Assembly: GCF_003697345.1 (NCBI RefSeq)
Contig: NZ_RFLY01000010.1
Coordinates: 40,070-104,069 of the forward strand
From: Solilutibacter pythonis
GTDB taxonomy: Bacteria > Pseudomonadota > Gammaproteobacteria > Xanthomonadales > Xanthomonadaceae
Length of the DNA: 64,000 nt
Direction of reading: 5' to 3'
The notes under the pieces: model-generated
Told to the model about the DNA's origin: nothing
Database searches by the model: none
The model's input: the letters and a program-made list of their open reading frames with translations, nothing else
Made by a program: the position numbers and the translations under genes
Shown here: one piece after another, positions 1-64,000 of the stretch
How the letters are laid out: each line of letters starts with the position of its first letter
Numbering within the stretch: position 1 is the first letter of the stretch

Positions 1-483
1 GCGGCCAGACCACGTCGGTACCGATGGCGGCGGCCAAACGGCCTTCGTCGCCCTCGGCCCCGATCAGCGGACGCGCGTCCATCAAGGCGGTCTGGGTGCT
101 GAGGTCGGCGGCCGCGGCTTCACCGGTGGCGGCCAGCGAACGCACCGCGTGCGAGACCGCCACGCCGGCATCCCACAATTCGGCGATGAAACTGGCGATG
201 GCCTCGCGCGCCGCCTGTTGCGCGGCCTCTTCGCCGACGATCAGCAGATCGACGTCCGACTGCGGGTACAGACTACGCCGCCCATAGCCGCCGACGGCGA
301 ACAGTGACAAAGCGGCATTCGCGGGCAGGCAACGCGCCCAGGCTTCGCCAATCAGCGCATCCATACCATCGGCGCGGGAACGCGCCAGTCGATGCGCCGG
401 CTCGCCGGCATCGAAGCGCACGGCGAGCCGCTCGTCCAGCGCGACCAAACGCGCCCGCGCGGCGTCGGCGTGCGGGCGGCTCA
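1..483 (-). CDS. glnD: PII uridylyltransferase GlnD, N-terminal part (gene continues beyond window start)
   Basis: Reverse-strand translation gives ...LFAVGGYGRRSLYPQSDVDLLIVGEE..., the GlnD nucleotidyltransferase signature. The candidate GTG start overlaps the map stop (GTGA). The glnD-map adjacency matches the E. coli order. Confidence 0.75.
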
Positions 484-1257
484 CGCCGGCGGTGGCGAAC
501 CGGCGGAAAGAGTGAGCACGTCGAAGCCATCCTCGGTGACGGCGATCATGTGTTCCCACTGCGCCGAGAGCTTGCGATCCTTGGTGACGACGGTCCAGCC
601 ATCGGGCAGAAGCTTGGAGTGGCGACCGCCTTCGTTGATCATCGGCTCGATGGTGAAGGTCATGCCGGGCTTGAGCACGGTGCCCTCGCCGGGCCGACCG
701 TAGTGCAGTACCTGCGGGTCTTCGTGGTACACGCGGCCAATGCCGTGTCCGCAGTATTCGCGCACCACGCTGAAACGCTCGCCTTCCGCGAAGCTCTGGA
801 TGGCATGGCCGATGTCGCCCAGGGTCGCGCCCGGACGCACCTGGCGGATGCCGCGCCACATCGCCTCGTAAGTCGCCTCGACCAGCCGCCGCGCCATCAC
901 CGAGGGCGTGCCGGCGTGGTACATGCGGCTGGTGTCGCCATGCCAGCCATCCTTGATGACGGTGACGTCGATGTTGACGATGTCGCCATCCTTCAGCACC
1001 TTCGCTTCGCTCGGGATGCCGTGGCAGATCACGTTGTTGACCGAGGTGCACAAGGTCTTCGGGAAACCGCGATAGCCGACGTTCGCCGGTGTCGCCTTCT
1101 GCACCTTGACGATGTGCTCATAGGCGATGCGGTCGAGCTCCTCGGTGCTGACGCCCGGGCGGACGTGCTCGCTCATCAGGTCCAGCACCTCGGCGGCCAA
1201 TCGGCCGGCCTGGCGCATCTTCTCGATTTCTTCGGGCGTTTTGAAAGTGATACTCAT
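481..1257 (-). CDS. map: methionine aminopeptidase type I
   Basis: 258-aa ORF with the MAP core metal-ligand motifs (…GHGIG…, …NEGG…). Divergent from rpsB, as in other gammaproteobacteria. Confidence 0.95.
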   Translation of the reverse strand: MSITFKTPEEIEKMRQAGRLAAEVLDLMSEHVRPGVSTEELDRIAYEHIVKVQKATPANVGYRGFPKTLCTSVNNVICHGIPSEAKVLKDGDIVNIDVTVIKDGWHGDTSRMYHAGTPSVMARRLVEATYEAMWRGIRQVRPGATLGDIGHAIQSFAEGERFSVVREYCGHGIGRVYHEDPQVLHYGRPGEGTVLKPGMTFTIEPMINEGGRHSKLLPDGWTVVTKDRKLSAQWEHMIAVTEDGFDVLTLSAGSPPPA

Positions 1258-1350
1258 CTCGTCATTATCCCCTACCCGCCCCGGGGATGCAGAATCAAGG
1301 ATGGCCGGGCGCGCGCCCGGCCATCGGATCGGTGCGATGCGGCGGGGCGC

Positions 1351-1842
1351 TTACTGAATCGCGTAACCGGCCACACGCCAGGTGGCGTTTTCGTCGAGAT
1401 GGAAACTGACCAGTTCCGCCACCGTCTTGCCGCCCGAGAAGCGGGTAGCGAAACGCACGCTGACGTACATGCCGGGCGGCGGCGCCTGCCTGCCACCGGC
1501 CGCATCGACCTGCTGGCGGATGACCGACAGCCACACCCGCGATTGCGGCTGACCCAGCGCGGCGCGCGAAGCCGCGACCTGGCGGATGAAGGCATCCTTG
1601 CCCATCGCCTTCTTGGCAACGCTGGAGCCGCCCTCCCACACGTCTCCGGCACGGTTGGCATCCACCAGTTGGGCGGCTTGCAAGGCCGCCATCACCATGC
1701 TGTTGGGATCGACCTCCCCAGGCGCCGGGCGCTGGACTTGCGGCCGCTGCTGCTGCGCCTGCGCGGCCGGCGGTGGCTGCCGCGCCATCGCCAGCGGGCC
1801 GAGCGAAAGCAGAAGCACGAGGGGGACAAGGATTCTTTTCAT
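1351..1842 (-). CDS. secreted hypothetical protein (signal peptide; possibly DUF4019-like)
   Basis: 163-aa ORF with N-terminal MKRILVPLVLLLSLGPLAMA signal peptide. The Q/P-rich linker is low-complexity. The family assignment is from memory only. Confidence 0.55.
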   Translation of the reverse strand: MKRILVPLVLLLSLGPLAMARQPPPAAQAQQQRPQVQRPAPGEVDPNSMVMAALQAAQLVDANRAGDVWEGGSSVAKKAMGKDAFIRQVAASRAALGQPQSRVWLSVIRQQVDAAGGRQAPPPGMYVSVRFATRFSGGKTVAELVSFHLDENATWRVAGYAIQ

Positions 1843-1857
1843 GGTTTCTCCCGGGAG

Positions 1858-2679
1858 TTAAGGGATGGGGTCAACCACCTTGATGCTGGCGCGCACTTCG
1901 ACTCGCCGGTCCGGCGCAAGGCACTTGACCTTTGCCGGGCGCGGCAGATTATCGCTGCAACTGGCCACCGGATTACCCGCACCGATACCGATGGCGCGAA
2001 TCCGCACCGACGGCACGCCTTCCGAAATCAACAGGCTTCGCACCGACTCCGCGCGCGCCTGGGCAAGCGCCAGGTTCGATGCCGAGCTGCCGATGCGATC
2101 GGCATAGGCCAGCACCTCCACGCTCTCGGTATCCGGCCCCGCCAGGCGGCGGGCCAGTTCCACCAGGCGACGACGCCCCTCCGGGTTGATGTCCTCCACC
2201 GCCGAACGACCGAAGCCGAATAAAGCGTCGTCCTCCAGCATCTTGCGTCCGCCTGCCGCCACGGCACCGGCCAGTGCGGGTGCGACCGCCAGCATTTCGG
2301 CGCAACCGGCGGGTTGCCAGTGGAAACTGCGCCCCCGGTACTGGCTGTCGAAGATCACTTTGTATTGGCAGGTGCGCACCTGCCCGCCATCGCGGAAGTT
2401 GAACAGATAGTCCCACTCGCGCACCTTGCCAAAGCCTTCGCGGAAATGCGGCCGCCCCAGCAGGTCGTAGAGCTGATCCTTGGTAACGCCGGATTCCACC
2501 AGCCGCAGGTTGTCCAGGTTGGGAAAGGTGCCGCCCGCCAGGGTGGCCCTGGCCGGATCGGGGAAACGCACCTCCCCGGCCACGCCTTCGGGTGAGATGT
2601 CGCGGCTGACGTGGGTCGTGCAACCGGCCATGACGGCTGCGGCGATGGCGGCCAACGGGATATTGATTTTCGTCTTCAT
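1858..2679 (-). CDS. OmpA-family lipoprotein with N-terminal BamE/SmpA-OmlA-like domain
   Basis: Internal start MKTKINIPLAAIAAAVMAGC carries a lipobox. The VTKDQLYDLLGRPHF motif is BamE-like. The C-terminus has an OmpA_C peptidoglycan-binding signature (…NLALAQARAESVRSLL…RRVEV…). The gene lies 23 bp downstream of the adhesin gene. Confidence 0.8.
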   Translation of the reverse strand: MKTKINIPLAAIAAAVMAGCTTHVSRDISPEGVAGEVRFPDPARATLAGGTFPNLDNLRLVESGVTKDQLYDLLGRPHFREGFGKVREWDYLFNFRDGGQVRTCQYKVIFDSQYRGRSFHWQPAGCAEMLAVAPALAGAVAAGGRKMLEDDALFGFGRSAVEDINPEGRRRLVELARRLAGPDTESVEVLAYADRIGSSASNLALAQARAESVRSLLISEGVPSVRIRAIGIGAGNPVASCSDNLPRPAKVKCLAPDRRVEVRASIKVVDPIP

Positions 2680-2702
2680 GTCTCTGCTCCTGTTTCCACG
2701 GC

Positions 2703-5700
2703 TCACCACTGCACGCCCATGCCAGCGGAGAAGCCCCAATCTTTCGCGGTATTGCCGCTGGCCTGCGCCTTGTAGACCCAGGTGCCGTTCTCACTGATGC
2801 CGGAGAGGCCAACGGCGATACCGTACTGGCCCTGATAGCCGCCAACGCCCGCCGAAAGCATGCTCTTGCCCGGCAGATACGCCTGCGGAAGACCCGCCAT
2901 CGCCATCGCCGAGGCGGTGGCGCCACGGAAATCGCGCCGCAATGTCCATACGTCGTTGCTCAGGTCGTTGAAGCGCTGGTCGGTATACGCATTGGCCTTG
3001 TTCAGGGTGTCGCTCAAGCCGGCTTTCAACTGGCCGACATTGACCGCATCGGTGGGGGCTACGCCGGCGGCGACATTGCGCACTAGGGTGGGCCCGGTAC
3101 CGCCCGGGTTCAACGTCATGCTGTTGTAGTTCACGCTGCCATCGGGGTTCTTGTCGTACTGCACGCCACCGGCGGCATAACCCTTCAACTGGTTGAGGTT
3201 GACCGCATCGGTACCGTTGACGCCCGGCGCCACGTTGGTGATACGACGCTCCGCACCGATGCCGCCGACCGACACCACGTTGTCCTCGACCGCGGTGGAG
3301 CCGGCGCCGATCGCGATACTGCTGCTGCCGGTGGCCCGCGCGCCCTGGCCGATGGCCGTGCTGTTGGCGCCATCGGCCACCGACTGATTACCGACCGCGG
3401 TGCTGTTATTGCCGCTGGCCACCGCGTCGCTGCCGCCCGCCGCCGAGTTGGCGCCCGTCGGGGCCGGCGCCTTGCCGCCGGGCTGGTTCACTTGGAACAT
3501 GCCGGCCGCGCCGTTCTGGATGGCCGCGATGTTGACCTCACTGGCATCCACGCGGTTGGCGAGATTGTTGATGTTGGACGTCACGCCATCCACGCGCCCG
3601 GAAAGATCGGTGACACGGCCGTCCACCGCTTCCACCGCCCGATGGGCGGCATGCAGCTGGCTGCCGTTGACCGCATCGGTGCTGTCGGCGCTGATGCGAC
3701 CGGCCGCCACGTTGACCAGGACACGCTCCATCCCCACCGCGCCGATGCTGAGCACCGCATGTGGATTGGCGCCGGCATAGCGGTAGTCCACCCCGGCAAT
3801 GGTGCCGCTCGGTGTGGCGACGGCATCGGTGGTGCGCGCGCCGTTGCCCAGCGCGATCGAGCCATCATGTGAAGCCAACGCATCCTTGCCGATGGCGATC
3901 GCATCGGTTCCGGTCGCGCCATCATTGTCATAATTGCCGCCGCCAATGGAGTTGACGCCGTAGTAATGCGTCTTGACCTCCATCGAGGCGGCGTTGAGCT
4001 GGGCCAGGTTCACCGCATCGGTCGGATTGATGCCCGTGCCGACATGGGTGATCGGCTGGCCGCCGGCATCGATCCCAGCCACGGTGAGGCTCGGGCCACC
4101 GGCGATGGTCAGGCCGTTGGCATTCAACAGCGTCCCGCCCGTGGTCAGGCTGTCGACGCTCAGATTGCGATTGAGCGCGACCTCCACCTTGCCCTCCTGA
4201 TCCGCGCCCGTCTGGCGGATGGTCACGTTCTCGTCCCCGGTGAACGTGACCCGGCCATCCGGCGTGATGCGCGCTTGATTGCCGTTGGCATCCAGCACCG
4301 TCCAACCGGCATTGACCAGGTTGCCGACGGCGTTCAACTGGCTCATGTTGACCGCGTCGGTGGGGTTCACGCCGGCGCCGACATTGGCAATCGGCATGCC
4401 GCCGGCATCGATACCGGACACGGTGATGCTCGGCCCACCGGCCACGGCAAGGCCGTTGGCATCCAGCGTGGTGCTGTTGGCGCCATCGCTCATCTCCACG
4501 CGCGCCGCGCCATAGCGGGCCACTTTGCCAGCACCGTCATCAACGCTCAGGCCGTTGGTATCCATCACGGTGTTGCCAGTGGTGATGCTGGTCAGCGTCA
4601 GGTCGGAGTTGAGACCGAAGGTCACGTTGTTGTCAGCCGCCGACTTCGTCACCTTGAGATTGCCATCGGTGCTCGACAGATCCACCGTCGCACCCGGCGC
4701 CACGTTGCTGCCGTCGGCTCCCTGCGCCGTCAGGCGCCAGCCCGCGGAGGCCGTCGCGCTCACCGCGCCGATCGCTTCGCTCACGTTGTCGTAGGTCTTG
4801 CCGCCAACGTTCAATACCGCCGTCACCGTGCCGGTGGCCGGGTCGTAAGTGGAGCCGCCGCCCAGCGCCGTGGCCGTCGTGTCACCCAGCTTCTGTACGG
4901 TCTGGTTGGTTTGGTAAAGCTGGCTACCGTTGACCGCATCGGTACTCGCGCTCGACAGCGCGCCCGCCGTCACCCCGGTGATCTTGCCGCCGCCATCGAC
5001 GTTGATGGTGACGCCGCCGAACTTCGGCGCATCCGCCATCTGGAGGTTGATCGCACCCGTCGTCGGATCGGTCACTGTCTTGAGGTTGCCGCCGCTGTAG
5101 CTCCCCGCCGTCGCCGCTTCTCCCTTGATCGCCAGCGTCTGTCCAAGGTCGCGATGCACTTCACCGGCACCGTTGTCGTTGCCGGTGAACTTCATGCCCT
5201 TGCTGGTCATGTCGCTCTTGGCCGTCTCCAACTGCGACAGGTTCACCGCGTCGTTGGCCGAGGTGCCGTTGGCCACGTTGTGGATTTGTGTCGCCGTGCC
5301 TCCTTTGTTCAGCGTGACGCTGTTGGAGTTGACCGTGCCATCCGCATTGAGGTCGTACTGCACCGCGCGATTGCCCAGCGCGCTCACCGCCTGGTTCGTC
5401 GCATGCAACTGGCTGCCGTTGACCGCCTGATTGCTGGTCGCGCTCACCTCGCCCGCCGCCACGTTGTGAATCGTCGTCGCCGCCGCCCCTGGATTCATCG
5501 TGACGCGGGCATAGTCCACCTCGCCCGGGTCCACCTCGCCATTGCCGTTGGTGTCGGTCCAGTCGTACTTCACCGCACGCTCGTTCGCCGCGCTGGCCGT
5601 AGCCGCCACGGTATTGAGCTGCGACAAGTTCACCGCATCGGTGGCGGAAACGCCGTTGGCCACGTTGCCGATGATTTTGTTGCCGGCGTCGATGCCGGCC

Positions 5701-8700
5701 GTGGTCACACTGGGGCCACCGGCAATGGTCAATCCATTGCTGTTGACGGTAGTGCCTCCATTGGTCAAGCCATTGGTATCGATCCGCGTGTTGCCGGCGG
5801 TCACACTGGTGATAGTCAGGTCGGGGTTCAGGCCGAAGGTCACGTTGTTGTCAGTCGCCGACTTCGTCACCTTGAGATTGCCATCGGTGCTCGACAGATC
5901 CACCGTCGCGCCCGGGGCCACGTTGCTGCCGTTGGCCCCCTGCGCGGTCAGGTTCCAGCCCGCGGAGGCCGTCGCGTTCACCGCGCCAATCGCGTCGTTC
6001 ACGCTGTTGTAGGTCTTACCACCCACGTTCAGCACCGTGGTCACCGTGCCGTCGGCATTCGCGGTCGAGTTGCCGCCCATGCCACTGGCCAGACTGCTAG
6101 CTACGTTGTTCACCGATTGGTTGGTCGTATACAACTGACTGCCGTTGACCGCATCGGTGCTGGCAGCCGACAGCGTGCCCGCCGCCACGCCGGTGATGGT
6201 ATTGCCGCCGTTGTCGAGACCCACGTTCGTCAAACTCACCGGGCCCTTCGGGCCACCACTGACCGTTACGCCGCCGTTGTTCAGCACCGTGTTGCCGGCG
6301 GTCACACTGGTGATAGTCAGGTCGGACGTGGTTGCGATCGTCAGTTTGTTCGGGTCGGTGCCGTCGCGCGTCACGGCAATGTTGTTGCCTTGCTGCACAG
6401 TCACCGTGCCACCCGAAGCGACATTGCTCGCCGCATCGCCGTTGGCACTGAGATTCCAGCCTGCGGAGGCCGTCGCGTTCACCGCATCGACCGCCTCGTT
6501 CACGCTGTTGTAAGTCTTGCCGCCAACGTTCAATATCGCCGTCACCGCGCCGGTGGCGGGATCATAAGTGGAACCGCCACCCAACGCCTTGACCGTTGTA
6601 TTGCCCAGGTTTTGCACCGTTTGGTTGGTCTGGTACAACTGGCTGCCGTTGACCGCATCGGTACTCGCGCTCGACAGCGTGCCCGCCGTCACGCCGGTGA
6701 TCTTGCCGCCGCCATCGACGTTGATGGTGACGCCGCCGAACTTCGGCGCATCCGCCATCTGGAGGTTGATCGCACCCGTCGTCGGATCGGTCACTGTCTT
6801 GAGGTTGCCGCCGCTGTAATTGCCGGCCGAGCTCGCCCCGCCCTGGATCGCCAGCGTCTCGCCCAGGTTGCGGTGCACGTCGCCGGCGGTCTTGTCGTTG
6901 CCGGTGAACTTCATACCCTTGCTGGTCATGTCGCTCTTGGCCGTCTCCAACTGCGACAGATTCACCGCGTCGTTGGCCGAGGTGCCGTTGGCCACGTTGC
7001 CTATCCGCGTACCCGTTCCTGCCGAACCAAGCGTGATGCTGCCGCGGTTGACCGTTCCGTCCGTATTGACGTCGTACTGCACCGCGCGATTGCCCAGCGC
7101 GCTCACCGCCTGGTTCGTCGCAAACAGCTGGCTGCCGTTCACCGCATCCGTGCTGCTGGCGCTCACCTGCCCCGCCGCCACGTTGACGATCTGTCGCTCC
7201 TTGCCCGCCGCGCCCACGCTCACCACGCCATTGGCCGCCGAACCGACGCCGGCGTAGTTGTAGGTCACGCCATTGATGCTGGTGCTACTCACCGCCGTGG
7301 CCGCGCGGTCGGCGCTAGCATTACCCAATACCACGCTGTTGGCCTGCGTGGCGGTTACGCCATTGCCCACCACGAAGGTGTTGTCCTGCGCGATGGTGTT
7401 GTTGTTGCCAAGTGCATAACTTCCGCTGCCCTTGACGGTATTCGGGTCACCAATAGCGCCGGAGTTAGCGCCACTAACCTGATTGCCAGTACCGATAGCG
7501 ATAGTGTTCCCGGCAATGGCTTGCGCACCCTTACCGATGGCAATAGCGTTGGCCCCGGTGGTTACGCTGGAATCACCAATGGCCACACCGCTGGTAGCTC
7601 CCGCATTGACCCGAGAAGACACACCCAACGCAACGGAATTATTGGCTGCCGCATAAGCACCCCGATTCGCCGAGGTGGATGTCCCCGCCTGCGGGGTATT
7701 CGCCGCCCCTCCCATGGCAATGGCATTGATAACGTTGGGCGCAACGACAGCGCGGGCACCTACCGCGGTACTGTAATTACCCCCCTGCAACACCTGCGCA
7801 TTGGCGCCGATGGCGGTACCAGAATCCACGGAACCATAACTTATCGCACCCAATGCCGTTCGGCCGACAGCGCTACTAAAACCAACGGCCGATGAATTTT
7901 TCGACCCGACACCAATCACTATACCGGCCCCCACCCCCATGCTTTGCGTACCTTGAACATTTGCCAGATCACCAATCGCGATCGTCCTGAAATCAGCCTC
8001 ACTCGGCACTACGACACCTGATTTTCCTGACACAGATCCCGACCCAATGGCTATGCCATTGATAGCATATACGCGAGCCCCTGAGTTCATATCATTCAGC
8101 AATTCATCCCCACCTTCATTATTTACATGACGACGCGAGCCAATGGCAATACCGCCAGCCGCACTCGCACTTGCGTTTGCGCCCGAACCCAGCGCAATAC
8201 TATTTCCAGCCTCCGCCTTAGCATTAATACCCGAATTGTCTCGCGCACCAATCGCAATGGATTTTTCGCCTCCTGCACTGGCCCCGTAACCCATCGAAAT
8301 AGATCGAGCACCGGAACTCCCTGCGCTCGAACCAACCGCAATGGCATCAACACCAGACGCACCATCGTTATCGTAGTTGCTACCCACTCCGGTTACGGAA
8401 GAGCGAACACTGTAGTAGTGCATCTGCCCAGACCCAAGTGTGTTGGCAACGGCATATAGTTGAGAACCATTGACGGCATCGGTACTGGCGGCGGTGAGCG
8501 CGCCGGCGGCCACGTTCTTCACCTGACGCTCGTAACCGGCAGCGCCCACCGAAACCTGCATGCCGGAATCACCCACGGTACCCGCGAAACCAGTGAAAGT
8601 ACGCCCACCAATGACCGCGGTATCGATATCGGCGGCATCGGTACCGGTGGTGGCGCCGGTACCCAGCGCCACCGAACCGGTCTTGCTGGCAATGGCCGAG

Positions 8701-9437
8701 CCGCCCAACGCCAGCGCCCCGGTACCGGTGGCGAAGGAATTGAACCCGAGCACGGTGGAAAAATCCCCCTGCGCCTGGGATTGCGCGCCAACCGCGAGCG
8801 ATGCCTGGCCGGTGGCGCTGGTGCCGTAATAAATACCGTTCTTATCCGCCGCCATGAGGTTGCGGTAGGTGTCGTTGGCCCGAGCACCGGTCAAGCCGAA
8901 ATAAGGCTCCAGTGTGCTATTGGTGATCTCCGCGATCTTGCGCGCATCGACCGTATCGTCGCTACCGATGGCAATACCGGAGTTGCCGGTGACAACGACA
9001 TTGTTGCCCACGGCCACCGATTGGGAAACGGTAACGTAGTTTACCGAACCGATCACGGTGACTTGTTCAAGCGGGTCACCGGTCGTACCAACGTACGAAC
9101 CCTGATAGCAGACGCCACTCCTGCGAACCGTGGAAGTGGCCAGCGGGGTGGATCCATGCCAGTTGCAGTCGTCGCCCACATCGCTGCTTTTCTCTTTCAG
9201 CAACGGGATACTGGACACTGGCGTGACCGTCTGCGCCCAAGCGACACCGCCACCGGCCAGCCCACAGAAAAGAAGTAGGGCGGGCACCATCGCCCGGCAG
9301 AGAGGCGTCATCAGTGTCAGACATTGACGCTTCTCAACCACTGCGCCAGAGCCTCCCATATGCCCCGTCGCCAGTTCGGAGGCGACGACCATCGCGCCTA
9401 ATTCACGGCTCCATACGAGACGATATATCTTGTTCAC
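2703..9437 (-). CDS. trimeric autotransporter adhesin (YadA/Hia-like), 2244 aa
   Basis: The N-terminus has the extended signal peptide region MNKIYRLVWSRELGAMVVASELA. The passenger has many Ylhead/neck/stalk repeats (SVALG, NSTAVG, DAVNGSQLY, AVNLSQL). The C-terminal YadA membrane anchor ends ...YKAQASGNTAKDWGFSAGMGVQW. Confidence 0.9.
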   Translation of the reverse strand: MNKIYRLVWSRELGAMVVASELATGHMGGSGAVVEKRQCLTLMTPLCRAMVPALLLFCGLAGGGVAWAQTVTPVSSIPLLKEKSSDVGDDCNWHGSTPLATSTVRRSGVCYQGSYVGTTGDPLEQVTVIGSVNYVTVSQSVAVGNNVVVTGNSGIAIGSDDTVDARKIAEITNSTLEPYFGLTGARANDTYRNLMAADKNGIYYGTSATGQASLAVGAQSQAQGDFSTVLGFNSFATGTGALALGGSAIASKTGSVALGTGATTGTDAADIDTAVIGGRTFTGFAGTVGDSGMQVSVGAAGYERQVKNVAAGALTAASTDAVNGSQLYAVANTLGSGQMHYYSVRSSVTGVGSNYDNDGASGVDAIAVGSSAGSSGARSISMGYGASAGGEKSIAIGARDNSGINAKAEAGNSIALGSGANASASAAGGIAIGSRRHVNNEGGDELLNDMNSGARVYAINGIAIGSGSVSGKSGVVVPSEADFRTIAIGDLANVQGTQSMGVGAGIVIGVGSKNSSAVGFSSAVGRTALGAISYGSVDSGTAIGANAQVLQGGNYSTAVGARAVVAPNVINAIAMGGAANTPQAGTSTSANRGAYAAANNSVALGVSSRVNAGATSGVAIGDSSVTTGANAIAIGKGAQAIAGNTIAIGTGNQVSGANSGAIGDPNTVKGSGSYALGNNNTIAQDNTFVVGNGVTATQANSVVLGNASADRAATAVSSTSINGVTYNYAGVGSAANGVVSVGAAGKERQIVNVAAGQVSASSTDAVNGSQLFATNQAVSALGNRAVQYDVNTDGTVNRGSITLGSAGTGTRIGNVANGTSANDAVNLSQLETAKSDMTSKGMKFTGNDKTAGDVHRNLGETLAIQGGASSAGNYSGGNLKTVTDPTTGAINLQMADAPKFGGVTINVDGGGKITGVTAGTLSSASTDAVNGSQLYQTNQTVQNLGNTTVKALGGGSTYDPATGAVTAILNVGGKTYNSVNEAVDAVNATASAGWNLSANGDAASNVASGGTVTVQQGNNIAVTRDGTDPNKLTIATTSDLTITSVTAGNTVLNNGGVTVSGGPKGPVSLTNVGLDNGGNTITGVAAGTLSAASTDAVNGSQLYTTNQSVNNVASSLASGMGGNSTANADGTVTTVLNVGGKTYNSVNDAIGAVNATASAGWNLTAQGANGSNVAPGATVDLSSTDGNLKVTKSATDNNVTFGLNPDLTITSVTAGNTRIDTNGLTNGGTTVNSNGLTIAGGPSVTTAGIDAGNKIIGNVANGVSATDAVNLSQLNTVAATASAANERAVKYDWTDTNGNGEVDPGEVDYARVTMNPGAAATTIHNVAAGEVSATSNQAVNGSQLHATNQAVSALGNRAVQYDLNADGTVNSNSVTLNKGGTATQIHNVANGTSANDAVNLSQLETAKSDMTSKGMKFTGNDNGAGEVHRDLGQTLAIKGEAATAGSYSGGNLKTVTDPTTGAINLQMADAPKFGGVTINVDGGGKITGVTAGALSSASTDAVNGSQLYQTNQTVQKLGDTTATALGGGSTYDPATGTVTAVLNVGGKTYDNVSEAIGAVSATASAGWRLTAQGADGSNVAPGATVDLSSTDGNLKVTKSAADNNVTFGLNSDLTLTSITTGNTVMDTNGLSVDDGAGKVARYGAARVEMSDGANSTTLDANGLAVAGGPSITVSGIDAGGMPIANVGAGVNPTDAVNMSQLNAVGNLVNAGWTVLDANGNQARITPDGRVTFTGDENVTIRQTGADQEGKVEVALNRNLSVDSLTTGGTLLNANGLTIAGGPSLTVAGIDAGGQPITHVGTGINPTDAVNLAQLNAASMEVKTHYYGVNSIGGGNYDNDGATGTDAIAIGKDALASHDGSIALGNGARTTDAVATPSGTIAGVDYRYAGANPHAVLSIGAVGMERVLVNVAAGRISADSTDAVNGSQLHAAHRAVEAVDGRVTDLSGRVDGVTSNINNLANRVDASEVNIAAIQNGAAGMFQVNQPGGKAPAPTGANSAAGGSDAVASGNNSTAVGNQSVADGANSTAIGQGARATGSSSIAIGAGSTAVEDNVVSVGGIGAERRITNVAPGVNGTDAVNLNQLKGYAAGGVQYDKNPDGSVNYNSMTLNPGGTGPTLVRNVAAGVAPTDAVNVGQLKAGLSDTLNKANAYTDQRFNDLSNDVWTLRRDFRGATASAMAMAGLPQAYLPGKSMLSAGVGGYQGQYGIAVGLSGISENGTWVYKAQASGNTAKDWGFSAGMGVQW

Positions 9438-9454
9438 GGCAAATCTCCAGGTAA

Positions 9455-9560
9455 TGAAGTTAACGAATACGAGGGGAAGAGCGTCAAAGTAAAAATATGA
9501 CGCAATTTTTATTCAAGAAAAATTGAAGCAACCATCATGCCAACACCGTGACGGATGCCA
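9455..9560. promoter_or_regulatory. AT-rich putative promoter/regulatory region upstream of the adhesin gene (divergent from rpsB)
   Basis: A locally AT-rich tract (…gtcaaagtaaaaatatgacgcaatttttattcaagaaaaattgaagc…) in an otherwise ~70% GC window, immediately 5' of the adhesin start codon. Confidence 0.3.
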
Positions 9561-9881
9561 CAATTGATATGCCAACCCTCTCAGTTGCTGAACAAAATTT
9601 GAACATGTCGGCGCTCAATCCGTCCGCTGCCCACCGACCGCCATCGCCGTGTTAAATTGCCCGCCCCTGCCACGGCAGGCCGTCCACACCGCACGTCAGC
9701 GGTGAATACACACCTGCTGTTGCAACCCATGCCGGGGTGTCCTGTCACCATCCATCGATGGCCGCCGGGATCTGTCATGGAGGCCGCAGGGAGGCCCAAC
9801 CCCGGAACCACGCCCCTACCCGGGCGTCCGCCGTCCATTTCTTCCCGGCGGAGGTTCCATCACCTCTAAGGAAACCTAGCA

Positions 9882-10709
<828 letters not shown>

Positions 10710-10831
10710 TCACCGCGTCATCCGGCCATGCCAACGTGCATGGCTGGCCTTATCCCCGCAGCGCAGCCCTGCCCGGCGTTATCGCCGGCATGCCGCCCAG
10801 CGCTGCCGAGCAAACATATAAAGGAATCGCA

Positions 10832-11698
10832 ATGGCTGAAATCACCGCATCCCTGGTCAAGGAACTGCGCGAGCGCACCGGCGCCGGCATGATGGAATGC
10901 AAGAAGGCGCTCACCGAGAACAACGGCGACATCGAAGCCGCCGCCGACTGGCTGCGCAAGACCGGCCTGGCCAAGGCCGACAAGAAAGCCGACCGCGTCG
11001 CCGCCGAAGGCCGCATCGGCATGGCCCAGGCGCCGGGCAAGGCCGCGCTGGTGGAAGTGAACTCGGAAACCGATTTCGTGGCGAAGGACGGCAACTTCAC
11101 CGGCTTCGTCGACGCCGTCGCCCAGGCCGCGCTGGACGCCGCCGACATCGAAGCGCTCAAGGCCGCCCGGATCGGCGATGCCACAGTCGAGGAAACCCGC
11201 GCCGCCGTCGTCGCCAAGGTGGGCGAGAACGTGCAGTTGCGCCGCATGGTTCACATCGACAGCGAAGGCGTGATCGGCGCCTACGTCCATGGCGGGCGCA
11301 TCGGTGTGCTGGTGGAGCTGAAAGGCGGCAACGAAGAGCTGGCCCGCGGCATCGCCATGCACGTGGCGGCGATGAACCCGCCCTACATCTCGCCCGCCCA
11401 CGTGCCGGCCGAGTTCGTCGAGCGCGAGAAAGCCATCGCCCTGGAACAAGTCAAGGATTCGGGCAAGCCCGCCGACATCCTGGAGAAGATGATCTCCGGC
11501 AAGATCACCAAGATCGTCAACGAAGTCACCCTGACCGGCCAGCCCTACGTGCTGAACACCGACCAGACCGTCGAAGCCACCCTGAAAGCCGCCGGCGCGG
11601 AAGTGCTGCGTTTCGAGCGCCTGGCCGTCGGCGAAGGCATCGAAAAGGTCAAGGAAGACTACGCCGCCGAAGTGATGAAGCAGGCCGGCCTGGCCTGA
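10832..11698 (+). CDS. tsf: elongation factor Ts
   Basis: [27 protein letters not shown]… is the canonical EF-Ts N-terminus. The gene follows rpsB. Confidence 0.95.
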
Positions 11699-11759
11699 CC
11701 GGGAACCCCGGCGCCACGATGATCGCGGCGCTCATCATCCCTCAAACTTCCGCAGTTGC

Positions 11760-11793
11760 GAAGAACCCGCCGAATGGCGGGTTCTTCGTTTCC
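11760..11793. terminator. bidirectional intrinsic terminator between tsf (+) and the AIM24 gene (-)
   Basis: Perfect 12-bp stem gaagaacccgcc / ggcgggttcttc with a GAAT loop, followed by gtttcc. Confidence 0.6.
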
Positions 11794-11807
11794 GGCATTG
11801 GCCCGGC

Positions 11808-12512
11808 TCAACCGCCTCCGCTCTGGAAAGTCCGCTCTTCGTAGGGCTGCACCACCACCCACCCCTCGCCCGCGAACTTCAACTGAATACTCTCGCCGGA
11901 AGTGCGTCCGACCAGCGTGCCCAGCGAGATGTCGGTGACGATCTCCGGCTCCAGATTGCCCGACCACGCCACGGTGGCATTGGGATCGGTGAACACCGGG
12001 CCGCCAGCCGCGCTCACCCCCAGGGTCAGCGGCTGGTAATGCGACGTAATGGCCACGATCCCGTTGCCCGAAAGCCGCACGTTGAACAGGCCGCCGGCCA
12101 TCATCCCGGCGACCCGCCGCATCATGGTGATCCGGTTGTCGATGCCGGCCTCGAACGCGAGCACGTCGTTGCCGTTGACGAAGATCGACTCCCCGCCTAG
12201 CCGCAGCAGGCCGATCTTCTTGCCGGCATCGGCGAGATAGGCGCGGCCCCGCCCTTCCATCTTCATCAGCTGCATGCCCTCGCCGCTGACCGCCTTCTTC
12301 AGCAGATTGCCGAGCCCCTGCTCCAGCAGGCCCTGGCGGGTGAACTTGACGTTGCCGGTGCGCGCCACCATCGAACCGGCCTTGGCCCAGACCAGCCCAT
12401 CCAGACGCACCTCCAGCATGCGGTCACTCTCCAGCTCGAAGATTTCACCGGCGCCGATTTCGTCGCGCTCGCGCGAATCCGAAAGAAATTCCTGCAAAGT
12501 CTTGACCGCCAT
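11808..12512 (-). CDS. AIM24-family (DUF124) protein
   Basis: ~234-aa Gly-rich, all-beta-like sequence starting [10 protein letters not shown]…, ending …[10 protein letters not shown]. It is inserted antisense between tsf and pyrH. Confidence 0.5.
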
Positions 12513-12634
12513 ACGCCTGCTCCACACCAAGGGATTCGGCAATCCTAACCCACGCCAGTGGACCGCCCCGGATCGCTGCACGGTCGCATGCGCGGAGTAG
12601 AATGGCGCATTTCCCGAAGCCCTCCGGAGCCGCC

Positions 12635-13363
12635 ATGTCCCAGCTCGCCCATCGCCGTGTCCTTTTGAAACTGTCCGGCGAGGCGCTGATGGGCGGCGAA
12701 GACTACGGCATCGACCCGAAAGTGCTGAACCGGATCGCCCGCGAGGTGATCGAAGCCCGTGAAGCGGGCGCGGAAATCGCCCTGGTGATCGGCGGCGGCA
12801 ACATCTTCCGCGGCGCCGGCCTGGCCGCCGGCGGCATGGACCGGGTCACTGGCGACCAAATGGGCATGCTGGCCACCGTCATCAACGCGCTGGCGATGCA
12901 GGATGCGCTGGAGAAGCTCGGCGGCAAGGCCCGCGTCATGAGCGCGCTCAAGATCAACGATGTCTGCGAAGACTACATCCGCCGGCGCGCCATCCGGCAT
13001 ATGGAAAAGGGCCGGATCACCATTTTCGCCGCCGGCACCGGCAATCCGTTCTTCACCACCGATTCGGGCGCCGCCCTGCGCGCCATCGAGATCGGCGCCG
13101 ACCTGCTGCTCAAAGCCACCAAGGTCGATGGCGTGTACGACAAGGACCCGAAGAAGCACGCCGACGCGGTGCGCTTCGACAAACTCGATTACAGCGAGGT
13201 CATCGCCCGCAACCTAGAGGTGATGGACACCGCCGCCTTCGCCCTGGCCCGAGACGCCGAACTGCCGATGCGCATCTTCGACATGGAGCAGCCGGGCGTA
13301 CTGCTGAAGATTCTCCGCGGCGAGAACATCGGCACCCTGGTCCACGGCCGCCGCCGCGTCTGA
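12635..13363 (+). CDS. pyrH: UMP kinase
   Basis: …[14 protein letters not shown]…[13 protein letters not shown]… is the canonical PyrH sequence. Confidence 0.95.
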
Positions 13364-13612
13364 CTCCGCAGTCGCCTGGCCCGGCCCGATATCCGAATGG
13401 GGAATCCCACCGTTCGGCCGATCGACGCGTGCGACATCGACATCGGGAGCGCATCGGCGCGGAACGGCGATGACGCCGCGCTTCCCGATATCGGCCCGCC
13501 GGTGATGCACGACACCCCGCCACGCACGCATCGAAAACCACCCCACGGACATCCGGCGGCCCGCCCAGGCATCACCTATAATCCCCCGCTTACGTTTCCG
13601 TGAGACCGGGCC

Positions 13613-14170
13613 ATGATCAAGGACATCCACAAGGACGCGCAGACGCGCATGCAAAAGAGCATCGAGGCGTTGCGCCACGACTTGGCCAAGGTCCGCACCG
13701 GCCGCGCCACCACCGCGCTTGTCGACCACGTCAAGGTCAACAGCTACGGCTCGGACATGCCGCTCTCGCAAGTCGCCAGCGTGACCGTGAGCGACGCCCG
13801 CTCGCTCACCATCACCCCCTGGGACAAGCAGATGGTCGCGGCGGTCGAGAAAGCGATCATCAACTCCGACCTCGGCCTGACCCCGAACACCGCGGGCATG
13901 ACCATCCGCATCAACATCCCGCCGCTGACCGAGGAGCGTCGCAAGGAGCTGACCAAGGTGGTTCACGGCGAGGGCGAGAACGCCAAGGTCGCCATCCGCA
14001 ACATCCGCCGCGACGCCAACCAGAAGGTCAAGGATCTGCTGAAGGACAAATCGGTGTCCGAGGACGACGTGCGCAAGAGTGAGGACGACGTGCAGAAGAT
14101 GACCGACAAGGCGATCAAGGACGTGGACGACGTGCTCAAGGCGAAGGAGCAGGAGCTGATGGCGGTCTGA
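13613..14170 (+). CDS. frr: ribosome recycling factor
   Basis: [32 protein letters not shown]… is the canonical RRF sequence. A consensus TATAAT lies at ~13577-13582 upstream. Confidence 0.95.
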
Positions 14171-14310
14171 GTGGCGCCGTCACGCTCGCCCGCCCGATGC
14201 CCGCAGCGGCGCCCGGCACCGGCCACCCCCTTCCCCCTCGATACGCCGGCCCCGCTTCAGCCGGCGCTTTCTTCGTGGCCTTCACTCACGGCGGCCCTTG
14301 AGTCCCACAG

Positions 14311-15069
14311 ATGAGTGAAACCAGCCCCCGTAGCACACCGCGCCACCTTGCCGTCATCATGGATGGCAACGGGCGCTGGGCCGAGCAACGTCGCCGGCCG
14401 CGCCTCATCGGCCATCGCGCCGGCGCGCGCGCGGTGCAGACCTGCGTGGAGTTCTGCCTGGAACAGGACGTGGAAGCGTTGACGCTGTTCGCTTTCTCCA
14501 GCGAGAACTGGGGCCGGCCGCCGGAGGAAGTCAGCGGCCTGATGAAGCTGTTCACCGGTACCCTCGACCGCGAAGTGGACGAGCTGCACCAGCGCGGCGT
14601 CCGCCTGCGATTCATCGGCGAACCGGCGCGCTTCTCCGATGCCATCCGCCGTCGCATGCGGGCCGCCGAGGCGTTGACCGCCGGCAATGCGCGGATGACG
14701 CTCGCCATCGCCGCCAGCTATGGCGGCCGCCAGGACATCGTGGCCGCCGCGCGCGCGCTGGCGGCCGAGGCCGCCGCCGGCCGCCTGGCCGCCGGCGACA
14801 TCGACGAGGCGCTGTTCGGCCGCCACGTCGCATTGGCCGACCTGCCGCCGCCCGACCTGATGATCCGCACCGGCGGCGACCAGCGCATCAGCAACTTCTT
14901 GCTCTGGCAGCTGGCCTACGCGGAACTGTGGTTCACCGAAAGGTTGTGGCCGGAGCTGGATGCCGCCACACTGCGGCGCGCTTTCGACGATTACGCCAAC
15001 CGCCAACGCCGCTTCGGACTCACCGGCGCGCAAGTGGACGGCGCGGCCAAGGACCCTGTTTCGCAATGA
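14311..15069 (+). CDS. uppS: undecaprenyl diphosphate synthase
   Basis: …[14 protein letters not shown]… and …[12 protein letters not shown]… match the cis-prenyltransferase family. Confidence 0.95.
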
Positions 15070-15929
15070 CCAAGACCCGTGTTCTCGCCGCCCTCGTCAT
15101 GGGGCCCGCGGCCATCGCCGCCGTATTGCTTCTGCCCACCCCCTGGATGATGCTGCTGGCCGCGCTGGTCTTCCTCGGCGGGTTGTGGGAATGGTTCCGT
15201 CTGGCCGGGGTCGAAGACACCCTGCCGCGCACCTTCCTGATCGCCGCCAACCTGCTGCTGATGGTGACCATCGCCTGGGCCTCGCGCGGCGCGCAAGGCG
15301 GCTCGATGGCGCTGTTCCATGTCGGCATGCTGGTCGGCGTGGCGTTCTGGTGGCTAGCGGTGCTCTGGCTCCGCTACCCATCCTTCAGTCTGGAAGACAA
15401 CGCCCGCAACCGCGCGACCAAGCTCGTCGCCGGCACGCTCGCGGTGGTACCGGCCTGGTGCGCGCTGGTGGTGATCCACGGCGACCCCAACGGCGCCGAC
15501 CCAACTCGCCTGATTCCGCGCAATCACCTGTGGCTGCTGGCCGCGCTGATGATCGTGTGGATGGCCGACACCGGCGCCTACTTCGCCGGCCGCAAGTTCG
15601 GCCGCCGCAAACTGGCGCCCGACACCAGCCCGAACAAGACGGTCGAGGGACTGCTCGGCGGGCTACTGGCGGCGGTGCTGGTCGGCCTCGCCTTCGGCGC
15701 GCTGGCCGGCGCCGGCCTCGGGCAACTGCCCTGGGTGGCGCTCGCGGCGCTCAGCACCGCCATCGCCTCGGTCATCGGCGACCTGTTCGAAAGCCTGCTG
15801 AAGCGCCAAGCCGGCGTGAAGGATTCCAGCGACCTGATTCCCGGCCACGGCGGCATCCTCGACCGCGTCGACAGCGTCCTGGCGGCGCTGCCGGTGTTCG
15901 CGCTGTGCAAGGCCAGCTTCGGATTCTGA
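15066..15929 (+). CDS. cdsA: phosphatidate cytidylyltransferase
   Basis: Multi-TM protein with a C-terminal CdsA signature (…PNKTVEG…[14 protein letters not shown]…). Its start overlaps the uppS stop (ATGA). Confidence 0.9.
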
Positions 15930-15931
15930 GC

Positions 15932-17113
15932 ATGAACGCGCCACAGCGCATCACCCTGTTAGGCGCCACCGGCTCGGTCGGCGCCTCGGCGCTGGACGTG
16001 ATCGCCCGCCATCCCGATCGCTACCGGGTGGCGGCACTGGCCGCCGGCCACCGGGTCGCCGAGTTGGTGGCGCTGTGCATCGCCCACCGCCCGGACCACG
16101 CGGTGATCGCCGACGAAAGCCGCCATGCCGAATTGCGCGCCGCCCTGGCCGCGGCCGGCCTGGCCACCGAGGCTCACGCAGGAATGGCCGCCATCGCCCA
16201 ATTGGCCGCCTCCGATGCCTGCGACACGGTGATCGCCGCGATCGTCGGCGCCGCCGGCCTGCCCTCCACCCTGGCCGCCGCCCGGGCCGGCAAGCGCCTG
16301 CTGCTGGCCAACAAGGAATCGCTGGTGCTGGCCGGCGAACTTCTGATGCGCGAAGTGGCCGCCTCCGGCAGCGTGCTGGTACCGATCGACAGCGAGCACA
16401 ACGCGATCTTCCAGTGCCTGCCCGAAGGCCGCGCCAGCGACACGGTGGCGAAGCTCGTCCTGACCGCCTCCGGTGGGCCGTTCCGCGGCCGCACGCGGGA
16501 CGAACTGGCCTCGGTCACGCCCGCGCAGGCCATCGCCCACCCCAAATGGTCGATGGGCCCGAAAATCTCGGTCGACTCCGCCACCCTGATGAACAAGGGG
16601 CTGGAAGTCATCGAGGCGCACCATCTGTTCGCCCAGCCCGGCGAGCGCATCGAAGTGCTGGTGCATCCGCAATCGCTGGTGCATTCGCTGGTCGAATTCG
16701 TCGATGGCTCCACGCTGGCCCAGCTCGGCCTGCCGGACATGCGCACCACGCTGGCGGTCGGACTGGCGTGGCCGGCGCGGGTGGCCTCCGGCGTCGCGGG
16801 GCTGGATCTGGTCGCCCAGGGCGGCCGGCTGGATTTCGAGCCACCCGATCTCGCCACCTTCCCCTGCCTGCGACTCGCGTTCGCCGCGCTGGCCGCCGGC
16901 GGCACCGCGCCGGCCATGCTCAATGCGCTCAATGAAGAAGCCGTTTCAGCCTTTCTTCAGGGCAGGATTGGTTTTCTGGACATCCCCGCGCTGGTCGAAG
17001 ATGGTCTGGCCGCGCTCCCTTCCGCTCCCGCGGAATCGCTCGCCGTGCTCGCCGAGGCCGACCGTGCCGCGCGCGCCCATGCGCAGGCGGCGATCTCGCG
17101 GCAGGATGCCTGA
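15932..17113 (+). CDS. dxr: 1-deoxy-D-xylulose 5-phosphate reductoisomerase
   Basis: …[17 protein letters not shown]… is the NADPH-binding N-terminus, followed by …LLANKESLV…. Confidence 0.95.
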
Positions 17114-17291
17114 TGTATTGCATACCGTTCGTCCATTCCCCGCTGCCGGCCACTGTACGCTCCACGCCTGCCAGTCATCCTGACGCCCTCCCCCTGCGCG
17201 CGCAGGCACACCGCAGGATCGTCGCCGTGCCGCCCCCGATCGCCGCCGCCCTCCGCGCACCTGCGCCCGCGTCCCACTGGAGCGCGCGCGC

Positions 17292-18644
17292 ATGAGCGCC
17301 GTGCTGGGCCCGCTGTTCTGGCTGATCGTCAGCCTGGGCATCCTCGTCACCATCCACGAATTCGGCCATTTCTGGGTGGCGCGTCGTTGCGGGGTGAAGG
17401 TGCTGCGCTTCTCGATCGGCTTCGGCAAGCCGCTGTGGAGACGGCTCGGCAAGGACGGCACCGAATACGTTATCGCGGCGATCCCGCTCGGCGGCTACGT
17501 CAAGATGCTCGACGAGCGCGAAGGCAACGTGCCGGCGGTACAGCTCGAGCATGCCTTCAACCGCCAATCGGTCTGGCGGCGGATCGCGATCGTCGCGGCC
17601 GGCCCGCTGGCCAACCTAGCGCTGTGCGTGACCTTGCTATGGGCGATGTTCGTGGTCGGACGCCCGGATTACGCGCCGGACATCGGCCGCGCACAGGCGC
17701 TGGCGGCGGAATCGGGCTTCCGGCCCGGCGAGCGCATCCTATCCATCGACGATCAGCCCACCCCGACCTGGAGCGAAGCCGGCTTCGCCCTGATCGCCTC
17801 GGCGCTGGACCGCCAACCGGTGACGGTGCGGGTGCGCGATGCCAGCGGTATCGAGCGCGAACGCACCCTGCACCTGGAACGTCTTCCCGAGGGTGTGCGC
17901 GAACGCCAGGCGCTGGCCGCGGTCGGCATCCTCCCGGTGCATGCGCTGGTGCCGGCGGTGGTCGGCGAAGTCGCCGCCGATGGCCCCGCGGCCAGCGTGC
18001 TGCGCGCGGGCGAGCGCATCCTCGCCATCGATGGCCGCCCGGTCGATGGCTTCGACGCCCTGCGCGCGCCGATCGGGGCCGCCGGCGAGGCCGGGCGGCC
18101 GCTGCGGCTGCGGGTCGAACGCGATGGCGTCAGCCGCACCGTCGAACTGACTCCCGTGCGCATGCGCCACCCCGAGGCCGGCGAATACTGGGGCATCGGC
18201 ATCGCCGCGGCCGACGTCCAGGCCCCGCGCAGCGCCCTGCTGCGCCACGGCCCGCTGGCGGCCGTGCCGGCGGCATTCGGGGAAACCTGGCGGCTGACCC
18301 GCGACTCGCTGGCGATGATGGGCCGGATGCTGCGCGGCGCGGCCTCGATCGAAAACGTCTCCGGGCCGATCACCATCGCCCGCGTCGCCGACCACTCGGC
18401 CGGGATGGGAGCGGCCTGGTTCCTGAGCTTCCTGGCCCTGGTCTCACTCAGCCTGGCCATCATCAACCTGCTGCCGATCCCGATCCTGGATGGCGGCCAC
18501 CTGCTGTATTACCTTATCGAACTGGTCAAAGGCAGCCCGCCGAGCGAGCGCGCCATGATCATCGGCCAGTACTTCGGGCTGGCCATGCTCGCGGGCCTCA
18601 TGGGGCTGGCGTTCTACAATGACATTCACGGGCTGCTGCGATGA
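17292..18644 (+). CDS. rseP: RIP zinc metalloprotease RseP
   Basis: HEFGHFWVAR (HExxH) in TM1, PDZ domains, and a C-terminal …LLPIPILDGGHL… motif. Confidence 0.95.
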   Translation: MSAVLGPLFWLIVSLGILVTIHEFGHFWVARRCGVKVLRFSIGFGKPLWRRLGKDGTEYVIAAIPLGGYVKMLDEREGNVPAVQLEHAFNRQSVWRRIAIVAAGPLANLALCVTLLWAMFVVGRPDYAPDIGRAQALAAESGFRPGERILSIDDQPTPTWSEAGFALIASALDRQPVTVRVRDASGIERERTLHLERLPEGVRERQALAAVGILPVHALVPAVVGEVAADGPAASVLRAGERILAIDGRPVDGFDALRAPIGAAGEAGRPLRLRVERDGVSRTVELTPVRMRHPEAGEYWGIGIAAADVQAPRSALLRHGPLAAVPAAFGETWRLTRDSLAMMGRMLRGAASIENVSGPITIARVADHSAGMGAAWFLSFLALVSLSLAIINLLPIPILDGGHLLYYLIELVKGSPPSERAMIIGQYFGLAMLAGLMGLAFYNDIHGLLR

Positions 18645-18688
18645 CTCTTCGCCGCCGCCCTTCTTTTAGGCAAAACCGGACCTCCGTA

Positions 18689-21190
18689 ATGACGCGAACC
18701 CCCCACCGTCGCCGCCTGCTGGCCCTGGCGCTCGCTTCCGCCCTTGCCATGCCCGCCCTGGCGCAGTCGATCGAACCGTTCACCGTCAACGACATCCGCG
18801 TCGATGGCCTGCAACGCATCTCGGCCGGCACCGTCTTCACCTACCTGCCGGTGGAGCGTGGCGACCGTCTCGACCATGCCAAGGCCGCCGAGGCGATCCG
18901 CGCCCTGTACAAGACCGGCTTCTTCGAGGACATCCGCCTCGACCGCCAGGACGGCATTCTGGTACTCACCGTGAAGGAACGCCCGGCCATCAACAAGCTC
19001 AGCGTCAGCGGCAACAAAGACCTGCAAACCGAGCAATTGATGAAGAGTCTGAAGGACATCGGCCTGTCCGAGGGCGAGACTTACGACCGCATGAGCCTGG
19101 ACCGCGTGCAGCAGGAACTGACCCGCGCCTATCAGAATCGCGGCAAGTACAACGTCGAGATCAAGCCCCAGGTCACTCGGCTCGACCGCAACCGCGTCGA
19201 CATCGCCATCGAGATCAAGGAGGGCAAGGCGGCCAAGATTCGCCACGTCAACGTGATCGGCAACGCGCTGTTCGCCGACAAGCAACTGCTGGACAACTGG
19301 GAATCGCGCCCCACCAACTGGCTCAGCTGGTACCGCCGCGACGACCAGTACTCGAAGGAAAAGCTCTCCGGCGACCTGGAGAAGCTCCAGTCCTACTATC
19401 TGGATCGCGGGTACATCGACGCCGCGGTCGGGCCGGACAACACCCAGGTCTCGATCAGCCCCGACAAGCGCGATGTCTACATCACCGCCGGCATCAGCGA
19501 GGGCGAGCAGTACAAGATTTCCAGCGTGGCCGTCGGCGGCGACACCGTGCTGCCGAAGGACGAGGTGGAAAAGCGAGTGGCGCTGTTCGTCCAGCCCGAT
19601 CAGGTCTTCTCGCGCGCGCGCCTTGAAGCGGCGACCGAGAGCATCACCGCTTCGCTCAGCAACATCGGCTACGCCTTCGCCCAGGTCAACCCGGTTCCCG
19701 ACGTGGACCGCGAGAAGCGTACCGTCGGCATCACCATGCAGGTCGTCCCCGGCCCGCGCGTCAGCGTGCGCCGGATCGTGTTCAAGGACAACAACCGCAC
19801 TCGCGACGAAGTGCTACGCCGCGAAATGCGCCAGTTCGAAGGGGCCTGGTATTCACAGGCGGCGATCGACCGCTCCAAGATCCGCCTGCAACAACTGGGC
19901 TATTTCGAAGCCGTGGACATCGAAAGCGCGCCGGTGCCGGGCAGCAACGATCAGGTCGATCTGGAAGTGAAGGTCAAGGAGACCAACTCCGGCCAGGTCA
20001 TGCTGTCGCTGGGCTATTCGCAGCTCTCGGGCGTGCAGATCAGCGGCCAGCTCTCGGAAAACAACTTCCTCGGCAGCGGCAACCGGGTCTCGGTGGCGGC
20101 GCTGCGCTCCTACTACCAGAAGCGCTACGAATTCTCCTTCCTCAACCCCTACTTCACCGACAGTGGCGTCTCGCTGGGCTACAACCTGTGGTGGAGCGAG
20201 TTCAATTTCTCGAACTTCAACGTGGCCCAGTATTCGACCAATGCCGGCGCGGCCCAGGCATTCTTCGGCGTGCCGATCACCGAATACGACACCGTGAGCC
20301 TGATGCTCGGCATCGACAGCAAGAAGGTGACAGCGATCAGCGGCTCGACGCCGGAAGTGATCATCGACTACATCAATGCCGTCGGCAATCGTACCTTCCA
20401 TTCCTGGCGCACCCAGCTGGCCTATGCGCGCGATACCCGCAACGACGCCCTGCGCCCCTCGGCCGGCACCTACCAGCGTGTGTCGCTGGAGGCCACCCTG
20501 CCCGGCTCCACCGTGCAGTACTACAAGCTGGACTACCAGTTCTCCAAGTACTGGCCGCTGAGTCCATCGTTCGTGCTCAACACCGGCTTCAACGTGGGTT
20601 ACGGCGACTCCTACGGACAAAACCTGGAGCGTAACCTCTGCTATACCCCGCCGACGCCGCCTACCACGGCCAATCCCACTCCCCCGCCCCCGCGGCCACC
20701 CAGCAACCCCTGCATGATCAACTCCGCGGACTACGTGAAGACCGTGCGCGCCGGCGGCCTGCCGTTCTTCGAGAACTTCTACGCCGGCGGCGTGTCGTCC
20801 GCGGGCCGGGTGCGCGGCTTCATGGACAACACCCTCGGCCCGCGCGTGCCTAGCCCCTTTGGCGGCTACATGCAGCCGATCGGCGGCTCGGTGAAGACCA
20901 TCGGCACGCTGGAGATGTTCTTCCCGAAACTGATCAACAGCCCGGCCGCGCGGGTCTCGGCCTTCGTCGATTTCGGCAATGTGTTCACCGACTGGAAGAG
21001 CTGGGACGCCAAGGAACTGCGAGCCTCCACTGGCCTCTCGCTGATGTGGCGCTCTCCGATGGGACCGATCTCGATCAGCTACGCGCTGCCGTTGCGCAAG
21101 AAGGACGCCACCTTCGGCCCCAACGGCGCGATGATCGACCCGGGCGACCGCATCGAGCGCTTGCAGTTCACCTTCGCCGGCGCGTTCTGA
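18689..21190 (+). CDS. bamA: outer membrane protein assembly factor BamA
   Basis: Signal peptide MTRTPHRRRLLALALASALAMPALA, POTRA repeats, and a beta-barrel with the …GRVRGF… loop-6 motif. An alternative ATG at 18641 overlaps the rseP stop. The protein contains a Cys-flanked Pro-rich insertion. Confidence 0.9.
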   Translation: MTRTPHRRRLLALALASALAMPALAQSIEPFTVNDIRVDGLQRISAGTVFTYLPVERGDRLDHAKAAEAIRALYKTGFFEDIRLDRQDGILVLTVKERPAINKLSVSGNKDLQTEQLMKSLKDIGLSEGETYDRMSLDRVQQELTRAYQNRGKYNVEIKPQVTRLDRNRVDIAIEIKEGKAAKIRHVNVIGNALFADKQLLDNWESRPTNWLSWYRRDDQYSKEKLSGDLEKLQSYYLDRGYIDAAVGPDNTQVSISPDKRDVYITAGISEGEQYKISSVAVGGDTVLPKDEVEKRVALFVQPDQVFSRARLEAATESITASLSNIGYAFAQVNPVPDVDREKRTVGITMQVVPGPRVSVRRIVFKDNNRTRDEVLRREMRQFEGAWYSQAAIDRSKIRLQQLGYFEAVDIESAPVPGSNDQVDLEVKVKETNSGQVMLSLGYSQLSGVQISGQLSENNFLGSGNRVSVAALRSYYQKRYEFSFLNPYFTDSGVSLGYNLWWSEFNFSNFNVAQYSTNAGAAQAFFGVPITEYDTVSLMLGIDSKKVTAISGSTPEVIIDYINAVGNRTFHSWRTQLAYARDTRNDALRPSAGTYQRVSLEATLPGSTVQYYKLDYQFSKYWPLSPSFVLNTGFNVGYGDSYGQNLERNLCYTPPTPPTTANPTPPPPRPPSNPCMINSADYVKTVRAGGLPFFENFYAGGVSSAGRVRGFMDNTLGPRVPSPFGGYMQPIGGSVKTIGTLEMFFPKLINSPAARVSAFVDFGNVFTDWKSWDAKELRASTGLSLMWRSPMGPISISYALPLRKKDATFGPNGAMIDPGDRIERLQFTFAGAF

Positions 21191-21197
21191 CCACGAC

Positions 21198-22235
21198 ATG
21201 ACGGCTGGCTTCAACGCGGCGGAACTGGCGGAACGTTTCGGGCTGACCCTACGGGGCGATGGCGGCGCCCGGGTGACGGGTGTCGCCACGCTGGCGCGGG
21301 CGGACTCGACGCAACTGGCCTTTCTCGCCAATCCACGCTACCGCGCGCAACTGGCCGAGAGCGGCGCCGGCGTCGTGGTCATGCGCGAGGCCGACGCGGA
21401 AGGCGCGCCGATGACCGCGCTCGTCGCCCGCGACCCCTACGCCGCCTTCGCCCGCATCGCCGCGCTGTTCGAACCCGCGCCGACGTATCCGCCGGGCATC
21501 CACCCGAGCGCGGCGGTCGCGCCGGAGGCGGTGGTCGATCCTTCCGCGCACATCGGCCCGTTCGTCAGCATCGGGGCGCGTTCGCACATCGGCGCCGGCG
21601 CGGCGATAGGCCCTGGCTGCGTGATCGGCGAGGATTGCGTGGTCGGCGCCGGCTGCGAGCTGATCGCGCAAGTCACGCTGGTGACGCGCGTCAGGCTGGG
21701 CCGGCGCGTGCGCATCCACCCGGGCGCGGTGCTCGGCGCCGACGGTTTCGGCCTGGCGATGGAGCATGGCGGCGAAAGCGGCGGCCGTTGGCTCAAGGTG
21801 CCGCAACTCGGCGGCGTGACGGTCGGCGACGATTGCGAGATCGGCGCCAATACCTGCATCGACCGCGGCGCGCTCGACGATACCGTGCTCGAAGACGATG
21901 TGCGCCTGGACAATCTGATCCAGATCGGCCACAACGTCCAGATCGGCGCGCACACCGCGATGGCTGGGTGTTCGGCGGTGGCCGGCAGCGCGAAGATCGG
22001 TCGCTATTGCCTGATCGGCGGGGCCGCAGGTGTGCTGGGACACCTCGAAATCTGCGATCAAGCCATGATCACCGCGATGAGCCTGGTGACTCACTCCATT
22101 CGCGAACCGGGCGAGTATTCTTCCGGCACGCCATTGATGGACAATCGTGCCTGGCGCAAGAGCGCCGCGCGTTTCAAGCAACTCGACAAGCTGTTCCGCG
22201 AAGTACGCGACGGCGACGACAAAGGGAAACAATGA
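21198..22235 (+). CDS. lpxD: UDP-3-O-(3-hydroxyacyl)glucosamine N-acyltransferase
   Basis: Left-handed beta-helix hexapeptide repeats. It sits in the conserved position between bamA and fabZ. Confidence 0.95.
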   Translation: MTAGFNAAELAERFGLTLRGDGGARVTGVATLARADSTQLAFLANPRYRAQLAESGAGVVVMREADAEGAPMTALVARDPYAAFARIAALFEPAPTYPPGIHPSAAVAPEAVVDPSAHIGPFVSIGARSHIGAGAAIGPGCVIGEDCVVGAGCELIAQVTLVTRVRLGRRVRIHPGAVLGADGFGLAMEHGGESGGRWLKVPQLGGVTVGDDCEIGANTCIDRGALDDTVLEDDVRLDNLIQIGHNVQIGAHTAMAGCSAVAGSAKIGRYCLIGGAAGVLGHLEICDQAMITAMSLVTHSIREPGEYSSGTPLMDNRAWRKSAARFKQLDKLFREVRDGDDKGKQ

Positions 22236-22690
22236 GCCAGACCGTGCAACTGCCGCTGGACGTGGAAGCCATCCGCCAACTGCTGCCGCACCGCTATCCG
22301 TTCCTGCTGGTCGACCGCGTGGTCGAACTGGACCCCGGCCAGCGCCTGCGCGCCTGGAAGAACGTCAGCGTCAACGAGCCGTTCTTCAACGGCCACTTTC
22401 CCGGCCATGCGGTGATGCCGGGCGTGCTGGTGATCGAGGCGATGGCGCAAGCCGGCGGCCTGTTGAGCCACCTCTCGCGCGGCACCCCCGAGGCGGCCGG
22501 CAAGCTCTCGTATCTGGTCAAGGTCGATGGCGCCAAGTTCAGCCGCATGGTCGTGCCCGGCGACCGCCTGGAAATGGACGTGTCGATCAAGCGCGAGATT
22601 CGCAACATGACGCTCTACGCCGGCACCGCCTGGGTAGACGGCCAGCAGGTGGCCTGCGCGGAGATCCTCTGCGCCGAGGTGGATGGCTGA
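22232..22690 (+). CDS. fabZ: 3-hydroxyacyl-ACP dehydratase FabZ
   Basis: …[17 protein letters not shown]…[16 protein letters not shown]… is the canonical FabZ sequence. The ATG overlaps the lpxD stop. Confidence 0.95.
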
Positions 22691-23471
22691 AGTGGCCCAC
22701 GTCCATCCCAGCGCCGTGGTCGATCCCGCCGCACGGCTGGCGGAGGATGTCGAAGTCGGCGCTTTCACTTTCATCGGCGCGGAAGTCGAGATCGGCGCCG
22801 GCACGGTCATCGGCCCGCATTGCGGCATCCACGGCCCCACCCGCATCGGCGCGCGCAACCGCATCCACGGCCATGCCGCCATCGGCGGCGACCCGCAGGA
22901 CAAGAAATACTCCGGCGAGCGCGTCACCCTCGACATCGGCGACGACAACACCATCCGCGAATTCGTCACCATCAACCGCGGCACCGGCGATGGCGGCGGC
23001 ATCACCCGCATCGGCCACGACAACTGGCTGCTGGCCTACGTGCACGTGGCGCACGACTGCATCGTCGGCAACCACTGCGTGTTTTCCAACAACGCCACGC
23101 TCGCCGGCCACGTCACGGTGGAAGACCAGGTGATCCTGTCCGGCTTCGCCGGCATCCACCAGTTCTGCCGGATCGGCGCGCACGCCTTCATCGGCATGGG
23201 CGCCTTCGTCAATGGCGACGTGCCGCCCTATCTGATGGTGGCGCAGGACAAATACGCGCGCCCGCGCGGCATCAACGCCGAGGGCCTGAAGCGCCGGGGC
23301 TTCGACGCCAGCCGCATCGCCGCGATCAAGCGCGCCTACCGCGCGCTGTACATGGGCGACGCCAAGCTCGATGAAGCCAAGGCCGAAATCGCCGAGATCG
23401 CCGCCGGCAGCGACGACGTACGCGCCCTCCTCGACTTCATCGAGGCCGGCGAACGCCCGCTGCTGCGATGA
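22683..23471 (+). CDS. lpxA: acyl-ACP--UDP-GlcNAc O-acyltransferase
   Basis: Hexapeptide-repeat protein in the canonical lpxD-fabZ-lpxA-lpxB context. It overlaps fabZ by 8 nt. Confidence 0.95.
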
Positions 23472-24631
23472 CCCCGCGCCGGCCCCGGATCGCCCTGTGC
23501 GCCGGCGAAGCCTCCGGCGACCTGCTCGGCGCGGGGCTCATCGAACAACTGCGGGCGCGCTTCCCCGACGCGGAGTTCGCCGGCATCGGTGGGCCCGGGA
23601 TGCGCGCCGCCGGTCTCGACGCCTGGCACGACGCGCGGGAACTGGCGGTGATGGGCCTGGCCGAGGTGCTGGCGCACTTGCCGCGCCTTTTGAAACTGCG
23701 CACGGACTTCCGGCGACGCGCGCTGAACTGGCAACCGGACGTGTTCATCGGCATCGATGCGCCGGATTTCAATCTCGGCGTGGAGAAATGGCTGAAGCGG
23801 CGCGGCATCCGCACCGTGCATTACGTCAGCCCCAGCGTCTGGGCCTGGCGCGAATCGCGCGCGGCGAAGATCGGCCAATCCGCCGACCGCGTGCTTTGCC
23901 TGTTTCCCATGGAGCCGCCGATCTACGCCGGCTACGGTGTCGATGCGGTCTTCGTCGGCCACCCGATGGCCGATGCGATCGCATTGCGGCCCGACCGCAC
24001 CGCCGCGCGCCAAGCGCTTGGCCTCCCCGACACGGCGTCGGTGCTGGCCGTCCTGCCCGGCTCGCGTCAGGGCGAGATCGAACGGATGCTGCCGGCCTTT
24101 CTCGACGCCGCGCGGCAGGTGCGCGAACGCATCCCCTCACTGCGCCTGCTGGTGCCCGCCGCCAACCCCGAGGCGCGCGAACGGATCGAAACGATGCTGG
24201 CCGGGCAATCCTTCCCCGCCGATGCCATCCGCCTGCTCGACGGCCGGGCGCAGACGGCGATGATCGCCGCCGACGGCGTGCTGCTCGCTTCCGGCACCGC
24301 CGCGCTCGAAGCCATGCTATGCAAGCGGCCGATGGTCGTCGGCCATCGCGTCTCGGCGCTGACGCATCGCATCGTCAAGACCTTCGGCCTGCTGAAGTCC
24401 GCCCACGTCAGCCTGCCGAACGTCCTGGCCGGTGAAGCGCTGGTACCAGAACTGTTGCAAGACGAATGCACCCCCGGGAATCTCGCCAGCGCCGTACTGC
24501 ATGGGTTCGAGAACGCCGCCGCCCGCCAGGCGTTGATCCCGCGCTTCGAAGCGATCCACCGCCAACTGCGCCAGGATGCCTCGCGCCGCGCCGCCGATGC
24601 CGTGGCGGAGCTGCTCGCGCCCCGGCCCTGA
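23468..24631 (+). CDS. lpxB: lipid-A-disaccharide synthase
   Basis: [24 protein letters not shown]… is the LpxB N-terminus. The ATG overlaps the lpxA stop. Confidence 0.95.
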
Positions 24632-24715
24632 CCGCCATCGCGGGCGGCGCTTCTCCCCTCGCGCATCCGGCCCGGGCAAGGCCGCGGTTGCCAGCGCCCC
24701 TGGCAGGATGAAACG

Positions 24716-25366
24716 ATGGCCACCCATGTTCGCCGCCCCCATTCCTCAATGCTGACCAAGGCCGACGACCTGTTCGCCAACGCCGCGCGAAGCGGCCTGG
24801 TCGCCGGCGTGGACGAAGCCGGGCGCGGCCCGCTGGCCGGGCCGGTGGCGGTGGCGGCGGTGATCCTCGACCCGATGCGCCCGATCGCCGGGCTTGACGA
24901 CTCCAAGAAACTGACCGAAGCCCGCCGCGAGGCGTTGGCGCCGCTGATCCGCGAGCGCGCGCTGGCGTGGCGCGTGGAATTCGTCGAAGCCGCCGAGATC
25001 GACGCCCTCAACATCCTGCAAGCCACCCTGACCGGCATGGCGCGCGCCCTGGCCGGGCTGTCGCCGGCGCCCGGCTTCGCCCGCATCGACGGCAACCGCT
25101 TGCCGGCCGAGCTGTGCTGCCCGGCCGAGGCGCTGATCGGCGGCGATGCCATCGACCCGGCGATCATGGCCGCCTCGATCCTGGCCAAGACCGCCCGCGA
25201 CGCCCGCCTGCGCGCACTCGACCTCGAATTTCCGCACTACGGCTTCGCCCGGCACAAAGGCTATCCCAGCCCCGCGCACCTGGCCGCGCTGCACGCGCAC
25301 GGCCCCTGCCCGGCGCATCGGCGCAACTTCGCGCCGGTACGTCGGGCACTGGAAAAACACCGCTGA
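24716..25366 (+). CDS. rnhB: ribonuclease HII
   Basis: …[25 protein letters not shown]… is the RNase HII active-site region. The start may be the internal Met at 24749. Confidence 0.88.
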
Positions 25367-25446
25367 GCCGCAAGTCAAGCCTTGCCCCCACCGCTCCCCA
25401 TCCCTACCCTGACGCCCTGTCCCGCGCACCGCGCCCACGGGAACGC

Positions 25447-28983
<3,537 letters not shown>

Positions 28984-29010
28984 CCCGCCCCGGATGCCGC
29001 CCACCCACGC

Positions 29011-29039
29011 TTGACACCCTTTCATGTAAGCCATAACTT
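29011..29039 (+). promoter_or_regulatory. candidate sigma70-type promoter of the seven-gene operon
   Basis: TTGACA (29011-29016), a 17-nt spacer, then TAACTT (29034-29039), ending 7 nt before the ATG at 29047. The ORF track's TTG 'start' at 29011 is more plausibly this -35 element. Confidence 0.35.
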
Positions 29040-29046
29040 CGCTTAC

Positions 29047-29688
29047 ATGAAAGCCTCCCGGACCCCCAGCCCCTCCACCCTGCACCAGCGCGCCTACCGC
29101 GAGCGGATGCGCCAGGCCGGGCTGGTGAAGAAGGATGTCTGGATCCGCCCGGAATACGCCGGGGAACTCACGGCCATCGAAAAACGCATGCGCGAATCCG
29201 GCCCCGAGACCGCCGCGCCCGGCCCGTGGACGGACGACGGCAACCGCTGGAGCCTTTCATCGATCCACCATGCCCTCGGCCAGACCAGCGCCGCCGGCGA
29301 TGGCCTGATCGGGCTGGAATGGGTCGCGGGCCTCGACCCCGGCCTGCATCTCACCCTGCACGAATACGGCGGCCTGTCGATGTTCATCGCCATCGGCGGC
29401 GAACAAGTGATCGCCGAATGCTGGCTGTGGCCGCTCTCGGCGGTGGCCGATCCGGCCGCCTTCAATGCCCACGTCCTGGCCACCCACAAACTACTGCCAC
29501 TATCGGCCGTCGGCATCGAGACCGTCGGAGGCGTGGCCGGCTACACCATGTTCGGCGCACTGGACGTGCGTTCCAGCCTGGCCAGCCTGATGTTCGAAAT
29601 CGAAGCGCTGGCCGGCAACGTGATCGAGGCGAGCGAAGCCTGGCTCGGCTACCTGAAACCCGAACATGCCGCCGGGGACGCATCGTGA
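29047..29688 (+). CDS. hypothetical cytoplasmic protein, YjfI-like (DUF2170-like core with an N-terminal DUF3018-like basic segment)
   Basis: 213 aa. The N-terminus …STLHQRAYRERMRQAGLVKKDVWIRPEYAGEL… resembles the short DUF3018 ribbon-like motif. The C-terminal ~130 aa (…LEWVAGLDPGLHLTLHEYGGLSMFIAIGGEQVIAECWLWPLSAV…) is followed by a PspA-like gene, as in E. coli yjfI-yjfJ. Family calls are from memory. Confidence 0.5.
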   Translation: MKASRTPSPSTLHQRAYRERMRQAGLVKKDVWIRPEYAGELTAIEKRMRESGPETAAPGPWTDDGNRWSLSSIHHALGQTSAAGDGLIGLEWVAGLDPGLHLTLHEYGGLSMFIAIGGEQVIAECWLWPLSAVADPAAFNAHVLATHKLLPLSAVGIETVGGVAGYTMFGALDVRSSLASLMFEIEALAGNVIEASEAWLGYLKPEHAAGDAS

Positions 29689-30359
29689 GCCCGCTGCGCG
29701 AGTTGTTCGAACGCTTGCAGGCCGAAGTCGACCAGATCGAGAAAACCCTGCGCGGCCAGGCCGCCGAACGCATGCTGGACGAGGAAATCCGCGAAATCGA
29801 CACAGCCCTGCGCGACTGGCGAAACGAAGCCGCGGCCACCAAGGCGCGCATCCTCACCACCGCCGAACGCGAGAAATCGCTATCGGCCGAGATCCGCGTG
29901 CTGGAGAGCGAGGCGATCGCCGCACTGCAAGCGCGACGCAAGCGCGACGCCACCGAAATCGCCGGCGACATCGCCCGGCGCGAAGCCGCCCGCGACGACG
30001 AGCGGCAGGCGCTCAGGCAACTGCGCCAGCACCAGCGCGCCATGCTGCGCGTCATCGAACAGGGCGAACACAAGCAGCGCCGGCTGAAACATCAATTCGA
30101 TACCCTGCGCGCCAGCGAAATCCTGCAACGCGCGCAAGCTGCGGTGGCGCGCCGCCAGCCCGGTGACGCGCCGCACCCGGAAAGCGCGGTAGCCTCGGTC
30201 AAACGCGCCCGCGCGGCCAAGCAAGAGGGGACGAAAACGCCACGCAAGCCCGCCACGACACACACCAGCGCCGCCGACGCCGTGCTGGCGCGCCTACGCG
30301 CCCGCGCCGACGCCGCCCCCGCAAGCCCCGCCCGCAAGCCCACCGGGAAACACCCATGA
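29685..30359 (+). CDS. PspA/IM30-family-like coiled-coil protein (YjfJ-like)
   Basis: 224-aa entirely helical, charged-heptad sequence (…LRELFERLQAEVDQIEKTLRGQAAERMLDEEIREIDTALRDW…). GTG start overlaps the upstream stop (GTGA). The C-terminal tail is low-complexity and Ala/Pro/Lys-rich. Confidence 0.5.
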   Translation: MSPLRELFERLQAEVDQIEKTLRGQAAERMLDEEIREIDTALRDWRNEAAATKARILTTAEREKSLSAEIRVLESEAIAALQARRKRDATEIAGDIARREAARDDERQALRQLRQHQRAMLRVIEQGEHKQRRLKHQFDTLRASEILQRAQAAVARRQPGDAPHPESAVASVKRARAAKQEGTKTPRKPATTHTSAADAVLARLRARADAAPASPARKPTGKHP

Positions 30360-30970
30360 ACGCCTTTCTACAAACCACGCTGACCTTCCCCACCGTGCTG
30401 TGGAGCGTGCTGTTCGCGTTCTGCGCGATCTACTGGCTGCTGGCCGCCTTCGGCATCCTCGACCTGGATTTCGGCGATGCCGAACCGCCCGATTCCACCG
30501 CCGCCACCGGCGTGCTGGCGCGCTTCGGGCTGGGCGGCGTGCCGCTGATGGTGGCACTGGCGCTGGTGACGTTCTTCGGCTGGATCATCAGTTACTTCGT
30601 GCAACTGCTGCTGCTCGGCCAGTTGTCCGGCGCGCTGCGGCTGGCCGGCGGCATCGTCACCGCCGTACTGGCCCTGGCCCCGGCGGTACTGGCAAGCTCG
30701 CTACTGCTGCGCCCGCTGCGAAAATTCATCGCCCGGCTGCGTCCCGCCGTCCCGCCCTCGCTGCTTGGCCGCGTCGGCACCGTCACCACCCCGCGAGTGG
30801 ACGAAAAAGACGGCATGGCCAAGTTCGACGACGGCGGCGCCGGCCTGCGCCTGCAAGTACGCGCCAGGGCGCCCGACACGTTCAAGCGCGGAGACCGCGT
30901 GGTGCTGCTGGAATACCGCGACGCCGACAACACCTGGCGGGTGATTTCCGAGGCCCGCTTCAACCGCTGA
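30356..30970 (+). CDS. NfeD/YqiJ-like inner membrane protein (TM region plus C-terminal OB-fold)
   Basis: 204 aa with 3-4 TM helices followed by …GRVGTVTTPRVDEKDGMAKFDDGGAGLRLQVRAR…GDRVVLLEYRDADNTWRV…, an NfeD-type beta-barrel. ATG overlaps the upstream stop. It sits directly upstream of a flotillin gene, like E. coli yqiJ-yqiK. Confidence 0.6.
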   Translation: MNAFLQTTLTFPTVLWSVLFAFCAIYWLLAAFGILDLDFGDAEPPDSTAATGVLARFGLGGVPLMVALALVTFFGWIISYFVQLLLLGQLSGALRLAGGIVTAVLALAPAVLASSLLLRPLRKFIARLRPAVPPSLLGRVGTVTTPRVDEKDGMAKFDDGGAGLRLQVRARAPDTFKRGDRVVLLEYRDADNTWRVISEARFNR

Positions 30971-31028
30971 CCGATTCGTTCCTCCCCCTCACCGGATGCC
31001 CCGCATCCGCCTTCAAGGAGTTGTGCAA

Positions 31029-32972
31029 ATGACACTGGAAATGATCCTTCCGTTCCTGGTCGGGCTTGGCGTCCTGATCATCCTGATATTCGGCCTGATC
31101 GTCATCTTCAAGGCGTTCTATCTCAAGGTCGAGCAAGGCACCGCGCTGATCGTCAACGACATGAGCGCCAAGCCCAAGGTGCATTTCACCGGCGCGCTGA
31201 TCATCCCGGTGCTCTACAAGGCCGAAGTGATGCGGATCAGCCTCATCACCCTCCAGGTCGACCGCCGCGGCAAGGAGGGCCTGATCTGCCGCGACAACAT
31301 GCGCGCCGATATCACCGTGGCCTATTACCTGCGCGTCAACGAAACCACCGAGGACGTGCTGAAGGTGGCCAAGGCCGTCGGCGTCGACCGCGCCTCCGAC
31401 CGCCATGCGGTGGACGAACTCTTCAACGCCAAGTTCTCCGAAGCGCTGAAAACCGTCGGCAAGAAGTTCGAGTTCATCGAACTGTTCGAGAAACGCGACG
31501 AATTCCGCGACGAGATCGTCAAGGTCATCGGCAAGGACCTGAACGGCTACGTGCTGGAGGATGTCGCCATCGACTACCTGGAACAGACGCCGAAGAACCT
31601 GCTCGACCCGAGCAACATCCTCGATGCCGAAGGCATCCGCAAGATCACCGAGCTGACCGCGACGCAGAACATCATCACCAACGAACTGGCGCAGAACGAA
31701 CGCCTGGCGATCACCAAGAAGAACGTCGAGACCCGCGAAGCCACCCTGGCGCTGGAACGCCAGCAGGCCGAGGCCGAAGCACGCCAGAAACGCGAGATCG
31801 AAACCATCCAGGCCCGCGAGTCCGCCGAAACCGAGAAGGTCAAGGAAGAACAGCGGCTGTTGGCCGAACAGGCGCGACTCGAAGCCGAGGAGAAGATCCA
31901 GATCCGCGACCAGGAGCTGCAACGCCAGGTGGAAGTGGCCGAGCAGAACCGCCGCCGCGCGGTGGGTATCGAAGCCGAGCGCGTCACCCGCGCGACCAAA
32001 ATGGAAGCCGTCACCACCGACCGCGAAGTCAAGTTGCAGGAAGTCGAACGCGACAAGGCGGTCGAGCAGGGCGTGATGGACGTGGCCAACATCACCCGCG
32101 AGCGCATCGCCATCGACAAGACCGTGGCGATGGAGGAAGAGCGCATCAACGAAGTGCGCGAAGTCTCCGCCGCCGACCGCGCCAAACAAGTGCGCGTGCT
32201 GGAAGCCGAAGCCTCCGCGCAGGAAGCGCTGGTGCGCGAGATCAAGGCCGCCGAGGCCGGCGAAACCGCCGCCAAGCACCGCGCGGTGGAAATGACCACG
32301 CTGGCGCAGGCCGAATTCGACGCCGCCACCCGCCAGGCCGACGCCAAGAAAGCGCTGGCCGAGGGCGTCAAGGCCGAGCGGGCCGCGCCGGGCCTGGCCG
32401 AAGCATTGGTCAAGGAAGCCGGCGCCACCGCCATCGAGAAGGTCGGCGCGGCCGAGGCGCGTGTGATCGAGGCCAAGGCCGAGGCCCAATACAAGCAAGG
32501 CAACGCCGATGCCCGCGTGCTGGCCGAGCGCATGGCCGCCGAGGCCGAGGGCGCCTCGAAGATGGGCGATGCCCAGGCGCACGCCACCGCGCGCAAGATG
32601 GCGGCGGAGGCCGAAGGGCTGGTCGCCAAGTTCGAAGCGATGGGCAAGATGAGCGACGAGGCGCGCAGCCACGAGGAATACCGCATGGCGCTGCAAACCA
32701 GCCTGGAGCAGGCGCTGGCGCAGATCGAGGCCGGCAAGGAAATCTCGCGAGAGAACGCCGAGGTCATCGCCACCGCGCTGCGCAACGCGCGCATCGACCT
32801 GGTGGGTGGCGAGGGCGGCATGTTCGACTCGCTCTCGCGCGCCATCTCGCTGGGCAAGTCGGTGGAAGGCTTCGCCGCCAAAAGCCCGCTGGTGCAAGAG
32901 CTGATGCAGCGCTACCTCGGCGTCAGGCACGACGCCGAGTCCGCGCCGCTGGCGATGGCGCGGAAGGAATAA
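31029..32972 (+). CDS. flotillin / SPFH (band-7) family protein, YqiK-like, 647 aa
   Basis: N-terminal TM helix (MTLEMILPFLVGLGVLIILIFGLIVIF), an SPFH domain (…TALIVNDMSAKPKVHFTGALIIPVLYKAEVMRISL…), and a very long Ala/Glu/Arg-rich coiled-coil flotillin tail. Confidence 0.85.
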   Translation: MTLEMILPFLVGLGVLIILIFGLIVIFKAFYLKVEQGTALIVNDMSAKPKVHFTGALIIPVLYKAEVMRISLITLQVDRRGKEGLICRDNMRADITVAYYLRVNETTEDVLKVAKAVGVDRASDRHAVDELFNAKFSEALKTVGKKFEFIELFEKRDEFRDEIVKVIGKDLNGYVLEDVAIDYLEQTPKNLLDPSNILDAEGIRKITELTATQNIITNELAQNERLAITKKNVETREATLALERQQAEAEARQKREIETIQARESAETEKVKEEQRLLAEQARLEAEEKIQIRDQELQRQVEVAEQNRRRAVGIEAERVTRATKMEAVTTDREVKLQEVERDKAVEQGVMDVANITRERIAIDKTVAMEEERINEVREVSAADRAKQVRVLEAEASAQEALVREIKAAEAGETAAKHRAVEMTTLAQAEFDAATRQADAKKALAEGVKAERAAPGLAEALVKEAGATAIEKVGAAEARVIEAKAEAQYKQGNADARVLAERMAAEAEGASKMGDAQAHATARKMAAEAEGLVAKFEAMGKMSDEARSHEEYRMALQTSLEQALAQIEAGKEISRENAEVIATALRNARIDLVGGEGGMFDSLSRAISLGKSVEGFAAKSPLVQELMQRYLGVRHDAESAPLAMARKE

Positions 32973-33044
32973 ATCGCGCCCCCGGCCCGTCCCCCGCACG
33001 GTGGACGGGCCACCCATCCAAGCCAGCACACACAGGCCAAGCCG

Positions 33045-36000
33045 ATGACCGATTTCCCCGCCGAACACGCGCCAACCCCCACCGTCGATCAGGCCGTCGC
33101 CGAGGGCGGCGCCTACGAGGTGCTGAAAAAACGCCTCGAAACCCAGGGCGAACGCCTGCGGCAGACCGCGGAAACGCTCAACCAGGAGCGTCTGGCCGAG
33201 TTCGGTGACAGCCGCATGGCGCTAGCCGGGCGCTTCCGCATCCGCAGCGAGAACAACTGCGTGGGCCGCGACATCGTGCAGGTCGGCGACCTGCTGCTGT
33301 TCGGCTTCAACGTCTTCATCGGCCTCAAGACCGCCACCACGCTGCACGACGTTTTCGGCCTCTACCGGCTGGTGGACACCGACCAGGGCCACGACGTCGA
33401 ACCGGTGGATTTCGCCGGCACCTTCCTCTCCGAGCCGACCTTCGTCCGCGATTTCGACGAGTTGTACGCCTACTACAAACACGCCCGCCTGCTGCAACTG
33501 GTGGTGCGCGAAGGCAAGCTCCTGGCCGCCTTCCAGATCGGCGAGCGCAGCACCGACATGCGGGTGTTCCGCTGGTCGATCGCCGCCAGCGGCGAGGTGA
33601 GCTACATCGACGCGCGCGGCGAGCGCGACATCGCCCTGCCCGCGCCGTTCGATTTCGAGTGGCGGCGCGCCGGCCGCGAGATGGAGGTCAGCGGGCGCTT
33701 CCCGCACCTCAACATCCTCGACACGCTGTTCGTCGACACCACCGGCGGCGACCTCACCATCAAGATCGAGAACAACACCGAAACCGGCAAGGGCATCTTC
33801 GCCGAGCCGGTGGAGGACACCACCCAATCGATCGACGACGCCCGCATCGAGTTCGCCCACGTCGGCTCGCTGATCCTGCTGAAGGTGCTGCCATACCGCG
33901 AAAGCGAATGGCGCGGGCTGGTCTACAACACCCTGACCCGCAAGGTGACGCGCATCGACGCCATCGTGCAAGCCTGCGTACAGTTGCCCGAAGACCACGG
34001 CATCATCTTCCCCGGCGGCTCCTACCTGCAAAACGGCGAATACAAGGCGTTCGACGCCACCATGCGCGGCATGCAGTTCAAGCGCGCGATCCGCTCGCCC
34101 AACGGCGAGGACGTGCTCTATGTCTTCTACGAACGCGAAAGCGGACTGGCCGCGCTGTTCGTCTACAACCTGATCCAGCGCGGCCTGCAAAACCCGGTCT
34201 TCGCCCACGGCTACGCGCGGCTGCCCGATGGCCGCATGGTGCTGTTCCACGCCGAGAACAACGAGCCGACCCGCGTCCACCAGATGCAGCTCTGGCTGAC
34301 GCCCTTCGCCAGCGACGAATACGCCGCCGCCACGCCCCCCGGCAACAGCTTCATGGGCCGGCTCGGCAATGCCGAACTGGTGCGCGGCATCTCCAACCTC
34401 TACGACCTGGCCCGCGCCATCGATGCCCCCGAGGTCTCCGCCCAGCGCTACCTGCTGCTGACCGAACAGACCCGGCGGCTGTTCGACCAACACCACTGGA
34501 TCGACGACACTCACTGCCACGGCCTGTCCAGCCTGCTGCACGAGATCAGCGCGACCGGCGAATCGGTGCTGGACGAATTCGAGAAAGTCGAATCGATCCG
34601 CGCCCAGTCCGATGCGGCGATGAGCGAAGCGCACGCCGAACAGCGCCGGCTGCTGGGCCGCTTGCAGCCGGACTCGTGGAGCCGCGTCGAGGAATTCGTC
34701 GAAGCGCTGAATGCGATCACCACCCAGCGCGGCCACCTGCTCACCATCCGCGAATACCGCTACATCGATACCGCCGCCATCGACCGGATGGCCGGCGAAT
34801 TGCGCGAGGCGCATGCCCGCATCGGCACGGCCACCGGCGAATTCCTCGCCGGCGACAAAGCCCTGGCCCCGCTCAACGACCGCCTCCAGCAGCTCGACGC
34901 CGCCGCGCAAAAGGCCGACACCGCGCGCCTGCTCGGCGAGGAAGTGCAGGCGATGAACGCGATGTCCACCGATCTCAACATGCTCTCCGAGCTGATGGCG
35001 AGCCTCAAGGTGGATGACGCCAACCAACGCGCCCGCGTGGTAGAGGCGATCTCCGGCCTCTATGCCCGGCTCAACCAGGCCCGCGCGCGCGCCGAACAAA
35101 AACACCGCACGCTCGGCGCCAGCGAGGCGGTCGCGCAATTCGGCGCGCAATTCGCGCTGTTCGGCCAATCCATCGCCAGCGCGCTCGGCATGGCCAACTC
35201 CCCGGAACGCGCCGACGAACAGCTCTCGCGGCTCATGGTGCAGTTGGAGGAACTGGAAGGCCAGTTCGGCGAACACGAGCAGTTTCTCGGTGACATCCTC
35301 GCCAAGCGCGAGGAATTGCTGGAAACCTTCGAGACGCACAAACAGGCCCTGCTGGACGAACGCCAACGCAAGGCGCAATCGGTGCTGGACGCCGCCAACC
35401 GCATCCTCGACGGGCTGGCCAAACGCACCGAACGCTTCGACGCCCCGGACGCGCTCAACGCCTTTTTCGCCACCGACCCGCTGGTGCTGAAGCTGCGCGA
35501 GCTATCCGAGCGCCTGCGCGAATTAAAAGACCCGGTCAAGGCCGATGACGTTGAAGCCCGGCTCAAGTCCACCCGCGACCAAGCGGTACGCGTACTGCGC
35601 GACCGCAACGACCTGTTCGAGGACGGCGGCAACGTCATCCGCATGGGCCGCCACCGTTTCAACGTCAACCCCCAGCCGCTCGACCTCACCGTGCTGCCGC
35701 GCGGCGAGCACCTCGCCGTACACCTCACCGGCACCGATTACATGCAGCCGCTTGAGGACGATGCGCTCGACGCGCTCCGCCCGTTCTGGCACGTCACGCT
35801 GGATTCGGAATCGCCCGAGGTCTATCGCGGCGAATACCTGGCCGCCGAGATCATGGCGGCGGCCCGCGCGGGCCGCGATGGCCTGGATGACGAACGCCTG
35901 CTGCAAGCCGCCGCCGCCCCGGACGAACTCGCCGCCCTGGTGCGCGAATTCGCCGCGCCACGCTACCGGGAAGGCTACGAAAAGGGCATCCACGACCACG

Positions 36001-38327
36001 ATGCCGCACGCATCCTCGGCGCCCTGCTGCCCCTTGAGCGCGGCGCGGGCACACTGATCCACCCGCCGCTGGCGCGTGCGTTGGGCGCCTTGTTCTGGCA
36101 CCACATCGGCGGCGGCCAGCAGCTCTGGCGCGAGCGCATCGTCAATGCGGCGGCGATGCGCCGATTGTTCGGCCGCGATGACGGCTTCAACGAAGCCATC
36201 GACCAGTTGGCCGGCGAAATCGCCGCATTCCTCGACGACCACGGCATCGAACACCAGACAGGCAGCACCCGCCAGAGCGCCGGCTGGCTGGCCGACGAAC
36301 TGGCCGATGGCGAAACCCACCTCGGCTTCAGCCGGCAGTCCGAACAACTCGCGCGGGCATTGACCGCACGCTTGGACAACGCCGGCTCGCTGGCCGCCTT
36401 CCGCCAATCGCTGGCCACACTGGAGAACCCGGGCGAACGCTGGCGGCTGATGCTGCACTGGCTGAACGCCCTCGCCGCGCAGGACGAACACGCCACGCTG
36501 GCGCGCTTCGCACCGGAAGCCGCCGCGCTGAAACTGATCGGCGAGAGCGTGCCCCACCGTATCCACGACGCCGCACTGGAAGCCGAGATCGACGGCCTGC
36601 TCGGGGAACACCCGCGCATCGGCGAAGGCCGGCTGCGTTTGTCCATCGACGAATTCCGCCAGCGCCTCGGCCATCATCGTGAAGCGTTCGTGCCCGCCTT
36701 CCACCGCTACCAGAAACTGCGGCAACAGGTCATCGCCGATCAACGCGAACGCCTGCGTCTGTCCGAATACCAGGCCCGCCCGCTGACGTCGTTCGTGCGC
36801 AACCGGCTGATCAACGACATCTACCTGCCGATCATCGGCGACAACCTGGCCAAGCAGATGGGCACGGCCGGCGAGTCCAAGCGCAGCGACCTGATGGGAC
36901 TGCTGATGCTGATCTCGCCGCCCGGCTACGGCAAGACCACGCTGATGGAATACGTCGCCAACCGTCTGGGCCTGGTCTTCATGAAGATCAACGGCCCGGC
37001 GCTGGGGCACGAGGTGCGCTCGCTCGACCCCGCGCAAGCGCCGGACGCCACCTCACGGCGGGAACTGGAAAAACTCAACTTGGCGCTGGAAATGGGCAAC
37101 AACGTGATGTTGTACGTCGACGACATCCAGCACACCCATCCCGAATTCCTACAGAAATTCATCTCGCTCACCGACGGCACTCGCCGCATCGAGGGCGTCT
37201 GGCGGGGTCGCACCCGTACCTACGACATGCGCGGGCGCAAGTTCGCGGTGGTGATGGCCGGCAACCCCTATACCGAATCCGGCGAAGTGTTCCGCATCCC
37301 CGACATGCTGGCCAACCGCGCCGACATCTACAACCTGGGCGACGTGCTGGACGGCATGGAGGACGCCTTCCTGTCGAGCTATGTCGAAAACAGCCTGACC
37401 TCCAACCCCGTGCTGGCCCCGCTCGCCACCCGCGACCTCAAGGACCTCCACGTACTTGTGGACAAGGCGCTGGGCAAGGAGGTTTCCACCAGCACGCTTT
37501 CCCACGCCTATGGCGCGGCCGAGATCAACGACATCACCGCCACGCTGGAAAAGCTGATCGCGGTGCGGCAGGTGATCTACCGGGTCAACCAGCAATACAT
37601 CGCCAGCGCCGCGCAGGCCGACCAATACCGCACCGAACCCCCGTTCAAGTTGCAGGGCAGCTACCGCAACATGAACAAGCTGGCCGAGAAAATCGCCCCG
37701 GTGATGAACGACGCCGAGTTGCAGCAACTCATCTCCGACCACTACCTCGGCGAATCGCAATTGCTCACCACCGGCGCGGAAGAAAACCTGCTGAAACTGG
37801 GCGAACTGCGCGGCACCCTGGATGCCGGAGAAACCGCGCGCTGGGCGCAGATCAAGGCCGACTTCCTCCGCAACAAGGCGATGGGCGCGGACGATGCCGA
37901 CATCGGCGGCCGCGTGGTGGCGCAACTGGCCGACATCGCCGGCGGGCTGCAAACGCTGAAACCCACATCGCCCGTGCAGACCGAAGCCGCGCCCTGGGCC
38001 GAACTGCTCGCCAGCCTGCACGCCATCGGCCAGCGCGGCGCATCGGACGAGGCCCGGCTCGCCGACCTGCCCGACGCGCTCGCCCGGCGCATCGACCCGC
38101 TGCTGTCCAGCGTGGCCGATGCGCAGACGCGGCAAACCCAGCTCAACGAATCCCTGCTGCGCCTGGCCGACGCCCTGCGCGAAGGGCTGCTGCGCCCGCC
38201 CACCGCCGCACGCCCCGGGAAACCGGCGCCACGCGCCAAGAACCCCGCGCTGGAAAAACTCGACCGCGAACTCGGCAAGGTGAACTTCCAACGCCACCGC
38301 CCCGCGGACAAACCCGACCCGGCATGA
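33045..38327 (+). CDS. very large (1760 aa) hypothetical protein with a single AAA+ (MoxR/dynein-related AAA_5-like) ATPase module near residue ~1290
   Basis: Walker A …LISPPGYGKTTLMEY… (nt ~36924), Walker B …VMLYVDDIQ…, and an AAA_5-like sensor …FAVVMAGNPYTESGEVFRIPDMLANRADIY…. The ~1250-aa N-terminal region and the ~300-aa Ala/Leu-rich C-terminal region have no motif I recognise. 72 bp downstream of the flotillin gene. Confidence 0.8.
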   Translation: MTDFPAEHAPTPTVDQAVAEGGAYEVLKKRLETQGERLRQTAETLNQERLAEFGDSRMALAGRFRIRSENNCVGRDIVQVGDLLLFGFNVFIGLKTATTLHDVFGLYRLVDTDQGHDVEPVDFAGTFLSEPTFVRDFDELYAYYKHARLLQLVVREGKLLAAFQIGERSTDMRVFRWSIAASGEVSYIDARGERDIALPAPFDFEWRRAGREMEVSGRFPHLNILDTLFVDTTGGDLTIKIENNTETGKGIFAEPVEDTTQSIDDARIEFAHVGSLILLKVLPYRESEWRGLVYNTLTRKVTRIDAIVQACVQLPEDHGIIFPGGSYLQNGEYKAFDATMRGMQFKRAIRSPNGEDVLYVFYERESGLAALFVYNLIQRGLQNPVFAHGYARLPDGRMVLFHAENNEPTRVHQMQLWLTPFASDEYAAATPPGNSFMGRLGNAELVRGISNLYDLARAIDAPEVSAQRYLLLTEQTRRLFDQHHWIDDTHCHGLSSLLHEISATGESVLDEFEKVESIRAQSDAAMSEAHAEQRRLLGRLQPDSWSRVEEFVEALNAITTQRGHLLTIREYRYIDTAAIDRMAGELREAHARIGTATGEFLAGDKALAPLNDRLQQLDAAAQKADTARLLGEEVQAMNAMSTDLNMLSELMASLKVDDANQRARVVEAISGLYARLNQARARAEQKHRTLGASEAVAQFGAQFALFGQSIASALGMANSPERADEQLSRLMVQLEELEGQFGEHEQFLGDILAKREELLETFETHKQALLDERQRKAQSVLDAANRILDGLAKRTERFDAPDALNAFFATDPLVLKLRELSERLRELKDPVKADDVEARLKSTRDQAVRVLRDRNDLFEDGGNVIRMGRHRFNVNPQPLDLTVLPRGEHLAVHLTGTDYMQPLEDDALDALRPFWHVTLDSESPEVYRGEYLAAEIMAAARAGRDGLDDERLLQAAAAPDELAALVREFAAPRYREGYEKGIHDHDAARILGALLPLERGAGTLIHPPLARALGALFWHHIGGGQQLWRERIVNAAAMRRLFGRDDGFNEAIDQLAGEIAAFLDDHGIEHQTGSTRQSAGWLADELADGETHLGFSRQSEQLARALTARLDNAGSLAAFRQSLATLENPGERWRLMLHWLNALAAQDEHATLARFAPEAAALKLIGESVPHRIHDAALEAEIDGLLGEHPRIGEGRLRLSIDEFRQRLGHHREAFVPAFHRYQKLRQQVIADQRERLRLSEYQARPLTSFVRNRLINDIYLPIIGDNLAKQMGTAGESKRSDLMGLLMLISPPGYGKTTLMEYVANRLGLVFMKINGPALGHEVRSLDPAQAPDATSRRELEKLNLALEMGNNVMLYVDDIQHTHPEFLQKFISLTDGTRRIEGVWRGRTRTYDMRGRKFAVVMAGNPYTESGEVFRIPDMLANRADIYNLGDVLDGMEDAFLSSYVENSLTSNPVLAPLATRDLKDLHVLVDKALGKEVSTSTLSHAYGAAEINDITATLEKLIAVRQVIYRVNQQYIASAAQADQYRTEPPFKLQGSYRNMNKLAEKIAPVMNDAELQQLISDHYLGESQLLTTGAEENLLKLGELRGTLDAGETARWAQIKADFLRNKAMGADDADIGGRVVAQLADIAGGLQTLKPTSPVQTEAAPWAELLASLHAIGQRGASDEARLADLPDALARRIDPLLSSVADAQTRQTQLNESLLRLADALREGLLRPPTAARPGKPAPRAKNPALEKLDRELGKVNFQRHRPADKPDPA

Positions 38328-38962
38328 CCACCGCCCAGGCCGAATCGCTGCTCGAACGCGCCCGCCAAGTGCGAGCCGCCCAGGCCGCGTTCATCGCCGG
38401 GCCGTCGCCGACGGCGCGCATCATCGCCCTGTTCGACGACATCCGGCTGGCCTTCATCGCCACCGACAAAGTGGCGCTCGGCCGCCGCGCCGGCTGGCTG
38501 GGCAGGCTGCTCGGGCGCGACATCGACATCCAGGCCGAAGCCGAACTGCTGCGTGCGCAGGGGCCGCTGCTGGTGCATCGTGCCGACGAACTGGCGCGGG
38601 AATGGGACTCGCACTTGTCCCGGCTGGAAGCGCAATGCGATGCCGTGACCGCCATGCAAAGCGAGCTGGACACCGCCCTGGGCCAGACGCAAACCGCCGC
38701 CGCCGACGCCATCCGGCAACGCCTGCAACAAATGCGCCTGCTGTTCGACCTGAGCGCCGCGCAAAACACCGCCCTGCGCGCGCGGCACCGACAACTCGGC
38801 CGCCGCTTCGCCGCCATCCGCGCCGGCCTGTTGCCCATGCTGGCGCAAACCGGCATTGTGGACGCCGCCCACCGCGACCAGCGCCTGTATGCCGATGCCA
38901 ACGACGCACTCCAATCGCTGGAACGACGCCTCACCGACACCGCCAACGGGAACACGCCATGA
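38324..38962 (+). CDS. hypothetical helical protein (212 aa)
   Basis: ATG overlaps the stop of the 1760-aa ORF (ATGA). Ala/Arg/Leu-rich predicted helical or coiled-coil protein with no recognisable motif. Confidence 0.6.
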   Translation: MTTAQAESLLERARQVRAAQAAFIAGPSPTARIIALFDDIRLAFIATDKVALGRRAGWLGRLLGRDIDIQAEAELLRAQGPLLVHRADELAREWDSHLSRLEAQCDAVTAMQSELDTALGQTQTAAADAIRQRLQQMRLLFDLSAAQNTALRARHRQLGRRFAAIRAGLLPMLAQTGIVDAAHRDQRLYADANDALQSLERRLTDTANGNTP

Positions 38963-40044
38963 ACCAGGGACAAGACCTCGCCACCTTGCCAGACCATAAG
39001 TCGCTGAAGCAACTGGGCCTCACCGAAGCCGACCTGCCACGCATCGCCGAAGCCGCCAAGCCCCTGGCCGACATCAGGCCCGCCAACCTGCACCGCTACG
39101 GCGGCGAAGCGGCCACCCGCACCACCGGTTTCTCCACCCGCTTGCTCGACAAGGTGCGCAACACCGATCTGGACGCCTCCGGCGACAAGCTGGGCGAAGT
39201 GGTCAAGATCGCCCGCGGCCTGAACCTGGACGCCTTCGCCAACCGCTCCAAACTCCCGATCATCGGCCCCCTGATCGACAAGCTGAAGGCCAGCCGAGAC
39301 GATCTGATCCAGAAATACAGCACCACCAACGCGCAGATCGACCAACTGATGCGCGAGGTCGGCCAGACCCAGGCAAGGCAGTCGGAACGCGTGCGCGAAT
39401 ACGAGCAGATGCACGAGATCGTCCGCGAGGAGCACCGCGAACTTGGCATCCACGTCGCCGCCGGCCGCCAACGGCTGACGGAACTCCATGCCGAACTCTC
39501 GGCCCTCGACGGACAGGACGACCCCGAATCGCGGATGCGCCGCGGCGAGCTTGATACCGCCCTGCGCGTGCTGGACAAGCGCGTCTCCGACCTGCATCTG
39601 CTACAGCACGCCACCGAACAAACCCTGCCGATGATCCGGCTGATCCAGGCCAACGCCCTCCAGTTGATCGAGAAATTCGGCGCGGTGCGCGACATCACCC
39701 TACCGATGTGGCGCAACCAGTTCGCCATCCAGCTATCGCTGGCCGACCAGAAGAACGCCGTGCGACTGGCCGACGCCATCGACGAAGCCAGCAACGAGCT
39801 GATGCGCCGCAATGCCGAACTGATGCACCAGACCTCGGTGGACACGGCCCGCGCCAACCAGCGCGGCGTGCTCGACATCGAAACATTGCGCATGGTCAAC
39901 GACAAGCTGATCCAGACCGTGGAGGAAGTCCGCCAGATCCACCGCGAGGGCATGGCCCAGCGCCGCCAGGCCAGCGAAGAGATCGACCGCATGCGCGAGG
40001 ACGTGCAAAAACGCCTGGCCGCCACCGCCGCCGATCCGGCCTGA
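38959..40044 (+). CDS. TelA-like toxic anion resistance family protein (361 aa)
   Basis: …LHRYGGEAATRTTGFSTRLLDKVRNTDLDASGDKLGEVVKIARGLNLDAF… matches the conserved TelA/KlaB N-terminal block as I remember it. The remainder is a long coiled coil. ATG overlaps the upstream stop (ATGA). Confidence 0.65.
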   Translation: MNQGQDLATLPDHKSLKQLGLTEADLPRIAEAAKPLADIRPANLHRYGGEAATRTTGFSTRLLDKVRNTDLDASGDKLGEVVKIARGLNLDAFANRSKLPIIGPLIDKLKASRDDLIQKYSTTNAQIDQLMREVGQTQARQSERVREYEQMHEIVREEHRELGIHVAAGRQRLTELHAELSALDGQDDPESRMRRGELDTALRVLDKRVSDLHLLQHATEQTLPMIRLIQANALQLIEKFGAVRDITLPMWRNQFAIQLSLADQKNAVRLADAIDEASNELMRRNAELMHQTSVDTARANQRGVLDIETLRMVNDKLIQTVEEVRQIHREGMAQRRQASEEIDRMREDVQKRLAATAADPA

Positions 40045-40155
40045 GCGCGGCCGCCGGCCCGGCATGGCGGCACGTCCCGCCTCCGCCGTATGGGGGCGTC
40101 GCCCCCCATCCGCTAAAATCCATCCTCACTCCAAGCGCCGCAGGTTCCATCGCGC

Positions 40156-41109
<954 letters not shown>

Positions 41110-41116
41110 GGCGCGC

Positions 41117-41857
41117 ATGTCACCGTTCATCATCTTCTCGCTGCTGCTGCAAATCGCCTGCGCGGTGCATGTGGTGCGCAGCGGACGGCCGCTGTACTGG
41201 ATCTTCATCATCCTGATCGGCTCCTTTATCGGCATGGCGATCTATTTCCTGGCCGAAGTACTGCCGGAACTGCGCGACACCCGCGGCGGCCAGCGGACGA
41301 TCAGGCGCGTCAGGGACCGCATCGACCCCGACCGCCACAAGCGCCAGGCGAGCCGGCAATTGGACCTGGCCGACACCCCCGCCAACCGCAAACGGCTGGC
41401 CGAAGAAAGCCTGGCCCGTGGCGACTTCCTCATGGCCGAAAGCCAATTTCGCACCGCCATGCAGGGGCTGTACCAGACCGATCCCGACCTGATGCTGGGC
41501 CTGGCCCAGGCGCAATTCGGGCTTGACCAGCCGCGCGCCGCGCGCGAAACGCTGGATCGGCTGATCACCGCCAACCCCGATTTCCGCTCGCACGAAGGGC
41601 ATCTGCTTTACGCCCGCGCGGTGGAAGCCTGTGGCGAGCACACCGCCGCCCTGCACGAATACGAAGCCCTGGTGCAAGGCTTCCCCGGCGAGGAAGCACG
41701 CATCCGCCAAGCCCAACTGCTGGAAAAGATGGGCCACGACGCCCAGGCACAAGCGCTCTATGCCGAAACCCTAAAACGCGCCGACCTGCTGCCCGCCTAT
41801 TACCGGCGCGAACAGAAACCGTGGATCGCCATCGCCCGGCAACGCCACGAGGGGTGA
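41117..41857 (+). CDS. membrane-anchored TPR-like repeat protein
   Basis: Two N-terminal TM helices, then TPR-like helical repeats (…AESQFRTAMQGLYQTDPDLMLGLAQAQF…). Overlaps the tilS ORF start by ~37 nt. Confidence 0.6.
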   Translation: MSPFIIFSLLLQIACAVHVVRSGRPLYWIFIILIGSFIGMAIYFLAEVLPELRDTRGGQRTIRRVRDRIDPDRHKRQASRQLDLADTPANRKRLAEESLARGDFLMAESQFRTAMQGLYQTDPDLMLGLAQAQFGLDQPRAARETLDRLITANPDFRSHEGHLLYARAVEACGEHTAALHEYEALVQGFPGEEARIRQAQLLEKMGHDAQAQALYAETLKRADLLPAYYRREQKPWIAIARQRHEG

Positions 41858-43155
41858 GGCGGCGCACCGCCAACGCCCTCGACGCGGCCATCGCCGCGCT
41901 GCCCGGCGCGCCCGCCGGCCTGTTGGTAGGCTTCAGCGGCGGGCTGGATTCCAACGTGCTGCTGCACGCGCTGGCGCGCACGTACAAGGAAGCGGTGCGC
42001 GCGATCCACGTCCACCACGGATTGCAGCCGGAAGCCGATGCCTGGGCCGCCCATTGCCAGCGCATATGCGCCGAGCTGAAAGTGCCCTTGGTCGTCGCCC
42101 GCGTCCAAGTGAACGATCACGGCCACGGCCCGGAGGCCGCCGCGCGCCATGCGCGCCACAGCGCCTTTACCGCCCATCTGCGCCCCGGCGAGACACTGGC
42201 CCTGGCGCACCACCGCGACGACCAGGCCGAAACCTTCATGCTCCGCGCCCTGCGCGGCTCCGGGCCGGACGGGCTTGCCGCGATGCGCGAATGGCGAAAC
42301 TTTCACCACGGCCACCTGTGGCGACCGCTGCTACCGCTTCCCCGCGCATGGCTGCTGGAATATGCCCACGCGCATGGCCTGCGCTGGATCGAAGACCCGA
42401 GCAACGCCCACACCGACCTCGACCGCAACTGGCTGCGCCACGAAGTGATGCCGAAACTCGCCGCGCGCTGGCCGCAAGCGGCCGCCGGCTTCGCTCGCGC
42501 CGCCGCCCTGCAAGCCGAAGCCGTGACCATGCTTCAAGCCGACGAAACCGAAGCCGGTTTCACCCCCGGCGCGCCTCTCGCGCTGGCGCCCCTTCGCGTA
42601 TTACCGGTGGGCCGGGACGCGCGCCGCTTCCGTACCTGGTGCGAAGCGAACGGCCTACCGCCGCCACCGGCGCGCGGCATCGACTGGCTGCGGGCCGAGC
42701 TGGCGAAACCCACCGACGATGGCGCCGCCGAGCTGCACTGGGGCGGCGCGTGTATTCGGCGTTGGCGCGATGGCCTGTGGGTCGATGCCGGCCTCGCCGC
42801 CCTGCCGCAAGGCTTCAGCATCGATTGGGATGGCCATGCGCCACTGGCATTGCCCAACGGCATCGTCTGGCGGCTGCACGGCGTCCCCGGCTTCGACGCC
42901 CCGCTGCGCGCCGCCGCGCGCAGCGGCGGCGAGCGCATCCACCTGCCGCGCCGCGCGCACCGCCACCAGCTCAAGCACGTGCTGCAAGAAGCCGGCATGC
43001 CGCCATGGCGGCGGCGCGCGCTGCCCTTGCTATGGAATACGGCCGGCGAACTGCTGGCCGCCGGCGACGTCCATTCCGCCCCCCTGGCCACATGGCTGGC
43101 CCAGAACCACGCCCGGTTGCAACTGGAATGGCCCGTCCCCCCGGCCCGCAATTGA
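41821..43155 (+). CDS. tilS: tRNA(Ile)-lysidine synthetase
   Basis: …[18 protein letters not shown]… is the PP-loop SGGxDS motif. Exact start is uncertain. Confidence 0.8.
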
Positions 43156-43186
43156 CCCTGCCGTCCCCGCCGCGCACACTTCGCCC

Positions 43187-43447
43187 ATGGCACGCAAAGC
43201 ATCCGAAAAGCCACCGGCCTCCCCGGTCGCCGATTTCGAACACTCGCTGGACGAACTCGAACAACTGGTCGAGCGAATGGAGACCGGCGAGCTGTCGCTG
43301 GAAGAATCGCTCACCGCCTACGAGCGCGGCGTCGGCCTGTACCGGAAATGCCAAAGCGCCCTGGAAGAGGCCGAACTACGCGTGCGACTGCTCTCCGACC
43401 CGCAAGACCCCGCCAGCGCCGAAACCTTCCAAGACACCGATGAGTGA
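43187..43447 (+). CDS. xseB: exodeoxyribonuclease VII small subunit
   Basis: …[50 protein letters not shown]… is the canonical XseB sequence. Confidence 0.9.
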
Positions 43448-44330
43448 GCCTGCCGATGTCCACGCCCGCCTCGCCGGCTGGCGTGCGCGGGCCGAGGCCG
43501 CGCTCGAACGCATCCTGCCCTCGCCCGACGATTCGCCGCAACGCCTGCATGCCGCCATGCGCCATGCCGCGCTCAATGGCGGCAAGCGTATCCGGCCGCT
43601 GCTGGCCTACGCCACCGGCCACGCGCTCGGCGTCAACGACGACGCCCTCGACGATGCCGCGCTCGCGGTCGAACTGATCCACTGTTATTCGCTGGTCCAC
43701 GACGACCTGCCGGCCATGGACGACGACACCCTACGCCGTGGCCAGCCCACCGTGCACGTCGCCTACGACGAGGCCACCGCGATCCTCGCCGGCGATGCGC
43801 TGCAAGCATTGGCCTTCGCCCGCATCGCCGAGGCGCCGCTCGCCGCCGATGTCCGCATCGCCATGCTGCGCGCGCTGGCCCACGCCAGCGGCCACGCCGG
43901 CATGTGCGGCGGCCAGGCGCTGGACATCGACGCCACCGGCCAGCGCATCGACATCGGACAACTGCAAGACCTGCACGCACGCAAGACCGGCGCGCTGCTA
44001 CGCGCCTCGGTGCGGCTGGGCGCGCTGGCCGCGAACGCCAGCCCGGCGCAAACGAACGCGCTCGAACGCTACGCCCGCGCGCTCGGCCTGGCCTTCCAGA
44101 TCAAGGACGACCTGCTCGATATCGAAGGCGACAGCGCCACGCTCGGCAAGACCCCCGGCAAGGACATCCAGCAGGACAAGGCGACCTTCCCCGCGTTGAT
44201 CGGCGTCGAGGCATCGCGACGGCGGCTGGACGAACTGACGCGGGCGATGCGCGCCGCCCTGGCCGAACTCGACGCCGATACCCGCCTGCTGGCCGAACTG
44301 GCGCGGCAAGTGGTGGAACGCGACCGCTGA
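43440..44330 (+). CDS. ispA: farnesyl diphosphate synthase
   Basis: …[23 protein letters not shown]… (first DDxxD) and …FQIKDDLLD… (second DDxxD). The ATG overlaps the xseB stop. Confidence 0.9.
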
Positions 44331-44345
44331 GCGCGGCCGCGCGTC

Positions 44346-44798
44346 TCACCTCAACAGACGGATACTCAGCGGATAACGGTAGCTTTCGCCTTCCCAGGCC
44401 TTGAGCGCGGCGATCACCGTGAACACCAGCCAGGCCACCGCCAGGGCCACCATCACCCACAAAAGCAACAGCCCGGCCGACAACGTCACCAACGCGCCGA
44501 ACCCGAGCGTGATGACCGTACCGCCAATCGACAGGAAGCCGGTCAGCACCGCCGCGCCGGCGTACAAGCACATGCTGAGATTGAAGTTGAACGCCTCTTT
44601 GGCATGCGCGCTGGCGAAAGACCAACGCTCGCGCACCAGGAACCAGACCAGCAGCGCCGCCGCCGCGCCGGCGACGCCGGCAAACCAACTGGTGGCGAAA
44701 GCCGCGATCAACGCGCCGACGTGCGCGCCCAGCGCCCACAGACGCGCTTCCTGGCTCGGTGGCGAGCCGGTGGCGGCGCTGTTTTCGAACGTATCCAT
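44346..44798 (-). CDS. small integral membrane protein (DUF4870-like), paralog 1
   Basis: Three or four TM helices. Conserved C-terminal motif …KAWEGESYRYPLSIRLLR, shared with the adjacent paralog. Confidence 0.6.
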   Translation of the reverse strand: MDTFENSAATGSPPSQEARLWALGAHVGALIAAFATSWFAGVAGAAAALLVWFLVRERWSFASAHAKEAFNFNLSMCLYAGAAVLTGFLSIGGTVITLGFGALVTLSAGLLLLWVMVALAVAWLVFTVIAALKAWEGESYRYPLSIRLLR

Positions 44799-44930
44799 GC
44801 GACGACTCCGAATGACGGGCCCATGAATATCGGAGCCATCACCCCCCATCGCAAGTGAACTGAAATCATGCCGCGAGGTGCCGTGGACGCCCGGCGAAAG
44901 CCGCCAGGCGCCACGGCGAACGCTCCGGGC

Positions 44931-45296
44931 TTACTTGATGAGCCGCAGCGTGAAGGGGTAGCGATAGCTCACTCCCTCGCTGGCCTTGATGCCGGCAATG
45001 ACGGTGAATACCAACGCCACCACGCCAACGACCGGCAGCAGGAAAAAACCGATGCCCACGAACAACAACAGGAAGGAAACGGCCAGGGCGATCACCACGG
45101 TGATCTGGAAATTGAGCGACTCCCTGCCCTGGTCATCGACGAACGGCATGGTGTCCTTCTTGGCCTGCCACACCACCAACGGGCCGATCACGTTACCGAC
45201 GACAGGAATCAATAGGCCGGCGAGCGCGGCCAAGTGGGCGAACATGCCCCACTGACGCGCTTCCTGGTCGATGGCTGGGATCATGGGGTCGTTCAT
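44931..45296 (-). CDS. small integral membrane protein (DUF4870-like), paralog 2
   Basis: Same topology and C-terminal motif …KASEGVSYRYPFTLRLIK. Start MNDPMIPAIDQEA…. Confidence 0.6.
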   Translation of the reverse strand: MNDPMIPAIDQEARQWGMFAHLAALAGLLIPVVGNVIGPLVVWQAKKDTMPFVDDQGRESLNFQITVVIALAVSFLLLFVGIGFFLLPVVGVVALVFTVIAGIKASEGVSYRYPFTLRLIK

Positions 45297-45404
45297 GGCT
45301 TCACTTCGTCGAAAGTTGGTGATGCTCGCGACTCTATCGCGAACGCATGACATCCGACACCCATGCGCCCACGTCCGGCACACCGGGACGATGACGGCGA
45401 AACA

Positions 45405-45668
45405 CCTACCCTCTCATCCGCCAGCGCGATCGATAAGCTTCAGCACACGACCACCGTCATCGCACCCACCAGAATCGACGGCCGCGAAGCGCCTACCCTC
45501 TCAATCCGCCGGCGCGATCGATAAGCTTCAGCGCCCGGCCACCGTCATCCCATCCACCAGGATCGACGGCCGCGAAGCGCCCGCCATCTCACCCGCCAGC
45601 GCGATCGATAAGCTTCAGCGCCCGGCCACCGTCATCCCGCCCACCAGGATCGACCCGGTACGCACGTG
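45405..45668. repeat. three tandem copies of an ~88-bp direct repeat spanning the pmbA 3' end
   Basis: The core gcgatcgataagcttcagc recurs at ~45426, 45514 and 45601. Each unit also carries a degenerate copy of the last ~14 codons plus stop of pmbA (reverse complement of ccaccgtcatc…accag[g/a]atcgac). Confidence 0.8.
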
Positions 45669-46976
45669 CGAGCGTGGATCGACGTCGGTGCCGACCGCCT
45701 CGATCGCGCCGAACATCGCGCGCAGGTTGCCGGCGATGGTGACGCCATCGACCGGATAGGCGATTTCGCCGTTCTCGATCATGAAGCCGGCCGCGCCGCG
45801 CGAGTAATCGCCGGTAATCGAGTTGACGCCCTGCCCCATCAGTTCGGTGACATAGAGCGCGCGGGATTGGCCGCGGATGATCGAAGCGAGATCGCCCGCA
45901 TTCGCCAGCACGTCGAGATTGTGGATGCCGCCGGCATTGGCCGTGGTTTCCAGGCCGAGCTTGCGCGCCGAATAGCTGCCCAGCACGTAGCGGCGCACGA
46001 TGCCGCCCTCGACCAGGTGCGAACGCCGGGTCGCCACGCCCTCGCCATCGAACGAAGCGGAGCGGAAACCGCGCGGCAGGAACGGATTTTCCTCGATGGC
46101 GAACCAATCGGGAAACAGCCGCTGGCCAACCGAATCGCAAAGGAAACTAGCACGCCGGTACAGCGCGCCGCCGGATACCGCGCCGATGTAATGGCCGATC
46201 AGGCCACGCGCGACTTCGGCATCGAAGATCACCGGCAACGCGCCGGTCGGCAGGCCGCGAGGCGCCAGCCGCGACAGCGCGCGCTGGGCGGCACAGCGAC
46301 CGACCGATGCGGCGTCTTCCACCGCATCCAGCGACAGCGCCGTGCTGTACCAACCATCGCGCTGCATGGCCTCGCCCCGCCCCGCGATCAACGCGCAGCC
46401 CAGCGTGTAGCGGGTGTCGCGCTCGCGCCCGACGAAACCGTGCGAATTGGCGTACACCGACAGGGACTGCCCGCCACCGAACGAAGCGCCATCGGAATTG
46501 CCGATGCGCGGATCGAGTTCGCGGCCGGCCGTCTCGGCGGCGAGCGCGCGCTCCACCGCCTCGTCCGCGCTCAGCGGGGCGGGATGCCAGGCATCGAATT
46601 CGCGCGGGTCTTTCGCCATCAGCGCGGCATCGGCGAGGCCGGCGGCTTCGTCCTCCTCGGTATGGCGGGCGATGGCGCAGGCTTGTTCCACCGTGGCCGC
46701 GAGGCTTTCCTCGCGCACGTCGCCGGTACTGGCGCTGCCCTTCTTCCTTCCGAAATAAACGGTGACGGCGATGCCGCGATCCTGGGTGGATTCGACGGTT
46801 TCCACCTCGCCCATGCGCACGCCGACGTTCAGGCCCTTCGCGTCGCTGCAACTGACTTCCGCCTGGCTCGCGCCATGGCGGCGGGCGAGGTCGAGCAGGC
46901 GCCCGGCGCTGGCTTCCAGGCGATCCAGACGCGCGAGGCTGTCGTCGTGGGCAAGTTCGGTGGTGGTGGTGGTCAT
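45615..46976 (-). CDS. pmbA: metalloprotease PmbA (TldE)
   Basis: 453 aa of the TldD/PmbA family. C-terminus …RTGSILVGGMTVAGR. Divergent from yjgA, as in E. coli. Confidence 0.9.
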   Translation of the reverse strand: MTTTTTELAHDDSLARLDRLEASAGRLLDLARRHGASQAEVSCSDAKGLNVGVRMGEVETVESTQDRGIAVTVYFGRKKGSASTGDVREESLAATVEQACAIARHTEEDEAAGLADAALMAKDPREFDAWHPAPLSADEAVERALAAETAGRELDPRIGNSDGASFGGGQSLSVYANSHGFVGRERDTRYTLGCALIAGRGEAMQRDGWYSTALSLDAVEDAASVGRCAAQRALSRLAPRGLPTGALPVIFDAEVARGLIGHYIGAVSGGALYRRASFLCDSVGQRLFPDWFAIEENPFLPRGFRSASFDGEGVATRRSHLVEGGIVRRYVLGSYSARKLGLETTANAGGIHNLDVLANAGDLASIIRGQSRALYVTELMGQGVNSITGDYSRGAAGFMIENGEIAYPVDGVTIAGNLRAMFGAIEAVGTDVDPRSHVRTGSILVGGMTVAGR

Positions 46977-46998
46977 GACTTATCCTGTGGCGAAACTT

Positions 46999-47575
46999 TC
47001 AGAAGGTGGCAACGATGCGCGGACGCGATGAAGAAACCGGTGAATTCATATCGCCCAGCCGCAGCGAGCAGCGCCGCGCCGCGCTCGACGTGCTGGCGCT
47101 GGCGCACGTACTGGTGGAAAAAACCGCAACCGAGCTGAAAAAGCTGCCGATGGACGACACCCTGCGCGGCCACGCGCTGGATGCCCGGCGCATCACCGCG
47201 CCAATCGCGCGGAAGCGGGCGGTGGCCTTCCTCGCCAAGCAGATGCGCAAGGAAGAGGACGAAACGCTCGACGCCATCCGCGATGCGCTGGACGCCAACA
47301 GCGAGGGCTCGCGCCGACAGGTGGCCGCGATGCACCGCGCCGAGCACTGGCGGACGCGCCTGTTGGAGGACGGCGATGCGGCGTTGACCGCCTTCATCGA
47401 CGAGCACCCGCAAGCCGACCGGCAACGGCTGCGCCAACTGGTGCGCAATGCGCAGGAAGAGGCGAAGCGCGGCAAGCCGCCGCGCGCGTTCCGCGAGCTG
47501 TACCGGGAAGTGCTGGCGGCGGCGGGGGCCGGAAGCCCTGGCTCGGAGATCGAGGAAGCGCCGGGCATCGAATAG
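46999..47575 (+). CDS. yjgA: ribosome-associated protein YjgA (DUF615)
   Basis: Acidic N-terminus, basic middle, and C-terminus …QRLRQLVRNAQEEAKRGKPPRAFRELYREV… matching E. coli YjgA …[31 protein letters not shown]…. Confidence 0.75.
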
Positions 47576-47681
47576 ACGCCGGGAGCCGCGCCATCCATCA
47601 AGCCACGCCAGCCTTCACACGCTCCAATGGTCGTCGCTTTTCCCTGGCCCCCGGCCTCCGATCGCCAACCTCCGCCAACCA

Positions 47682-49124
47682 TCAAGCCCGCGTCCCGCCC
47701 ACCGTCAGCTCGCTGATCTTCAGCGAGGGCTGACCAACGCCGACCGGCACCGATTGCCCGTCCTTGCCGCAAACGCCGACGCCATCGTCTAGCGCCAGAT
47801 CGTGGCCGATCATCGTCACCCGCTGCATGGTCTCCGGGCCGTTGCCGATCAGCGTCGCGCCCTTCACCGGCGCGGTCACCTTGCCGTCTTCGATGAGGTA
47901 AGCCTCGGTGGCCGAAAATACGTACTTGCCACTGGTGATGTCCACCTGGCCGCCACCGAAATTGACCGCGTACAGCCCGCGCTTGACCGACTTGATCATG
48001 TCCGCCGGGTCGTCCTGCCCCGCCAGCATGTAGGTATTGGTCATGCGCGGCATCACCAGGTGCGCAAAGGATTCGCGGCGGCCGTTGCCGGTGGGCGCCA
48101 TGCCCATCAGCCGGGCGTTGAGCGTGTCCTGCATGTAGCCGGTGAGGACGCCATCCTCGATCAGCGTGGTCGATTGCGTCGGCGTGCCTTCGTCATCGCA
48201 ATTGAGCGAGCCGCGCCGGGCCGCCAGCGTGGCGTCATCGACGATGGTGACGCCGGGCGAAGCCACGCGCTGGCCCATCCGCCCGGCATAGGTCGACGTG
48301 CCCTTGCGGTTGAAATCGCCTTCCAGCCCGTGGCCGACCGCTTCGTGCAGCAGCACGCCGGTCCAGCCGTTGCCGAGCACCACCGGCATCACCCCGGCCG
48401 GGGCGTCGATAGCTTCGAGGTTCAACAATGCCTGGCGCAATGCCTCGCGGGCGAATTTCTCCGGCTGGCCGTCGCCCAGCAGCCGCGCATAGGAATAGCG
48501 CCCGCCAAAGCCGGCATAGCCGGATTCGCGCCGGCCGTCCTGTTCGACGATCACCTGCACGTTCATCCGTACCAATGGGCGCACGTCGGCGGCCAGCACG
48601 CCGTCGCTACGCGCCACCAGCACCGTATCGAGCGCGGCCGACAGGCTCACCATCACCTGCCGGACGCGCGGGTCGAGGCTGCGCAAGAGCGCATCCACGC
48701 GGCGCAACGCCTCCACTTTCGCTTCGTTGCCGAGCGCGTCGATCGGGTCCTCGGCGCCGTAAAGCGCACGCACCCGCCGCGGCGCCAACGCCTGCGCGTC
48801 CGATGCCCCGCCGGCCCGGGCGATGGCGCGAGCGGAACCGGCGGCGGCCAGCAGCGCGGCGGCGTCGATCTCGCCGGAATAGGCGAAGCCGGTCTTCTCG
48901 CCGCTGATCGCGCGAACGCCGACGCCCTGCTCAATTGAATGCGCGCCCTCCTTGACGATACCGTCCTCCATCGACCAGCTTTCGCGCCGCGCGTGCTGGA
49001 AATACAGATCGCCGAAGTCGGCGCCGGAGGCCAGCAGGCGGGAAAAGGCATGGTCGAGGTCGGCCAACGCGAGGCCGGCGGGCGCAAGCAGTCGGGATTC
49101 GGCAAGAGTCAGGGCCTGGGTCAT
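47682..49124 (-). CDS. tldD: metalloprotease TldD
   Basis: 480 aa of the TldD family (…GFAYSGEID…, …[18 protein letters not shown]…). Confidence 0.95.
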
Positions 49125-49200
49125 CGGGATGCACGTTACGGGAGTGGAGTGGATATGGGGATGGCGGCGCGATTTGCCAGCCAGGCGGTTGCCGACCGGC

Positions 49201-52200
49201 TCACGGCGGCGGGCTGGCGGCGTGCTGCGCGCGCGGCTTCGCCAGCACCTCCACCTTGGGCTCGCCCCACGGGCCGGTGACGCGATAGGTCTTGGCGCCG
49301 ACCTCGCTCAAAGGCTTCTTCAACACCGCGTTGGCCACCGCGCCCACCGCCGCGCCCACCGGCCCACCGGCCAGCGCGCCGGCGACGGTCAGCAGGTTGC
49401 CGGTGCGCGGCTTGACCTCGATGGTCTGGTCGAAACGTTGCGCGCGCAGGTCGGCGCTGCCAGCGATGCCGATCTGCGCCGCCGGCCCCTCGATCACGAT
49501 GCCCTCGCTGCGGGCATGGCCTTCGCCGAATCGGACCCGGCCCTCGATCCGGTCGAAAGCGAAGCCCTTATCGAAGAAATCGCGGAAATCCAGCGTCAGG
49601 CGATGCGGCAGACGGGCCACGCTGAGCAGGCCGAGCACGCGCCCGGCCCCCGGCTCCAGCTCGCTCAACTGCCCATCCTTGATCAACGCCGCCAGACTGC
49701 CCTCGATCCGCGCCGGATCGAAATCCGACGGCGCGCCCGGCCAAGCCAGCGACAACGCCGCGTTGCCCTGCCCCTTCCTCATTTGACCGGACAGGCCGAA
49801 AGCGCCCAGCAGGCCGCCGAAATCCTCGCTGCGAAGCTGCGCATCGAAGCGGCTGCGGGCGGCCACGCCGCGTCCGTTCCAACTGCCGCTGACGTCGATC
49901 CGCTGCCTCGGCGCGCGCAGTTCCAACGCTTCGACCTGCATCCCGGCGGTGCTGGGCCGGCTGCGGAAGGCAAGCTGGCCGAACGCGCTGCCGTTGAGGC
50001 GGAAATCCTGCACGGCGATATCCAGCGGCGGCACGCCGGCCGGATCGATGTCGCCGCCGGCGGCGGTCTGGACGACGCCATTGGCCGTGGCCAACGGCGT
50101 GCCGATGGCGAAATCGACGCGCTGGAAACGGCCATTCACCGTTGCGCCCTCGGCATGCGGAATGGCGAGACTGCCGGCGATGCCGACGCCTTCGAGCCGC
50201 GCCCGGGTGGCATTGCCGGCGGTCTCCACCTGCATGCGCGTCTCGGCGAAGCGCTGCCCCAGCAGCAGCAGCAGCCGCGCGGCGCGCACGTCGATCCGCA
50301 CCGGACCGAGCGCATTTCCCGATACGCCACCGCCCAGGCCGCCCACGAATCCGGCCCAGGCCAGCGCATCCACCTCGCCCGCGCGGCCATCGACCACCAG
50401 CCCCTGCGCCGGCGGCGCGCCCGCGGCATTGGCGCGCCCCAGCGTGGCGCGGATGCCGGTACGGCCGCCACGGTGCCGCGCACGCAGGCCCAGCCGCTGG
50501 CCCAGGCTCACGTCCACCTCGCCGTTGTCGACCGGCATCGGGATGCGCACGGTGGCCGCCAGTGGCTCGCCGGCCGGTTTGCCAAGCGGCGGCGGCAGGT
50601 CGATGGCGGTGCCGACCAGGTTGGAACTCAACGTCACCCGGCTTGGCAACGCGTTGGCGGCCGCGCCGCCGGCCGGCAACGCCACCGCGACGTTCCACGC
50701 CGAGCGGCCATGCAGCCAGGGCTTCAACCAAGCCATGTCCGGGGCGCGGTCGAGCAGGGCGGCGGCGGTGAGACTGCCGGCCAGATCGGCCTCGAACACG
50801 TTGCGCCGGTCCTCGACGTGCGGCGTGCCGGCGCGCAGCGACAAACGCCCCGGCCGGCCCTCCTGCGTGACCGCCAGCGCATCGGCGCGGAAGCCGTGAC
50901 CGTCGTAACGCGCCCGGCCGCGCACGTCACGGAAGGTCAGTTTCAGCTCGCGTTCGCTGAGCGAGGCGCCCTGCAAATCGACGGTACCGGCGATGCGCTG
51001 CGGCGGGCCGCCGCCGTGGAGCGGCTGGAACAACGAAAAAGTGGCGCGCGCCGGCCCGCTGGCAGCCACCCGGGCGAACGTATCGGCCAGGGTTTTGTCG
51101 AGCGGGCTTCCGCGTAGCACCGCGAGGAAGCCCGCGGCATCGCCACGGCCGCGGGCCTCGATGCTCAGCTCGGCCCGGTCGAAATTCGGAATTTCGGCGC
51201 TGATCGCCTCGATTTGCACGCCCCCCAACTGACCGCCGCCCTCGACCTTCATCCCAGGGCCGATGAAAGCGGCCTTGAGCGAAGCCGACTGGATCGGCGG
51301 CCAGTCCGGCTGGAAACGCAACTGGCCGTTCTCGATCTGGGCCAGCGCCTCGAAACGGCCGTTGTGGCGGCTGAAGGGCCAGTCGTCGAGATCGCCGCTG
51401 ACGATCGCCCGGGCATGCCTGAGCCTGCCGCCGACCAGCGCCATGTCCAGCCACTGCACGGCTTCCTTCGGCATGAGATGGCGAATCCAGAATTTTTTCG
51501 CCACCGGCACTTCCGCGCCGTCGATGTTGGCGGCGAGGTCGATCCACGGCCGACTGCCGTCGTTCTGGAACCACAGCCCGCCCCGGGCATCACCGCGATA
51601 GCCCTCGCCCTCGACGCGCAGATGGCCGGTGCCCAAGCGCACGCCCTTGCCCTCGCGCCACAGCGCCACCGTGCCGCGCGCGCTAATCGGGTGCTTGACC
51701 CCGAAACCGCGCGGCCAGTCGAAGACCATCCGCGCCCGTGGATCGAGCGCCAGCGCCACGCCATCGCCATCGCCGTTCACCCGCCCGCCGACGCCGGACA
51801 GGCCCGGCGCGTCGCCCACCGGCAGGAAGCCCAGGCCCTCAGTGTCGGCCTCGACCCAGTCGAGCCGGCCCGCCTCGCCGCGCATGGACAGCCCGCGCAC
51901 CTCGCCGCTGGGACGGGCGCGTCCGATCCAATGACGCAAACCGGTCGGCAGCGCATCGCTCAGATCGACCAGCGCCAGCAGCGGCTCCAGCGAGACCTGC
52001 GGCGCGTCGATGGCCCAACGGTCCTGGCGGCGGGCGATCGCCAGCCCGTCCATGCGGGTCTCGCGGCCCTGCCGGCGCAGCGCCAACTGCGGCAGATCGA
52101 AGCGCCAGCCAGCTTCCTCGCGCACGAAGCGGGCGCGCTGCCGCAACCGCTCGAAACGCAGCTCGGGCAACGCCCCGGGGGCGGGGTCGGCCGGCGCCAG

Positions 52201-53019
52201 CACCACGTCGGACAGGTCGGCAACACTGCTCACCGATGCCACACGGTGTCCCTTCAGCGCCAGCCAGGTCTGGGCGCGGCCATGGCCGGCCACCAGCATC
52301 AGGCCCCGCCAGCGCAGCAGTTCCGACCAACCGGCCAGATCCAGTCGGCGTGCGCCGGCGAAGAAACGACCATCACCGCTTTCACGGTTGAAATCGAGAC
52401 TGCCGGTCAAGGGCGACTGCCCGGCGCGCGGCCAGGCGCGCACGCCGGCCCTGACCCGCGCGCCGCCGACCTGCACCCGCAGATCGATACGCGGAATCTC
52501 GACATCGATGCCGCTGGCCGGCGCCAGCACCCGCAGCCGGCCGCCGACCACTTGCAGTTCGCCAAGGTCCTGCAAGCTGTCGAGCGGGTCGCGACGACCG
52601 CTCTGCCCCGGCATACCGCGCACATGCCATTCGCCGGCGACGTTGCGCTCCAGCGTCAACGCCAGTCCATGCAGGCGCAGTTCGGTCATCCGCCGCCCCG
52701 GCAGCCAACCGGTATAGGGCGCCAGCAACACTTCGGCTTGGCCTATCGGGATGGCATCGGCCCCGGGGCCGACGCGCAGGCCGGAGAGCCGCAGCAACGG
52801 CCCGCGCCGGGTCCATTCGGCCTCAAGCCCGGAAAACGCGACCGGCTGCGACGCCTTCGCCGAAAGCCAGCCGGCGACCCGCGCCGGATTGGCCTCCAGC
52901 CAGTTCAGGCTTTGGATCGCCGCGCCAAACGCCAGCGCCAGCGACAACGCCACCAGCGCGAAGACATACCAGACCGACTTGCCGGCGAAACGCAAACCAC
53001 GGCGCAACGGCGAGGGCAT
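49201..53019 (-). CDS. yhdP: AsmA-like/YhdP family large envelope protein (1272 aa)
   Basis: N-terminal TM anchor, then a ~1250-aa beta-rich AsmA-like (DUF3971) region. Same size and position (next to tldD and rng) as E. coli yhdP. Confidence 0.8.
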
Positions 53020-53032
53020 CGCTCAGCGCGCC

Positions 53033-54550
53033 TCAAAGCAGGACGACATCGTATTGCTCCTGCTGGTACTGCTCATCGGCCTGGAAACGGATGCTCTTGC
53101 CGAGGAACTCCTCCAGTTCGGCCACCGCCACCGATTCCTCGTCGGTGATGCGGTTGACCACGCCCGGCGAGGCGATCACCAGAAGACGCTCGGCCTCGAA
53201 CTGGCGCACCGCACGGGTGATCTCGCGGAAAATCTCGTAGGTCACGGTCTCGGTGGTCTTGATGGTGCCGCGCCCGCCGCACTGGCCGCAGGGTTCGGAC
53301 AACTGCCGCTCCAGGCTCTCGACCGTACGCTTGCGGGTCATTTCAACCAGGCCCAGCGGCGAGAAGTCGTACACCGTGGTCTTGGCATGGTCCTTCGCCA
53401 GCGATTTCTCCAGCGTGCGCAGCACTTGCCGGCGGTGCTCGGCATCGTGCATGTCGATGAAGTCGATGATGATGATCCCCCCCAGATTGCGCAGGCGCAG
53501 TTGACGCGCCACCGCCTGCGCCGCCTCCAGGTTGGTGCGGTAAACCGTTTCCTCCAGCGTGCGCTGGCCGAGGAAGCTACCGGTGTTCACGTCCACCGTG
53601 GCCATCGCCTCGGTCTGGTCGATTACCAAATAGCCCCCCGATTTCAACGGCACCTGCTTTTGCAGCGCGCGCTGGAGTTCGTCCTCGACCCCGTACAGGT
53701 CGAAGATCGGGCGCGTGCCGGAATAGTGCTCGATCTTGTCGGCCAGGCCGCCGTCCTCTCCGGTTTCGTTCTGGCCGGGCATGTACTGGGCGGCGAACAC
53801 CCGCAGCTTCTCGAAGGTCTCGCGCGAATCCACCCGCACTTTTTCCACGTCTCGGCGGATCAGGTCGCGCACCGCGCGCAGCGGCAGGCTGAGATCCTCG
53901 TACACGCATTCGCCGAGCGCCGACTCGCGCGAGCGCCGCTCGATGAGCGACCACATCCGGCTCAGATAACCGATGTCTTCGGCCAGCGCCTCGGACGGCT
54001 GGCCTTCGGCATTGGTGCGGATGATGTAACCGGCGGCGGAGGGCATCGACAACTCCCCGACCAACGCCTTCAGCCGCGCGCGCTCGGCCTCGTCCTCGAT
54101 CCGCGCCGAGACGCCCACCACCCGCGACTGCGGCAGCAGCACCAGGTAGCGCGAGGGGATGCTGATCTGGGTGGTGAGCCGCGCGCCCTTGCTGCCGATC
54201 GGGTCTTTCAGCACCTGCACCACGATGTCCTGGCCGTCGCGCAGCAGTTCGGTGATCGGCCGCGCCGGCGCATGCGTCGGCGGCTCTTCCAGGTGGCGCT
54301 CGTCGTTGCCGACCACCTCGCTGGGACGGTGGATGTCATTGGCATGCAGGAAGGCCGCCCGCTCCAGGCCGATGTCGACGAAGGCCGCCTGCATCCCCGG
54401 CATGACCCGCTGCACCCGACCCTTGTAGAGGTTGCCCACCACGCCGCGATGCCCGCCGCGTTCGATGTGCAGCTCTTGCAGCATGCCGTTTTCGACCACC
54501 GCCACGCGGGTCTCGCGCGGGGTGACGTTGACCAGGATCTCCTCGCTCAT
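53033..54550 (-). CDS. rng: ribonuclease G
   Basis: MSEEILVNVTPRETRVAVVENGMLQELHIER… is the S1 domain start. RNase E/G catalytic core. Confidence 0.9.
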   Translation of the reverse strand: MSEEILVNVTPRETRVAVVENGMLQELHIERGGHRGVVGNLYKGRVQRVMPGMQAAFVDIGLERAAFLHANDIHRPSEVVGNDERHLEEPPTHAPARPITELLRDGQDIVVQVLKDPIGSKGARLTTQISIPSRYLVLLPQSRVVGVSARIEDEAERARLKALVGELSMPSAAGYIIRTNAEGQPSEALAEDIGYLSRMWSLIERRSRESALGECVYEDLSLPLRAVRDLIRRDVEKVRVDSRETFEKLRVFAAQYMPGQNETGEDGGLADKIEHYSGTRPIFDLYGVEDELQRALQKQVPLKSGGYLVIDQTEAMATVDVNTGSFLGQRTLEETVYRTNLEAAQAVARQLRLRNLGGIIIIDFIDMHDAEHRRQVLRTLEKSLAKDHAKTTVYDFSPLGLVEMTRKRTVESLERQLSEPCGQCGGRGTIKTTETVTYEIFREITRAVRQFEAERLLVIASPGVVNRITDEESVAVAELEEFLGKSIRFQADEQYQQEQYDVVLL

Positions 54551-55116
54551 ACCGCCACCCCAAACCCGCGCAACAGCCCGGCGGTCTCGAACAACGGCAG
54601 GCCCATCACCCCGGAATGACTGCCTGAAAGATGGGCGATGAACGCCTGCGCCGCGCCCTGGACGGCATACCCGCCGGCCTTGCCCCGCCATTCTCCGCCC
54701 GCGACGTAACGGGCGATGCGCGCTTCGTCGAGGCGCCCGAAGCTCACTTCGGAAACCGACTCCGCATGCGCCTCGCGCCCGGCCGACAGCAGCCAGACCG
54801 ACGTCGCCACCACATGCGCGCGGCCCGACAGACGGCGCAGCATGGTGGCAGCATCCGCCGCGTCGGCGGGTTTGCCGAACACTTCGTCGTCGAGGATCAC
54901 TTCGGTATCAGCCCCCAGCACCAGCGCGTCCGGCACCGCCACCACCCGCAACAGGCCGGCGCCGGCCTTCTCTCGGGCCACGCGGCTCACGTATGCGCGC
55001 GCGGGTTCGTCCGCGCCGCGATGCTCGGGGATATCCAGTTCCAGGATGCCGAAATCCAGCCCAAGGCGGGCCAGCAGTTCGGCGCGGCGGGGAGAGCGCG
55101 AGGCGAGGTGCAACAT
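54547..55116 (-). CDS. maf: Maf-like nucleoside triphosphate pyrophosphatase
   Basis: MLHLASRSPRRAELLARLGL… is the Maf N-terminal signature. The stop overlaps the rng start (ATGA). Confidence 0.85.
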   Translation of the reverse strand: MLHLASRSPRRAELLARLGLDFGILELDIPEHRGADEPARAYVSRVAREKAGAGLLRVVAVPDALVLGADTEVILDDEVFGKPADAADAATMLRRLSGRAHVVATSVWLLSAGREAHAESVSEVSFGRLDEARIARYVAGGEWRGKAGGYAVQGAAQAFIAHLSGSHSGVMGLPLFETAGLLRGFGVAV

Positions 55117-55272
55117 CCGGGCAGAATAACCCGTCGAAGCTGCACCGATGGTCACTTGCGAAGCCTGCATGAACCTCCGCCAACCCCGCCCCGCGCCGCC
55201 AGCCCCGCCCCTTGTCACGGCCCGTTAACTCCCGCGGCACCACCCTCTTCCCCATACGAACAGGAGCTTTCC

Positions 55273-56010
55273 GTGAAACTTCGCCCCCTGATCCTCGCCC
55301 TGGCCCTCGCCACCGGAGCCGCCATGAACACCGCCAATGCCCAGAGCGCCCTCGCGCCACCCACCGTCGCCAGCAGCGATGGCACCCTCCTCTCCGTGAG
55401 CGCCGAGGCCAGCAGCACCCGCGTGCCCGACATCGCCATGATCTCCACCGGGGTAGTCAGCCGCGCCGCCGACACCGCGACCGCCATGCGCCAGAACGCC
55501 GAGCAGATGGCCAAGGTGATGGCCGCGCTGAAGCAGGCCGGAATCGCCGAGCGCGACATCCAGACCAGCGGCATCAACCTCAACCCGCAATACCACTACC
55601 AGCAAAACGAAACCCCGAAGATCACCGGCTACGAGGCGCGCAACACCGTCAGCGTGAAGGTGCGCGACCTGTCGAAGCTCGGCAAGACCATGGACACCCT
55701 GGTGGCCCAAGGCGCCAACGAGTTGAACGGCCCCAACTTCCAGGTCGACAAGCCTGACGAAGCCTATGACGAGGCCCGCCGCGGCGCGCTGGAAAAAGCG
55801 CAGGCGCGCGCCGGGATGTACGCCAAGACACTCGGCCTGCGCGTGCGCCGGATCGTCAGCATCGACGAGACCGGCGGCTATCGCCCGCCGGTACCGATGA
55901 TGCGCGCCATGGCGATGGACGCGAAAAACGCCGGCGCCGAAACCGCCGTCGCACCGGGCGAAAGCACGCTCTCGGTCAACCTCAACATCGTGTTCGAGCT
56001 CGGGCGCTGA
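55273..56010 (+). CDS. SIMPL-domain (DUF541, YggE-like) periplasmic protein
   Basis: GTG start with an aggag RBS 6 nt upstream. Signal peptide …ALATGAAMNTANA, then a SIMPL-like region (…GYEARNTVSVKVRDLSKLGKTMDTLVAQGANELNGPNFQV…). Confidence 0.75.
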   Translation: MKLRPLILALALATGAAMNTANAQSALAPPTVASSDGTLLSVSAEASSTRVPDIAMISTGVVSRAADTATAMRQNAEQMAKVMAALKQAGIAERDIQTSGINLNPQYHYQQNETPKITGYEARNTVSVKVRDLSKLGKTMDTLVAQGANELNGPNFQVDKPDEAYDEARRGALEKAQARAGMYAKTLGLRVRRIVSIDETGGYRPPVPMMRAMAMDAKNAGAETAVAPGESTLSVNLNIVFELGR

Positions 56011-56032
56011 GCTTTCCTTCACGTTCTCCACC

Positions 56033-56061
56033 GCGGGCCTGGCGACAGGCCCGCTTTTTTT
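56033..56061 (+). terminator. intrinsic terminator after the SIMPL gene
   Basis: gcgggcct-ggcgac-aggcccgc hairpin followed by TTTTTTT. Confidence 0.8.
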
Positions 56062-56320
56062 GGCCTTTCGAACGCCAGCGGCCAGGAAACCGCGCCCGCC
56101 TCATGACTCGCGGCAATGCATGCCGCAGCGCTCAGCCGTGGGCTGCCCCGCCCAGCCCCGAATCCCGCCCCTCAAGCGGATGCGTAATCCCCATGGGGGA
56201 TATTCGAAGGGCCGACCCGGGGAAATCGCAGCGCCCCGCTGAAATCCCAAAAGTTTCTTCGCCCGCGCAACCCCGCGCCAAGGCTTCGCACGTTGTCCCC
56301 GATGCCCTTCCTTCGAGGAC

Positions 56321-57037
56321 ATGCAAATGGCCAAGTCGATCCCCGCGTCTTTTTCTTCCCCCGCCTCCCACCCGCTGGACCCGGCGCGCATCTCCGGCAT
56401 CAGCGCGGCACTGGCGGTGCATCTGGTCGCCCTCGGCCTGCTGGCGATGCCAACCCGCCCCGCGCCGGCGCCAGCGCCGACCGCATCGCCCGACGAGCGC
56501 GTGCCATTTGTCTTCCACGTAGCCCTACCGCCGCCGCCCATGGTACCGACGCCCATCATGGAAATAACGCGACGGCCGCCATCGCGCACCCAGCCCCCGA
56601 CGCTCATCACGCCGCCACCGCCAAGCACGCTGCATGTAGCGAACCTCGACATGTCCAGCGATGCGCCGGTCATCGCCGATCGCGGCGAAGCGATCCCCCT
56701 GCCCAGCGCCGAACCATCGCCACCTCTCCCGCCCGGCTCCGGCGACGGCCCGCCAGCCAGCGGCATCGCCCTGCAATATCGTCTGAACCCGCCACCGGCT
56801 TACCCGCGCGAAGCCCTGCGCGACGGCCTGCAAGGCACGGTGATGCTGCGCGTGCTGGTGGATGAAGCCGGCAACCCGCTGGAAGTGAGCATCGAGCGCG
56901 GCAGCGGCCACCGCCTGCTCGACCGCGCCGCGCGCGAACAGGTGCTGAAACATTGGAAATTCGTGCCGGCAACCAAAGACGGCCACCCGATACGGGCAAT
57001 CGGCCATGTACCGGTGGATTTCGTGATCGGCGGCTAG
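56321..57037 (+). CDS. TonB-family energy transducer
   Basis: N-terminal TM helix, a long Pro-rich spacer, and a C-terminal TonB_C domain (…YPREALRDGLQGTVMLRVLVDEAGNPLEVSIERGSGHRLLDRAAREQV…). Confidence 0.75.
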   Translation: MQMAKSIPASFSSPASHPLDPARISGISAALAVHLVALGLLAMPTRPAPAPAPTASPDERVPFVFHVALPPPPMVPTPIMEITRRPPSRTQPPTLITPPPPSTLHVANLDMSSDAPVIADRGEAIPLPSAEPSPPLPPGSGDGPPASGIALQYRLNPPPAYPREALRDGLQGTVMLRVLVDEAGNPLEVSIERGSGHRLLDRAAREQVLKHWKFVPATKDGHPIRAIGHVPVDFVIGG

Positions 57038-57179
57038 CCGTGATCTTTTCCACGGCCTGTGCCCACGCTCGGCCGGAGACCGCCGTCCACGGCCCCGCCT
57101 GGGCTACAAGCCGACGATCTCCCGCATCACGATGAACAGCATGCGAGGTTTACGCAGCCAGGCCGCCGCCGCGCACGGC

Positions 57180-57650
57180 TCAGGCGCGGTGGTAGGGGTG
57201 GTTGGACAGCATCGACTGCGCGCGATACAACTGTTCGGCCAGCAGCAGCCTCACCAGCATATGCGGCAGGGTCAACGGGCCGAGCGACCAAGCTTCGTCG
57301 GCGCGGGCGATCACCTCCGGGGCGTGGCCTTCCGGCCCGCCGATCAGGAAGGCGAGATCGCGGCCCTGCCCGCGCCAGTGCTCCAGGCGCGCGGCCAGCG
57401 TTTCCGAACACCACGGCTTGCCGCCGCCGTCCATCGCCACCACCCAGGCCCCTTTCGGAATGGCCGCCAGCACGCGCTCACCTTCCTCGCTCATCGCCCG
57501 TGCGGGATCGCGGCCCTTGCCACGCACGCCGGGCGCGATTTCCACCAGTTGCAGCGGCAGCCCGTGCGAAAGGCGCTTCCGGTATTCGGCGAAACCCTCG
57601 GCCACCCAACCGGGCGGGCGCTCACCGACGGCGATCAGGCTGGCTTTCAT
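57180..57650 (-). CDS. rlmH: 23S rRNA (pseudouridine1915-N3)-methyltransferase
   Basis: MKASLIAVGERPPGWV… is SPOUT family. Position downstream of rsfS as in E. coli (ybeB-ybeA). Confidence 0.9.
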   Translation of the reverse strand: MKASLIAVGERPPGWVAEGFAEYRKRLSHGLPLQLVEIAPGVRGKGRDPARAMSEEGERVLAAIPKGAWVVAMDGGGKPWCSETLAARLEHWRGQGRDLAFLIGGPEGHAPEVIARADEAWSLGPLTLPHMLVRLLLAEQLYRAQSMLSNHPYHRA

Positions 57651-57725
57651 GAGGACGCGCGGGTGCTGGCCGGGGCGGGCGCCGATACGGCACCGAGCAC
57701 TGGCGAACGCCGCTTTCACCCATCG

Positions 57726-58121
57726 TCAATCGTGGCTTTCCGGCGGTTCGTCGCCCACCGTCCACAGCCGCTCCAGCGCATAGAACTCGCGCACGCGCGG
57801 CAGCATGACATGGACGATCACATCACCCAGATCGACCAGTACCCATTCCGCCTCCCGTTCGCCCTCCACGCCCAGCGGCTGGTAATCGAGCTGCTTGGCG
57901 AAACGCACCACTTCGTCGGCGATCGACTTGACGTGCCGGGTCGAAGTGCCGCTGACCACCACCATGTAATCGCAGACGCTGCTCTTGCCGCGCACGTCCA
58001 GCTCGACAATCTCCTGCGCCTTGAGGTTGTTGACCGCTTCGTGCACGGTCTTGAGCAATACGTCGACCGGCGGCGGCGGGGTTGGCACGCTGGTCTTGAT
58101 GACTTGGGCTTGGTTGGTCAA
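57726..58121 (-). CDS. rsfS: ribosome silencing factor RsfS
   Basis: …EIVELDVRGKSSVCDYMVVVSGTSTRHVKSIADEVV…VLVDLGDVIVHVM… matches E. coli RsfS. The start is a tentative TTG with ggaaa upstream; the ORF track's longer ATG start is less likely. Confidence 0.75.
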   Translation of the reverse strand: MTNQAQVIKTSVPTPPPPVDVLLKTVHEAVNNLKAQEIVELDVRGKSSVCDYMVVVSGTSTRHVKSIADEVVRFAKQLDYQPLGVEGEREAEWVLVDLGDVIVHVMLPRVREFYALERLWTVGDEPPESHD

Positions 58122-58152
58122 GAAAGGGTTTCCTGTCGAAGTTGCGCGGATT

Positions 58153-58830
58153 CTAGCGCGGGCGGATGAACGAGGCGTCCCGGCCGGCGCCGTACAGACG
58201 GTGGCGGACGATGTAATCGGCAACCGCCGGCGGCACCCACTCGCGCCAGCGCGGGTCGTGTCCGGCGATGCGCCGGCGCAGCTCGCTGGAGGACTCCGGG
58301 CGCAACGGCAGGGCCAGCCGGTACAGCAGGCCCGTGGGCGTCCGCGCCAGTTCGCCGGCCGCGGCCGCCCAGCGCCCGGCCGCGAACGCCGCCAGTTCCG
58401 GCGGCAACGCGGCGGGATCGAAGCCGCTGCCGGGGCGTTCGGCGATCACCAGATGGGCGAAGCCGGCCAGTTCATACCAACGCCGCCAACCGGGCAGCGC
58501 GAGGAAACTGTCGGCGCCGACGAGTATCGCCAGCGGAGCATCGGTACCGAGCCCGGCACGCAATTCGATGAGGGTGTCGATGGTGTACGAAGGCCCTTCG
58601 CGGCGCAGTTCGCGCTCATCGACCGCCAGCCCCGGCTCGCCGGCGACGGCCAGCGCAAGCATCTCCCGGCGCCGCGCGGCATCGACGGCGGTCGGCCCCT
58701 TGTGCGGCGGATCGCCCGCCGGCATCAGCCAGACTCCGGCGGCCAGCGCATCGCGGGCCGCGCGCGCCACCGCCAGATGGCCTTCATGCACCGGGTCGAA
58801 ACTGCCGCCGTACTGGATGCGCAGGCTCAT
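58153..58830 (-). CDS. nadD: nicotinate-nucleotide adenylyltransferase
   Basis: …IQYGGSFDPVHEGHL… is the HxGH nucleotidyltransferase motif. Confidence 0.9.
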   Translation of the reverse strand: MSLRIQYGGSFDPVHEGHLAVARAARDALAAGVWLMPAGDPPHKGPTAVDAARRREMLALAVAGEPGLAVDERELRREGPSYTIDTLIELRAGLGTDAPLAILVGADSFLALPGWRRWYELAGFAHLVIAERPGSGFDPAALPPELAAFAAGRWAAAAGELARTPTGLLYRLALPLRPESSSELRRRIAGHDPRWREWVPPAVADYIVRHRLYGAGRDASFIRPR

Positions 58831-59858
58831 CGCGCCAGCAATTTCATCGCCCTGGGTTCGGCCACGGCCACCAAGAGCCGTTCCAGCGCCAGCCACGGGT
58901 CGCCTTGGGCGCGGCCCTTGGCGATGCGGTCGATACGCCCGACCTCGGCCAGGAACACCGGCCAGCGCGCGGCTTCGTGACGCTTCAGCGCGCGCAGATA
59001 CAGCGCCTGCTTGGCGTCCCAGATTCGCTGCGCCTTGAATTCGGCATTGAGGTTGCCGCCGCGCGCCTGCACTTGCGCCAGCCGCTCGCTGGTTTGCAGT
59101 TCGCGCACCACCATGCCGAGCAGGGCCGGCACCGCCTCGCCCTCGGCCCGCAGGCCGGCCAGCACGCGGGAGACCTGGGCCGGCTGGCCGTTCAAGGCCG
59201 CGTCGGTGAGGCGGAACACGTCGAAGCGGGCGGCATCGGCGACCAGCGACTGCATCGTCGCCACATCCAGCACGCGGCCCTCGGCCAGCAACGCCAGCTT
59301 GTCCACCTCCTGCGCGGCCGCCAGCAGATTGCCCTCGACACGCGCGGCCAGTTGCGCCACGGCTTCACGGTCGGCGCGCACGCCGTGGCTGCGTAACCGG
59401 CGCTCGACCCAATCGAGCAGTTCGTGCGGCTTCACCGCCCAGGCAATGGCGACGTGACCGACGCGGGCAACCGCCTCGCTCCACTTGCCGGCGTGGGCCT
59501 TGCTCCAATCGTTGGCGATGACGAGCAGCGTGATGCCGGCGGGCGGGTCGGCGCAAAAGCCGGCAATCACCGCAGCGCCTTCCTTGCCCGGCTTGCCGCT
59601 TGGCAGGCGCACTTCGATCAGGCGCTGGCTGCTGAACAGGCCCAGGCTGGCAAACGCCGTTTGCAGTTCGTTCCAATCGAAGTCGCGGCCGTCGGCATCG
59701 AACACCTCACGCTCGTCGCAGCCGGCGGCGCGGGCCTGGGCGCGGACGGCATCGGCGGCCTCCAGCACCCGCAGCGGCTCCACCCCGGCCACCAAATAGG
59801 CCGGGCGCAACGGCTCATGCGCGAGTTGGGCGACCAGGCGTTCGGTATTGAGTTCCAC
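58827..59858 (-). CDS. holA: DNA polymerase III delta subunit
   Basis: 343-aa protein in the conserved lptE-holA-nadD context. The stop overlaps the nadD start (ATGA). Confidence 0.85.
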   Translation of the reverse strand: MELNTERLVAQLAHEPLRPAYLVAGVEPLRVLEAADAVRAQARAAGCDEREVFDADGRDFDWNELQTAFASLGLFSSQRLIEVRLPSGKPGKEGAAVIAGFCADPPAGITLLVIANDWSKAHAGKWSEAVARVGHVAIAWAVKPHELLDWVERRLRSHGVRADREAVAQLAARVEGNLLAAAQEVDKLALLAEGRVLDVATMQSLVADAARFDVFRLTDAALNGQPAQVSRVLAGLRAEGEAVPALLGMVVRELQTSERLAQVQARGGNLNAEFKAQRIWDAKQALYLRALKRHEAARWPVFLAEVGRIDRIAKGRAQGDPWLALERLLVAVAEPRAMKLLAR

Positions 59859-59867
59859 CGCCGGGGA

Positions 59868-60404
59868 TCAGTGCTTCGGTTCGGTGGAGAAATCCTCGGG
59901 CGGCGGCTGCGGCGTCCGGGTGGCGACCGCGACCCGGCGCAGGATCGCCGTGGTCATCTCGCGGCGCATTTCCTTCGACAGCAGTTCGCGCTCGCTGGCC
60001 TTGCCGATGGCATCGGCGGCCGGGGCCACGTAGTCGCGCGAGAGTTCCACCGCCTGCTGCGGCACCACGTCCCTGCCGTTGCCATCGCGCAGGGCGAAGA
60101 TCACCGCATAGCGCAAGCTGAATTCCTGCGCGCGTCCGTACTGGTCGAGCGAATTGGGGGTATCGCCCCAGCGCTCGGAAACGATTTCCAGCCGCGCCAC
60201 GCCCTGGGTCTCGTCGGGGTCGGCCGGCGCCGTCGCCCCGGCGCGCGCCAGCGCCAACGCCAGCGACTCGGCCAGCGGGCTGTACGGGTCGGGCGAGACC
60301 ACCCGCACCGGGCCAAGGTCCATCGGCAAATCGAGCGGGCGGCGCAGGTGGAATCCGCAGCCGGCGAGGAACAGGACGAAGGTGGCGAGGACGAGTTTCT
60401 TCAT
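59868..60404 (-). CDS. lptE: LPS-assembly lipoprotein LptE
   Basis: MKKLVLATFVLFLAGCGFHLR… lipobox start. Position between leuS and holA. Confidence 0.85.
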   Translation of the reverse strand: MKKLVLATFVLFLAGCGFHLRRPLDLPMDLGPVRVVSPDPYSPLAESLALALARAGATAPADPDETQGVARLEIVSERWGDTPNSLDQYGRAQEFSLRYAVIFALRDGNGRDVVPQQAVELSRDYVAPAADAIGKASERELLSKEMRREMTTAILRRVAVATRTPQPPPEDFSTEPKH

Positions 60405-60476
60405 GCGCGAAGTCTGGACGATGCCGCGACCGCCGGCAATGGCGCAGGCTGAACGAAGGCCGGCGCCGCCGGTCGA

Positions 60477-63852
<3,376 letters not shown>

Positions 63853-63929
63853 CCGTTGCCTCCACGGTTGTAAAACGCCGCCTCTGGCATCATCTGAACG
63901 CTTGTTCCCGAACTTTCGAAACGGACGCC

Positions 63930-64000
63930 ATGATGACCGATTCCACGCCTCAAGCCGCCCTTGCGCACATCTTCGACGCCACCACCACCGGCTTCGAGAA
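63930..64000 (+). CDS. 5' end of an unidentified CDS (truncated by the window)
   Basis: ATG at 63930 gives MMTDSTPQAALAHIFDATTTGFE… running off the window. Confidence 0.3.
   Translation, partial: MMTDSTPQAALAHIFDATTTGFE

What the first reader, a model, noticed from the sequence alone, without database searches (positions are those of the whole stretch)
4650..7150. Long near-identical direct repeats inside the adhesin gene (recombination and size-variation substrate)
Several DNA blocks of about 170-640 bp recur at ~90% or higher identity with fixed offsets. Approx. 4800-5430 matches 6521-7140 at an offset of about 1.71 kb. Approx. 4651-4820 matches 5861-6030 at an offset of about 1.21 kb. At protein level these are repeated stalk/neck modules (…LSQLETAKSDMTSKGMKFTGND…DAVNGSQLYQTNQTVQ…). 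Such repeats allow RecA-dependent expansion or contraction of the stalk, and therefore variation in adhesin length or antigenicity. They also make this locus prone to assembly collapse.
Basis: seen in the sequence. Interest (0 to 1): 0.6.

Follow-up and report, generated by a model that had tools for sequence, protein, structure and literature searches.

The report
Repeated modules inside an adhesin gene
The long direct repeats are real, in-frame duplications of building blocks in a bacterial surface-fibre (trimeric autotransporter adhesin) gene; one copy is a recombinant mosaic of two others, but such repeats are ordinary for this gene class and active size switching is not shown here.

Summary
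The repeats are confirmed, with corrections. Window 4800-5430 matches +1719 bp at 86.8% (631 bp, ungapped). A third pair, at +501 bp and 74% identity, was missed. Background ungapped identity is 27%. "Near-identical" is overstated: the longest exact run is 125 bp.

The repeats lie in a 2244-aa trimeric autotransporter adhesin gene (2703-9437, minus strand). It is identical to a hypothetical protein of Solilutibacter (Lysobacter) pythonis. A TpgA-like lipoprotein gene follows it.

All offsets are multiples of 3 (573, 406 and 167 codons). The units are a stalk plus a roughly 90-aa beta module (A1, A2) and neck-DALL-Trp-ring-GIN units (U1-U3).

U3 is a mosaic. It resembles U1 up to window ~4795 and U2 beyond (maximum chi-square, p<5e-5). 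Past recombination among the repeats is therefore supported. The copies are under purifying selection (dN/dS ~0.3).

Ongoing size or antigenic variation is untested, because no second allele exists in any searched collection. About 13% divergence makes exchange inefficient and assembly collapse unlikely.

Of 40 TAA genes next to tpgA-like genes in other species, 26 carry internal repeats of at least 150 bp. This is an ordinary, known phenomenon (BadA, Brucella TAAs), so interest is low.

The parts
2703..9437 (-). Trimeric autotransporter adhesin gene, 2244 aa, GTG start with a GGAG ribosome-binding site upstream. It is 100% identical to NCBI EBB59_08265 (hypothetical protein, Lysobacter/Solilutibacter pythonis).
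   Evidence: ORF list. Translation. Pfam ESPR, YadA_head, YadA_stalk and YadA_anchor. Identity to P0001. Upstream sequence.
6453..7184 (-). Repeat copy A1 (aa 752-995). It contains a neck/stalk, a second short stalk, a ~90-aa beta module 'KGMKFTGND...APKFGGVTIN', a neck, and the start of the DALL region.
   Evidence: blastn pair 6456-7185 / 4737-5466 at 86.7%. Gapless codon alignment at offset 573 aa with 83.6% aa identity, dS 0.33 and dN/dS 0.30.
4734..5465 (-). Repeat copy A2 (aa 1325-1568), the partner of A1 at an offset of 1719 bp (573 codons).
6213..6740 (-). Unit U1 (aa ~900-1075): neck, short coiled coil, DALL-like connector, Trp-ring ('AGWNL') and a variant GIN region.
   Evidence: Three-way alignment. 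PDB matches to AtaA 3WPA/3WPR and BadA 3D9X.
5688..6236 (-). Unit U2 (aa ~1068-1250): neck, DALL, Trp-ring, GIN ('AGIDAGNK') and neck.
   Evidence: blastn pairs at offsets 1218 and 501. Alignment to AtaA 3WPA residues 36-263.
4473..5021 (-). Unit U3 (aa ~1473-1655), a mosaic copy. Its 5' (N-terminal) part is 77-98% nt identical to U1. Its 3' part (aa ~1555-1605) is 90-97% identical to U2.
   Evidence: Sliding-window nt identities. Maximum chi-square test.
4790..4820 (-). Inferred recombination breakpoint within U3 (best estimate codon 1548, window 4794-4796). It lies in the segment 'VNATASAGWNL', which is conserved in all three units.
   Evidence: 151 informative sites. Left of the breakpoint 54:7 are U1-like; right of it 18:72 are U2-like. 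Permutation p<5e-5.
4975..5099 (-). Longest perfectly identical tract, 125 bp. Its twin is at 6694-6818. It is the most plausible site for any present-day homologous exchange.
   Evidence: Local synonymous divergence is 0.04-0.08, against 0.4-0.65 elsewhere in the pair.
6694..6818 (-). Twin of the 125-bp identical tract, in copy A1.
2706..2888 (-). YadA-like beta-barrel membrane anchor (aa 2184-2244).
   Evidence: Pfam PF03895, E=2.7e-15
9306..9437 (-). ESPR extended signal peptide (aa 1-44).
   Evidence: Pfam PF13018, E=4.9e-13
1858..2679 (-). TpgA-like lipoprotein gene immediately downstream of the adhesin gene. It has a BamE-like domain and an OmpA-like domain. The probable start is MKTKINIPLAAIAAAVMAGC, which carries a lipobox.
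   Evidence: Pfam BamE + OmpA. NCBIfam TpgA is the best hit, E=1.5e-36, but below the equivalog cut-off. Start region. The same gene pair occurs in L001 and in 40 other loci.

Best explanation
The repeats are genuine in-frame segmental duplications of passenger-domain modules inside a chromosomal trimeric autotransporter adhesin (TAA) gene of Solilutibacter pythonis.

Two module types are repeated. The first is a stalk plus a ~90-aa beta module (A1, A2). The second is a neck-DALL-Trp-ring-GIN unit (U1, U2, U3).

The copies arose within this lineage and were later reshuffled by homologous exchange, either unequal crossing-over or gene conversion. The third unit is now a U1/U2 chimera joined in a conserved segment.

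Both copies of each module are kept under purifying selection. This suggests they are working parts of the fibre that add length and probably extra binding surfaces.

The repeats remain a possible substrate for RecA-type exchange, chiefly at the 125-bp identical tract. Exchange would give in-frame products of 1671 or 2817 aa, 1838 or 2650 aa, or 2077 or 2411 aa. At 11-26% divergence this should be rare, so the locus is not a fast switch.

Shown: the repeats, the frame, the module identities, the mosaic and the selection regime. Inferred: the recombination mechanism, its present rate and the functional role of the copies.
For: Repeats and offsets.

TAA identity.

Frame: offsets are 573, 406 and 167 codons, and simulated recombinants keep one ORF.

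Lineage-specific origin: each copy's nearest neighbour among 45 and 104 homologous modules from 62 TAAs lies in the same protein. Identity is 88.5% within versus 72.5-73.4% between proteins for A. It is 63-75% within versus 53-58% between for U.

Mosaic: U3 is 77-98% nt identical to U1 up to aa ~1548, then 90-97% identical to U2. Maximum chi-square is 68.4, p<5e-5.

Patchy synonymous divergence in A1/A2: pS ranges from 0.04 to 0.65, and the exact run of 125 bp has p<5e-5 in a permutation within codon positions.

Purifying selection: dN/dS is 0.30-0.41.

Generality: module copy number varies from 1-5 and from 2-10 among homologues. Of 40 tpgA-linked TAA ORFs from other species, 26 carry internal repeats of at least 150 bp.

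Literature: TAA mosaic and repeat architecture, and BadA length variation by recombination (PMC2373917, PMC8859334, PMC7688925).
Against: There is no direct evidence that exchange still occurs, because only one genome of the species is available.

The strictest test for a recent conversion tract uses four-fold degenerate sites only, and it is not significant (longest run 24 sites, p=0.067).

The order of events cannot be resolved from one sequence. The alternatives are duplication followed by a U1xU2 deletion, or gene conversion from U2 into U3.

The functional role of the extra modules is inferred from other TAAs, not tested here.
Confidence: 0.78

Rival explanations
1. This is an active size- or antigenic-variation locus. 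RecA-dependent unequal exchange between the repeats would frequently expand or contract the fibre within populations, giving adaptive length or antigen variants as in Bartonella BadA.
For: The repeats are in frame and contain identical tracts of 125, 54, 52, 44, 39 and 38 bp. The mosaic copy proves exchange is possible. BadA provides a precedent (PMC8859334).
Against: The copies are 11-26% diverged. From established knowledge, homeologous recombination falls steeply at this divergence. No allele-length polymorphism can be shown, since no second allele exists. There is no nearby pseudogene or second TAA cassette to act as a 'toolbox' in the 64-kb window. No simple-sequence repeats were found. 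Other TAAs with 95-100% identical repeats are much better substrates.
Confidence: 0.12
2. This is a static ancient duplication. The modules were duplicated once long ago and have simply diverged. The similarity pattern would then reflect uneven protein constraint, and no recombination occurred after the duplication.
For: dS of 0.33-0.81 indicates the copies are not recent. dN/dS ~0.3 shows constraint. The four-fold-site run test alone is not significant (p=0.067).
Against: Constraint cannot make U3 switch its closest relative from U1 (77-98% nt) to U2 (90-97% nt, against 51-57% to U1) at one point. Nucleotide identity of 92-97% across aa 1570-1600 includes synonymous sites.
Confidence: 0.06
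3. This is an assembly artefact. The repeat layout, or the mosaic, would come from mis-joining or collapse of reads in a draft short-read assembly.
For: The source is a draft contig of 107 kb. TAA genes are known to be mis-assembled: badA was reported as 9,249 bp and corrected to 11,922 bp (PMC8859334).
Against: The copies differ about every 7-8 bp, and the longest exact run is 125 bp, so ordinary paired reads resolve them. The U3 breakpoint region has only a 22-bp exact tract, too short to mislead an assembler. The ORF is intact and every module boundary is regular. Collapse of additional, truly identical copies cannot be excluded without reads.
Confidence: 0.03

Closest known systems
Bartonella henselae BadA (trimeric autotransporter with a repetitive neck/stalk region)
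   Same: Both are TAAs with a modular passenger built of repeated connector/stalk units (FGG, coiled coil, DALL, neck). DNA-level repeats underlie domain duplication, deletion and reshuffling. The Trp-ring-GIN-neck part matches BadA head 3D9X (PMC8859334, PMC9602544).
   Different: BadA has ~30 neck/stalk domains and flanking badA pseudogenes that serve as a recombination toolbox, and strain-to-strain length variation is documented. Here there are only 2-3 copies at 74-89% DNA identity, no second cassette in the window, and no strain comparison is possible.
Acinetobacter AtaA/Ata with its partner TpgA
   Same: These are the best solved-structure matches (3WPA, 3WPR), and the NCBIfam auto_Ata model matches aa 896-1169. 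A BamE-like plus OmpA-like lipoprotein gene lies directly downstream, as tpgA does (PMC12523085). Both have a long mosaic passenger with repeated domains.
   Different: Scores fall far below the family cut-offs (Ata 377 vs 2500 bits; TpgA 126 vs 350 bits), so these are not orthologues. The head and most of the passenger differ.
Brucella TAAs (BatA/BtaE) with TrpRing-GIN-Neck repeat modules
   Same: The same tripartite TrpRing-GIN-neck unit is the repeated block, and its copy number differs between species. This is attributed to duplication and recombination (PMC7688925).
   Different: In BatA the unit is tandem and perfectly repeated six times. Here the three units are diverged, one is chimeric, and one is separated from the others by a different module.
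Haemophilus influenzae Hia/Hsf repeated binding domains
   Same: Trp-ring-containing modules are repeated along one TAA fibre (two in Hia, three in Hsf), giving several binding sites. This is from my own knowledge. HiaBD1 (1S7M) and Hsf (5LNL) appear only among weak fold hits.
   Different: No significant sequence match was found here, and the binding function of the S. pythonis modules is unknown.

Membership tests
Trimeric autotransporter adhesin (type Vc secretion) | C-terminal YadA-like beta-barrel anchor | tested here: met
   PF03895 at aa 2184-2244, E=2.7e-15, 56.6 bits against a cut-off of 22.7
Trimeric autotransporter adhesin (type Vc secretion) | N-terminal (extended) signal peptide | tested here: met
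   PF13018 ESPR at aa 1-44, E=4.9e-13
Trimeric autotransporter adhesin (type Vc secretion) | Passenger built of head repeats, necks and coiled-coil stalks | tested here: met
   YadA_head in 7 stretches and YadA_stalk in 14 stretches. PDB matches to AtaA, BpaA, BadA, UspA1, VompD and SadA fragments.
Trimeric autotransporter adhesin (type Vc secretion) | Forms a surface-exposed homotrimer that mediates adhesion | not testable with these tools
   Requires expression, microscopy and adhesion assays
Ata/AtaA-TpgA type operon | Adhesin is an Ata orthologue (NCBIfam NF033481) | tested here: not met
   377 bits against a cut-off of 2500. The similarity is modular only.
Ata/AtaA-TpgA type operon | Downstream periplasmic/lipoprotein partner with a BamE(SmpA/OmlA)-like N-domain and a peptidoglycan-binding OmpA-like C-domain | tested here: met
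   Pfam BamE at aa 70-135 and OmpA at aa 183-263. A lipobox lies at the probable start. NF047726 TpgA is the best NCBIfam hit over its full length, E=1.5e-36, but 126 bits is below the 350-bit equivalog cut-off. It is therefore TpgA-like and not a certified equivalog.
Recombination-driven length-variable TAA (BadA-like) | Long in-frame direct DNA repeats within the passenger region | tested here: met
   Repeats of 731, 442 and 429 bp at offsets 1719, 1218 and 501, all multiples of 3
Recombination-driven length-variable TAA (BadA-like) | Signature of exchange between repeat copies | tested here: met
   U3 is a U1/U2 mosaic, maximum chi-square p<5e-5
Recombination-driven length-variable TAA (BadA-like) | Different allele lengths or copy numbers among strains of the species | not testable with these tools
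   Only one genome is available. The next-best proteins are 43-66% identical over parts only. The closest tpgA-like locus is ~50% identical. The metagenome scan gave 33-35%.
Recombination-driven length-variable TAA (BadA-like) | Highly similar (>=95%) repeat copies or a nearby donor cassette that sustain frequent exchange | tested here: not met
   Repeat copies are 74-89% identical. No other TAA-like sequence was found in the 64-kb window.
Simple-sequence-repeat phase-variable contingency gene | Homopolymer or short tandem repeat tract in the promoter or 5' coding region | tested here: not met
   TRF finds only one weak 24-bp, 2.5-copy array at 6678-6737. No such tract is visible upstream.

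The most novel reading that the evidence does not exclude
The ~90-aa beta-rich module repeated in A1 and A2 (consensus FTGND..VHR.LG.TL.I.G...YSG.NLKTVTDP.TGAI.LQMA.SPKFG.VTIN) may be a TAA passenger domain type that is not yet structurally or family-defined. It is widespread in Lysobacterales and Burkholderiales adhesins. In addition, the repeats in this gene may still mediate in-frame length changes of 573, 406 or 167 aa within S. pythonis populations.
Probability: 0.2. Interest if true: 0.3.

Novelty: new member of a known kind. Interest (0 to 1): 0.15.

Why it matters
It matters little beyond annotation. The result upgrades a 'hypothetical protein' to a TAA with a TpgA-like partner. It maps the gene's module architecture and gives a clean example of a chimeric repeat copy that documents intragenic recombination. 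Anyone resequencing this species should check the length of this gene with long reads. It does not open a new question, because repeat-driven modular evolution of TAAs is well established.

Tried and rejected
1. Exact-protein look-ups for other contigs carrying this gene found none.

2. I searched for a second allele or close orthologue in three ways, and allele-length comparison proved impossible:
- The protein database search gave best non-self hits of 43-66% identity over parts only.
- The species-representative genome scan with the TpgA-like protein gave at most 54%.
- The JGI metagenome scan with the head domain gave 33-35%.

3. Logan contig L001 shares only the 3' ~1.5 kb of the adhesin gene plus the tpgA-like gene, at 71% nt identity. 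It has a different head and a different upstream neighbour, so it is not a usable allele.

4. I tested whether the ~90-aa 'FTGND...KFGG' module is a divergent Trp-ring domain. None of these results supports it, so the question is left unresolved:
- hhalign against a Trp-ring/GIN profile gave a probability of 4%.
- A PDB profile search gave only a spurious hit.
- Pfam found nothing.
- The AF2 monomer model has pLDDT 66 and pTM 0.32.
- The top Foldseek hits are the VompD and BadA heads, but with E>=0.3.

5. A gene-conversion test restricted to four-fold degenerate sites gave p=0.067. It is suggestive only, so the recombination claim rests on the U3 mosaic instead.

6. Simple-sequence phase variation was rejected.

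7. A second TAA or donor cassette in the window was rejected.

8. The 1309-aa ORF on the opposite strand (3966-7895) has no Pfam match. It is most simply an open antisense frame of a GC3-rich gene.


Full report
**Observation**

The region lies inside one long ORF on the minus strand, window 2703-9437, 2244 aa. A self-comparison of 2000-10500 by blastn gives three direct-repeat lines and no inverted ones:
- 4737-5466 vs 6456-7185: offset 1719, 86.7% over 731 columns.
- 4547-4982 vs 5765-6197: offset 1218, 81.2% over 442 columns.
- 5787-6197 vs 6288-6701: offset 501, 74.4% over 429 columns.

The repeat finder reports the same families.

Block 4800-5430 is 86.8% identical to the sequence 1719 bp higher. 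Its partner is therefore 5869-6038. Background ungapped identity at unrelated offsets averages 26.9% and peaks at 39%.

Two points need correction. The identity is 87-89% rather than '90% or higher'. The copies are not near-identical: the longest exact tract is 125 bp (4975-5099 = 6694-6818), followed by tracts of 54, 52, 44, 39 and 38 bp.

**What the gene is**

Pfam finds four elements:
- an ESPR extended signal peptide (aa 1-44);
- 7 YadA_head stretches;
- 14 YadA_stalk stretches;
- a YadA_anchor (aa 2184-2244).

The protein is 100% identical to EBB59_08265, annotated as a 'hypothetical protein' of Lysobacter pythonis. That species is now Solilutibacter pythonis, Lysobacteraceae.

The repeated stretch matches solved fragments of several TAAs:
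- AtaA (3WPA, 3WPR);
- BadA head (3D9X);
- VompD (4LGO);
- BpaA (3LA9);
- UspA1 and SadA.

A profile of the 'AGW...' part matches AtaA and the BadA Trp-ring/GIN head at E=1e-12 to 1e-13.

Directly downstream, at about 1858-2679 on the minus strand, lies a lipoprotein gene. It has a BamE-like domain and an OmpA-like domain, and its best NCBIfam match is TpgA, the AtaA-associated peptidoglycan-binding partner. The score is below the equivalog cut-off (PMC12523085).

Upstream are rpsB and tsf, and further along are bamA, dnaE and yhdP. The locus is therefore in core chromosome. No other TAA-like sequence is in the window.

**Anatomy of the repeats**

All offsets are multiples of three: 573, 406 and 167 codons. 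At protein level there are two module types.

Module A occurs as A1 (aa 752-995) and A2 (aa 1325-1568). It is gapless and 83.6% identical between the copies. It contains:
- a neck/stalk;
- a second short stalk;
- a ~90-aa beta-rich block (KGMKFTGND...APKFGGVTIN);
- a neck;
- the start of a DALL-like connector.

Module U occurs as U1 (aa ~900-1075), U2 (~1068-1250) and U3 (~1473-1655). It is a neck-DALL-Trp-ring-GIN-neck unit. This is the tripartite unit known to be repeated in BadA-like and Brucella TAAs (PMC7688925, PMC2373917).

The ~90-aa block of module A is unassigned. I found no Pfam family, no sequence-detectable solved homologue and no significant profile match to the Trp-ring/GIN profile. 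Its monomer model has low confidence, and the nearest fold hits (VompD and BadA heads) are not significant.

**Evidence on mechanism**

*The copies arose or were homogenised within this lineage.* I compared 45 A-type and 104 U-type modules from 62 homologous TAAs. Each copy's nearest neighbour lies in the same protein. For A, identity is 88.5% within versus 72.5-73.4% between proteins. For U, it is 63-75% within versus 53-58% between.

*U3 is a mosaic.* In 20-codon windows it is 77-98% nt identical to U1 up to aa ~1548. It is then 90-97% identical to U2 and only 51-57% identical to U1 across aa ~1560-1600. A maximum chi-square test on 151 informative sites places the breakpoint at codon 1548, window 4794-4796. 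This lies inside the segment VNATASAGWNL, which all three units conserve. Left of the breakpoint the sites split 54:7 in favour of U1. Right of it they split 18:72 in favour of U2. The permutation p-value is below 5e-5.

Uneven protein constraint cannot explain a switch of closest relative. It is the signature of unequal crossing-over or gene conversion.

*Synonymous divergence in A1/A2 is patchy.* pS ranges from 0.04-0.08 around the 125-bp identical tract to 0.4-0.65 elsewhere. This is consistent with a later conversion tract. However, a test on four-fold degenerate sites alone gives only p=0.067, so I treat it as suggestive.

*Both copies are under purifying selection.* dN/dS is 0.30-0.41 and dS is 0.33-0.81. 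They are functional parts of the fibre and they are not recent.

*Any exchange would stay in frame.* Simulated exchange at each repeat pair yields single intact ORFs of 1671 or 2817 aa, 1838 or 2650 aa, and 2077 or 2411 aa.

**How likely is present-day variation?**

This step is inferred. From established knowledge of bacterial homologous recombination, efficient RecA-dependent exchange needs tens to hundreds of bp of near-perfect identity and drops steeply with divergence. RecA-independent slippage is inefficient across kilobase spacing.

With 11-26% divergence and a single 125-bp identical tract, exchange is possible but should be rare. The locus also lacks the features that make BadA highly variable, namely many near-identical domains and neighbouring pseudogene cassettes (PMC8859334). 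There is no simple-sequence tract either.

The direct test, comparing allele lengths among strains, could not be run because no second allele or close orthologue exists in any collection searched.

For the same reason of divergence, assembly collapse of these particular copies is unlikely. Collapse of hypothetical additional identical copies cannot be excluded without reads.

**Is it unusual?**

No. I examined 40 TAA-like ORFs (2.3-9.9 kb) lying immediately upstream of tpgA-like genes in other species:
- 26 have at least one internal direct repeat of 150 bp or more;
- 16 have one at 85% identity or higher;
- 6 have one at 95% or higher.

At protein level several homologues carry 98-100% identical module copies, and copy numbers range from 1-5 (A-type) and 2-10 (U-type).

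The literature already describes TAAs as mosaic and repeat-rich (PMC2373917). It attributes BadA and Brucella TAA length differences to recombination among such repeats (PMC8859334, PMC7688925). It also documents an earlier underestimate of badA length, 9,249 vs 11,922 bp, corrected by long reads (PMC8859334).

**Verdict**

The adhesin identity, the repeated modules, the in-frame geometry and past recombination are supported. Ongoing RecA-dependent size or antigenic variation and assembly-collapse risk are not shown, and the divergence of the copies weakens both.

This is a new, uncharacterised member of a well-known kind, and interest is low. The only mildly novel threads are the unassigned ~90-aa beta module and the cleanly resolved chimeric repeat copy.

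Noticed in passing
window 1858-2679 (-): A TpgA-like lipoprotein gene lies 24 nt downstream of the adhesin stop codon. It has a BamE-like domain and an OmpA-like domain, and a lipobox (VMAGC) at its probable start. The adhesin/tpgA-like gene pair recurs in Pseudoxanthomonas, Lysobacter, Luteimonas, Variovorax, Cupriavidus, Rhodanobacter and others.
   Followed up: partly
window 3966-7895 (+): A 1309-aa ORF runs antisense to the adhesin gene across the whole repeat region. It has no Pfam match. It is most likely a spurious open frame of a GC3-rich gene.
   Followed up: partly
window ~7000-10000: The head-coding 5' third of the adhesin gene and its promoter region have 58-61% GC, against 64-69% in the rest of the gene and the flanks. 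The immediate upstream region is AT-rich. This may indicate a different origin for the head cassette.
   Followed up: no
window 6660-6950 and 4940-5230 (aa ~830-925 and 1403-1498): A ~90-aa beta-rich passenger module (FTGND...VHR.LG.TL.I.G...KTVTDP.TGAI.LQMA..PKFG.VTIN) has no Pfam family and no sequence-detectable solved structure. It is present in 1-5 copies in 20 of 62 homologous TAAs.
   Followed up: partly
L001 5687-7638 vs window 2300-4215: A Logan metagenome contig (SRR33674920) shares only the C-terminal ~500 codons of the adhesin plus the tpgA-like gene, at 71% nt identity. Its head and its upstream neighbour (an acid phosphatase gene rather than rpsB) are different. This suggests a conserved anchor/stalk-tpgA cassette combined with exchangeable passengers.
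   Followed up: partly
window 33045-38327 (+): A 1760-aa ORF carries DUF3686 ('ATPase involved in DNA repair'), DUF7902 and AAA_5 domains. It is unrelated to the finding and its role is unknown.
   Followed up: no
window 6678-6737: A weak 24-bp-period tandem array (2.5 copies, 75% matches) overlaps the start of the 125-bp identical tract in copy A1.
   Followed up: no

Follow-up and report, generated by a model that had tools for sequence, protein, structure and literature searches.

Gene organization between dnaE and accA

The analyzed window is a stretch of 64,000 nucleotides from Lysobacter (Solilutibacter) pythonis. Between dnaE and accA-tilS it carries seven ORFs on the same strand (29047–40044, plus strand). 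The sequence-only reading had placed seven genes on one strand in this interval, with stop/start overlaps at four of the six junctions, and had taken dnaE and accA as normal neighbors. All seven ORFs were recovered there, the overlaps were exact (GTGA at 29685; ATGA at 30356, 38324, and 38959), and in E. coli dnaE indeed adjoins accA. At the remaining two junctions, the genes are separated by 58 and 72 nt. The overlapping stop and start codons suggest translational coupling, but they do not show the stoichiometric co-expression that had been deduced from them. The GC content of the block (0.61–0.71) is the same as that of its flanks, and a generic scan gave no terminator-like site on the plus strand within it. 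The features are the following.

29011–29039, plus strand: candidate sigma-70-type promoter, -35 region TTGACA (29011–29016), 17-nt spacer, -10 region TAACTT (29034–29039)
29020–29029, no strand: candidate operator box 1, TTTCATGTAA, identical in 9 of 10 positions to the palindromic consensus TTACATGTAA
29043–29052, no strand: candidate operator box 2, TTACATGAAA, containing the g1 start codon (29047–29049)
29047–29688, plus strand: g1, 213 aa, basic N-terminal domain followed by a DUF2170 domain with CesT/T3SS-chaperone fold
29685–30359, plus strand: g2, 224 aa, PspA/IM30 protein (ESCRT-III superfamily) of the YjfJ/BacB type, whose GTG start overlaps the g1 stop
30356–30970, plus strand: g3, 204 aa, YqiJ/DUF1449-type membrane protein
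31029–32972, plus strand: g4, 647 aa, YqiK-type flotillin, with AAGGAG 8 nt 5′ of the start
32984–33011, plus strand: GC-rich hairpin in the g4-g5 spacer, 9-bp stem GGCCCGUCC/GGACGGGCC without U tract
33045–38327, plus strand: g5, 1760 aa, giant ATPase with DUF3686, DUF7902, and AAA_5 (Pfam)
38324–38962, plus strand: g6, 212 aa, soluble all-helical protein with the motifs GWLGRLLGRD and IRxxLLPxWxQ
38959–40044, plus strand: g7, 361 aa, TelA family (toxic-anion/envelope-stress associated), soluble by hydropathy

The gene identities initially assigned, and with them the membrane-related character of the block, were borne out gene by gene with Pfam, hhalign, and BLASTP. The protein encoded by g1 is homologous to BacA of P. 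aeruginosa and to YjfI of E. coli; it matched Pfam DUF2170 with 125 bits, NCBIfam BacA with 213 bits (under the cut-off of 300), and the BacA structure PDB 8q8o over residues 66–205 (E 1.6e-32). For g2, the Pfam PspA_IM30 score was 43.3 bits (cut-off 33.9) and the identity to E. coli YjfJ 26% (E 6e-9). The g3 protein has three TM or hydrophobic segments according to hydropathy and a C-terminal NfeD-like beta domain. Its link to E. coli YqiJ comes from the family profile (hhalign 88.9%, E 2.4e-6); pairwise BLAST found no similarity, and Pfam NfeD was matched with an E-value of 0.27 only. The flotillin encoded by g4 shares 29% identity with E. coli YqiK across 470 aa (BLASTP, E 1e-40) and comprises a single N-terminal TM segment, an SPFH region, and a long Ala/Glu-rich coiled coil, with no match in Pfam, Band_7 included. 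The hairpin behind g4 (MFE -30.2 kcal/mol, z -2.1) might perhaps be an mRNA processing or stability element setting the flotillin:ATPase ratio. At the g4-g5 junction of another locus, L004, a PIN7 gene is inserted.

Relationship to the bac operon and the variable downstream genes

The sequence-only reading knew of no characterized system with this composition. This did not hold for g1-g5, which are homologous to the first five genes of P. aeruginosa bacABCDEF (PA3732-PA3727) in the same order, i.e., BacA (DUF2170), BacB (PspA-like), BacC (YqiJ-like), BacD (flotillin), and BacE (giant ATPase), an operon class already described. In strain PA14, bacA-F are co-transcribed, and a bacA::Tn mutant showed BacB-F raised 6- to 13.5-fold (PMC10948618); this increase could in part be polar read-out from the transposon. 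Negative control by the first gene is also part of our reading of the S. pythonis block. BacA has a CesT-like fold, and a strong BacA-BacB interaction was mentioned by the authors as unpublished (PMC10948618). Hyperosmotic shock induces PA3731, and mutants show defects in biofilm formation and virulence (PMC2587700); phenotypes associated with the PA14 operon concern rhamnolipid as well as biofilm, virulence, and osmotic shock (PMC2587700, PMC10948618).

The available portion of Ravi et al. 2024 (PMC11237479) describes a class combining CesT/Tir-PspA, a TM-band-7-flotillin, YqiJ/YuaF, and a novel AAA+ protein composed of coiled coil and beta-propeller. It has in common with our loci the g1-g5 composition, abbreviated versions free of the PspA dyad, and an optional PLD. 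In E. coli, YjfJ, YqiJ, and YqiK are homologs of g2, g3, and g4, and YjfI is annotated as DUF2170 family like g1, but the yjfIJ(KLMC) and yqiJK genes form two separate loci without a DUF3686 ATPase and without TelA.

A synteny sample of 85 loci, the P. aeruginosa locus itself not among them, contained genes 1–5 in 34 cases, genes 3–5 in 24, genes 3–7 in 13, and all seven in 6. In this neighborhood search, as had been proposed, the dnaE-accA position was limited to two loci, the S. pythonis window and its closest relative. The core consists of the YqiJ-like protein and the YqiK-type flotillin, which by homology and synteny are always encoded beside the giant ATPase, and it is preceded by g1 and the PspA-type g2 in about half of the loci. 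Dozens of genomes repeat this gene order, so the arrangement is not due to chance: the block is a real operon, five genes of which match the known bac type.

What is new compared to this type is the TelA gene pair at the operon end. TelA does not occur in Ravi et al. 2024 (PMC11237479), the g6/TelA module is absent from the available portion of that text, and the work on bac does not contain it either, so that the novelty of composition initially claimed applies to this end of the operon and not to g1-g5. The g7 protein is a full-length, high-scoring member of the TelA/KlaB family (PF05816; 241.5 bits against Pfam TelA) and is 60–78% identical across other Lysobacteraceae loci; it differs from other members by its translational coupling behind a flotillin-associated AAA+ protein and a small helical partner. 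For this partner, g6, a word-based search returned only 8 homologs, but positional homologs can be aligned. Its comparison with TelA (hhalign E 5.5e-4, probability 23–30%; controls 0.056 and 0.98) hints that g6 may possibly be a short, very divergent TelA-like paralog; its AF2 model (pLDDT 79) gave no specific fold match. Elsewhere, rhomboid, PLD, or hydrolase genes occupy the slot after g5, in Pseudomonas-type loci a rhomboid and/or a PLD (HKD) hydrolase. Here, the first gene of the slot begins within the g5 stop (ATGA), and the same overlap was seen in four loci without g6/TelA, three of them with rhomboid.

Such a changing slot resembles those of effectors, and the operon might be a biological-conflict system against phages or competitors, which we regard as unlikely. 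In that case, invaders or damage to the membrane would be detected by the propeller/AAA+ protein g5, and the exchangeable gene behind it (g6/TelA here, PLD, rhomboid, or alpha/beta hydrolase in other loci) would act as effector on a flotillin/PspA platform. PspA was first defined via phage stress, and the genomic position of the operon varies, with some copies on megaplasmids, e.g., a 58%-identical one in Deinococcus. One PLD showed a weak match to the effector-associated domain EAD1 (E 8.8e-4), but this match is under the Pfam cut-off and comes from a single locus. PADLOC gave only noise (the coiled coils of JetC/LeoA and the Walker A motif of IetA, E > 2e-3) and no phage homolog was found, which leaves the antiphage module considered in the sequence-only reading without direct support. 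Furthermore, the neighbors are housekeeping genes, the composition is native, the operon is widely kept within families rather than strain-variable, and the known phenotypes concern biofilm, osmotic shock, and virulence (PMC2587700).

Alternatively, a bac-type unit g1-g5 and an independent TelA pair g6-g7 for resistance to toxic anions or envelope antibiotics might merely be adjacent. The TelA family also works elsewhere, e.g., in plasmid kla/tel loci and in Firmicutes, and TelA is missing from 58 of 58 complete loci outside the Lysobacteraceae, the family to which g6 and TelA are confined in the sample of 85 loci. However, g6-g7 were found directly behind g5 in all 19 occurrences, across four chromosomal contexts and with or without g1-g2. 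The stops of g5 and g6 overlap the following starts here and in L004, L009, L014, and L022, a generic scan revealed nothing resembling a promoter or terminator between g5 and g6, and neither TerB/C/D nor KlaA/C genes are present beside g6-g7. Two independent units are therefore quite improbable.

Candidate promoter and operator of g1

The promoter elements TTGACA-17-TAACTT upstream of g1 are present as originally described. The -10 region agrees with the consensus at only three of six positions, which is why the generic scan did not call the promoter, but its geometry is repeated in L004, L009, and L041 and, in a shifted version, in 18 further loci. Position 29011, taken before as the start of the block, corresponds to the TTG of the -35 hexamer, whereas homology places the g1 start at the ATG at 29047. 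Because this ATG follows the -10 region by 7 nt, the g1 mRNA is probably leaderless; there is no Shine-Dalgarno sequence 5′ of g1.

Boxes 1 and 2 form a perfect 13-nt inverted repeat (29019–29031/29041–29053). Across loci, the boxes interleave with the -35 and -10 regions, with the ATG 6–8 nt after the -10 region. Of 29 loci encoding a long-form g1 with the N-terminal domain, 27 had at least two boxes upstream of this gene, compared with none of 11 loci with a short form lacking the domain. E. coli YjfI also lacks this domain, as it has only 133 aa. A total of 1.97 Mb contained 26 box pairs spaced by 20–26 nt, and no more than one lay away from a g1 promoter. The N-terminal domain (~50–60 aa) is basic with invariant R/K/W positions. 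Of 22 sequences of this domain, 19 weakly matched UrfF ("plasmid repression protein F") and 17 the Pfam MazE-like antitoxin; no solved structure matching it was found. It is a putative UrfF/MazE-like DNA-binding domain, and the paired TTACATGTAA-like boxes tracking it suggest direct autorepression by g1.

New here is a conserved candidate operator, which points to repression of the operon by its first protein; the available portion of Ravi et al. 2024 (PMC11237479) mentions neither this operator nor an N-terminal domain in the DUF2170 protein. Paired CATG-core boxes were found in the retrieved Pseudomonas loci, relative to which the S. pythonis promoter is shifted by one box with respect to the operator. 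For P. aeruginosa, the published work puts forward a sigma-54 promoter together with control at the post-transcriptional or protein level, which counts against the sigma-70 operator reading.

The giant ATPase and a model for the operon

The g5 protein consists of DUF3686 (aa 38–484), the DUF7902 coiled coil (605–688), a helical middle region, a MoxR-like AAA+ module (~1280–1500), and a conserved C-terminal region. The DUF3686 region is a beta-propeller according to the available portion of Ravi et al. 2024 (PMC11237479). More than 5,300 homologs exist; relatives at E ≤ 1e-30 fall into 449 clusters at 50% identity. Walker A (GYGKT, 1294–1298), Walker B (DD, 1359–1360), sensor-1 (N1407), and R1425 are invariant among homologs. 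In the AF2 model of the module (pLDDT 82), a beta-hairpin precedes sensor 1, and the best Foldseek matches were CbbQ2 (6l1q) and NorQ (9qh4/9qh8), with E-values of 5e-7 to 2e-6 and TM scores of 0.53–0.60 on the target for MoxR-family structures, followed by MCM and RuvB. As judged from the model, the module thus resembles MoxR ATPases (CbbQ/NorQ) and not Vps4, which belongs to the classical clade and has an MIT domain; none was found in g5. The Vps4-like role suggested earlier is at best a functional analogy. MoxR ATPases usually work with a VWA partner. The seven-gene block lacks a gene for such a partner, and g5, in which AAA_5 spans the whole core as in CbbQ, NorQ, and RavA, differs further by a ~1,250-aa N-terminal propeller/coiled-coil/helical region, a C-terminal extension, and DD rather than DE in Walker B.

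That g5 is a DNA-repair ATPase, located beside dnaE for reasons of replication or repair, as the Pfam description of DUF3686 ("ATPase involved in DNA repair"), the NCBI product name ("DNA repair ATPase"), and the MCM and RuvB matches might imply, is highly improbable, given that a literature search on DUF3686 found no paper, dnaE is adjacent in the two loci only, the invariant neighbors are the flotillin and the YqiJ-like membrane protein, and the MCM/RuvB matches reflect the common AAA+ core, with the MoxR family ranking first. The dnaE-accA placement would be a local rearrangement with no functional tie to replication.

With the E. coli Psp system (pspF-pspABCDE) and with ESCRT-III/Vps4 the block shares a PspA/ESCRT-III-family effector, a plausible negative-feedback logic, and an AAA+ ATPase tied to a membrane-remodeling polymer. 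It lacks PspF, PspB, and PspC, and its regulator would combine repressor and chaperone in one protein. ATP-dependent membrane remodeling analogous to ESCRT-III/Vps4 is already proposed in the available portion of Ravi et al. 2024 (PMC11237479). In our model, the giant ATPase would assemble, remodel, or disassemble the flotillin membrane scaffold, and the dyad of the CesT-like g1 and the PspA/ESCRT-III-type g2 would be an add-on to this core. Comparison across loci suggests that g1 may be bifunctional, its N-terminal domain binding the paired boxes and its chaperone domain binding g2. Bound to boxes lying beside the promoter or overlapping it and, here, the start codon, g1 would repress the operon; under membrane stress g2 would be drawn to the membrane, the occupancy by g1 would change, and the operon would be derepressed, a partner switch with a logic analogous to PspA-PspF and T3SS chaperone circuits. 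The translationally coupled, variable slot after the ATPase would supply lineage-specific membrane-proximal accessories or effectors working with g5, in this case g6 and TelA. With a probability of roughly 0.6, we consider the block to be the Lysobacteraceae version of a bac-type PspA-flotillin-AAA+ membrane-stress operon, regulated and extended by the downstream slot in the proposed manner.

Layout of the seven-gene block

The seven genes, here called g1 to g7, lie between the stop codon of dnaE (28983) and the start codon of accA (40156). The 1760-aa product of g5 shares 100% identity with an NCBI protein of Lysobacter (Solilutibacter) pythonis, the species of the window.

Features of the block between dnaE and accA
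29047-29688, + strand: g1, DUF2170/BacA-like protein
29685-30359, + strand: g2, PspA/IM30 homologue
30356-30970, + strand: g3, YqiJ-like protein
31029-32972, + strand: g4, flotillin
32984-33011, in the 72-nt g4-g5 spacer: GC-rich hairpin with a 9-bp stem and no U tract (MFE -30.2 kcal/mol, z -2.1)
33045-38327, + strand: g5, giant AAA+ protein (1760 aa)
38324-38962, + strand: g6, helical protein
38959-40044, + strand: g7, TelA

The block is real and had been described correctly in the sequence-only reading, including its four stop/start overlaps (GTGA at 29685, ATGA at 30356, 38324 and 38959), all of which are present. AAGGAG is a good Shine-Dalgarno sequence of g4. No terminator-like sites were found on the + strand inside the block, and no Rfam family reached its gathering score on either strand of the 64-kb window. 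A relative with Pfam annotation served to identify the flanks as dnaE and accA-tilS; in E. coli, dnaE adjoins accA. A horizontally acquired island was considered and rejected, as the GC content of the block is that of its flanks, the closest relatives of g5 are found in Lysobacteraceae and the borders carry no mobility genes. In the closest relative (L004), a PIN7-domain gene (9323-9970) is inserted at the g4-g5 junction, where the window has the hairpin.

Relationship to the bac operon and distribution of the gene cluster

The g1 product belongs to the DUF2170 family (Pfam, 125 bits) and aligns with the crystallised BacA of P. aeruginosa (PDB 8q8o, E 1.6e-32), so that the first gene encodes a CesT/Tir-fold protein as in bac-type operons. 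Its score against the NCBIfam model of BacA was 213.3 bits, below the cut-off of 300, and by its sequence g1 is classed as a BacA homologue, not as an equivalog under the NCBI threshold. For g2, the Pfam family PspA_IM30 was matched with 43.3 bits (threshold 33.9), and its resemblance to E. coli YjfJ (E 6e-9) makes it a PspA homologue of the YjfJ type. The g3 protein has three hydrophobic, putatively transmembrane segments. A profile of its family (79 members) aligned with E. coli YqiJ in hhalign with 88.9% probability (E 2.4e-6), a likeness missed by pairwise BLAST; the Pfam family NfeD likewise misses g3. No Pfam family, Band_7 included, was matched by g4, which shares 29% identity over 470 residues with the E. 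coli flotillin YqiK (E 1e-40). Thus, a YqiJ/YuaF-type protein with three TM segments adjoins a TM-SPFH-coiled-coil flotillin, and the flotillin gene is directly followed by that of a giant AAA+ protein with an N-terminal DUF3686 region, a beta-propeller according to Ravi et al., and a coiled coil (g5; DUF3686 636 bits, DUF7902 78 bits, AAA_5-type core), both as in bac-type operons. Sequence searches of the PDB gave no useful match for g2, g4 and g7, and for g5 one at Walker A only.

The NCBIfam match of g1 to "biofilm formation regulator BacA" led us to the bac literature. The P. aeruginosa genes PA3732-PA3729 were named bac by Macé 2008; the PspA-like protein PA3731 builds up in biofilms and upon hyperosmotic shock, and a PA3731 mutant has defects in biofilm formation, swarming, rhamnolipid production and virulence (PMC2587700). 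Wallart 2024 enlarged the operon to six genes, bacA-F, that are transcribed together, solved the CesT-like structure of BacA and found that a transposon insertion in bacA raises BacB-F 6- to 13.5-fold (PMC10948618). Ravi et al. describe PLD genes as optional, report shortened operon versions without PspA and draw the ESCRT-III/Vps4 analogy (PMC11237479). Literature searches for DUF3686, PA3728 and TelA together with flotillin returned nothing beyond these three papers. The central claim of the sequence-only reading, that no characterised system has this composition, thus fails for g1-g5: these genes form a known kind of operon, the family of which is mechanistically unsolved. Only in P. aeruginosa has such an operon been shown to yield one transcript, to respond to osmotic or envelope stress by induction and to have a biofilm phenotype; the window itself offers the overlaps and the lack of internal terminator-like sites.

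Other known systems fit less well. The classical Psp system (pspF-pspABCDE) comprises PspF, PspB/PspC and a sigma-54 promoter, whereas none of the seven proteins matches PspF or PspB/PspC and the promoter in the window looks sigma-70-like. In Ter/Kla tellurite clusters TelA is accompanied by TerB/TerC/TerD or KlaA/KlaC; here TelA stands alone, and the other six proteins matched no Ter family.

For a comparative survey, g5 was aligned with diverse representatives and the alignment was scanned against one genome per species, which matched at least 598 stretches. From these, the best 80 loci were fetched, four more were added by exact look-up, ORFs were called in all loci and iterated profiles of the seven proteins were searched. 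With residues 1-1200 of g5 as query, 449 clusters (50% identity) were obtained at E<=1e-30. Both numbers show that the operon family is widespread. Genes 1-2-3-4-5 were present in 34 of the 85 loci, genes 3-4-5 in 24, genes 3-4-5-6-7 in 13 and all seven in six; the remaining eight had other patterns, mostly on truncated contigs. Since genes 3-4-5 occurred in the same order in 77/85 loci, the YqiJ-like/flotillin/ATPase triad is the invariant core, and the DUF2170-PspA dyad is an add-on to it. The neighbourhood proposed from the sequence thus recurs as far as genes 1-5 are concerned, but among these 85 loci the complete seven-gene set is confined to the window, Lysobacteraceae NML120232, a Lysobacter MAG, Thermomonas and two Pseudoxanthomonas. 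The position between dnaE and accA, correct for the window, is shared only by the closest relative: Xanthomonas and Stenotrophomonas have the block between trpF and a LysR-trpBA cluster, Luteimonas viscosa between ubiB and a TonB receptor gene.

Plasmid homologues were found in 13 of 72,556 records, mostly megaplasmids, chromids or mislabelled chromosomes. The megaplasmid pQBR103 (NC_009444.1 85112-97641) has a hybrid operon, in which a yjfJKLMC-like polyamine module is joined to it in the order PspA, rhomboid, DUF2491, DUF350, DUF1190, glutathionylspermidine synthase-like, hypothetical, SPFH, DUF3686 ATPase, which unites the two PspA operon classes kept apart by Ravi et al. (PMC11237479). A Deinococcus actinosclerus megaplasmid (CP029777.1) carries an apparent 3-4-5 triad, with two size-matched hypothetical ORFs followed by the ATPase gene; the 58% identity of this ATPase to g5, as close as that of Pseudomonas, suggests inter-phylum transfer. 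In the Bacteroidota form of the operon, seen on a Hymenobacter plasmid (NZ_CP010056.1 127734-137047), a gene annotated "molecular chaperone Tir" takes the place of DUF2170 and is followed by PspA, DUF1449, hypothetical and ATPase genes, with the gene of a LexA-family regulator divergent upstream.

The downstream slot and the class of the g5 ATPase

The position behind g5 differs between lineages. In Pseudomonas-type loci the sixth gene encodes a rhomboid and/or a PLD (HKD) hydrolase, neither of which is matched by g6 or g7, and because the slot lacks both, the window was counted as a variant of the bac-type operon. Its other variant features are the shifted promoter (see below) and the unusual chromosomal position. 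Across the 85 loci, g6 and TelA occurred only in Lysobacteraceae and always directly behind g5, whereas the slot of other loci held a rhomboid protease gene that overlaps the stop codon of g5 and is accompanied by a PLD (HKD) hydrolase gene, the PLD gene alone or an alpha/beta hydrolase gene (rhomboid and PLDc_2 were found in L012, L013, L016, L026, L037 and L065). In Aquabacterium sp. A7-Y (L065, 15207-15920), the PLD protein encoded after the ATPase gene has a weak N-terminal match to Pfam EAD1 (E 8.8e-4, 20.1 bits against a cut-off of 24.2), seen in this one locus. EAD1, effector-associated domain 1, is known from NTPase-based conflict systems.

The exchangeable slot could also, with low probability, be read as that of a conflict system with swappable effectors. 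PADLOC-DB 2.0 gave no significant defence match for the seven proteins, with g5 alone reaching E 2e-3 to 6e-3 in noise-level matches to JetC, LeoA and IetA that involve coiled-coil or Walker A stretches, and no g5 homologue was found in phage genomes.

The g7 product is a full-length TelA (Pfam, 241 bits). g6 matched no Pfam family and evolves fast, with only eight homologues found by word-based search; the true g6 set was defined by position in the loci. Xanthomonas, Stenotrophomonas and Luteimonas carry a g6 homologue in the corresponding place, with the motifs GWLGRLLGRD and IRxxLLPxWxQ conserved. The predicted structure of the protein consists of helices only, two of them long (pLDDT 79), fold searches of the PDB returned generic helical bundles only, and neither g6 nor g7 has hydrophobic segments. 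Comparison of the g6 and TelA family profiles gave a weak colinear match via the IRDxxxPxW region (E 9e-4, probability 23%; in a second run E 5.5e-4, 30%), the PspA and flotillin families, compared as controls, matched g6 far more weakly, and one g6 homologue touches the TelA profile (E 6e-4). g6 may thus be a short, divergent TelA paralogue. Alternatively, but with low probability, g1-g5 and g6-g7 could be two unrelated adjacent units; the overlaps at 38324 and 38959 and the constant place of the pair behind g5 in the Lysobacteraceae loci that have it argue for one operon.

In g5, Walker A, Walker B (DD), the sensor-1 Asn and one Arg are invariant in 24 diverse homologues. The match to AAA_5 (29.8 bits, profile positions 2-125 of 139) indicates a MoxR-type core, and an AlphaFold2 model of residues 1181-1760 (pLDDT 82) has a beta-hairpin separating the strand of Walker B from that of sensor 1. 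A Foldseek search of the PDB with this model placed the MoxR-family proteins CbbQ2, NorQ and cso-CbbQ first (E 5e-7 to 2e-6; TM 0.53-0.60 on target), with MCM and RuvB ranking after them; 6l1q, 9qh4, 9qh8 and 5c3c were among the ten best matches. Judged by the predicted structure, the ATPase is MoxR-like. MoxR systems typically have a VWA partner. While the AAA_5/MoxR core is common to g5 and this family, the cognate partner is absent from the block, none of the seven proteins matching a VWA domain. The ATPase of ESCRT-III/Vps4 systems, by contrast, is a classical-clade AAA+ protein (Vps4/Cdc48-like) with an MIT domain; g5 had no MIT match in Pfam, and its sequence similarity to p97/VCP is confined to the Walker A region. 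Given this and the fold ranking, the term "Vps4-like", proposed for g5 from the sequence, can be kept as a functional analogy only. The database name "DNA repair ATPase" would make g5 a repair enzyme, but we found no published basis for the name, and synteny speaks against such a role.

Operator, putative repressor domain and working model

A 13-nt perfect inverted repeat at 29019-29053 consists of two 10-bp boxes, TTTCATGTAA and TTACATGAAA, each one mismatch off the palindrome TTACATGTAA. At least two such boxes just upstream of g1 were present in 27 of the 29 loci with a ~60-aa N-terminal extension of g1, spanning Lysobacteraceae, Pseudomonas, Comamonadaceae, Gilliamella, Woeseiaceae and Sedimenticola, and in none of the 11 loci with short g1. 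Box pairs spaced 20-26 nt occurred 26 times in 1.97 Mb of locus DNA, at most once away from a g1 promoter. In most taxa, a TTGAca-like -35 region lies between the boxes and a TAgTCT/TATAAT-like -10 region after box 2, with the ATG 6-8 nt further on. The promoter of the seven-gene Lysobacteraceae loci is shifted by one box, with the -35 region 5' of box 1, the -10 region in the spacer and the ATG inside box 2. From either arrangement one would expect a leaderless mRNA and a repressor that acts by occluding the promoter. A role of the repeat as dnaE terminator was rejected, since it is AT-rich, lacks a T tract and its halves are conserved as separate boxes in distant taxa.

In four loci of Marinobacter and Cellvibrionaceae (L063, L071, L076, L082), the DUF2170-PspA dyad is divergent from the 3-4-5 triad. 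Here the DUF2170 protein is short (134-163 aa), lacking the N-terminal domain, and there are no paired boxes, so that another mode of regulation must operate. In L049, L058 and L068 (Methylomonas, Ideonella, Aquabacterium), a single motif, TGACATGTTA, lies 71-76 nt upstream of short-form DUF2170 genes and may be the site of another regulator.

The N-terminal domain of g1 is strongly conserved, with R18, R22, G25, K28, K29 and W32 invariant. It matched NCBIfam UrfF ("plasmid repression protein F") in 19 and the Pfam MazE-like antitoxin family in 17 of 22 sequences; a sequence search of the PDB with this domain gave no match. BacA has been treated as a 16-kDa protein (PMC2587700), the crystallised chain of 146 aa aligns only to g1 residues 66-205, the DUF2170 part, and the term "DNA-binding" does not occur in the published BacA paper. 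In all fetched Pseudomonas loci (L013, L016, L017 and L020; P. aeruginosa not among them), the reading frame extends ~60 codons upstream, encoding the conserved basic domain. Because the structure covers residues 66-205 only, together with the 16-kDa treatment, the boxes and the UrfF/MazE-like matches, we infer that proteins of the BacA type combine a repressor with a chaperone, that the negative control reported for bacA would stem directly from them, and that an old gene model probably caused the N-terminal domain to be missed. The published sigma-54 site "upstream of pA3732" may then lie inside the real coding region. The operator and putative repressor domain are new in this analysis and, with the MoxR assignment, its useful additions to the known operon class.

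In our working model, transcription would start from the promoter at 29011-29039, with g1 repressing its own operon at the two boxes, and membrane or osmotic stress would alter the g1-g2 interaction and derepress the operon. Homology, synteny and the P. aeruginosa experiment bear out these two steps in part; the following two we infer. g3 and g4 would form an inner-membrane SPFH scaffold, g2 would polymerise on damaged membrane and g5 would spend ATP on assembling or recycling these structures. Finally, g6 and g7, made in step with g5, would be a lineage-specific accessory replacing rhomboid/PLD.

A wider reading, to which we give a probability of only about 0.3, is that the YqiJ-flotillin-DUF3686 triad serves as a general platform at the membrane, followed by an exchangeable slot translationally coupled to the ATPase (rhomboid plus PLD, PLD alone, alpha/beta hydrolase or the Lysobacteraceae TelA-like pair). 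It would be controlled by an unrecognised type of Psp regulator, one polypeptide with antitoxin-like DNA-binding and T3SS-chaperone-like domains that senses how much of the PspA homologue is free and represses a leaderless operon directly via two TTACATGTAA boxes. If this is true, the published 16-kDa P. aeruginosa BacA (the crystal construct) would be missing the third that binds DNA, and the proposal of sigma-54 control would have to be revisited.

Scaffolds of PspA/ESCRT-III proteins and flotillins play a central part in maintaining bacterial membranes; to our knowledge, their regulation and remodelling are poorly known outside E. coli and Bacillus, and the mechanism of TelA has long been unknown. 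A MoxR-like rather than Vps4-like g5 changes which mechanistic precedents apply, and the linkage of TelA to a flotillin-AAA+ machinery across a whole bacterial family gives its function a context. The bac-type operon affects biofilm formation and virulence of P. aeruginosa. The operator and the candidate DNA-binding domain on the BacA-type protein would give it a concrete regulatory mechanism, and they suggest that structural and promoter work on P. aeruginosa BacA may rest on a truncated gene model.

Follow-up and report, generated by a model that had tools for sequence, protein, structure and literature searches.

The question raised by this locus is what a very large protein with one ATPase module does among genes for membrane proteins. 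The window analysed here is a stretch of 64 000 nucleotides from Solilutibacter pythonis (contig NZ_RFLY01000010.1, positions 40 070 to 104 069, forward strand). A preliminary description, made from the letters alone, had drawn attention to a 1760-residue protein in which an AAA+ module is preceded and followed by some 1550 unassigned residues, and which lies close to a flotillin and a PspA-like protein. In bacteria, flotillins and ESCRT-III homologues of the PspA type assemble into large membrane structures, and no dedicated ATPase is known to build or dismantle them.

The gene and its family

33045..38327, + strand: DUF3686-DUF7902-AAA+ gene (BacE/PA3728 family; PGAP 'DNA repair ATPase'), identified from the open reading frame, GC3 and full-length homologues

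The list of open reading frames and the translation give an ATG start and 1760 residues. GC3 is 0.84-0.91 in all 600-nucleotide slices, so the entire frame is coding, and the reading frame as first described is real from end to end. The product is 100% identical to the NCBI entry 'AAA family ATPase [Lysobacter pythonis]' (Lysobacter/Solilutibacter pythonis).

Pfam DUF3686 (PF12458) matches residues 38-484 (E = 2.3e-191, 636 bits, model positions 2-448 of 448) and DUF7902 (PF25472) matches residues 605-688 within the helical region (nucleotides 34857-35108, E = 4.5e-22). Both are families of unknown function, but they cover much of the sequence that had been called unassigned. The same Pfam set of DUF3686, DUF7902 and AAA is present in all 239 homologues among the matches listed. 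Full-length collinear homologues, 26-82% identical, occur in Proteobacteria, Bacteroidota, Verrucomicrobiota, Planctomycetota and Sumerlaeia. Query coverage is 96-100% in nearly all of the close matches, and tblastn alignments span residues ~5-1650 in loci from the last four of these groups. Clustered at 50% identity, the family comprises at least 1345 clusters, and it is present in the genomes of at least 588 species from at least five phyla. Judged by its sequence, the protein is a member of a widespread and already catalogued DUF3686-DUF7902-AAA+ family that includes BacE/PA3728 of Pseudomonas aeruginosa. The novelty implied by the preliminary description has to be withdrawn; the Pfam family has thousands of members, the operon appears in Ravi et al. 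(2024; PMC11237479) and bacE in PMC10948618. Family, architecture and gene context are thus in the literature, and the missing part is experiment.

A full-length match to a characterized family with a context unrelated to membranes was looked for; the family that matched is uncharacterized and its neighbours are membrane proteins. Our literature search found no mention of DUF3686. Scans of the protein against NCBIfam, PADLOC and PHROGs returned P-loop or coiled-coil noise only, and searches of PDB sequences, with the single sequence and with a family profile, gave P-loop matches of ~35-65 residues and no solved relative.

Domain architecture

AlphaFold models, computed with 45 sequences, divide the protein as follows.

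33111..33203, + strand: N-terminal helix ahead of the propeller, residues 23-53 (pLDDT 82-94)
33219..34298, + strand: predicted beta-propeller, residues 59-418, the core of Pfam DUF3686 (DSSP strands of the model, pLDDT mostly 85-94)
34314..35615, + strand: predicted helical stalk, residues 424-857, with 13 helices of 4-58 residues and including DUF7902 (DSSP, pLDDT 70-90)
35634..36764, + strand: middle domain, residues 864-1240 (pLDDT ~90)
36765..37334, + strand: AAA+ alpha/beta core, residues 1241-1430 (motifs listed below)
37335..37964, + strand: helical lid and C-terminal helical extension, residues 1431-1640 (model helices, conservation profile)
37965..38324, + strand: non-conserved tail, probably disordered, residues 1641-1760 (alignment columns, pLDDT)

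The idea that a beta-rich N-terminal part is followed by long helices is borne out by the model, in which the propeller precedes a stalk of about 430 residues, and the contention that such an architecture is unlike stand-alone MoxR, McrB, ClpB or dynein is supported. The propeller would have about seven four-stranded blades, a count taken from the DSSP strand pattern and not from coordinates. Conserved residues of the N-terminal helix are Tyr24, Glu25, Arg30, Leu31, Leu38, Leu45, Arg49 and Phe53. The middle domain is predicted to consist of a small beta-hairpin unit (864-903) and an all-alpha region (928-1165), followed by three short strands and then by the long helix (1201-1237) that leads into the ATPase; His893, Arg928, Gly981, His983, Asp984 and Asp986 are invariant (residue numbers are A4 numbering plus 859). 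The Ala/Leu-rich C-terminal tail of ~300 residues proposed earlier is only partly upheld. Residues ~1431-1640 form a conserved helical lid and extension, and ~1641-1760 alone are a non-conserved tail, with column identity of 0.08-0.14 and 59-75% gaps when distant homologues are compared and pLDDT below 55 for the modelled part beyond residue ~1630.

Fold searches with the propeller, the stalk and the middle domain gave no functional clue. Foldseek against the PDB with a model of residues 1-900 found generic propellers only (clathrin terminal domain, IFT-A, nucleoporins and prolyl oligopeptidase; E ~1e-5). We considered protocoatomer homology for the propeller and helices and rejected it, the clathrin, IFT-A and nucleoporin matches having TM-scores of 0.1-0.2. 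In PADLOC the stalk has weak coiled-coil matches to JetC and LeoA only (E = 0.002-0.006). The sequence profile of the middle domain has no relative in the PDB and, in the fold searches, the AAA+ module alone was found among the matches listed. The protein has no convincing transmembrane segment; the adjoining flotillin and YqiJ-like protein are membrane proteins.

The AAA+ module

36915-36941, + strand: Walker A SPPGYGKTT, residues 1291-1299 (Lys1297)
37107-37124, + strand: Walker B MLYVDD, residues 1355-1360 (Asp1359, Asp1360)
37185-37226, + strand: pre-sensor-1 beta-hairpin, two modelled strands at residues 1381-1394 between the Walker B and sensor-1 strands
37257-37271, + strand: sensor 1 AGNPY, residues 1405-1409 (Asn1407)
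37314-37325, + strand: NRAD, with Arg1425 as candidate arginine finger, in PDMLANRADIY (residues 1419-1429)
37653-37667, + strand: QGSYR in the lid (Gln, Gly, Ser, Tyr and Arg invariant)

The Walker A, Walker B and sensor motifs had been assigned correctly (the position given for the first, ~36924, falls within 36915-36941), as had the presence of one ATPase module, since the whole protein holds a single P-loop. Arg1541 stands where a lid helix of the model starts and is on that ground a candidate sensor 2. In an alignment of 45 sequences spanning 36-67% identity, Lys1297, Asp1359, Asp1360, Asn1407, Arg1425 and Arg1541 are invariant, and the family motifs SPPGYGKT, DDIQH, MAGNPYTESG, NRAD.YNLG and QGSYR are all present and invariant. 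The AAA+ core is ~85% conserved between phyla. These invariant residues support the view that the module is catalytically competent.

Two features bear on the mode of action. Walker B ends in Asp-Asp, with aspartate in place of the usual catalytic glutamate, in all aligned members, which suggests slow hydrolysis, and the loop between beta2 and alpha2 carries no aromatic pore-loop residue. Together these make a classical substrate-threading unfoldase doubtful, and the protein may be a nucleotide switch or clamp instead.

The module is of the MoxR/dynein type with a helical lid, as judged from the model, and the AAA_5 profile matches residues 1287-1410 (29.8 bits against a cut-off of 22). It nevertheless differs from the MoxR/dynein/midasin group (Pfam AAA_5). 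There is one module where dynein and midasin have six, ~1250 residues of non-ATPase domains precede it, Walker B is Asp-Asp and a VWA partner is lacking. The model has no evident helix-2 insert; in it a conserved 18-residue loop precedes an uninterrupted helix (residues 1335-1350) without a hairpin. One alternative is a MoxR-type maturation chaperone that has nothing to do with flotillin dynamics and inserts a cofactor into, or activates, a membrane enzyme or complex in the manner of CbbQ/CbbO, NorQ/NorD or RavA/ViaA. We regard this as highly improbable. Neither the operon in the window nor any of eight distant loci carries a VWA/MIDAS partner; the protein, with a propeller and stalk of its own, is five times as large as a MoxR ATPase; and the conserved neighbours, the flotillin and the YqiJ-like protein alone, include no candidate target enzyme.

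The gene cluster

29047..29688, + strand: BacA/YjfI-like protein, DUF2170 (CesT/Tir-like) with a conserved N-terminal extension of ~55 residues (Pfam DUF2170, E = 2e-36)
29685..30359, + strand: PspA/IM30-family protein, YjfJ/BacB-like (Pfam PspA_IM30, E = 4.2e-11, 43 bits against a cut-off of 33.9)
30356..30970, + strand: YqiJ/NfeD-like membrane protein of 204 residues, three hydrophobic segments and a C-terminal beta domain (topology, position)
31029..32972, + strand: YqiK-type flotillin of 647 residues, N-terminal transmembrane segment, SPFH domain and long Glu/Ala-rich coiled coil (BLASTP, hydrophobic N-terminus; alternative start at 30996)
38324..38962, + strand: helical protein of 212 residues, weakly TelA-like (BLASTP against the adjacent TelA, E = 6e-4)
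38959..40044, + strand: TelA, toxic-anion-resistance family, with which the cluster ends in this lineage (Pfam TelA, E = 4e-71)

The structure is that of an operon, with four-nucleotide start/stop overlaps at four junctions (GTGA between the bacA-like and pspA-like genes; ATGA at the start of the YqiJ/NfeD-like gene, between the ATPase and the 212-residue protein, and between the latter and telA, which is translationally coupled to it) and a gap of 72 nucleotides between flotillin and ATPase. Both neighbours named in the preliminary description, the flotillin and the PspA-like protein, were found where expected. The flotillin is 29% identical to Escherichia coli YqiK over 470 residues (BLASTP, E = 1e-40) and matches NCBIfam FloT weakly. 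The BacA/YjfI-like protein scores 213 bits with NCBIfam BacA, below the cut-off of 300; its residues 66-205 match PDB entry 8q8o (E = 1.6e-32) and its N-terminal extension is kept in other loci. The 204-residue membrane protein has a weak Pfam NfeD match (E = 0.27), and its Dysgonomonas counterpart a weak match to YqiJ_N. A pairwise BLAST comparison with E. coli YqiJ gave no significant match, so that the YqiJ/NfeD label is provisional and draws on position, topology and the literature. The 212-residue protein has no Pfam, NCBIfam or PDB match. We discarded as an off-frame artefact an Arg/Pro-rich frame of 502 residues at 39708-41216, which overlaps telA and accA, and as high-GC artefacts the long 5' extensions of the frames starting at 24967, 29226, 38602 and 42054.

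The cluster is flanked by dnaE upstream and by accA, and here the database name must be considered. If the protein were a true DNA-repair or chromosome-partition ATPase, as PGAP and Pfam call it, its AAA+ ring would work on DNA as RuvB or MCM do. RuvB provides the top Foldseek matches and weak sequence matches, the pre-sensor-1 hairpin is rich in Arg and Lys, and mutations in PA3728 recur among cystic fibrosis isolates (PMC8190622), an observation that points to no particular function. Profile scans, however, found no DNA-binding, nuclease or ABC/SMC head domain, and the conserved neighbours are all membrane proteins. The adjacency of dnaE is unique to this genome, as neither dnaE nor accA lies within 10 kb of the ATPase gene in any other Xanthomonadales locus, and we rejected it as a sign of a DNA role. 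A split ABC head of the SMC/Rad50/RecN type was likewise dismissed, the only P-loop (residues 1291-1299) being within a contiguous AAA+ fold, and the likeness to SMC/JetC is confined to the weak stalk matches noted above. The name appears to be inherited from annotation of the coiled-coil-rich DUF3686 and not from experiment. We give a DNA-repair function almost no credence; the label has no support in this analysis and is almost certainly wrong, on thousands of genes.

Conservation of gene order

We fetched 85 loci. The YqiK-type flotillin is directly upstream of the ATPase gene and on the same strand in 77; the other eight comprise seven truncated contigs and one Aureibacter genome. Order and strand are the same in 77 of the 77 loci that carry both genes, a link far stronger than one window could have shown. 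Identities of flotillin and ATPase to the window proteins co-vary (r = 0.90), and the upstream flotillin is still 40-43% identical in Planctomycetota, Verrucomicrobiota and Sumerlaeia. YqiJ/NfeD-like homologues lie upstream of the flotillin in 70 loci, and the triad of YqiJ-like protein, flotillin and ATPase is present in seven of eight loci from distant phyla. The Aureibacter genome, with its ATPase but no adjacent flotillin, is an observation that counts against a flotillin-based model.

Other genes are lineage-specific additions to this core, namely those for BacA/PspA, rhomboid, PLD and TelA. The BacA regulator/chaperone and PspA have joined it in many Proteobacteria. What follows the ATPase gene depends on the lineage, a rhomboid in 14 loci, a PLD-like gene in seven and the TelA-like pair in Xanthomonadales, to which TelA (14 of the 85 loci) and homologues of the 212-residue protein are confined. 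We had considered the 212-residue gene as a universal 'BacF'; jackhmmer finds copies in Xanthomonadales only, and elsewhere the position is taken by rhomboid, PLD-like, zinc-ribbon or unrelated genes.

The PspA-family gene invites comparison with Vps4 and ESCRT-III, where an AAA+ ATPase is likewise encoded beside a protein of the ESCRT-III superfamily in a setting of membrane remodelling. The ATPase would then disassemble or recycle PspA polymers, with flotillin serving as a membrane platform only. PspA shares the operon in the window and is found in 28 of the 85 loci; it also lies beside the triad in Hymenobacter (co-directional) and in a Verrucomicrobiota genome (divergent). According to a 2025 review bacteria appear to have no Vps4-like ATPase and none is known for bacterial PspA (PMC7619361), and Ravi et al. 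proposed ESCRT-like ATP-dependent remodelling for PspA-AAA+ associations (PMC11237479). Roughly two thirds of the loci lack PspA, however, while flotillin is essentially always present, and in the Verrucomicrobiota genome PspA adjoins an AAA protein of its own, of 559 residues. Unlike Vps4, the giant ATPase belongs to a different AAA+ clade, and an MIT-like domain was not detected by domain search. We consider a Vps4-like role unlikely; these loci point to flotillin, not PspA, as the constant partner.

Relationship to BacE of Pseudomonas aeruginosa

The protein probably corresponds to BacE (PA3728/PA14_16190), as judged from synteny, annotation text and a motif encoded by a primer. None of the 80 loci returned came from P. 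aeruginosa; ten other loci of the Pseudomonas lineage have, as the window does, the order BacA-PspA-YqiJ-flotillin-ATPase. One published RT-PCR primer lies within PA14_16190 and codes for the family motif KNNC, and its partner has its match at the flotillin gene's 3' end in these loci. In the 'biofilm-associated cluster' bacABCDEF of P. aeruginosa, PA14_16190 is co-transcribed and co-regulated with bacA-D and is up 8.9-fold in a bacA mutant (PMC10948618). The clusters differ after the ATPase, where related Pseudomonas-lineage loci have a rhomboid of 183-192 residues (probably BacF) and the window has the 212-residue TelA-like protein followed by TelA.

Ravi et al. (2024) had described the architecture and the operon with CesT/Tir-PspA, flotillin and YqiJ (PMC11237479). 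Domain description and operon partners are identical to ours, and the occasional PLD-family gene is also seen in our loci. Their paper reports no TelA association, the term being absent, whereas the window cluster has TelA, and our model places the propeller first and the helical stalk second.

PA3728-PA3732 are up together in all phage-infected samples (PMC12041424) and rise together in another proteome study (PMC13637947). One could envisage an envelope-linked anti-phage or conflict system, in which YqiJ, flotillin and ATPase form a core of sensor and motor and the downstream genes (rhomboid protease, PLD-family hydrolase, TelA-like) are swappable effectors. The lineage-variable gene after the ATPase resembles effector swapping, TelA matches a phage 'tellurite resistance' PHROG, and genes for GmrSD_N and AAA_23 lie just downstream in Hymenobacter. 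Yet phage induction is also typical of generic envelope-stress (Psp) responses, and PA3731 is also responsive to osmotic shock and has an effect on biofilm (PMC2587700). PADLOC 2.0 gave no significant match, only weak coiled-coil and P-loop matches with E of at least 0.002. In the fetched loci identity declines with taxonomic distance, which fits mainly vertical inheritance and not defence-island mobility. On balance we think a dedicated defence function improbable.

Deletion of PaFlo3, the linked flotillin, lowers biofilm by only ~20% with no strong phenotype (PMC13086221), an observation that does not favour the flotillin model. The operon with BacE is of wider interest, since in P. aeruginosa both biofilm formation and virulence are tied to it, as is the response of the cells to phage infection.

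A proposed flotillin-linked remodeller

Since the gene almost always follows that for flotillin, the ATPase probably serves a flotillin-based membrane-stress module as its ATP-driven partner. We favour, with a probability of roughly 0.55, its being the soluble ATPase subunit of a conserved membrane module made up of the YqiJ/NfeD-like protein, the YqiK-type flotillin and the ATPase, in which it would remodel the flotillin assembly in envelope stress. Architecture, motif conservation, synteny and the co-transcription and co-induction in P. aeruginosa are documented here or in the literature; action on or with the flotillin assembly is what we infer. Gene adjacency speaks for a shared function and does not name the substrate; the target could equally well be PspA, YqiJ or a membrane client. 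The 'mechanochemical scaffold' suggested earlier is not supported and stays a guess.

The C-terminal MoxR/dynein-like modules may assemble into a ring, from which each subunit would extend its stalk of ~430 residues ending in the propeller of about seven blades. The propeller could dock on the cytoplasmic flotillin/NfeD assembly. Binding of ATP and its slow hydrolysis would then remodel this assembly, or proteins held there, by assembly, disassembly or client extraction, and membrane microdomains would be tuned during envelope stress.

SPFH scaffolds repeatedly pair with AAA+ machines, as in HflK/C-FtsH, prohibitin-m-AAA and SLP2-YME1L-PARL. An SPFH membrane scaffold and an AAA+ machine are likewise genetically coupled here. 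The ATPases of HflK/C-FtsH and SLP2-YME1L-PARL are membrane-anchored proteases of the classical clade, whereas the giant ATPase is soluble, lacks a protease domain and belongs to another AAA+ group. By this analogy we tentatively suggest, as a less secure extension, that BacE-family ATPases are dedicated ATP-driven remodellers of a YqiK-type flotillin/NfeD cage and a soluble counterpart of those two systems. Propeller-on-stalk arms might grip the cage while the MoxR-like ring drives assembly, disassembly or client release in envelope stress, with PspA, rhomboid, PLD or TelA as lineage-specific effectors. Were this correct, the missing energy source for bacterial flotillins, and in some lineages for PspA, would have been found. 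The position directly downstream of a particular flotillin in at least five phyla, together with the invariant catalytic residues, makes the protein the obvious candidate for the missing ATPase. The SLP2-YME1L-PARL complex includes a rhomboid, which may parallel the rhomboid gene that follows the ATPase in 14 loci.

Gene cluster in S. pythonis

The ATPase gene lies in a cluster of about 11 kb between dnaE and accA, in which 4-nt start/stop overlaps at four junctions suggest translational coupling.

Genes of the cluster and its flanks, in window coordinates
25447-28983, dnaE
29047-29688 (+), bacA/yjfI-like (DUF2170)
29685-30359 (+), pspA/yjfJ-like
30356-30970 (+), YqiJ/NfeD-like membrane protein (provisional label)
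31029-32972 (+), flotillin
33045-38327 (+), the ATPase
38324-38962 (+), 212-aa helical protein
38959-40044 (+), telA
40156-41109, accA

The product of 31029-32972 aligns with E. coli YqiK (29% identity over 470 residues, E 1e-40), which provides a solid sequence-based assignment as a flotillin; the Pfam scan missed it. The ATPase frame begins with ATG and encodes 1760 aa. Its third-position GC is 0.84-0.91, compared with 0.38-0.58 at position 2, in every 600-nt slice, and the entire frame is therefore coding. The product is 100% identical to the NCBI 'AAA family ATPase' of Lysobacter pythonis (= Solilutibacter pythonis).

In E. coli, dnaE and accA are immediate neighbours. Neither lies closer than 10 kb to the ATPase gene in any of the other Xanthomonadales loci, so that this placement is specific to the S. 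pythonis genome and resembles the outcome of an insertion or a rearrangement. Just past accA, a 246-aa protein (41117-41857) carries TPR repeats and, at its N-terminus, a PLDc_N-type membrane segment; it had no match in any of the 85 related loci and thus probably lies outside the module. The ORF 39708-41216 and the 5' parts of ORFs 24967-28983, 29226-30359, 38602-40044 and 42054-44330 were rejected as high-GC artefacts. They are long, Arg/Pro-rich, without a family match and overlap real genes out of frame. The true starts are 25447 (dnaE), 29685 (pspA-like) and 38959 (telA), and in ORF 42054-44330 a polyprenyl synthetase domain is confined to the last ~260 codons.

Architecture and catalytic motifs of the ATPase

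Two AlphaFold2 models were built on a 45-sequence alignment (identity 26-74%), one of residues 1-900 (mean pLDDT 84) and one of residues 860-1650 (mean pLDDT 87).

Domains of the ATPase (Pfam, then AlphaFold2)
aa 38-484, DUF3686 ('ATPase involved in DNA repair'), E 2e-191, full model length
aa 605-688, DUF7902
aa 1287-1410, AAA_5, 29.8 bits against a cut-off of 22
aa 23-53, N-terminal helix
aa 59-418, beta-propeller of about seven four-stranded blades
aa 424-857, helical stalk, longest helices 58 residues
aa 864-1240, small beta unit and all-alpha region
canonical AAA+ alpha/beta core, pre-sensor-1 hairpin at aa 1381-1394
after the core, helical lid/extension of ~200 residues

Among 43 sequences of mutual identity below 62% the ATPase core is about 85% conserved, and the C-terminal ~120 residues show no conservation. 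The hydropathy maximum (19-residue window) is only 1.58 and falls within a propeller strand, which indicates a soluble protein.

The preliminary description had placed a single ATPase module in this sequence, and its motifs are where it put them: Walker A (SPPGYGKTT, aa 1291-1299, nt 36915-36941), Walker B (MLYVDD, aa 1355-1360), the sensor (AGNPY, aa 1405-1409) and RADIY (PDMLANRADIY, aa 1419-1429), with no second P-loop in the 1760 residues. In the 45-sequence alignment Lys1297, Asp1359, Asp1360, Asn1407, Arg1425 and Arg1541 are invariant. Walker B reads hhhhDD followed by IQH in all aligned members, with DD (D1359/D1360, nt 37119-37124) rather than DE, an aspartate replacing the canonical catalytic glutamate. 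Such a DD Walker B is unusual among AAA+ proteins and recalls the STAND NTPases; it may point to slow hydrolysis. There is no aromatic residue at the usual pore-loop position. Together these two features hint that ATP is used slowly, in a switch-like manner, rather than by a threading unfoldase.

A fold search of the N-terminal half against the PDB gave generic propellers, with low TM-scores, and nothing else. No solved relative was found: PDB searches with the single sequence and with the family profile match the P-loop only. Together with the Pfam result, this bears out the earlier assignment to the AAA_5/MoxR type. The helix-2 insert of the MoxR group is not evident in the model, and the VWA partner typical of that group is not encoded beside the ATPase in the window or in eight distant loci. 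That the protein is a MoxR-type maturation chaperone is very improbable.

The family is large. HMMER with aa 1-1200 against 1.84 billion representative proteins gave at least 1345 clusters at E <= 1e-3 (449 at E <= 1e-30), full-length members being 1600-1900 aa, and relatives turned up in at least 588 species when one genome per species was scanned. When the query was the Aureibacter member (26% identity), full-length members were reached in Bacteroidota, Verrucomicrobiota, Planctomycetota and Sumerlaeia, sharing all three Pfam domains. A word-indexed search returned more than 5300 related proteins, many carrying the PGAP name 'DNA repair ATPase'. A genuine DNA-repair ATPase, as that name and the DUF3686 title would have it, is scarcely credible. 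Pfam, NCBIfam and PADLOC scans found no ABC/SMC head, nuclease or DNA-binding domain, similarity to RuvB is confined to ~45 residues around the P-loop and the dnaE neighbour is peculiar to this genome. Nothing here supports the 'DNA repair' label.

Linkage to the flotillin gene

The tblastn comparison of the window proteins covered 85 loci, of which 80 came from the genome scan and five from distant phyla.

Loci (of 85) with a match to each window protein
flotillin, 77
YqiJ-like, 70
BacA, 30
PspA, 28
TelA, 14 (Xanthomonadales only)
212-aa protein, 9 (Xanthomonadales only)

The eight flotillin-free loci are seven truncated contigs and Aureibacter. Wherever both genes occur (77/77) the flotillin gene is 5' of the ATPase gene on the same strand, and the identities of the two proteins to the window copies are correlated (r = 0.90). 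Even in Planctomycetota, Verrucomicrobiota, Sumerlaeia and Dysgonomonas the flotillin is 40-43% identical to that of the window. Three further distant loci have the orders PspA, 213-aa gene, 722-aa gene, ATPase (Hymenobacter); 226-aa gene, 698-aa gene, ATPase (Prosthecobacter); and 242-aa gene, Band_7 gene, 708-aa gene, ATPase (Aureispira). The conserved core is thus a triad of YqiJ-like, flotillin and ATPase genes, to which PspA/BacA is a common yet dispensable addition. A Vps4-like action of the ATPase on PspA is, with this distribution, a doubtful alternative.

PspA adjoins the triad in more than one arrangement. In a Verrucomicrobiota locus (L003, 3151-5750) a divergent PspA and a separate 559-aa classical AAA protein lie next to it; in the Hymenobacter locus (L087; 4238-4945, 13094-15801) PspA is co-directional with it, and defence-like genes (GmrSD_N and AAA_23) follow.

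That the linkage to one flotillin subfamily is nearly obligate and spans phyla argues for a function shared with the flotillin/NfeD assembly. We put at slightly above one half the probability that the ATPase is, in general terms, an ATP-driven remodeller acting with that assembly. ATPase modules would form a MoxR-like ring bearing propeller-tipped stalks, and the stalks would contact the flotillin cage or its clients under envelope stress, the docking site and substrate being putative. In this family, bacterial flotillin/PspA systems have a well-defined candidate for their missing ATPase.

The gene 3' of the ATPase gene varies with lineage, often with a 4-nt overlap. It encodes a rhomboid-family protein of 182-192 aa in 14 loci (L017, L019, L021, L024, L027, L030, L032-L037, L044, L054), a PLD-like protein of ~230 aa in seven (L016, L020, L023, L025, L028, L058, L076) or a zinc-ribbon protein; in Xanthomonadales the 212-aa protein and TelA follow (window 38324-40044). 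A phage-conflict module, for which such genes would be swappable effectors, is improbable. The trio of SPFH protein, AAA+ ATPase and rhomboid recalls the mitochondrial SLP2-YME1L-PARL complex. No database family was found for the 212-aa protein (38324-38962). A pairwise comparison with the neighbouring TelA gave a weak alignment (24-34% identity, E 6e-4 to 9e-4), and the two proteins may be TelA paralogues that have diverged; neither is mentioned in the PSP neighbourhood paper (PMC11237479).

The P. aeruginosa counterpart

The same operon has already been described, as have abbreviated flotillin-YqiJ-ATPase operons across bacteria and archaea (Ravi et al., 2024; PMC11237479). In P. aeruginosa the cluster is bacABCDEF, with bacE (PA14_16190) and bacF (PA14_16200) co-transcribed with bacA-D by RT-PCR and BacB-F raised 6- to 13-fold in a bacA mutant (PMC10948618). 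The published reverse primer within PA14_16190 encodes PKNNCI, the family's ENNC motif. Ten Pseudomonas-lineage loci, all ordered BacA-PspA-YqiJ-flotillin-ATPase, match the forward primer at the 3' end of their flotillin gene. From this motif and synteny we infer that PA14_16190 belongs to the ATPase family; the 182-192-aa rhomboid-family protein is probably BacF. PA3728-PA3732 are up on phage infection (PMC12041424) and in another proteome study (PMC13637947), PA3728 recurs in cystic fibrosis adaptation gene lists (PMC8190622), and deletion of the flotillin PaFlo3 (BacD) reduced biofilm by only ~20% (PMC13086221). The literature searched reports no biochemical function for any family member.

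Computational descriptions of the gene, its architecture and its context thus exist, and its Pseudomonas counterpart has been named. The present analysis adds that the ATPase gene keeps strictly to the flotillin gene and not to PspA, that Walker B is invariantly DD and that Xanthomonadales loci carry a TelA-like extension; it also adds a candidate BacA operator.

The BacA-like protein and a candidate operator

The BacA-like protein has a conserved N-terminal extension of ~55 residues (consensus KSSAHYQRxFRQRLREQGLVKKEVWILPE...ERKLRQP), which falls outside the region matching the solved 146-residue DUF2170 structure 8q8o and weakly matches the NCBIfam 'plasmid repression protein F' model. In many genera the bacA-like gene is preceded by two palindromic boxes, T(T/C)ACATGT(A/G)A, which lie ~20 nt apart and flank a TTGAC-like -35 element.

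Loci with bacA-upstream boxes
window, 29011-29212, boxes and N-terminal extension
related loci L016-L019, L021, L023, L025, L026, L028, L030, L035, L037, L041
further loci L042, L045, L047, L050, L066, L079

The window carries TTGACA, a 17-nt spacer and TAACTT, and CATGTAAGC-N9-GCTTACATG overlaps the start codon. The extension and the paired boxes suggest that BacA is a DNA-binding autorepressor acting through these candidate operators at a sigma-70-type promoter. Such autorepression would account for the published de-repression of BacB-F in the bacA mutant.
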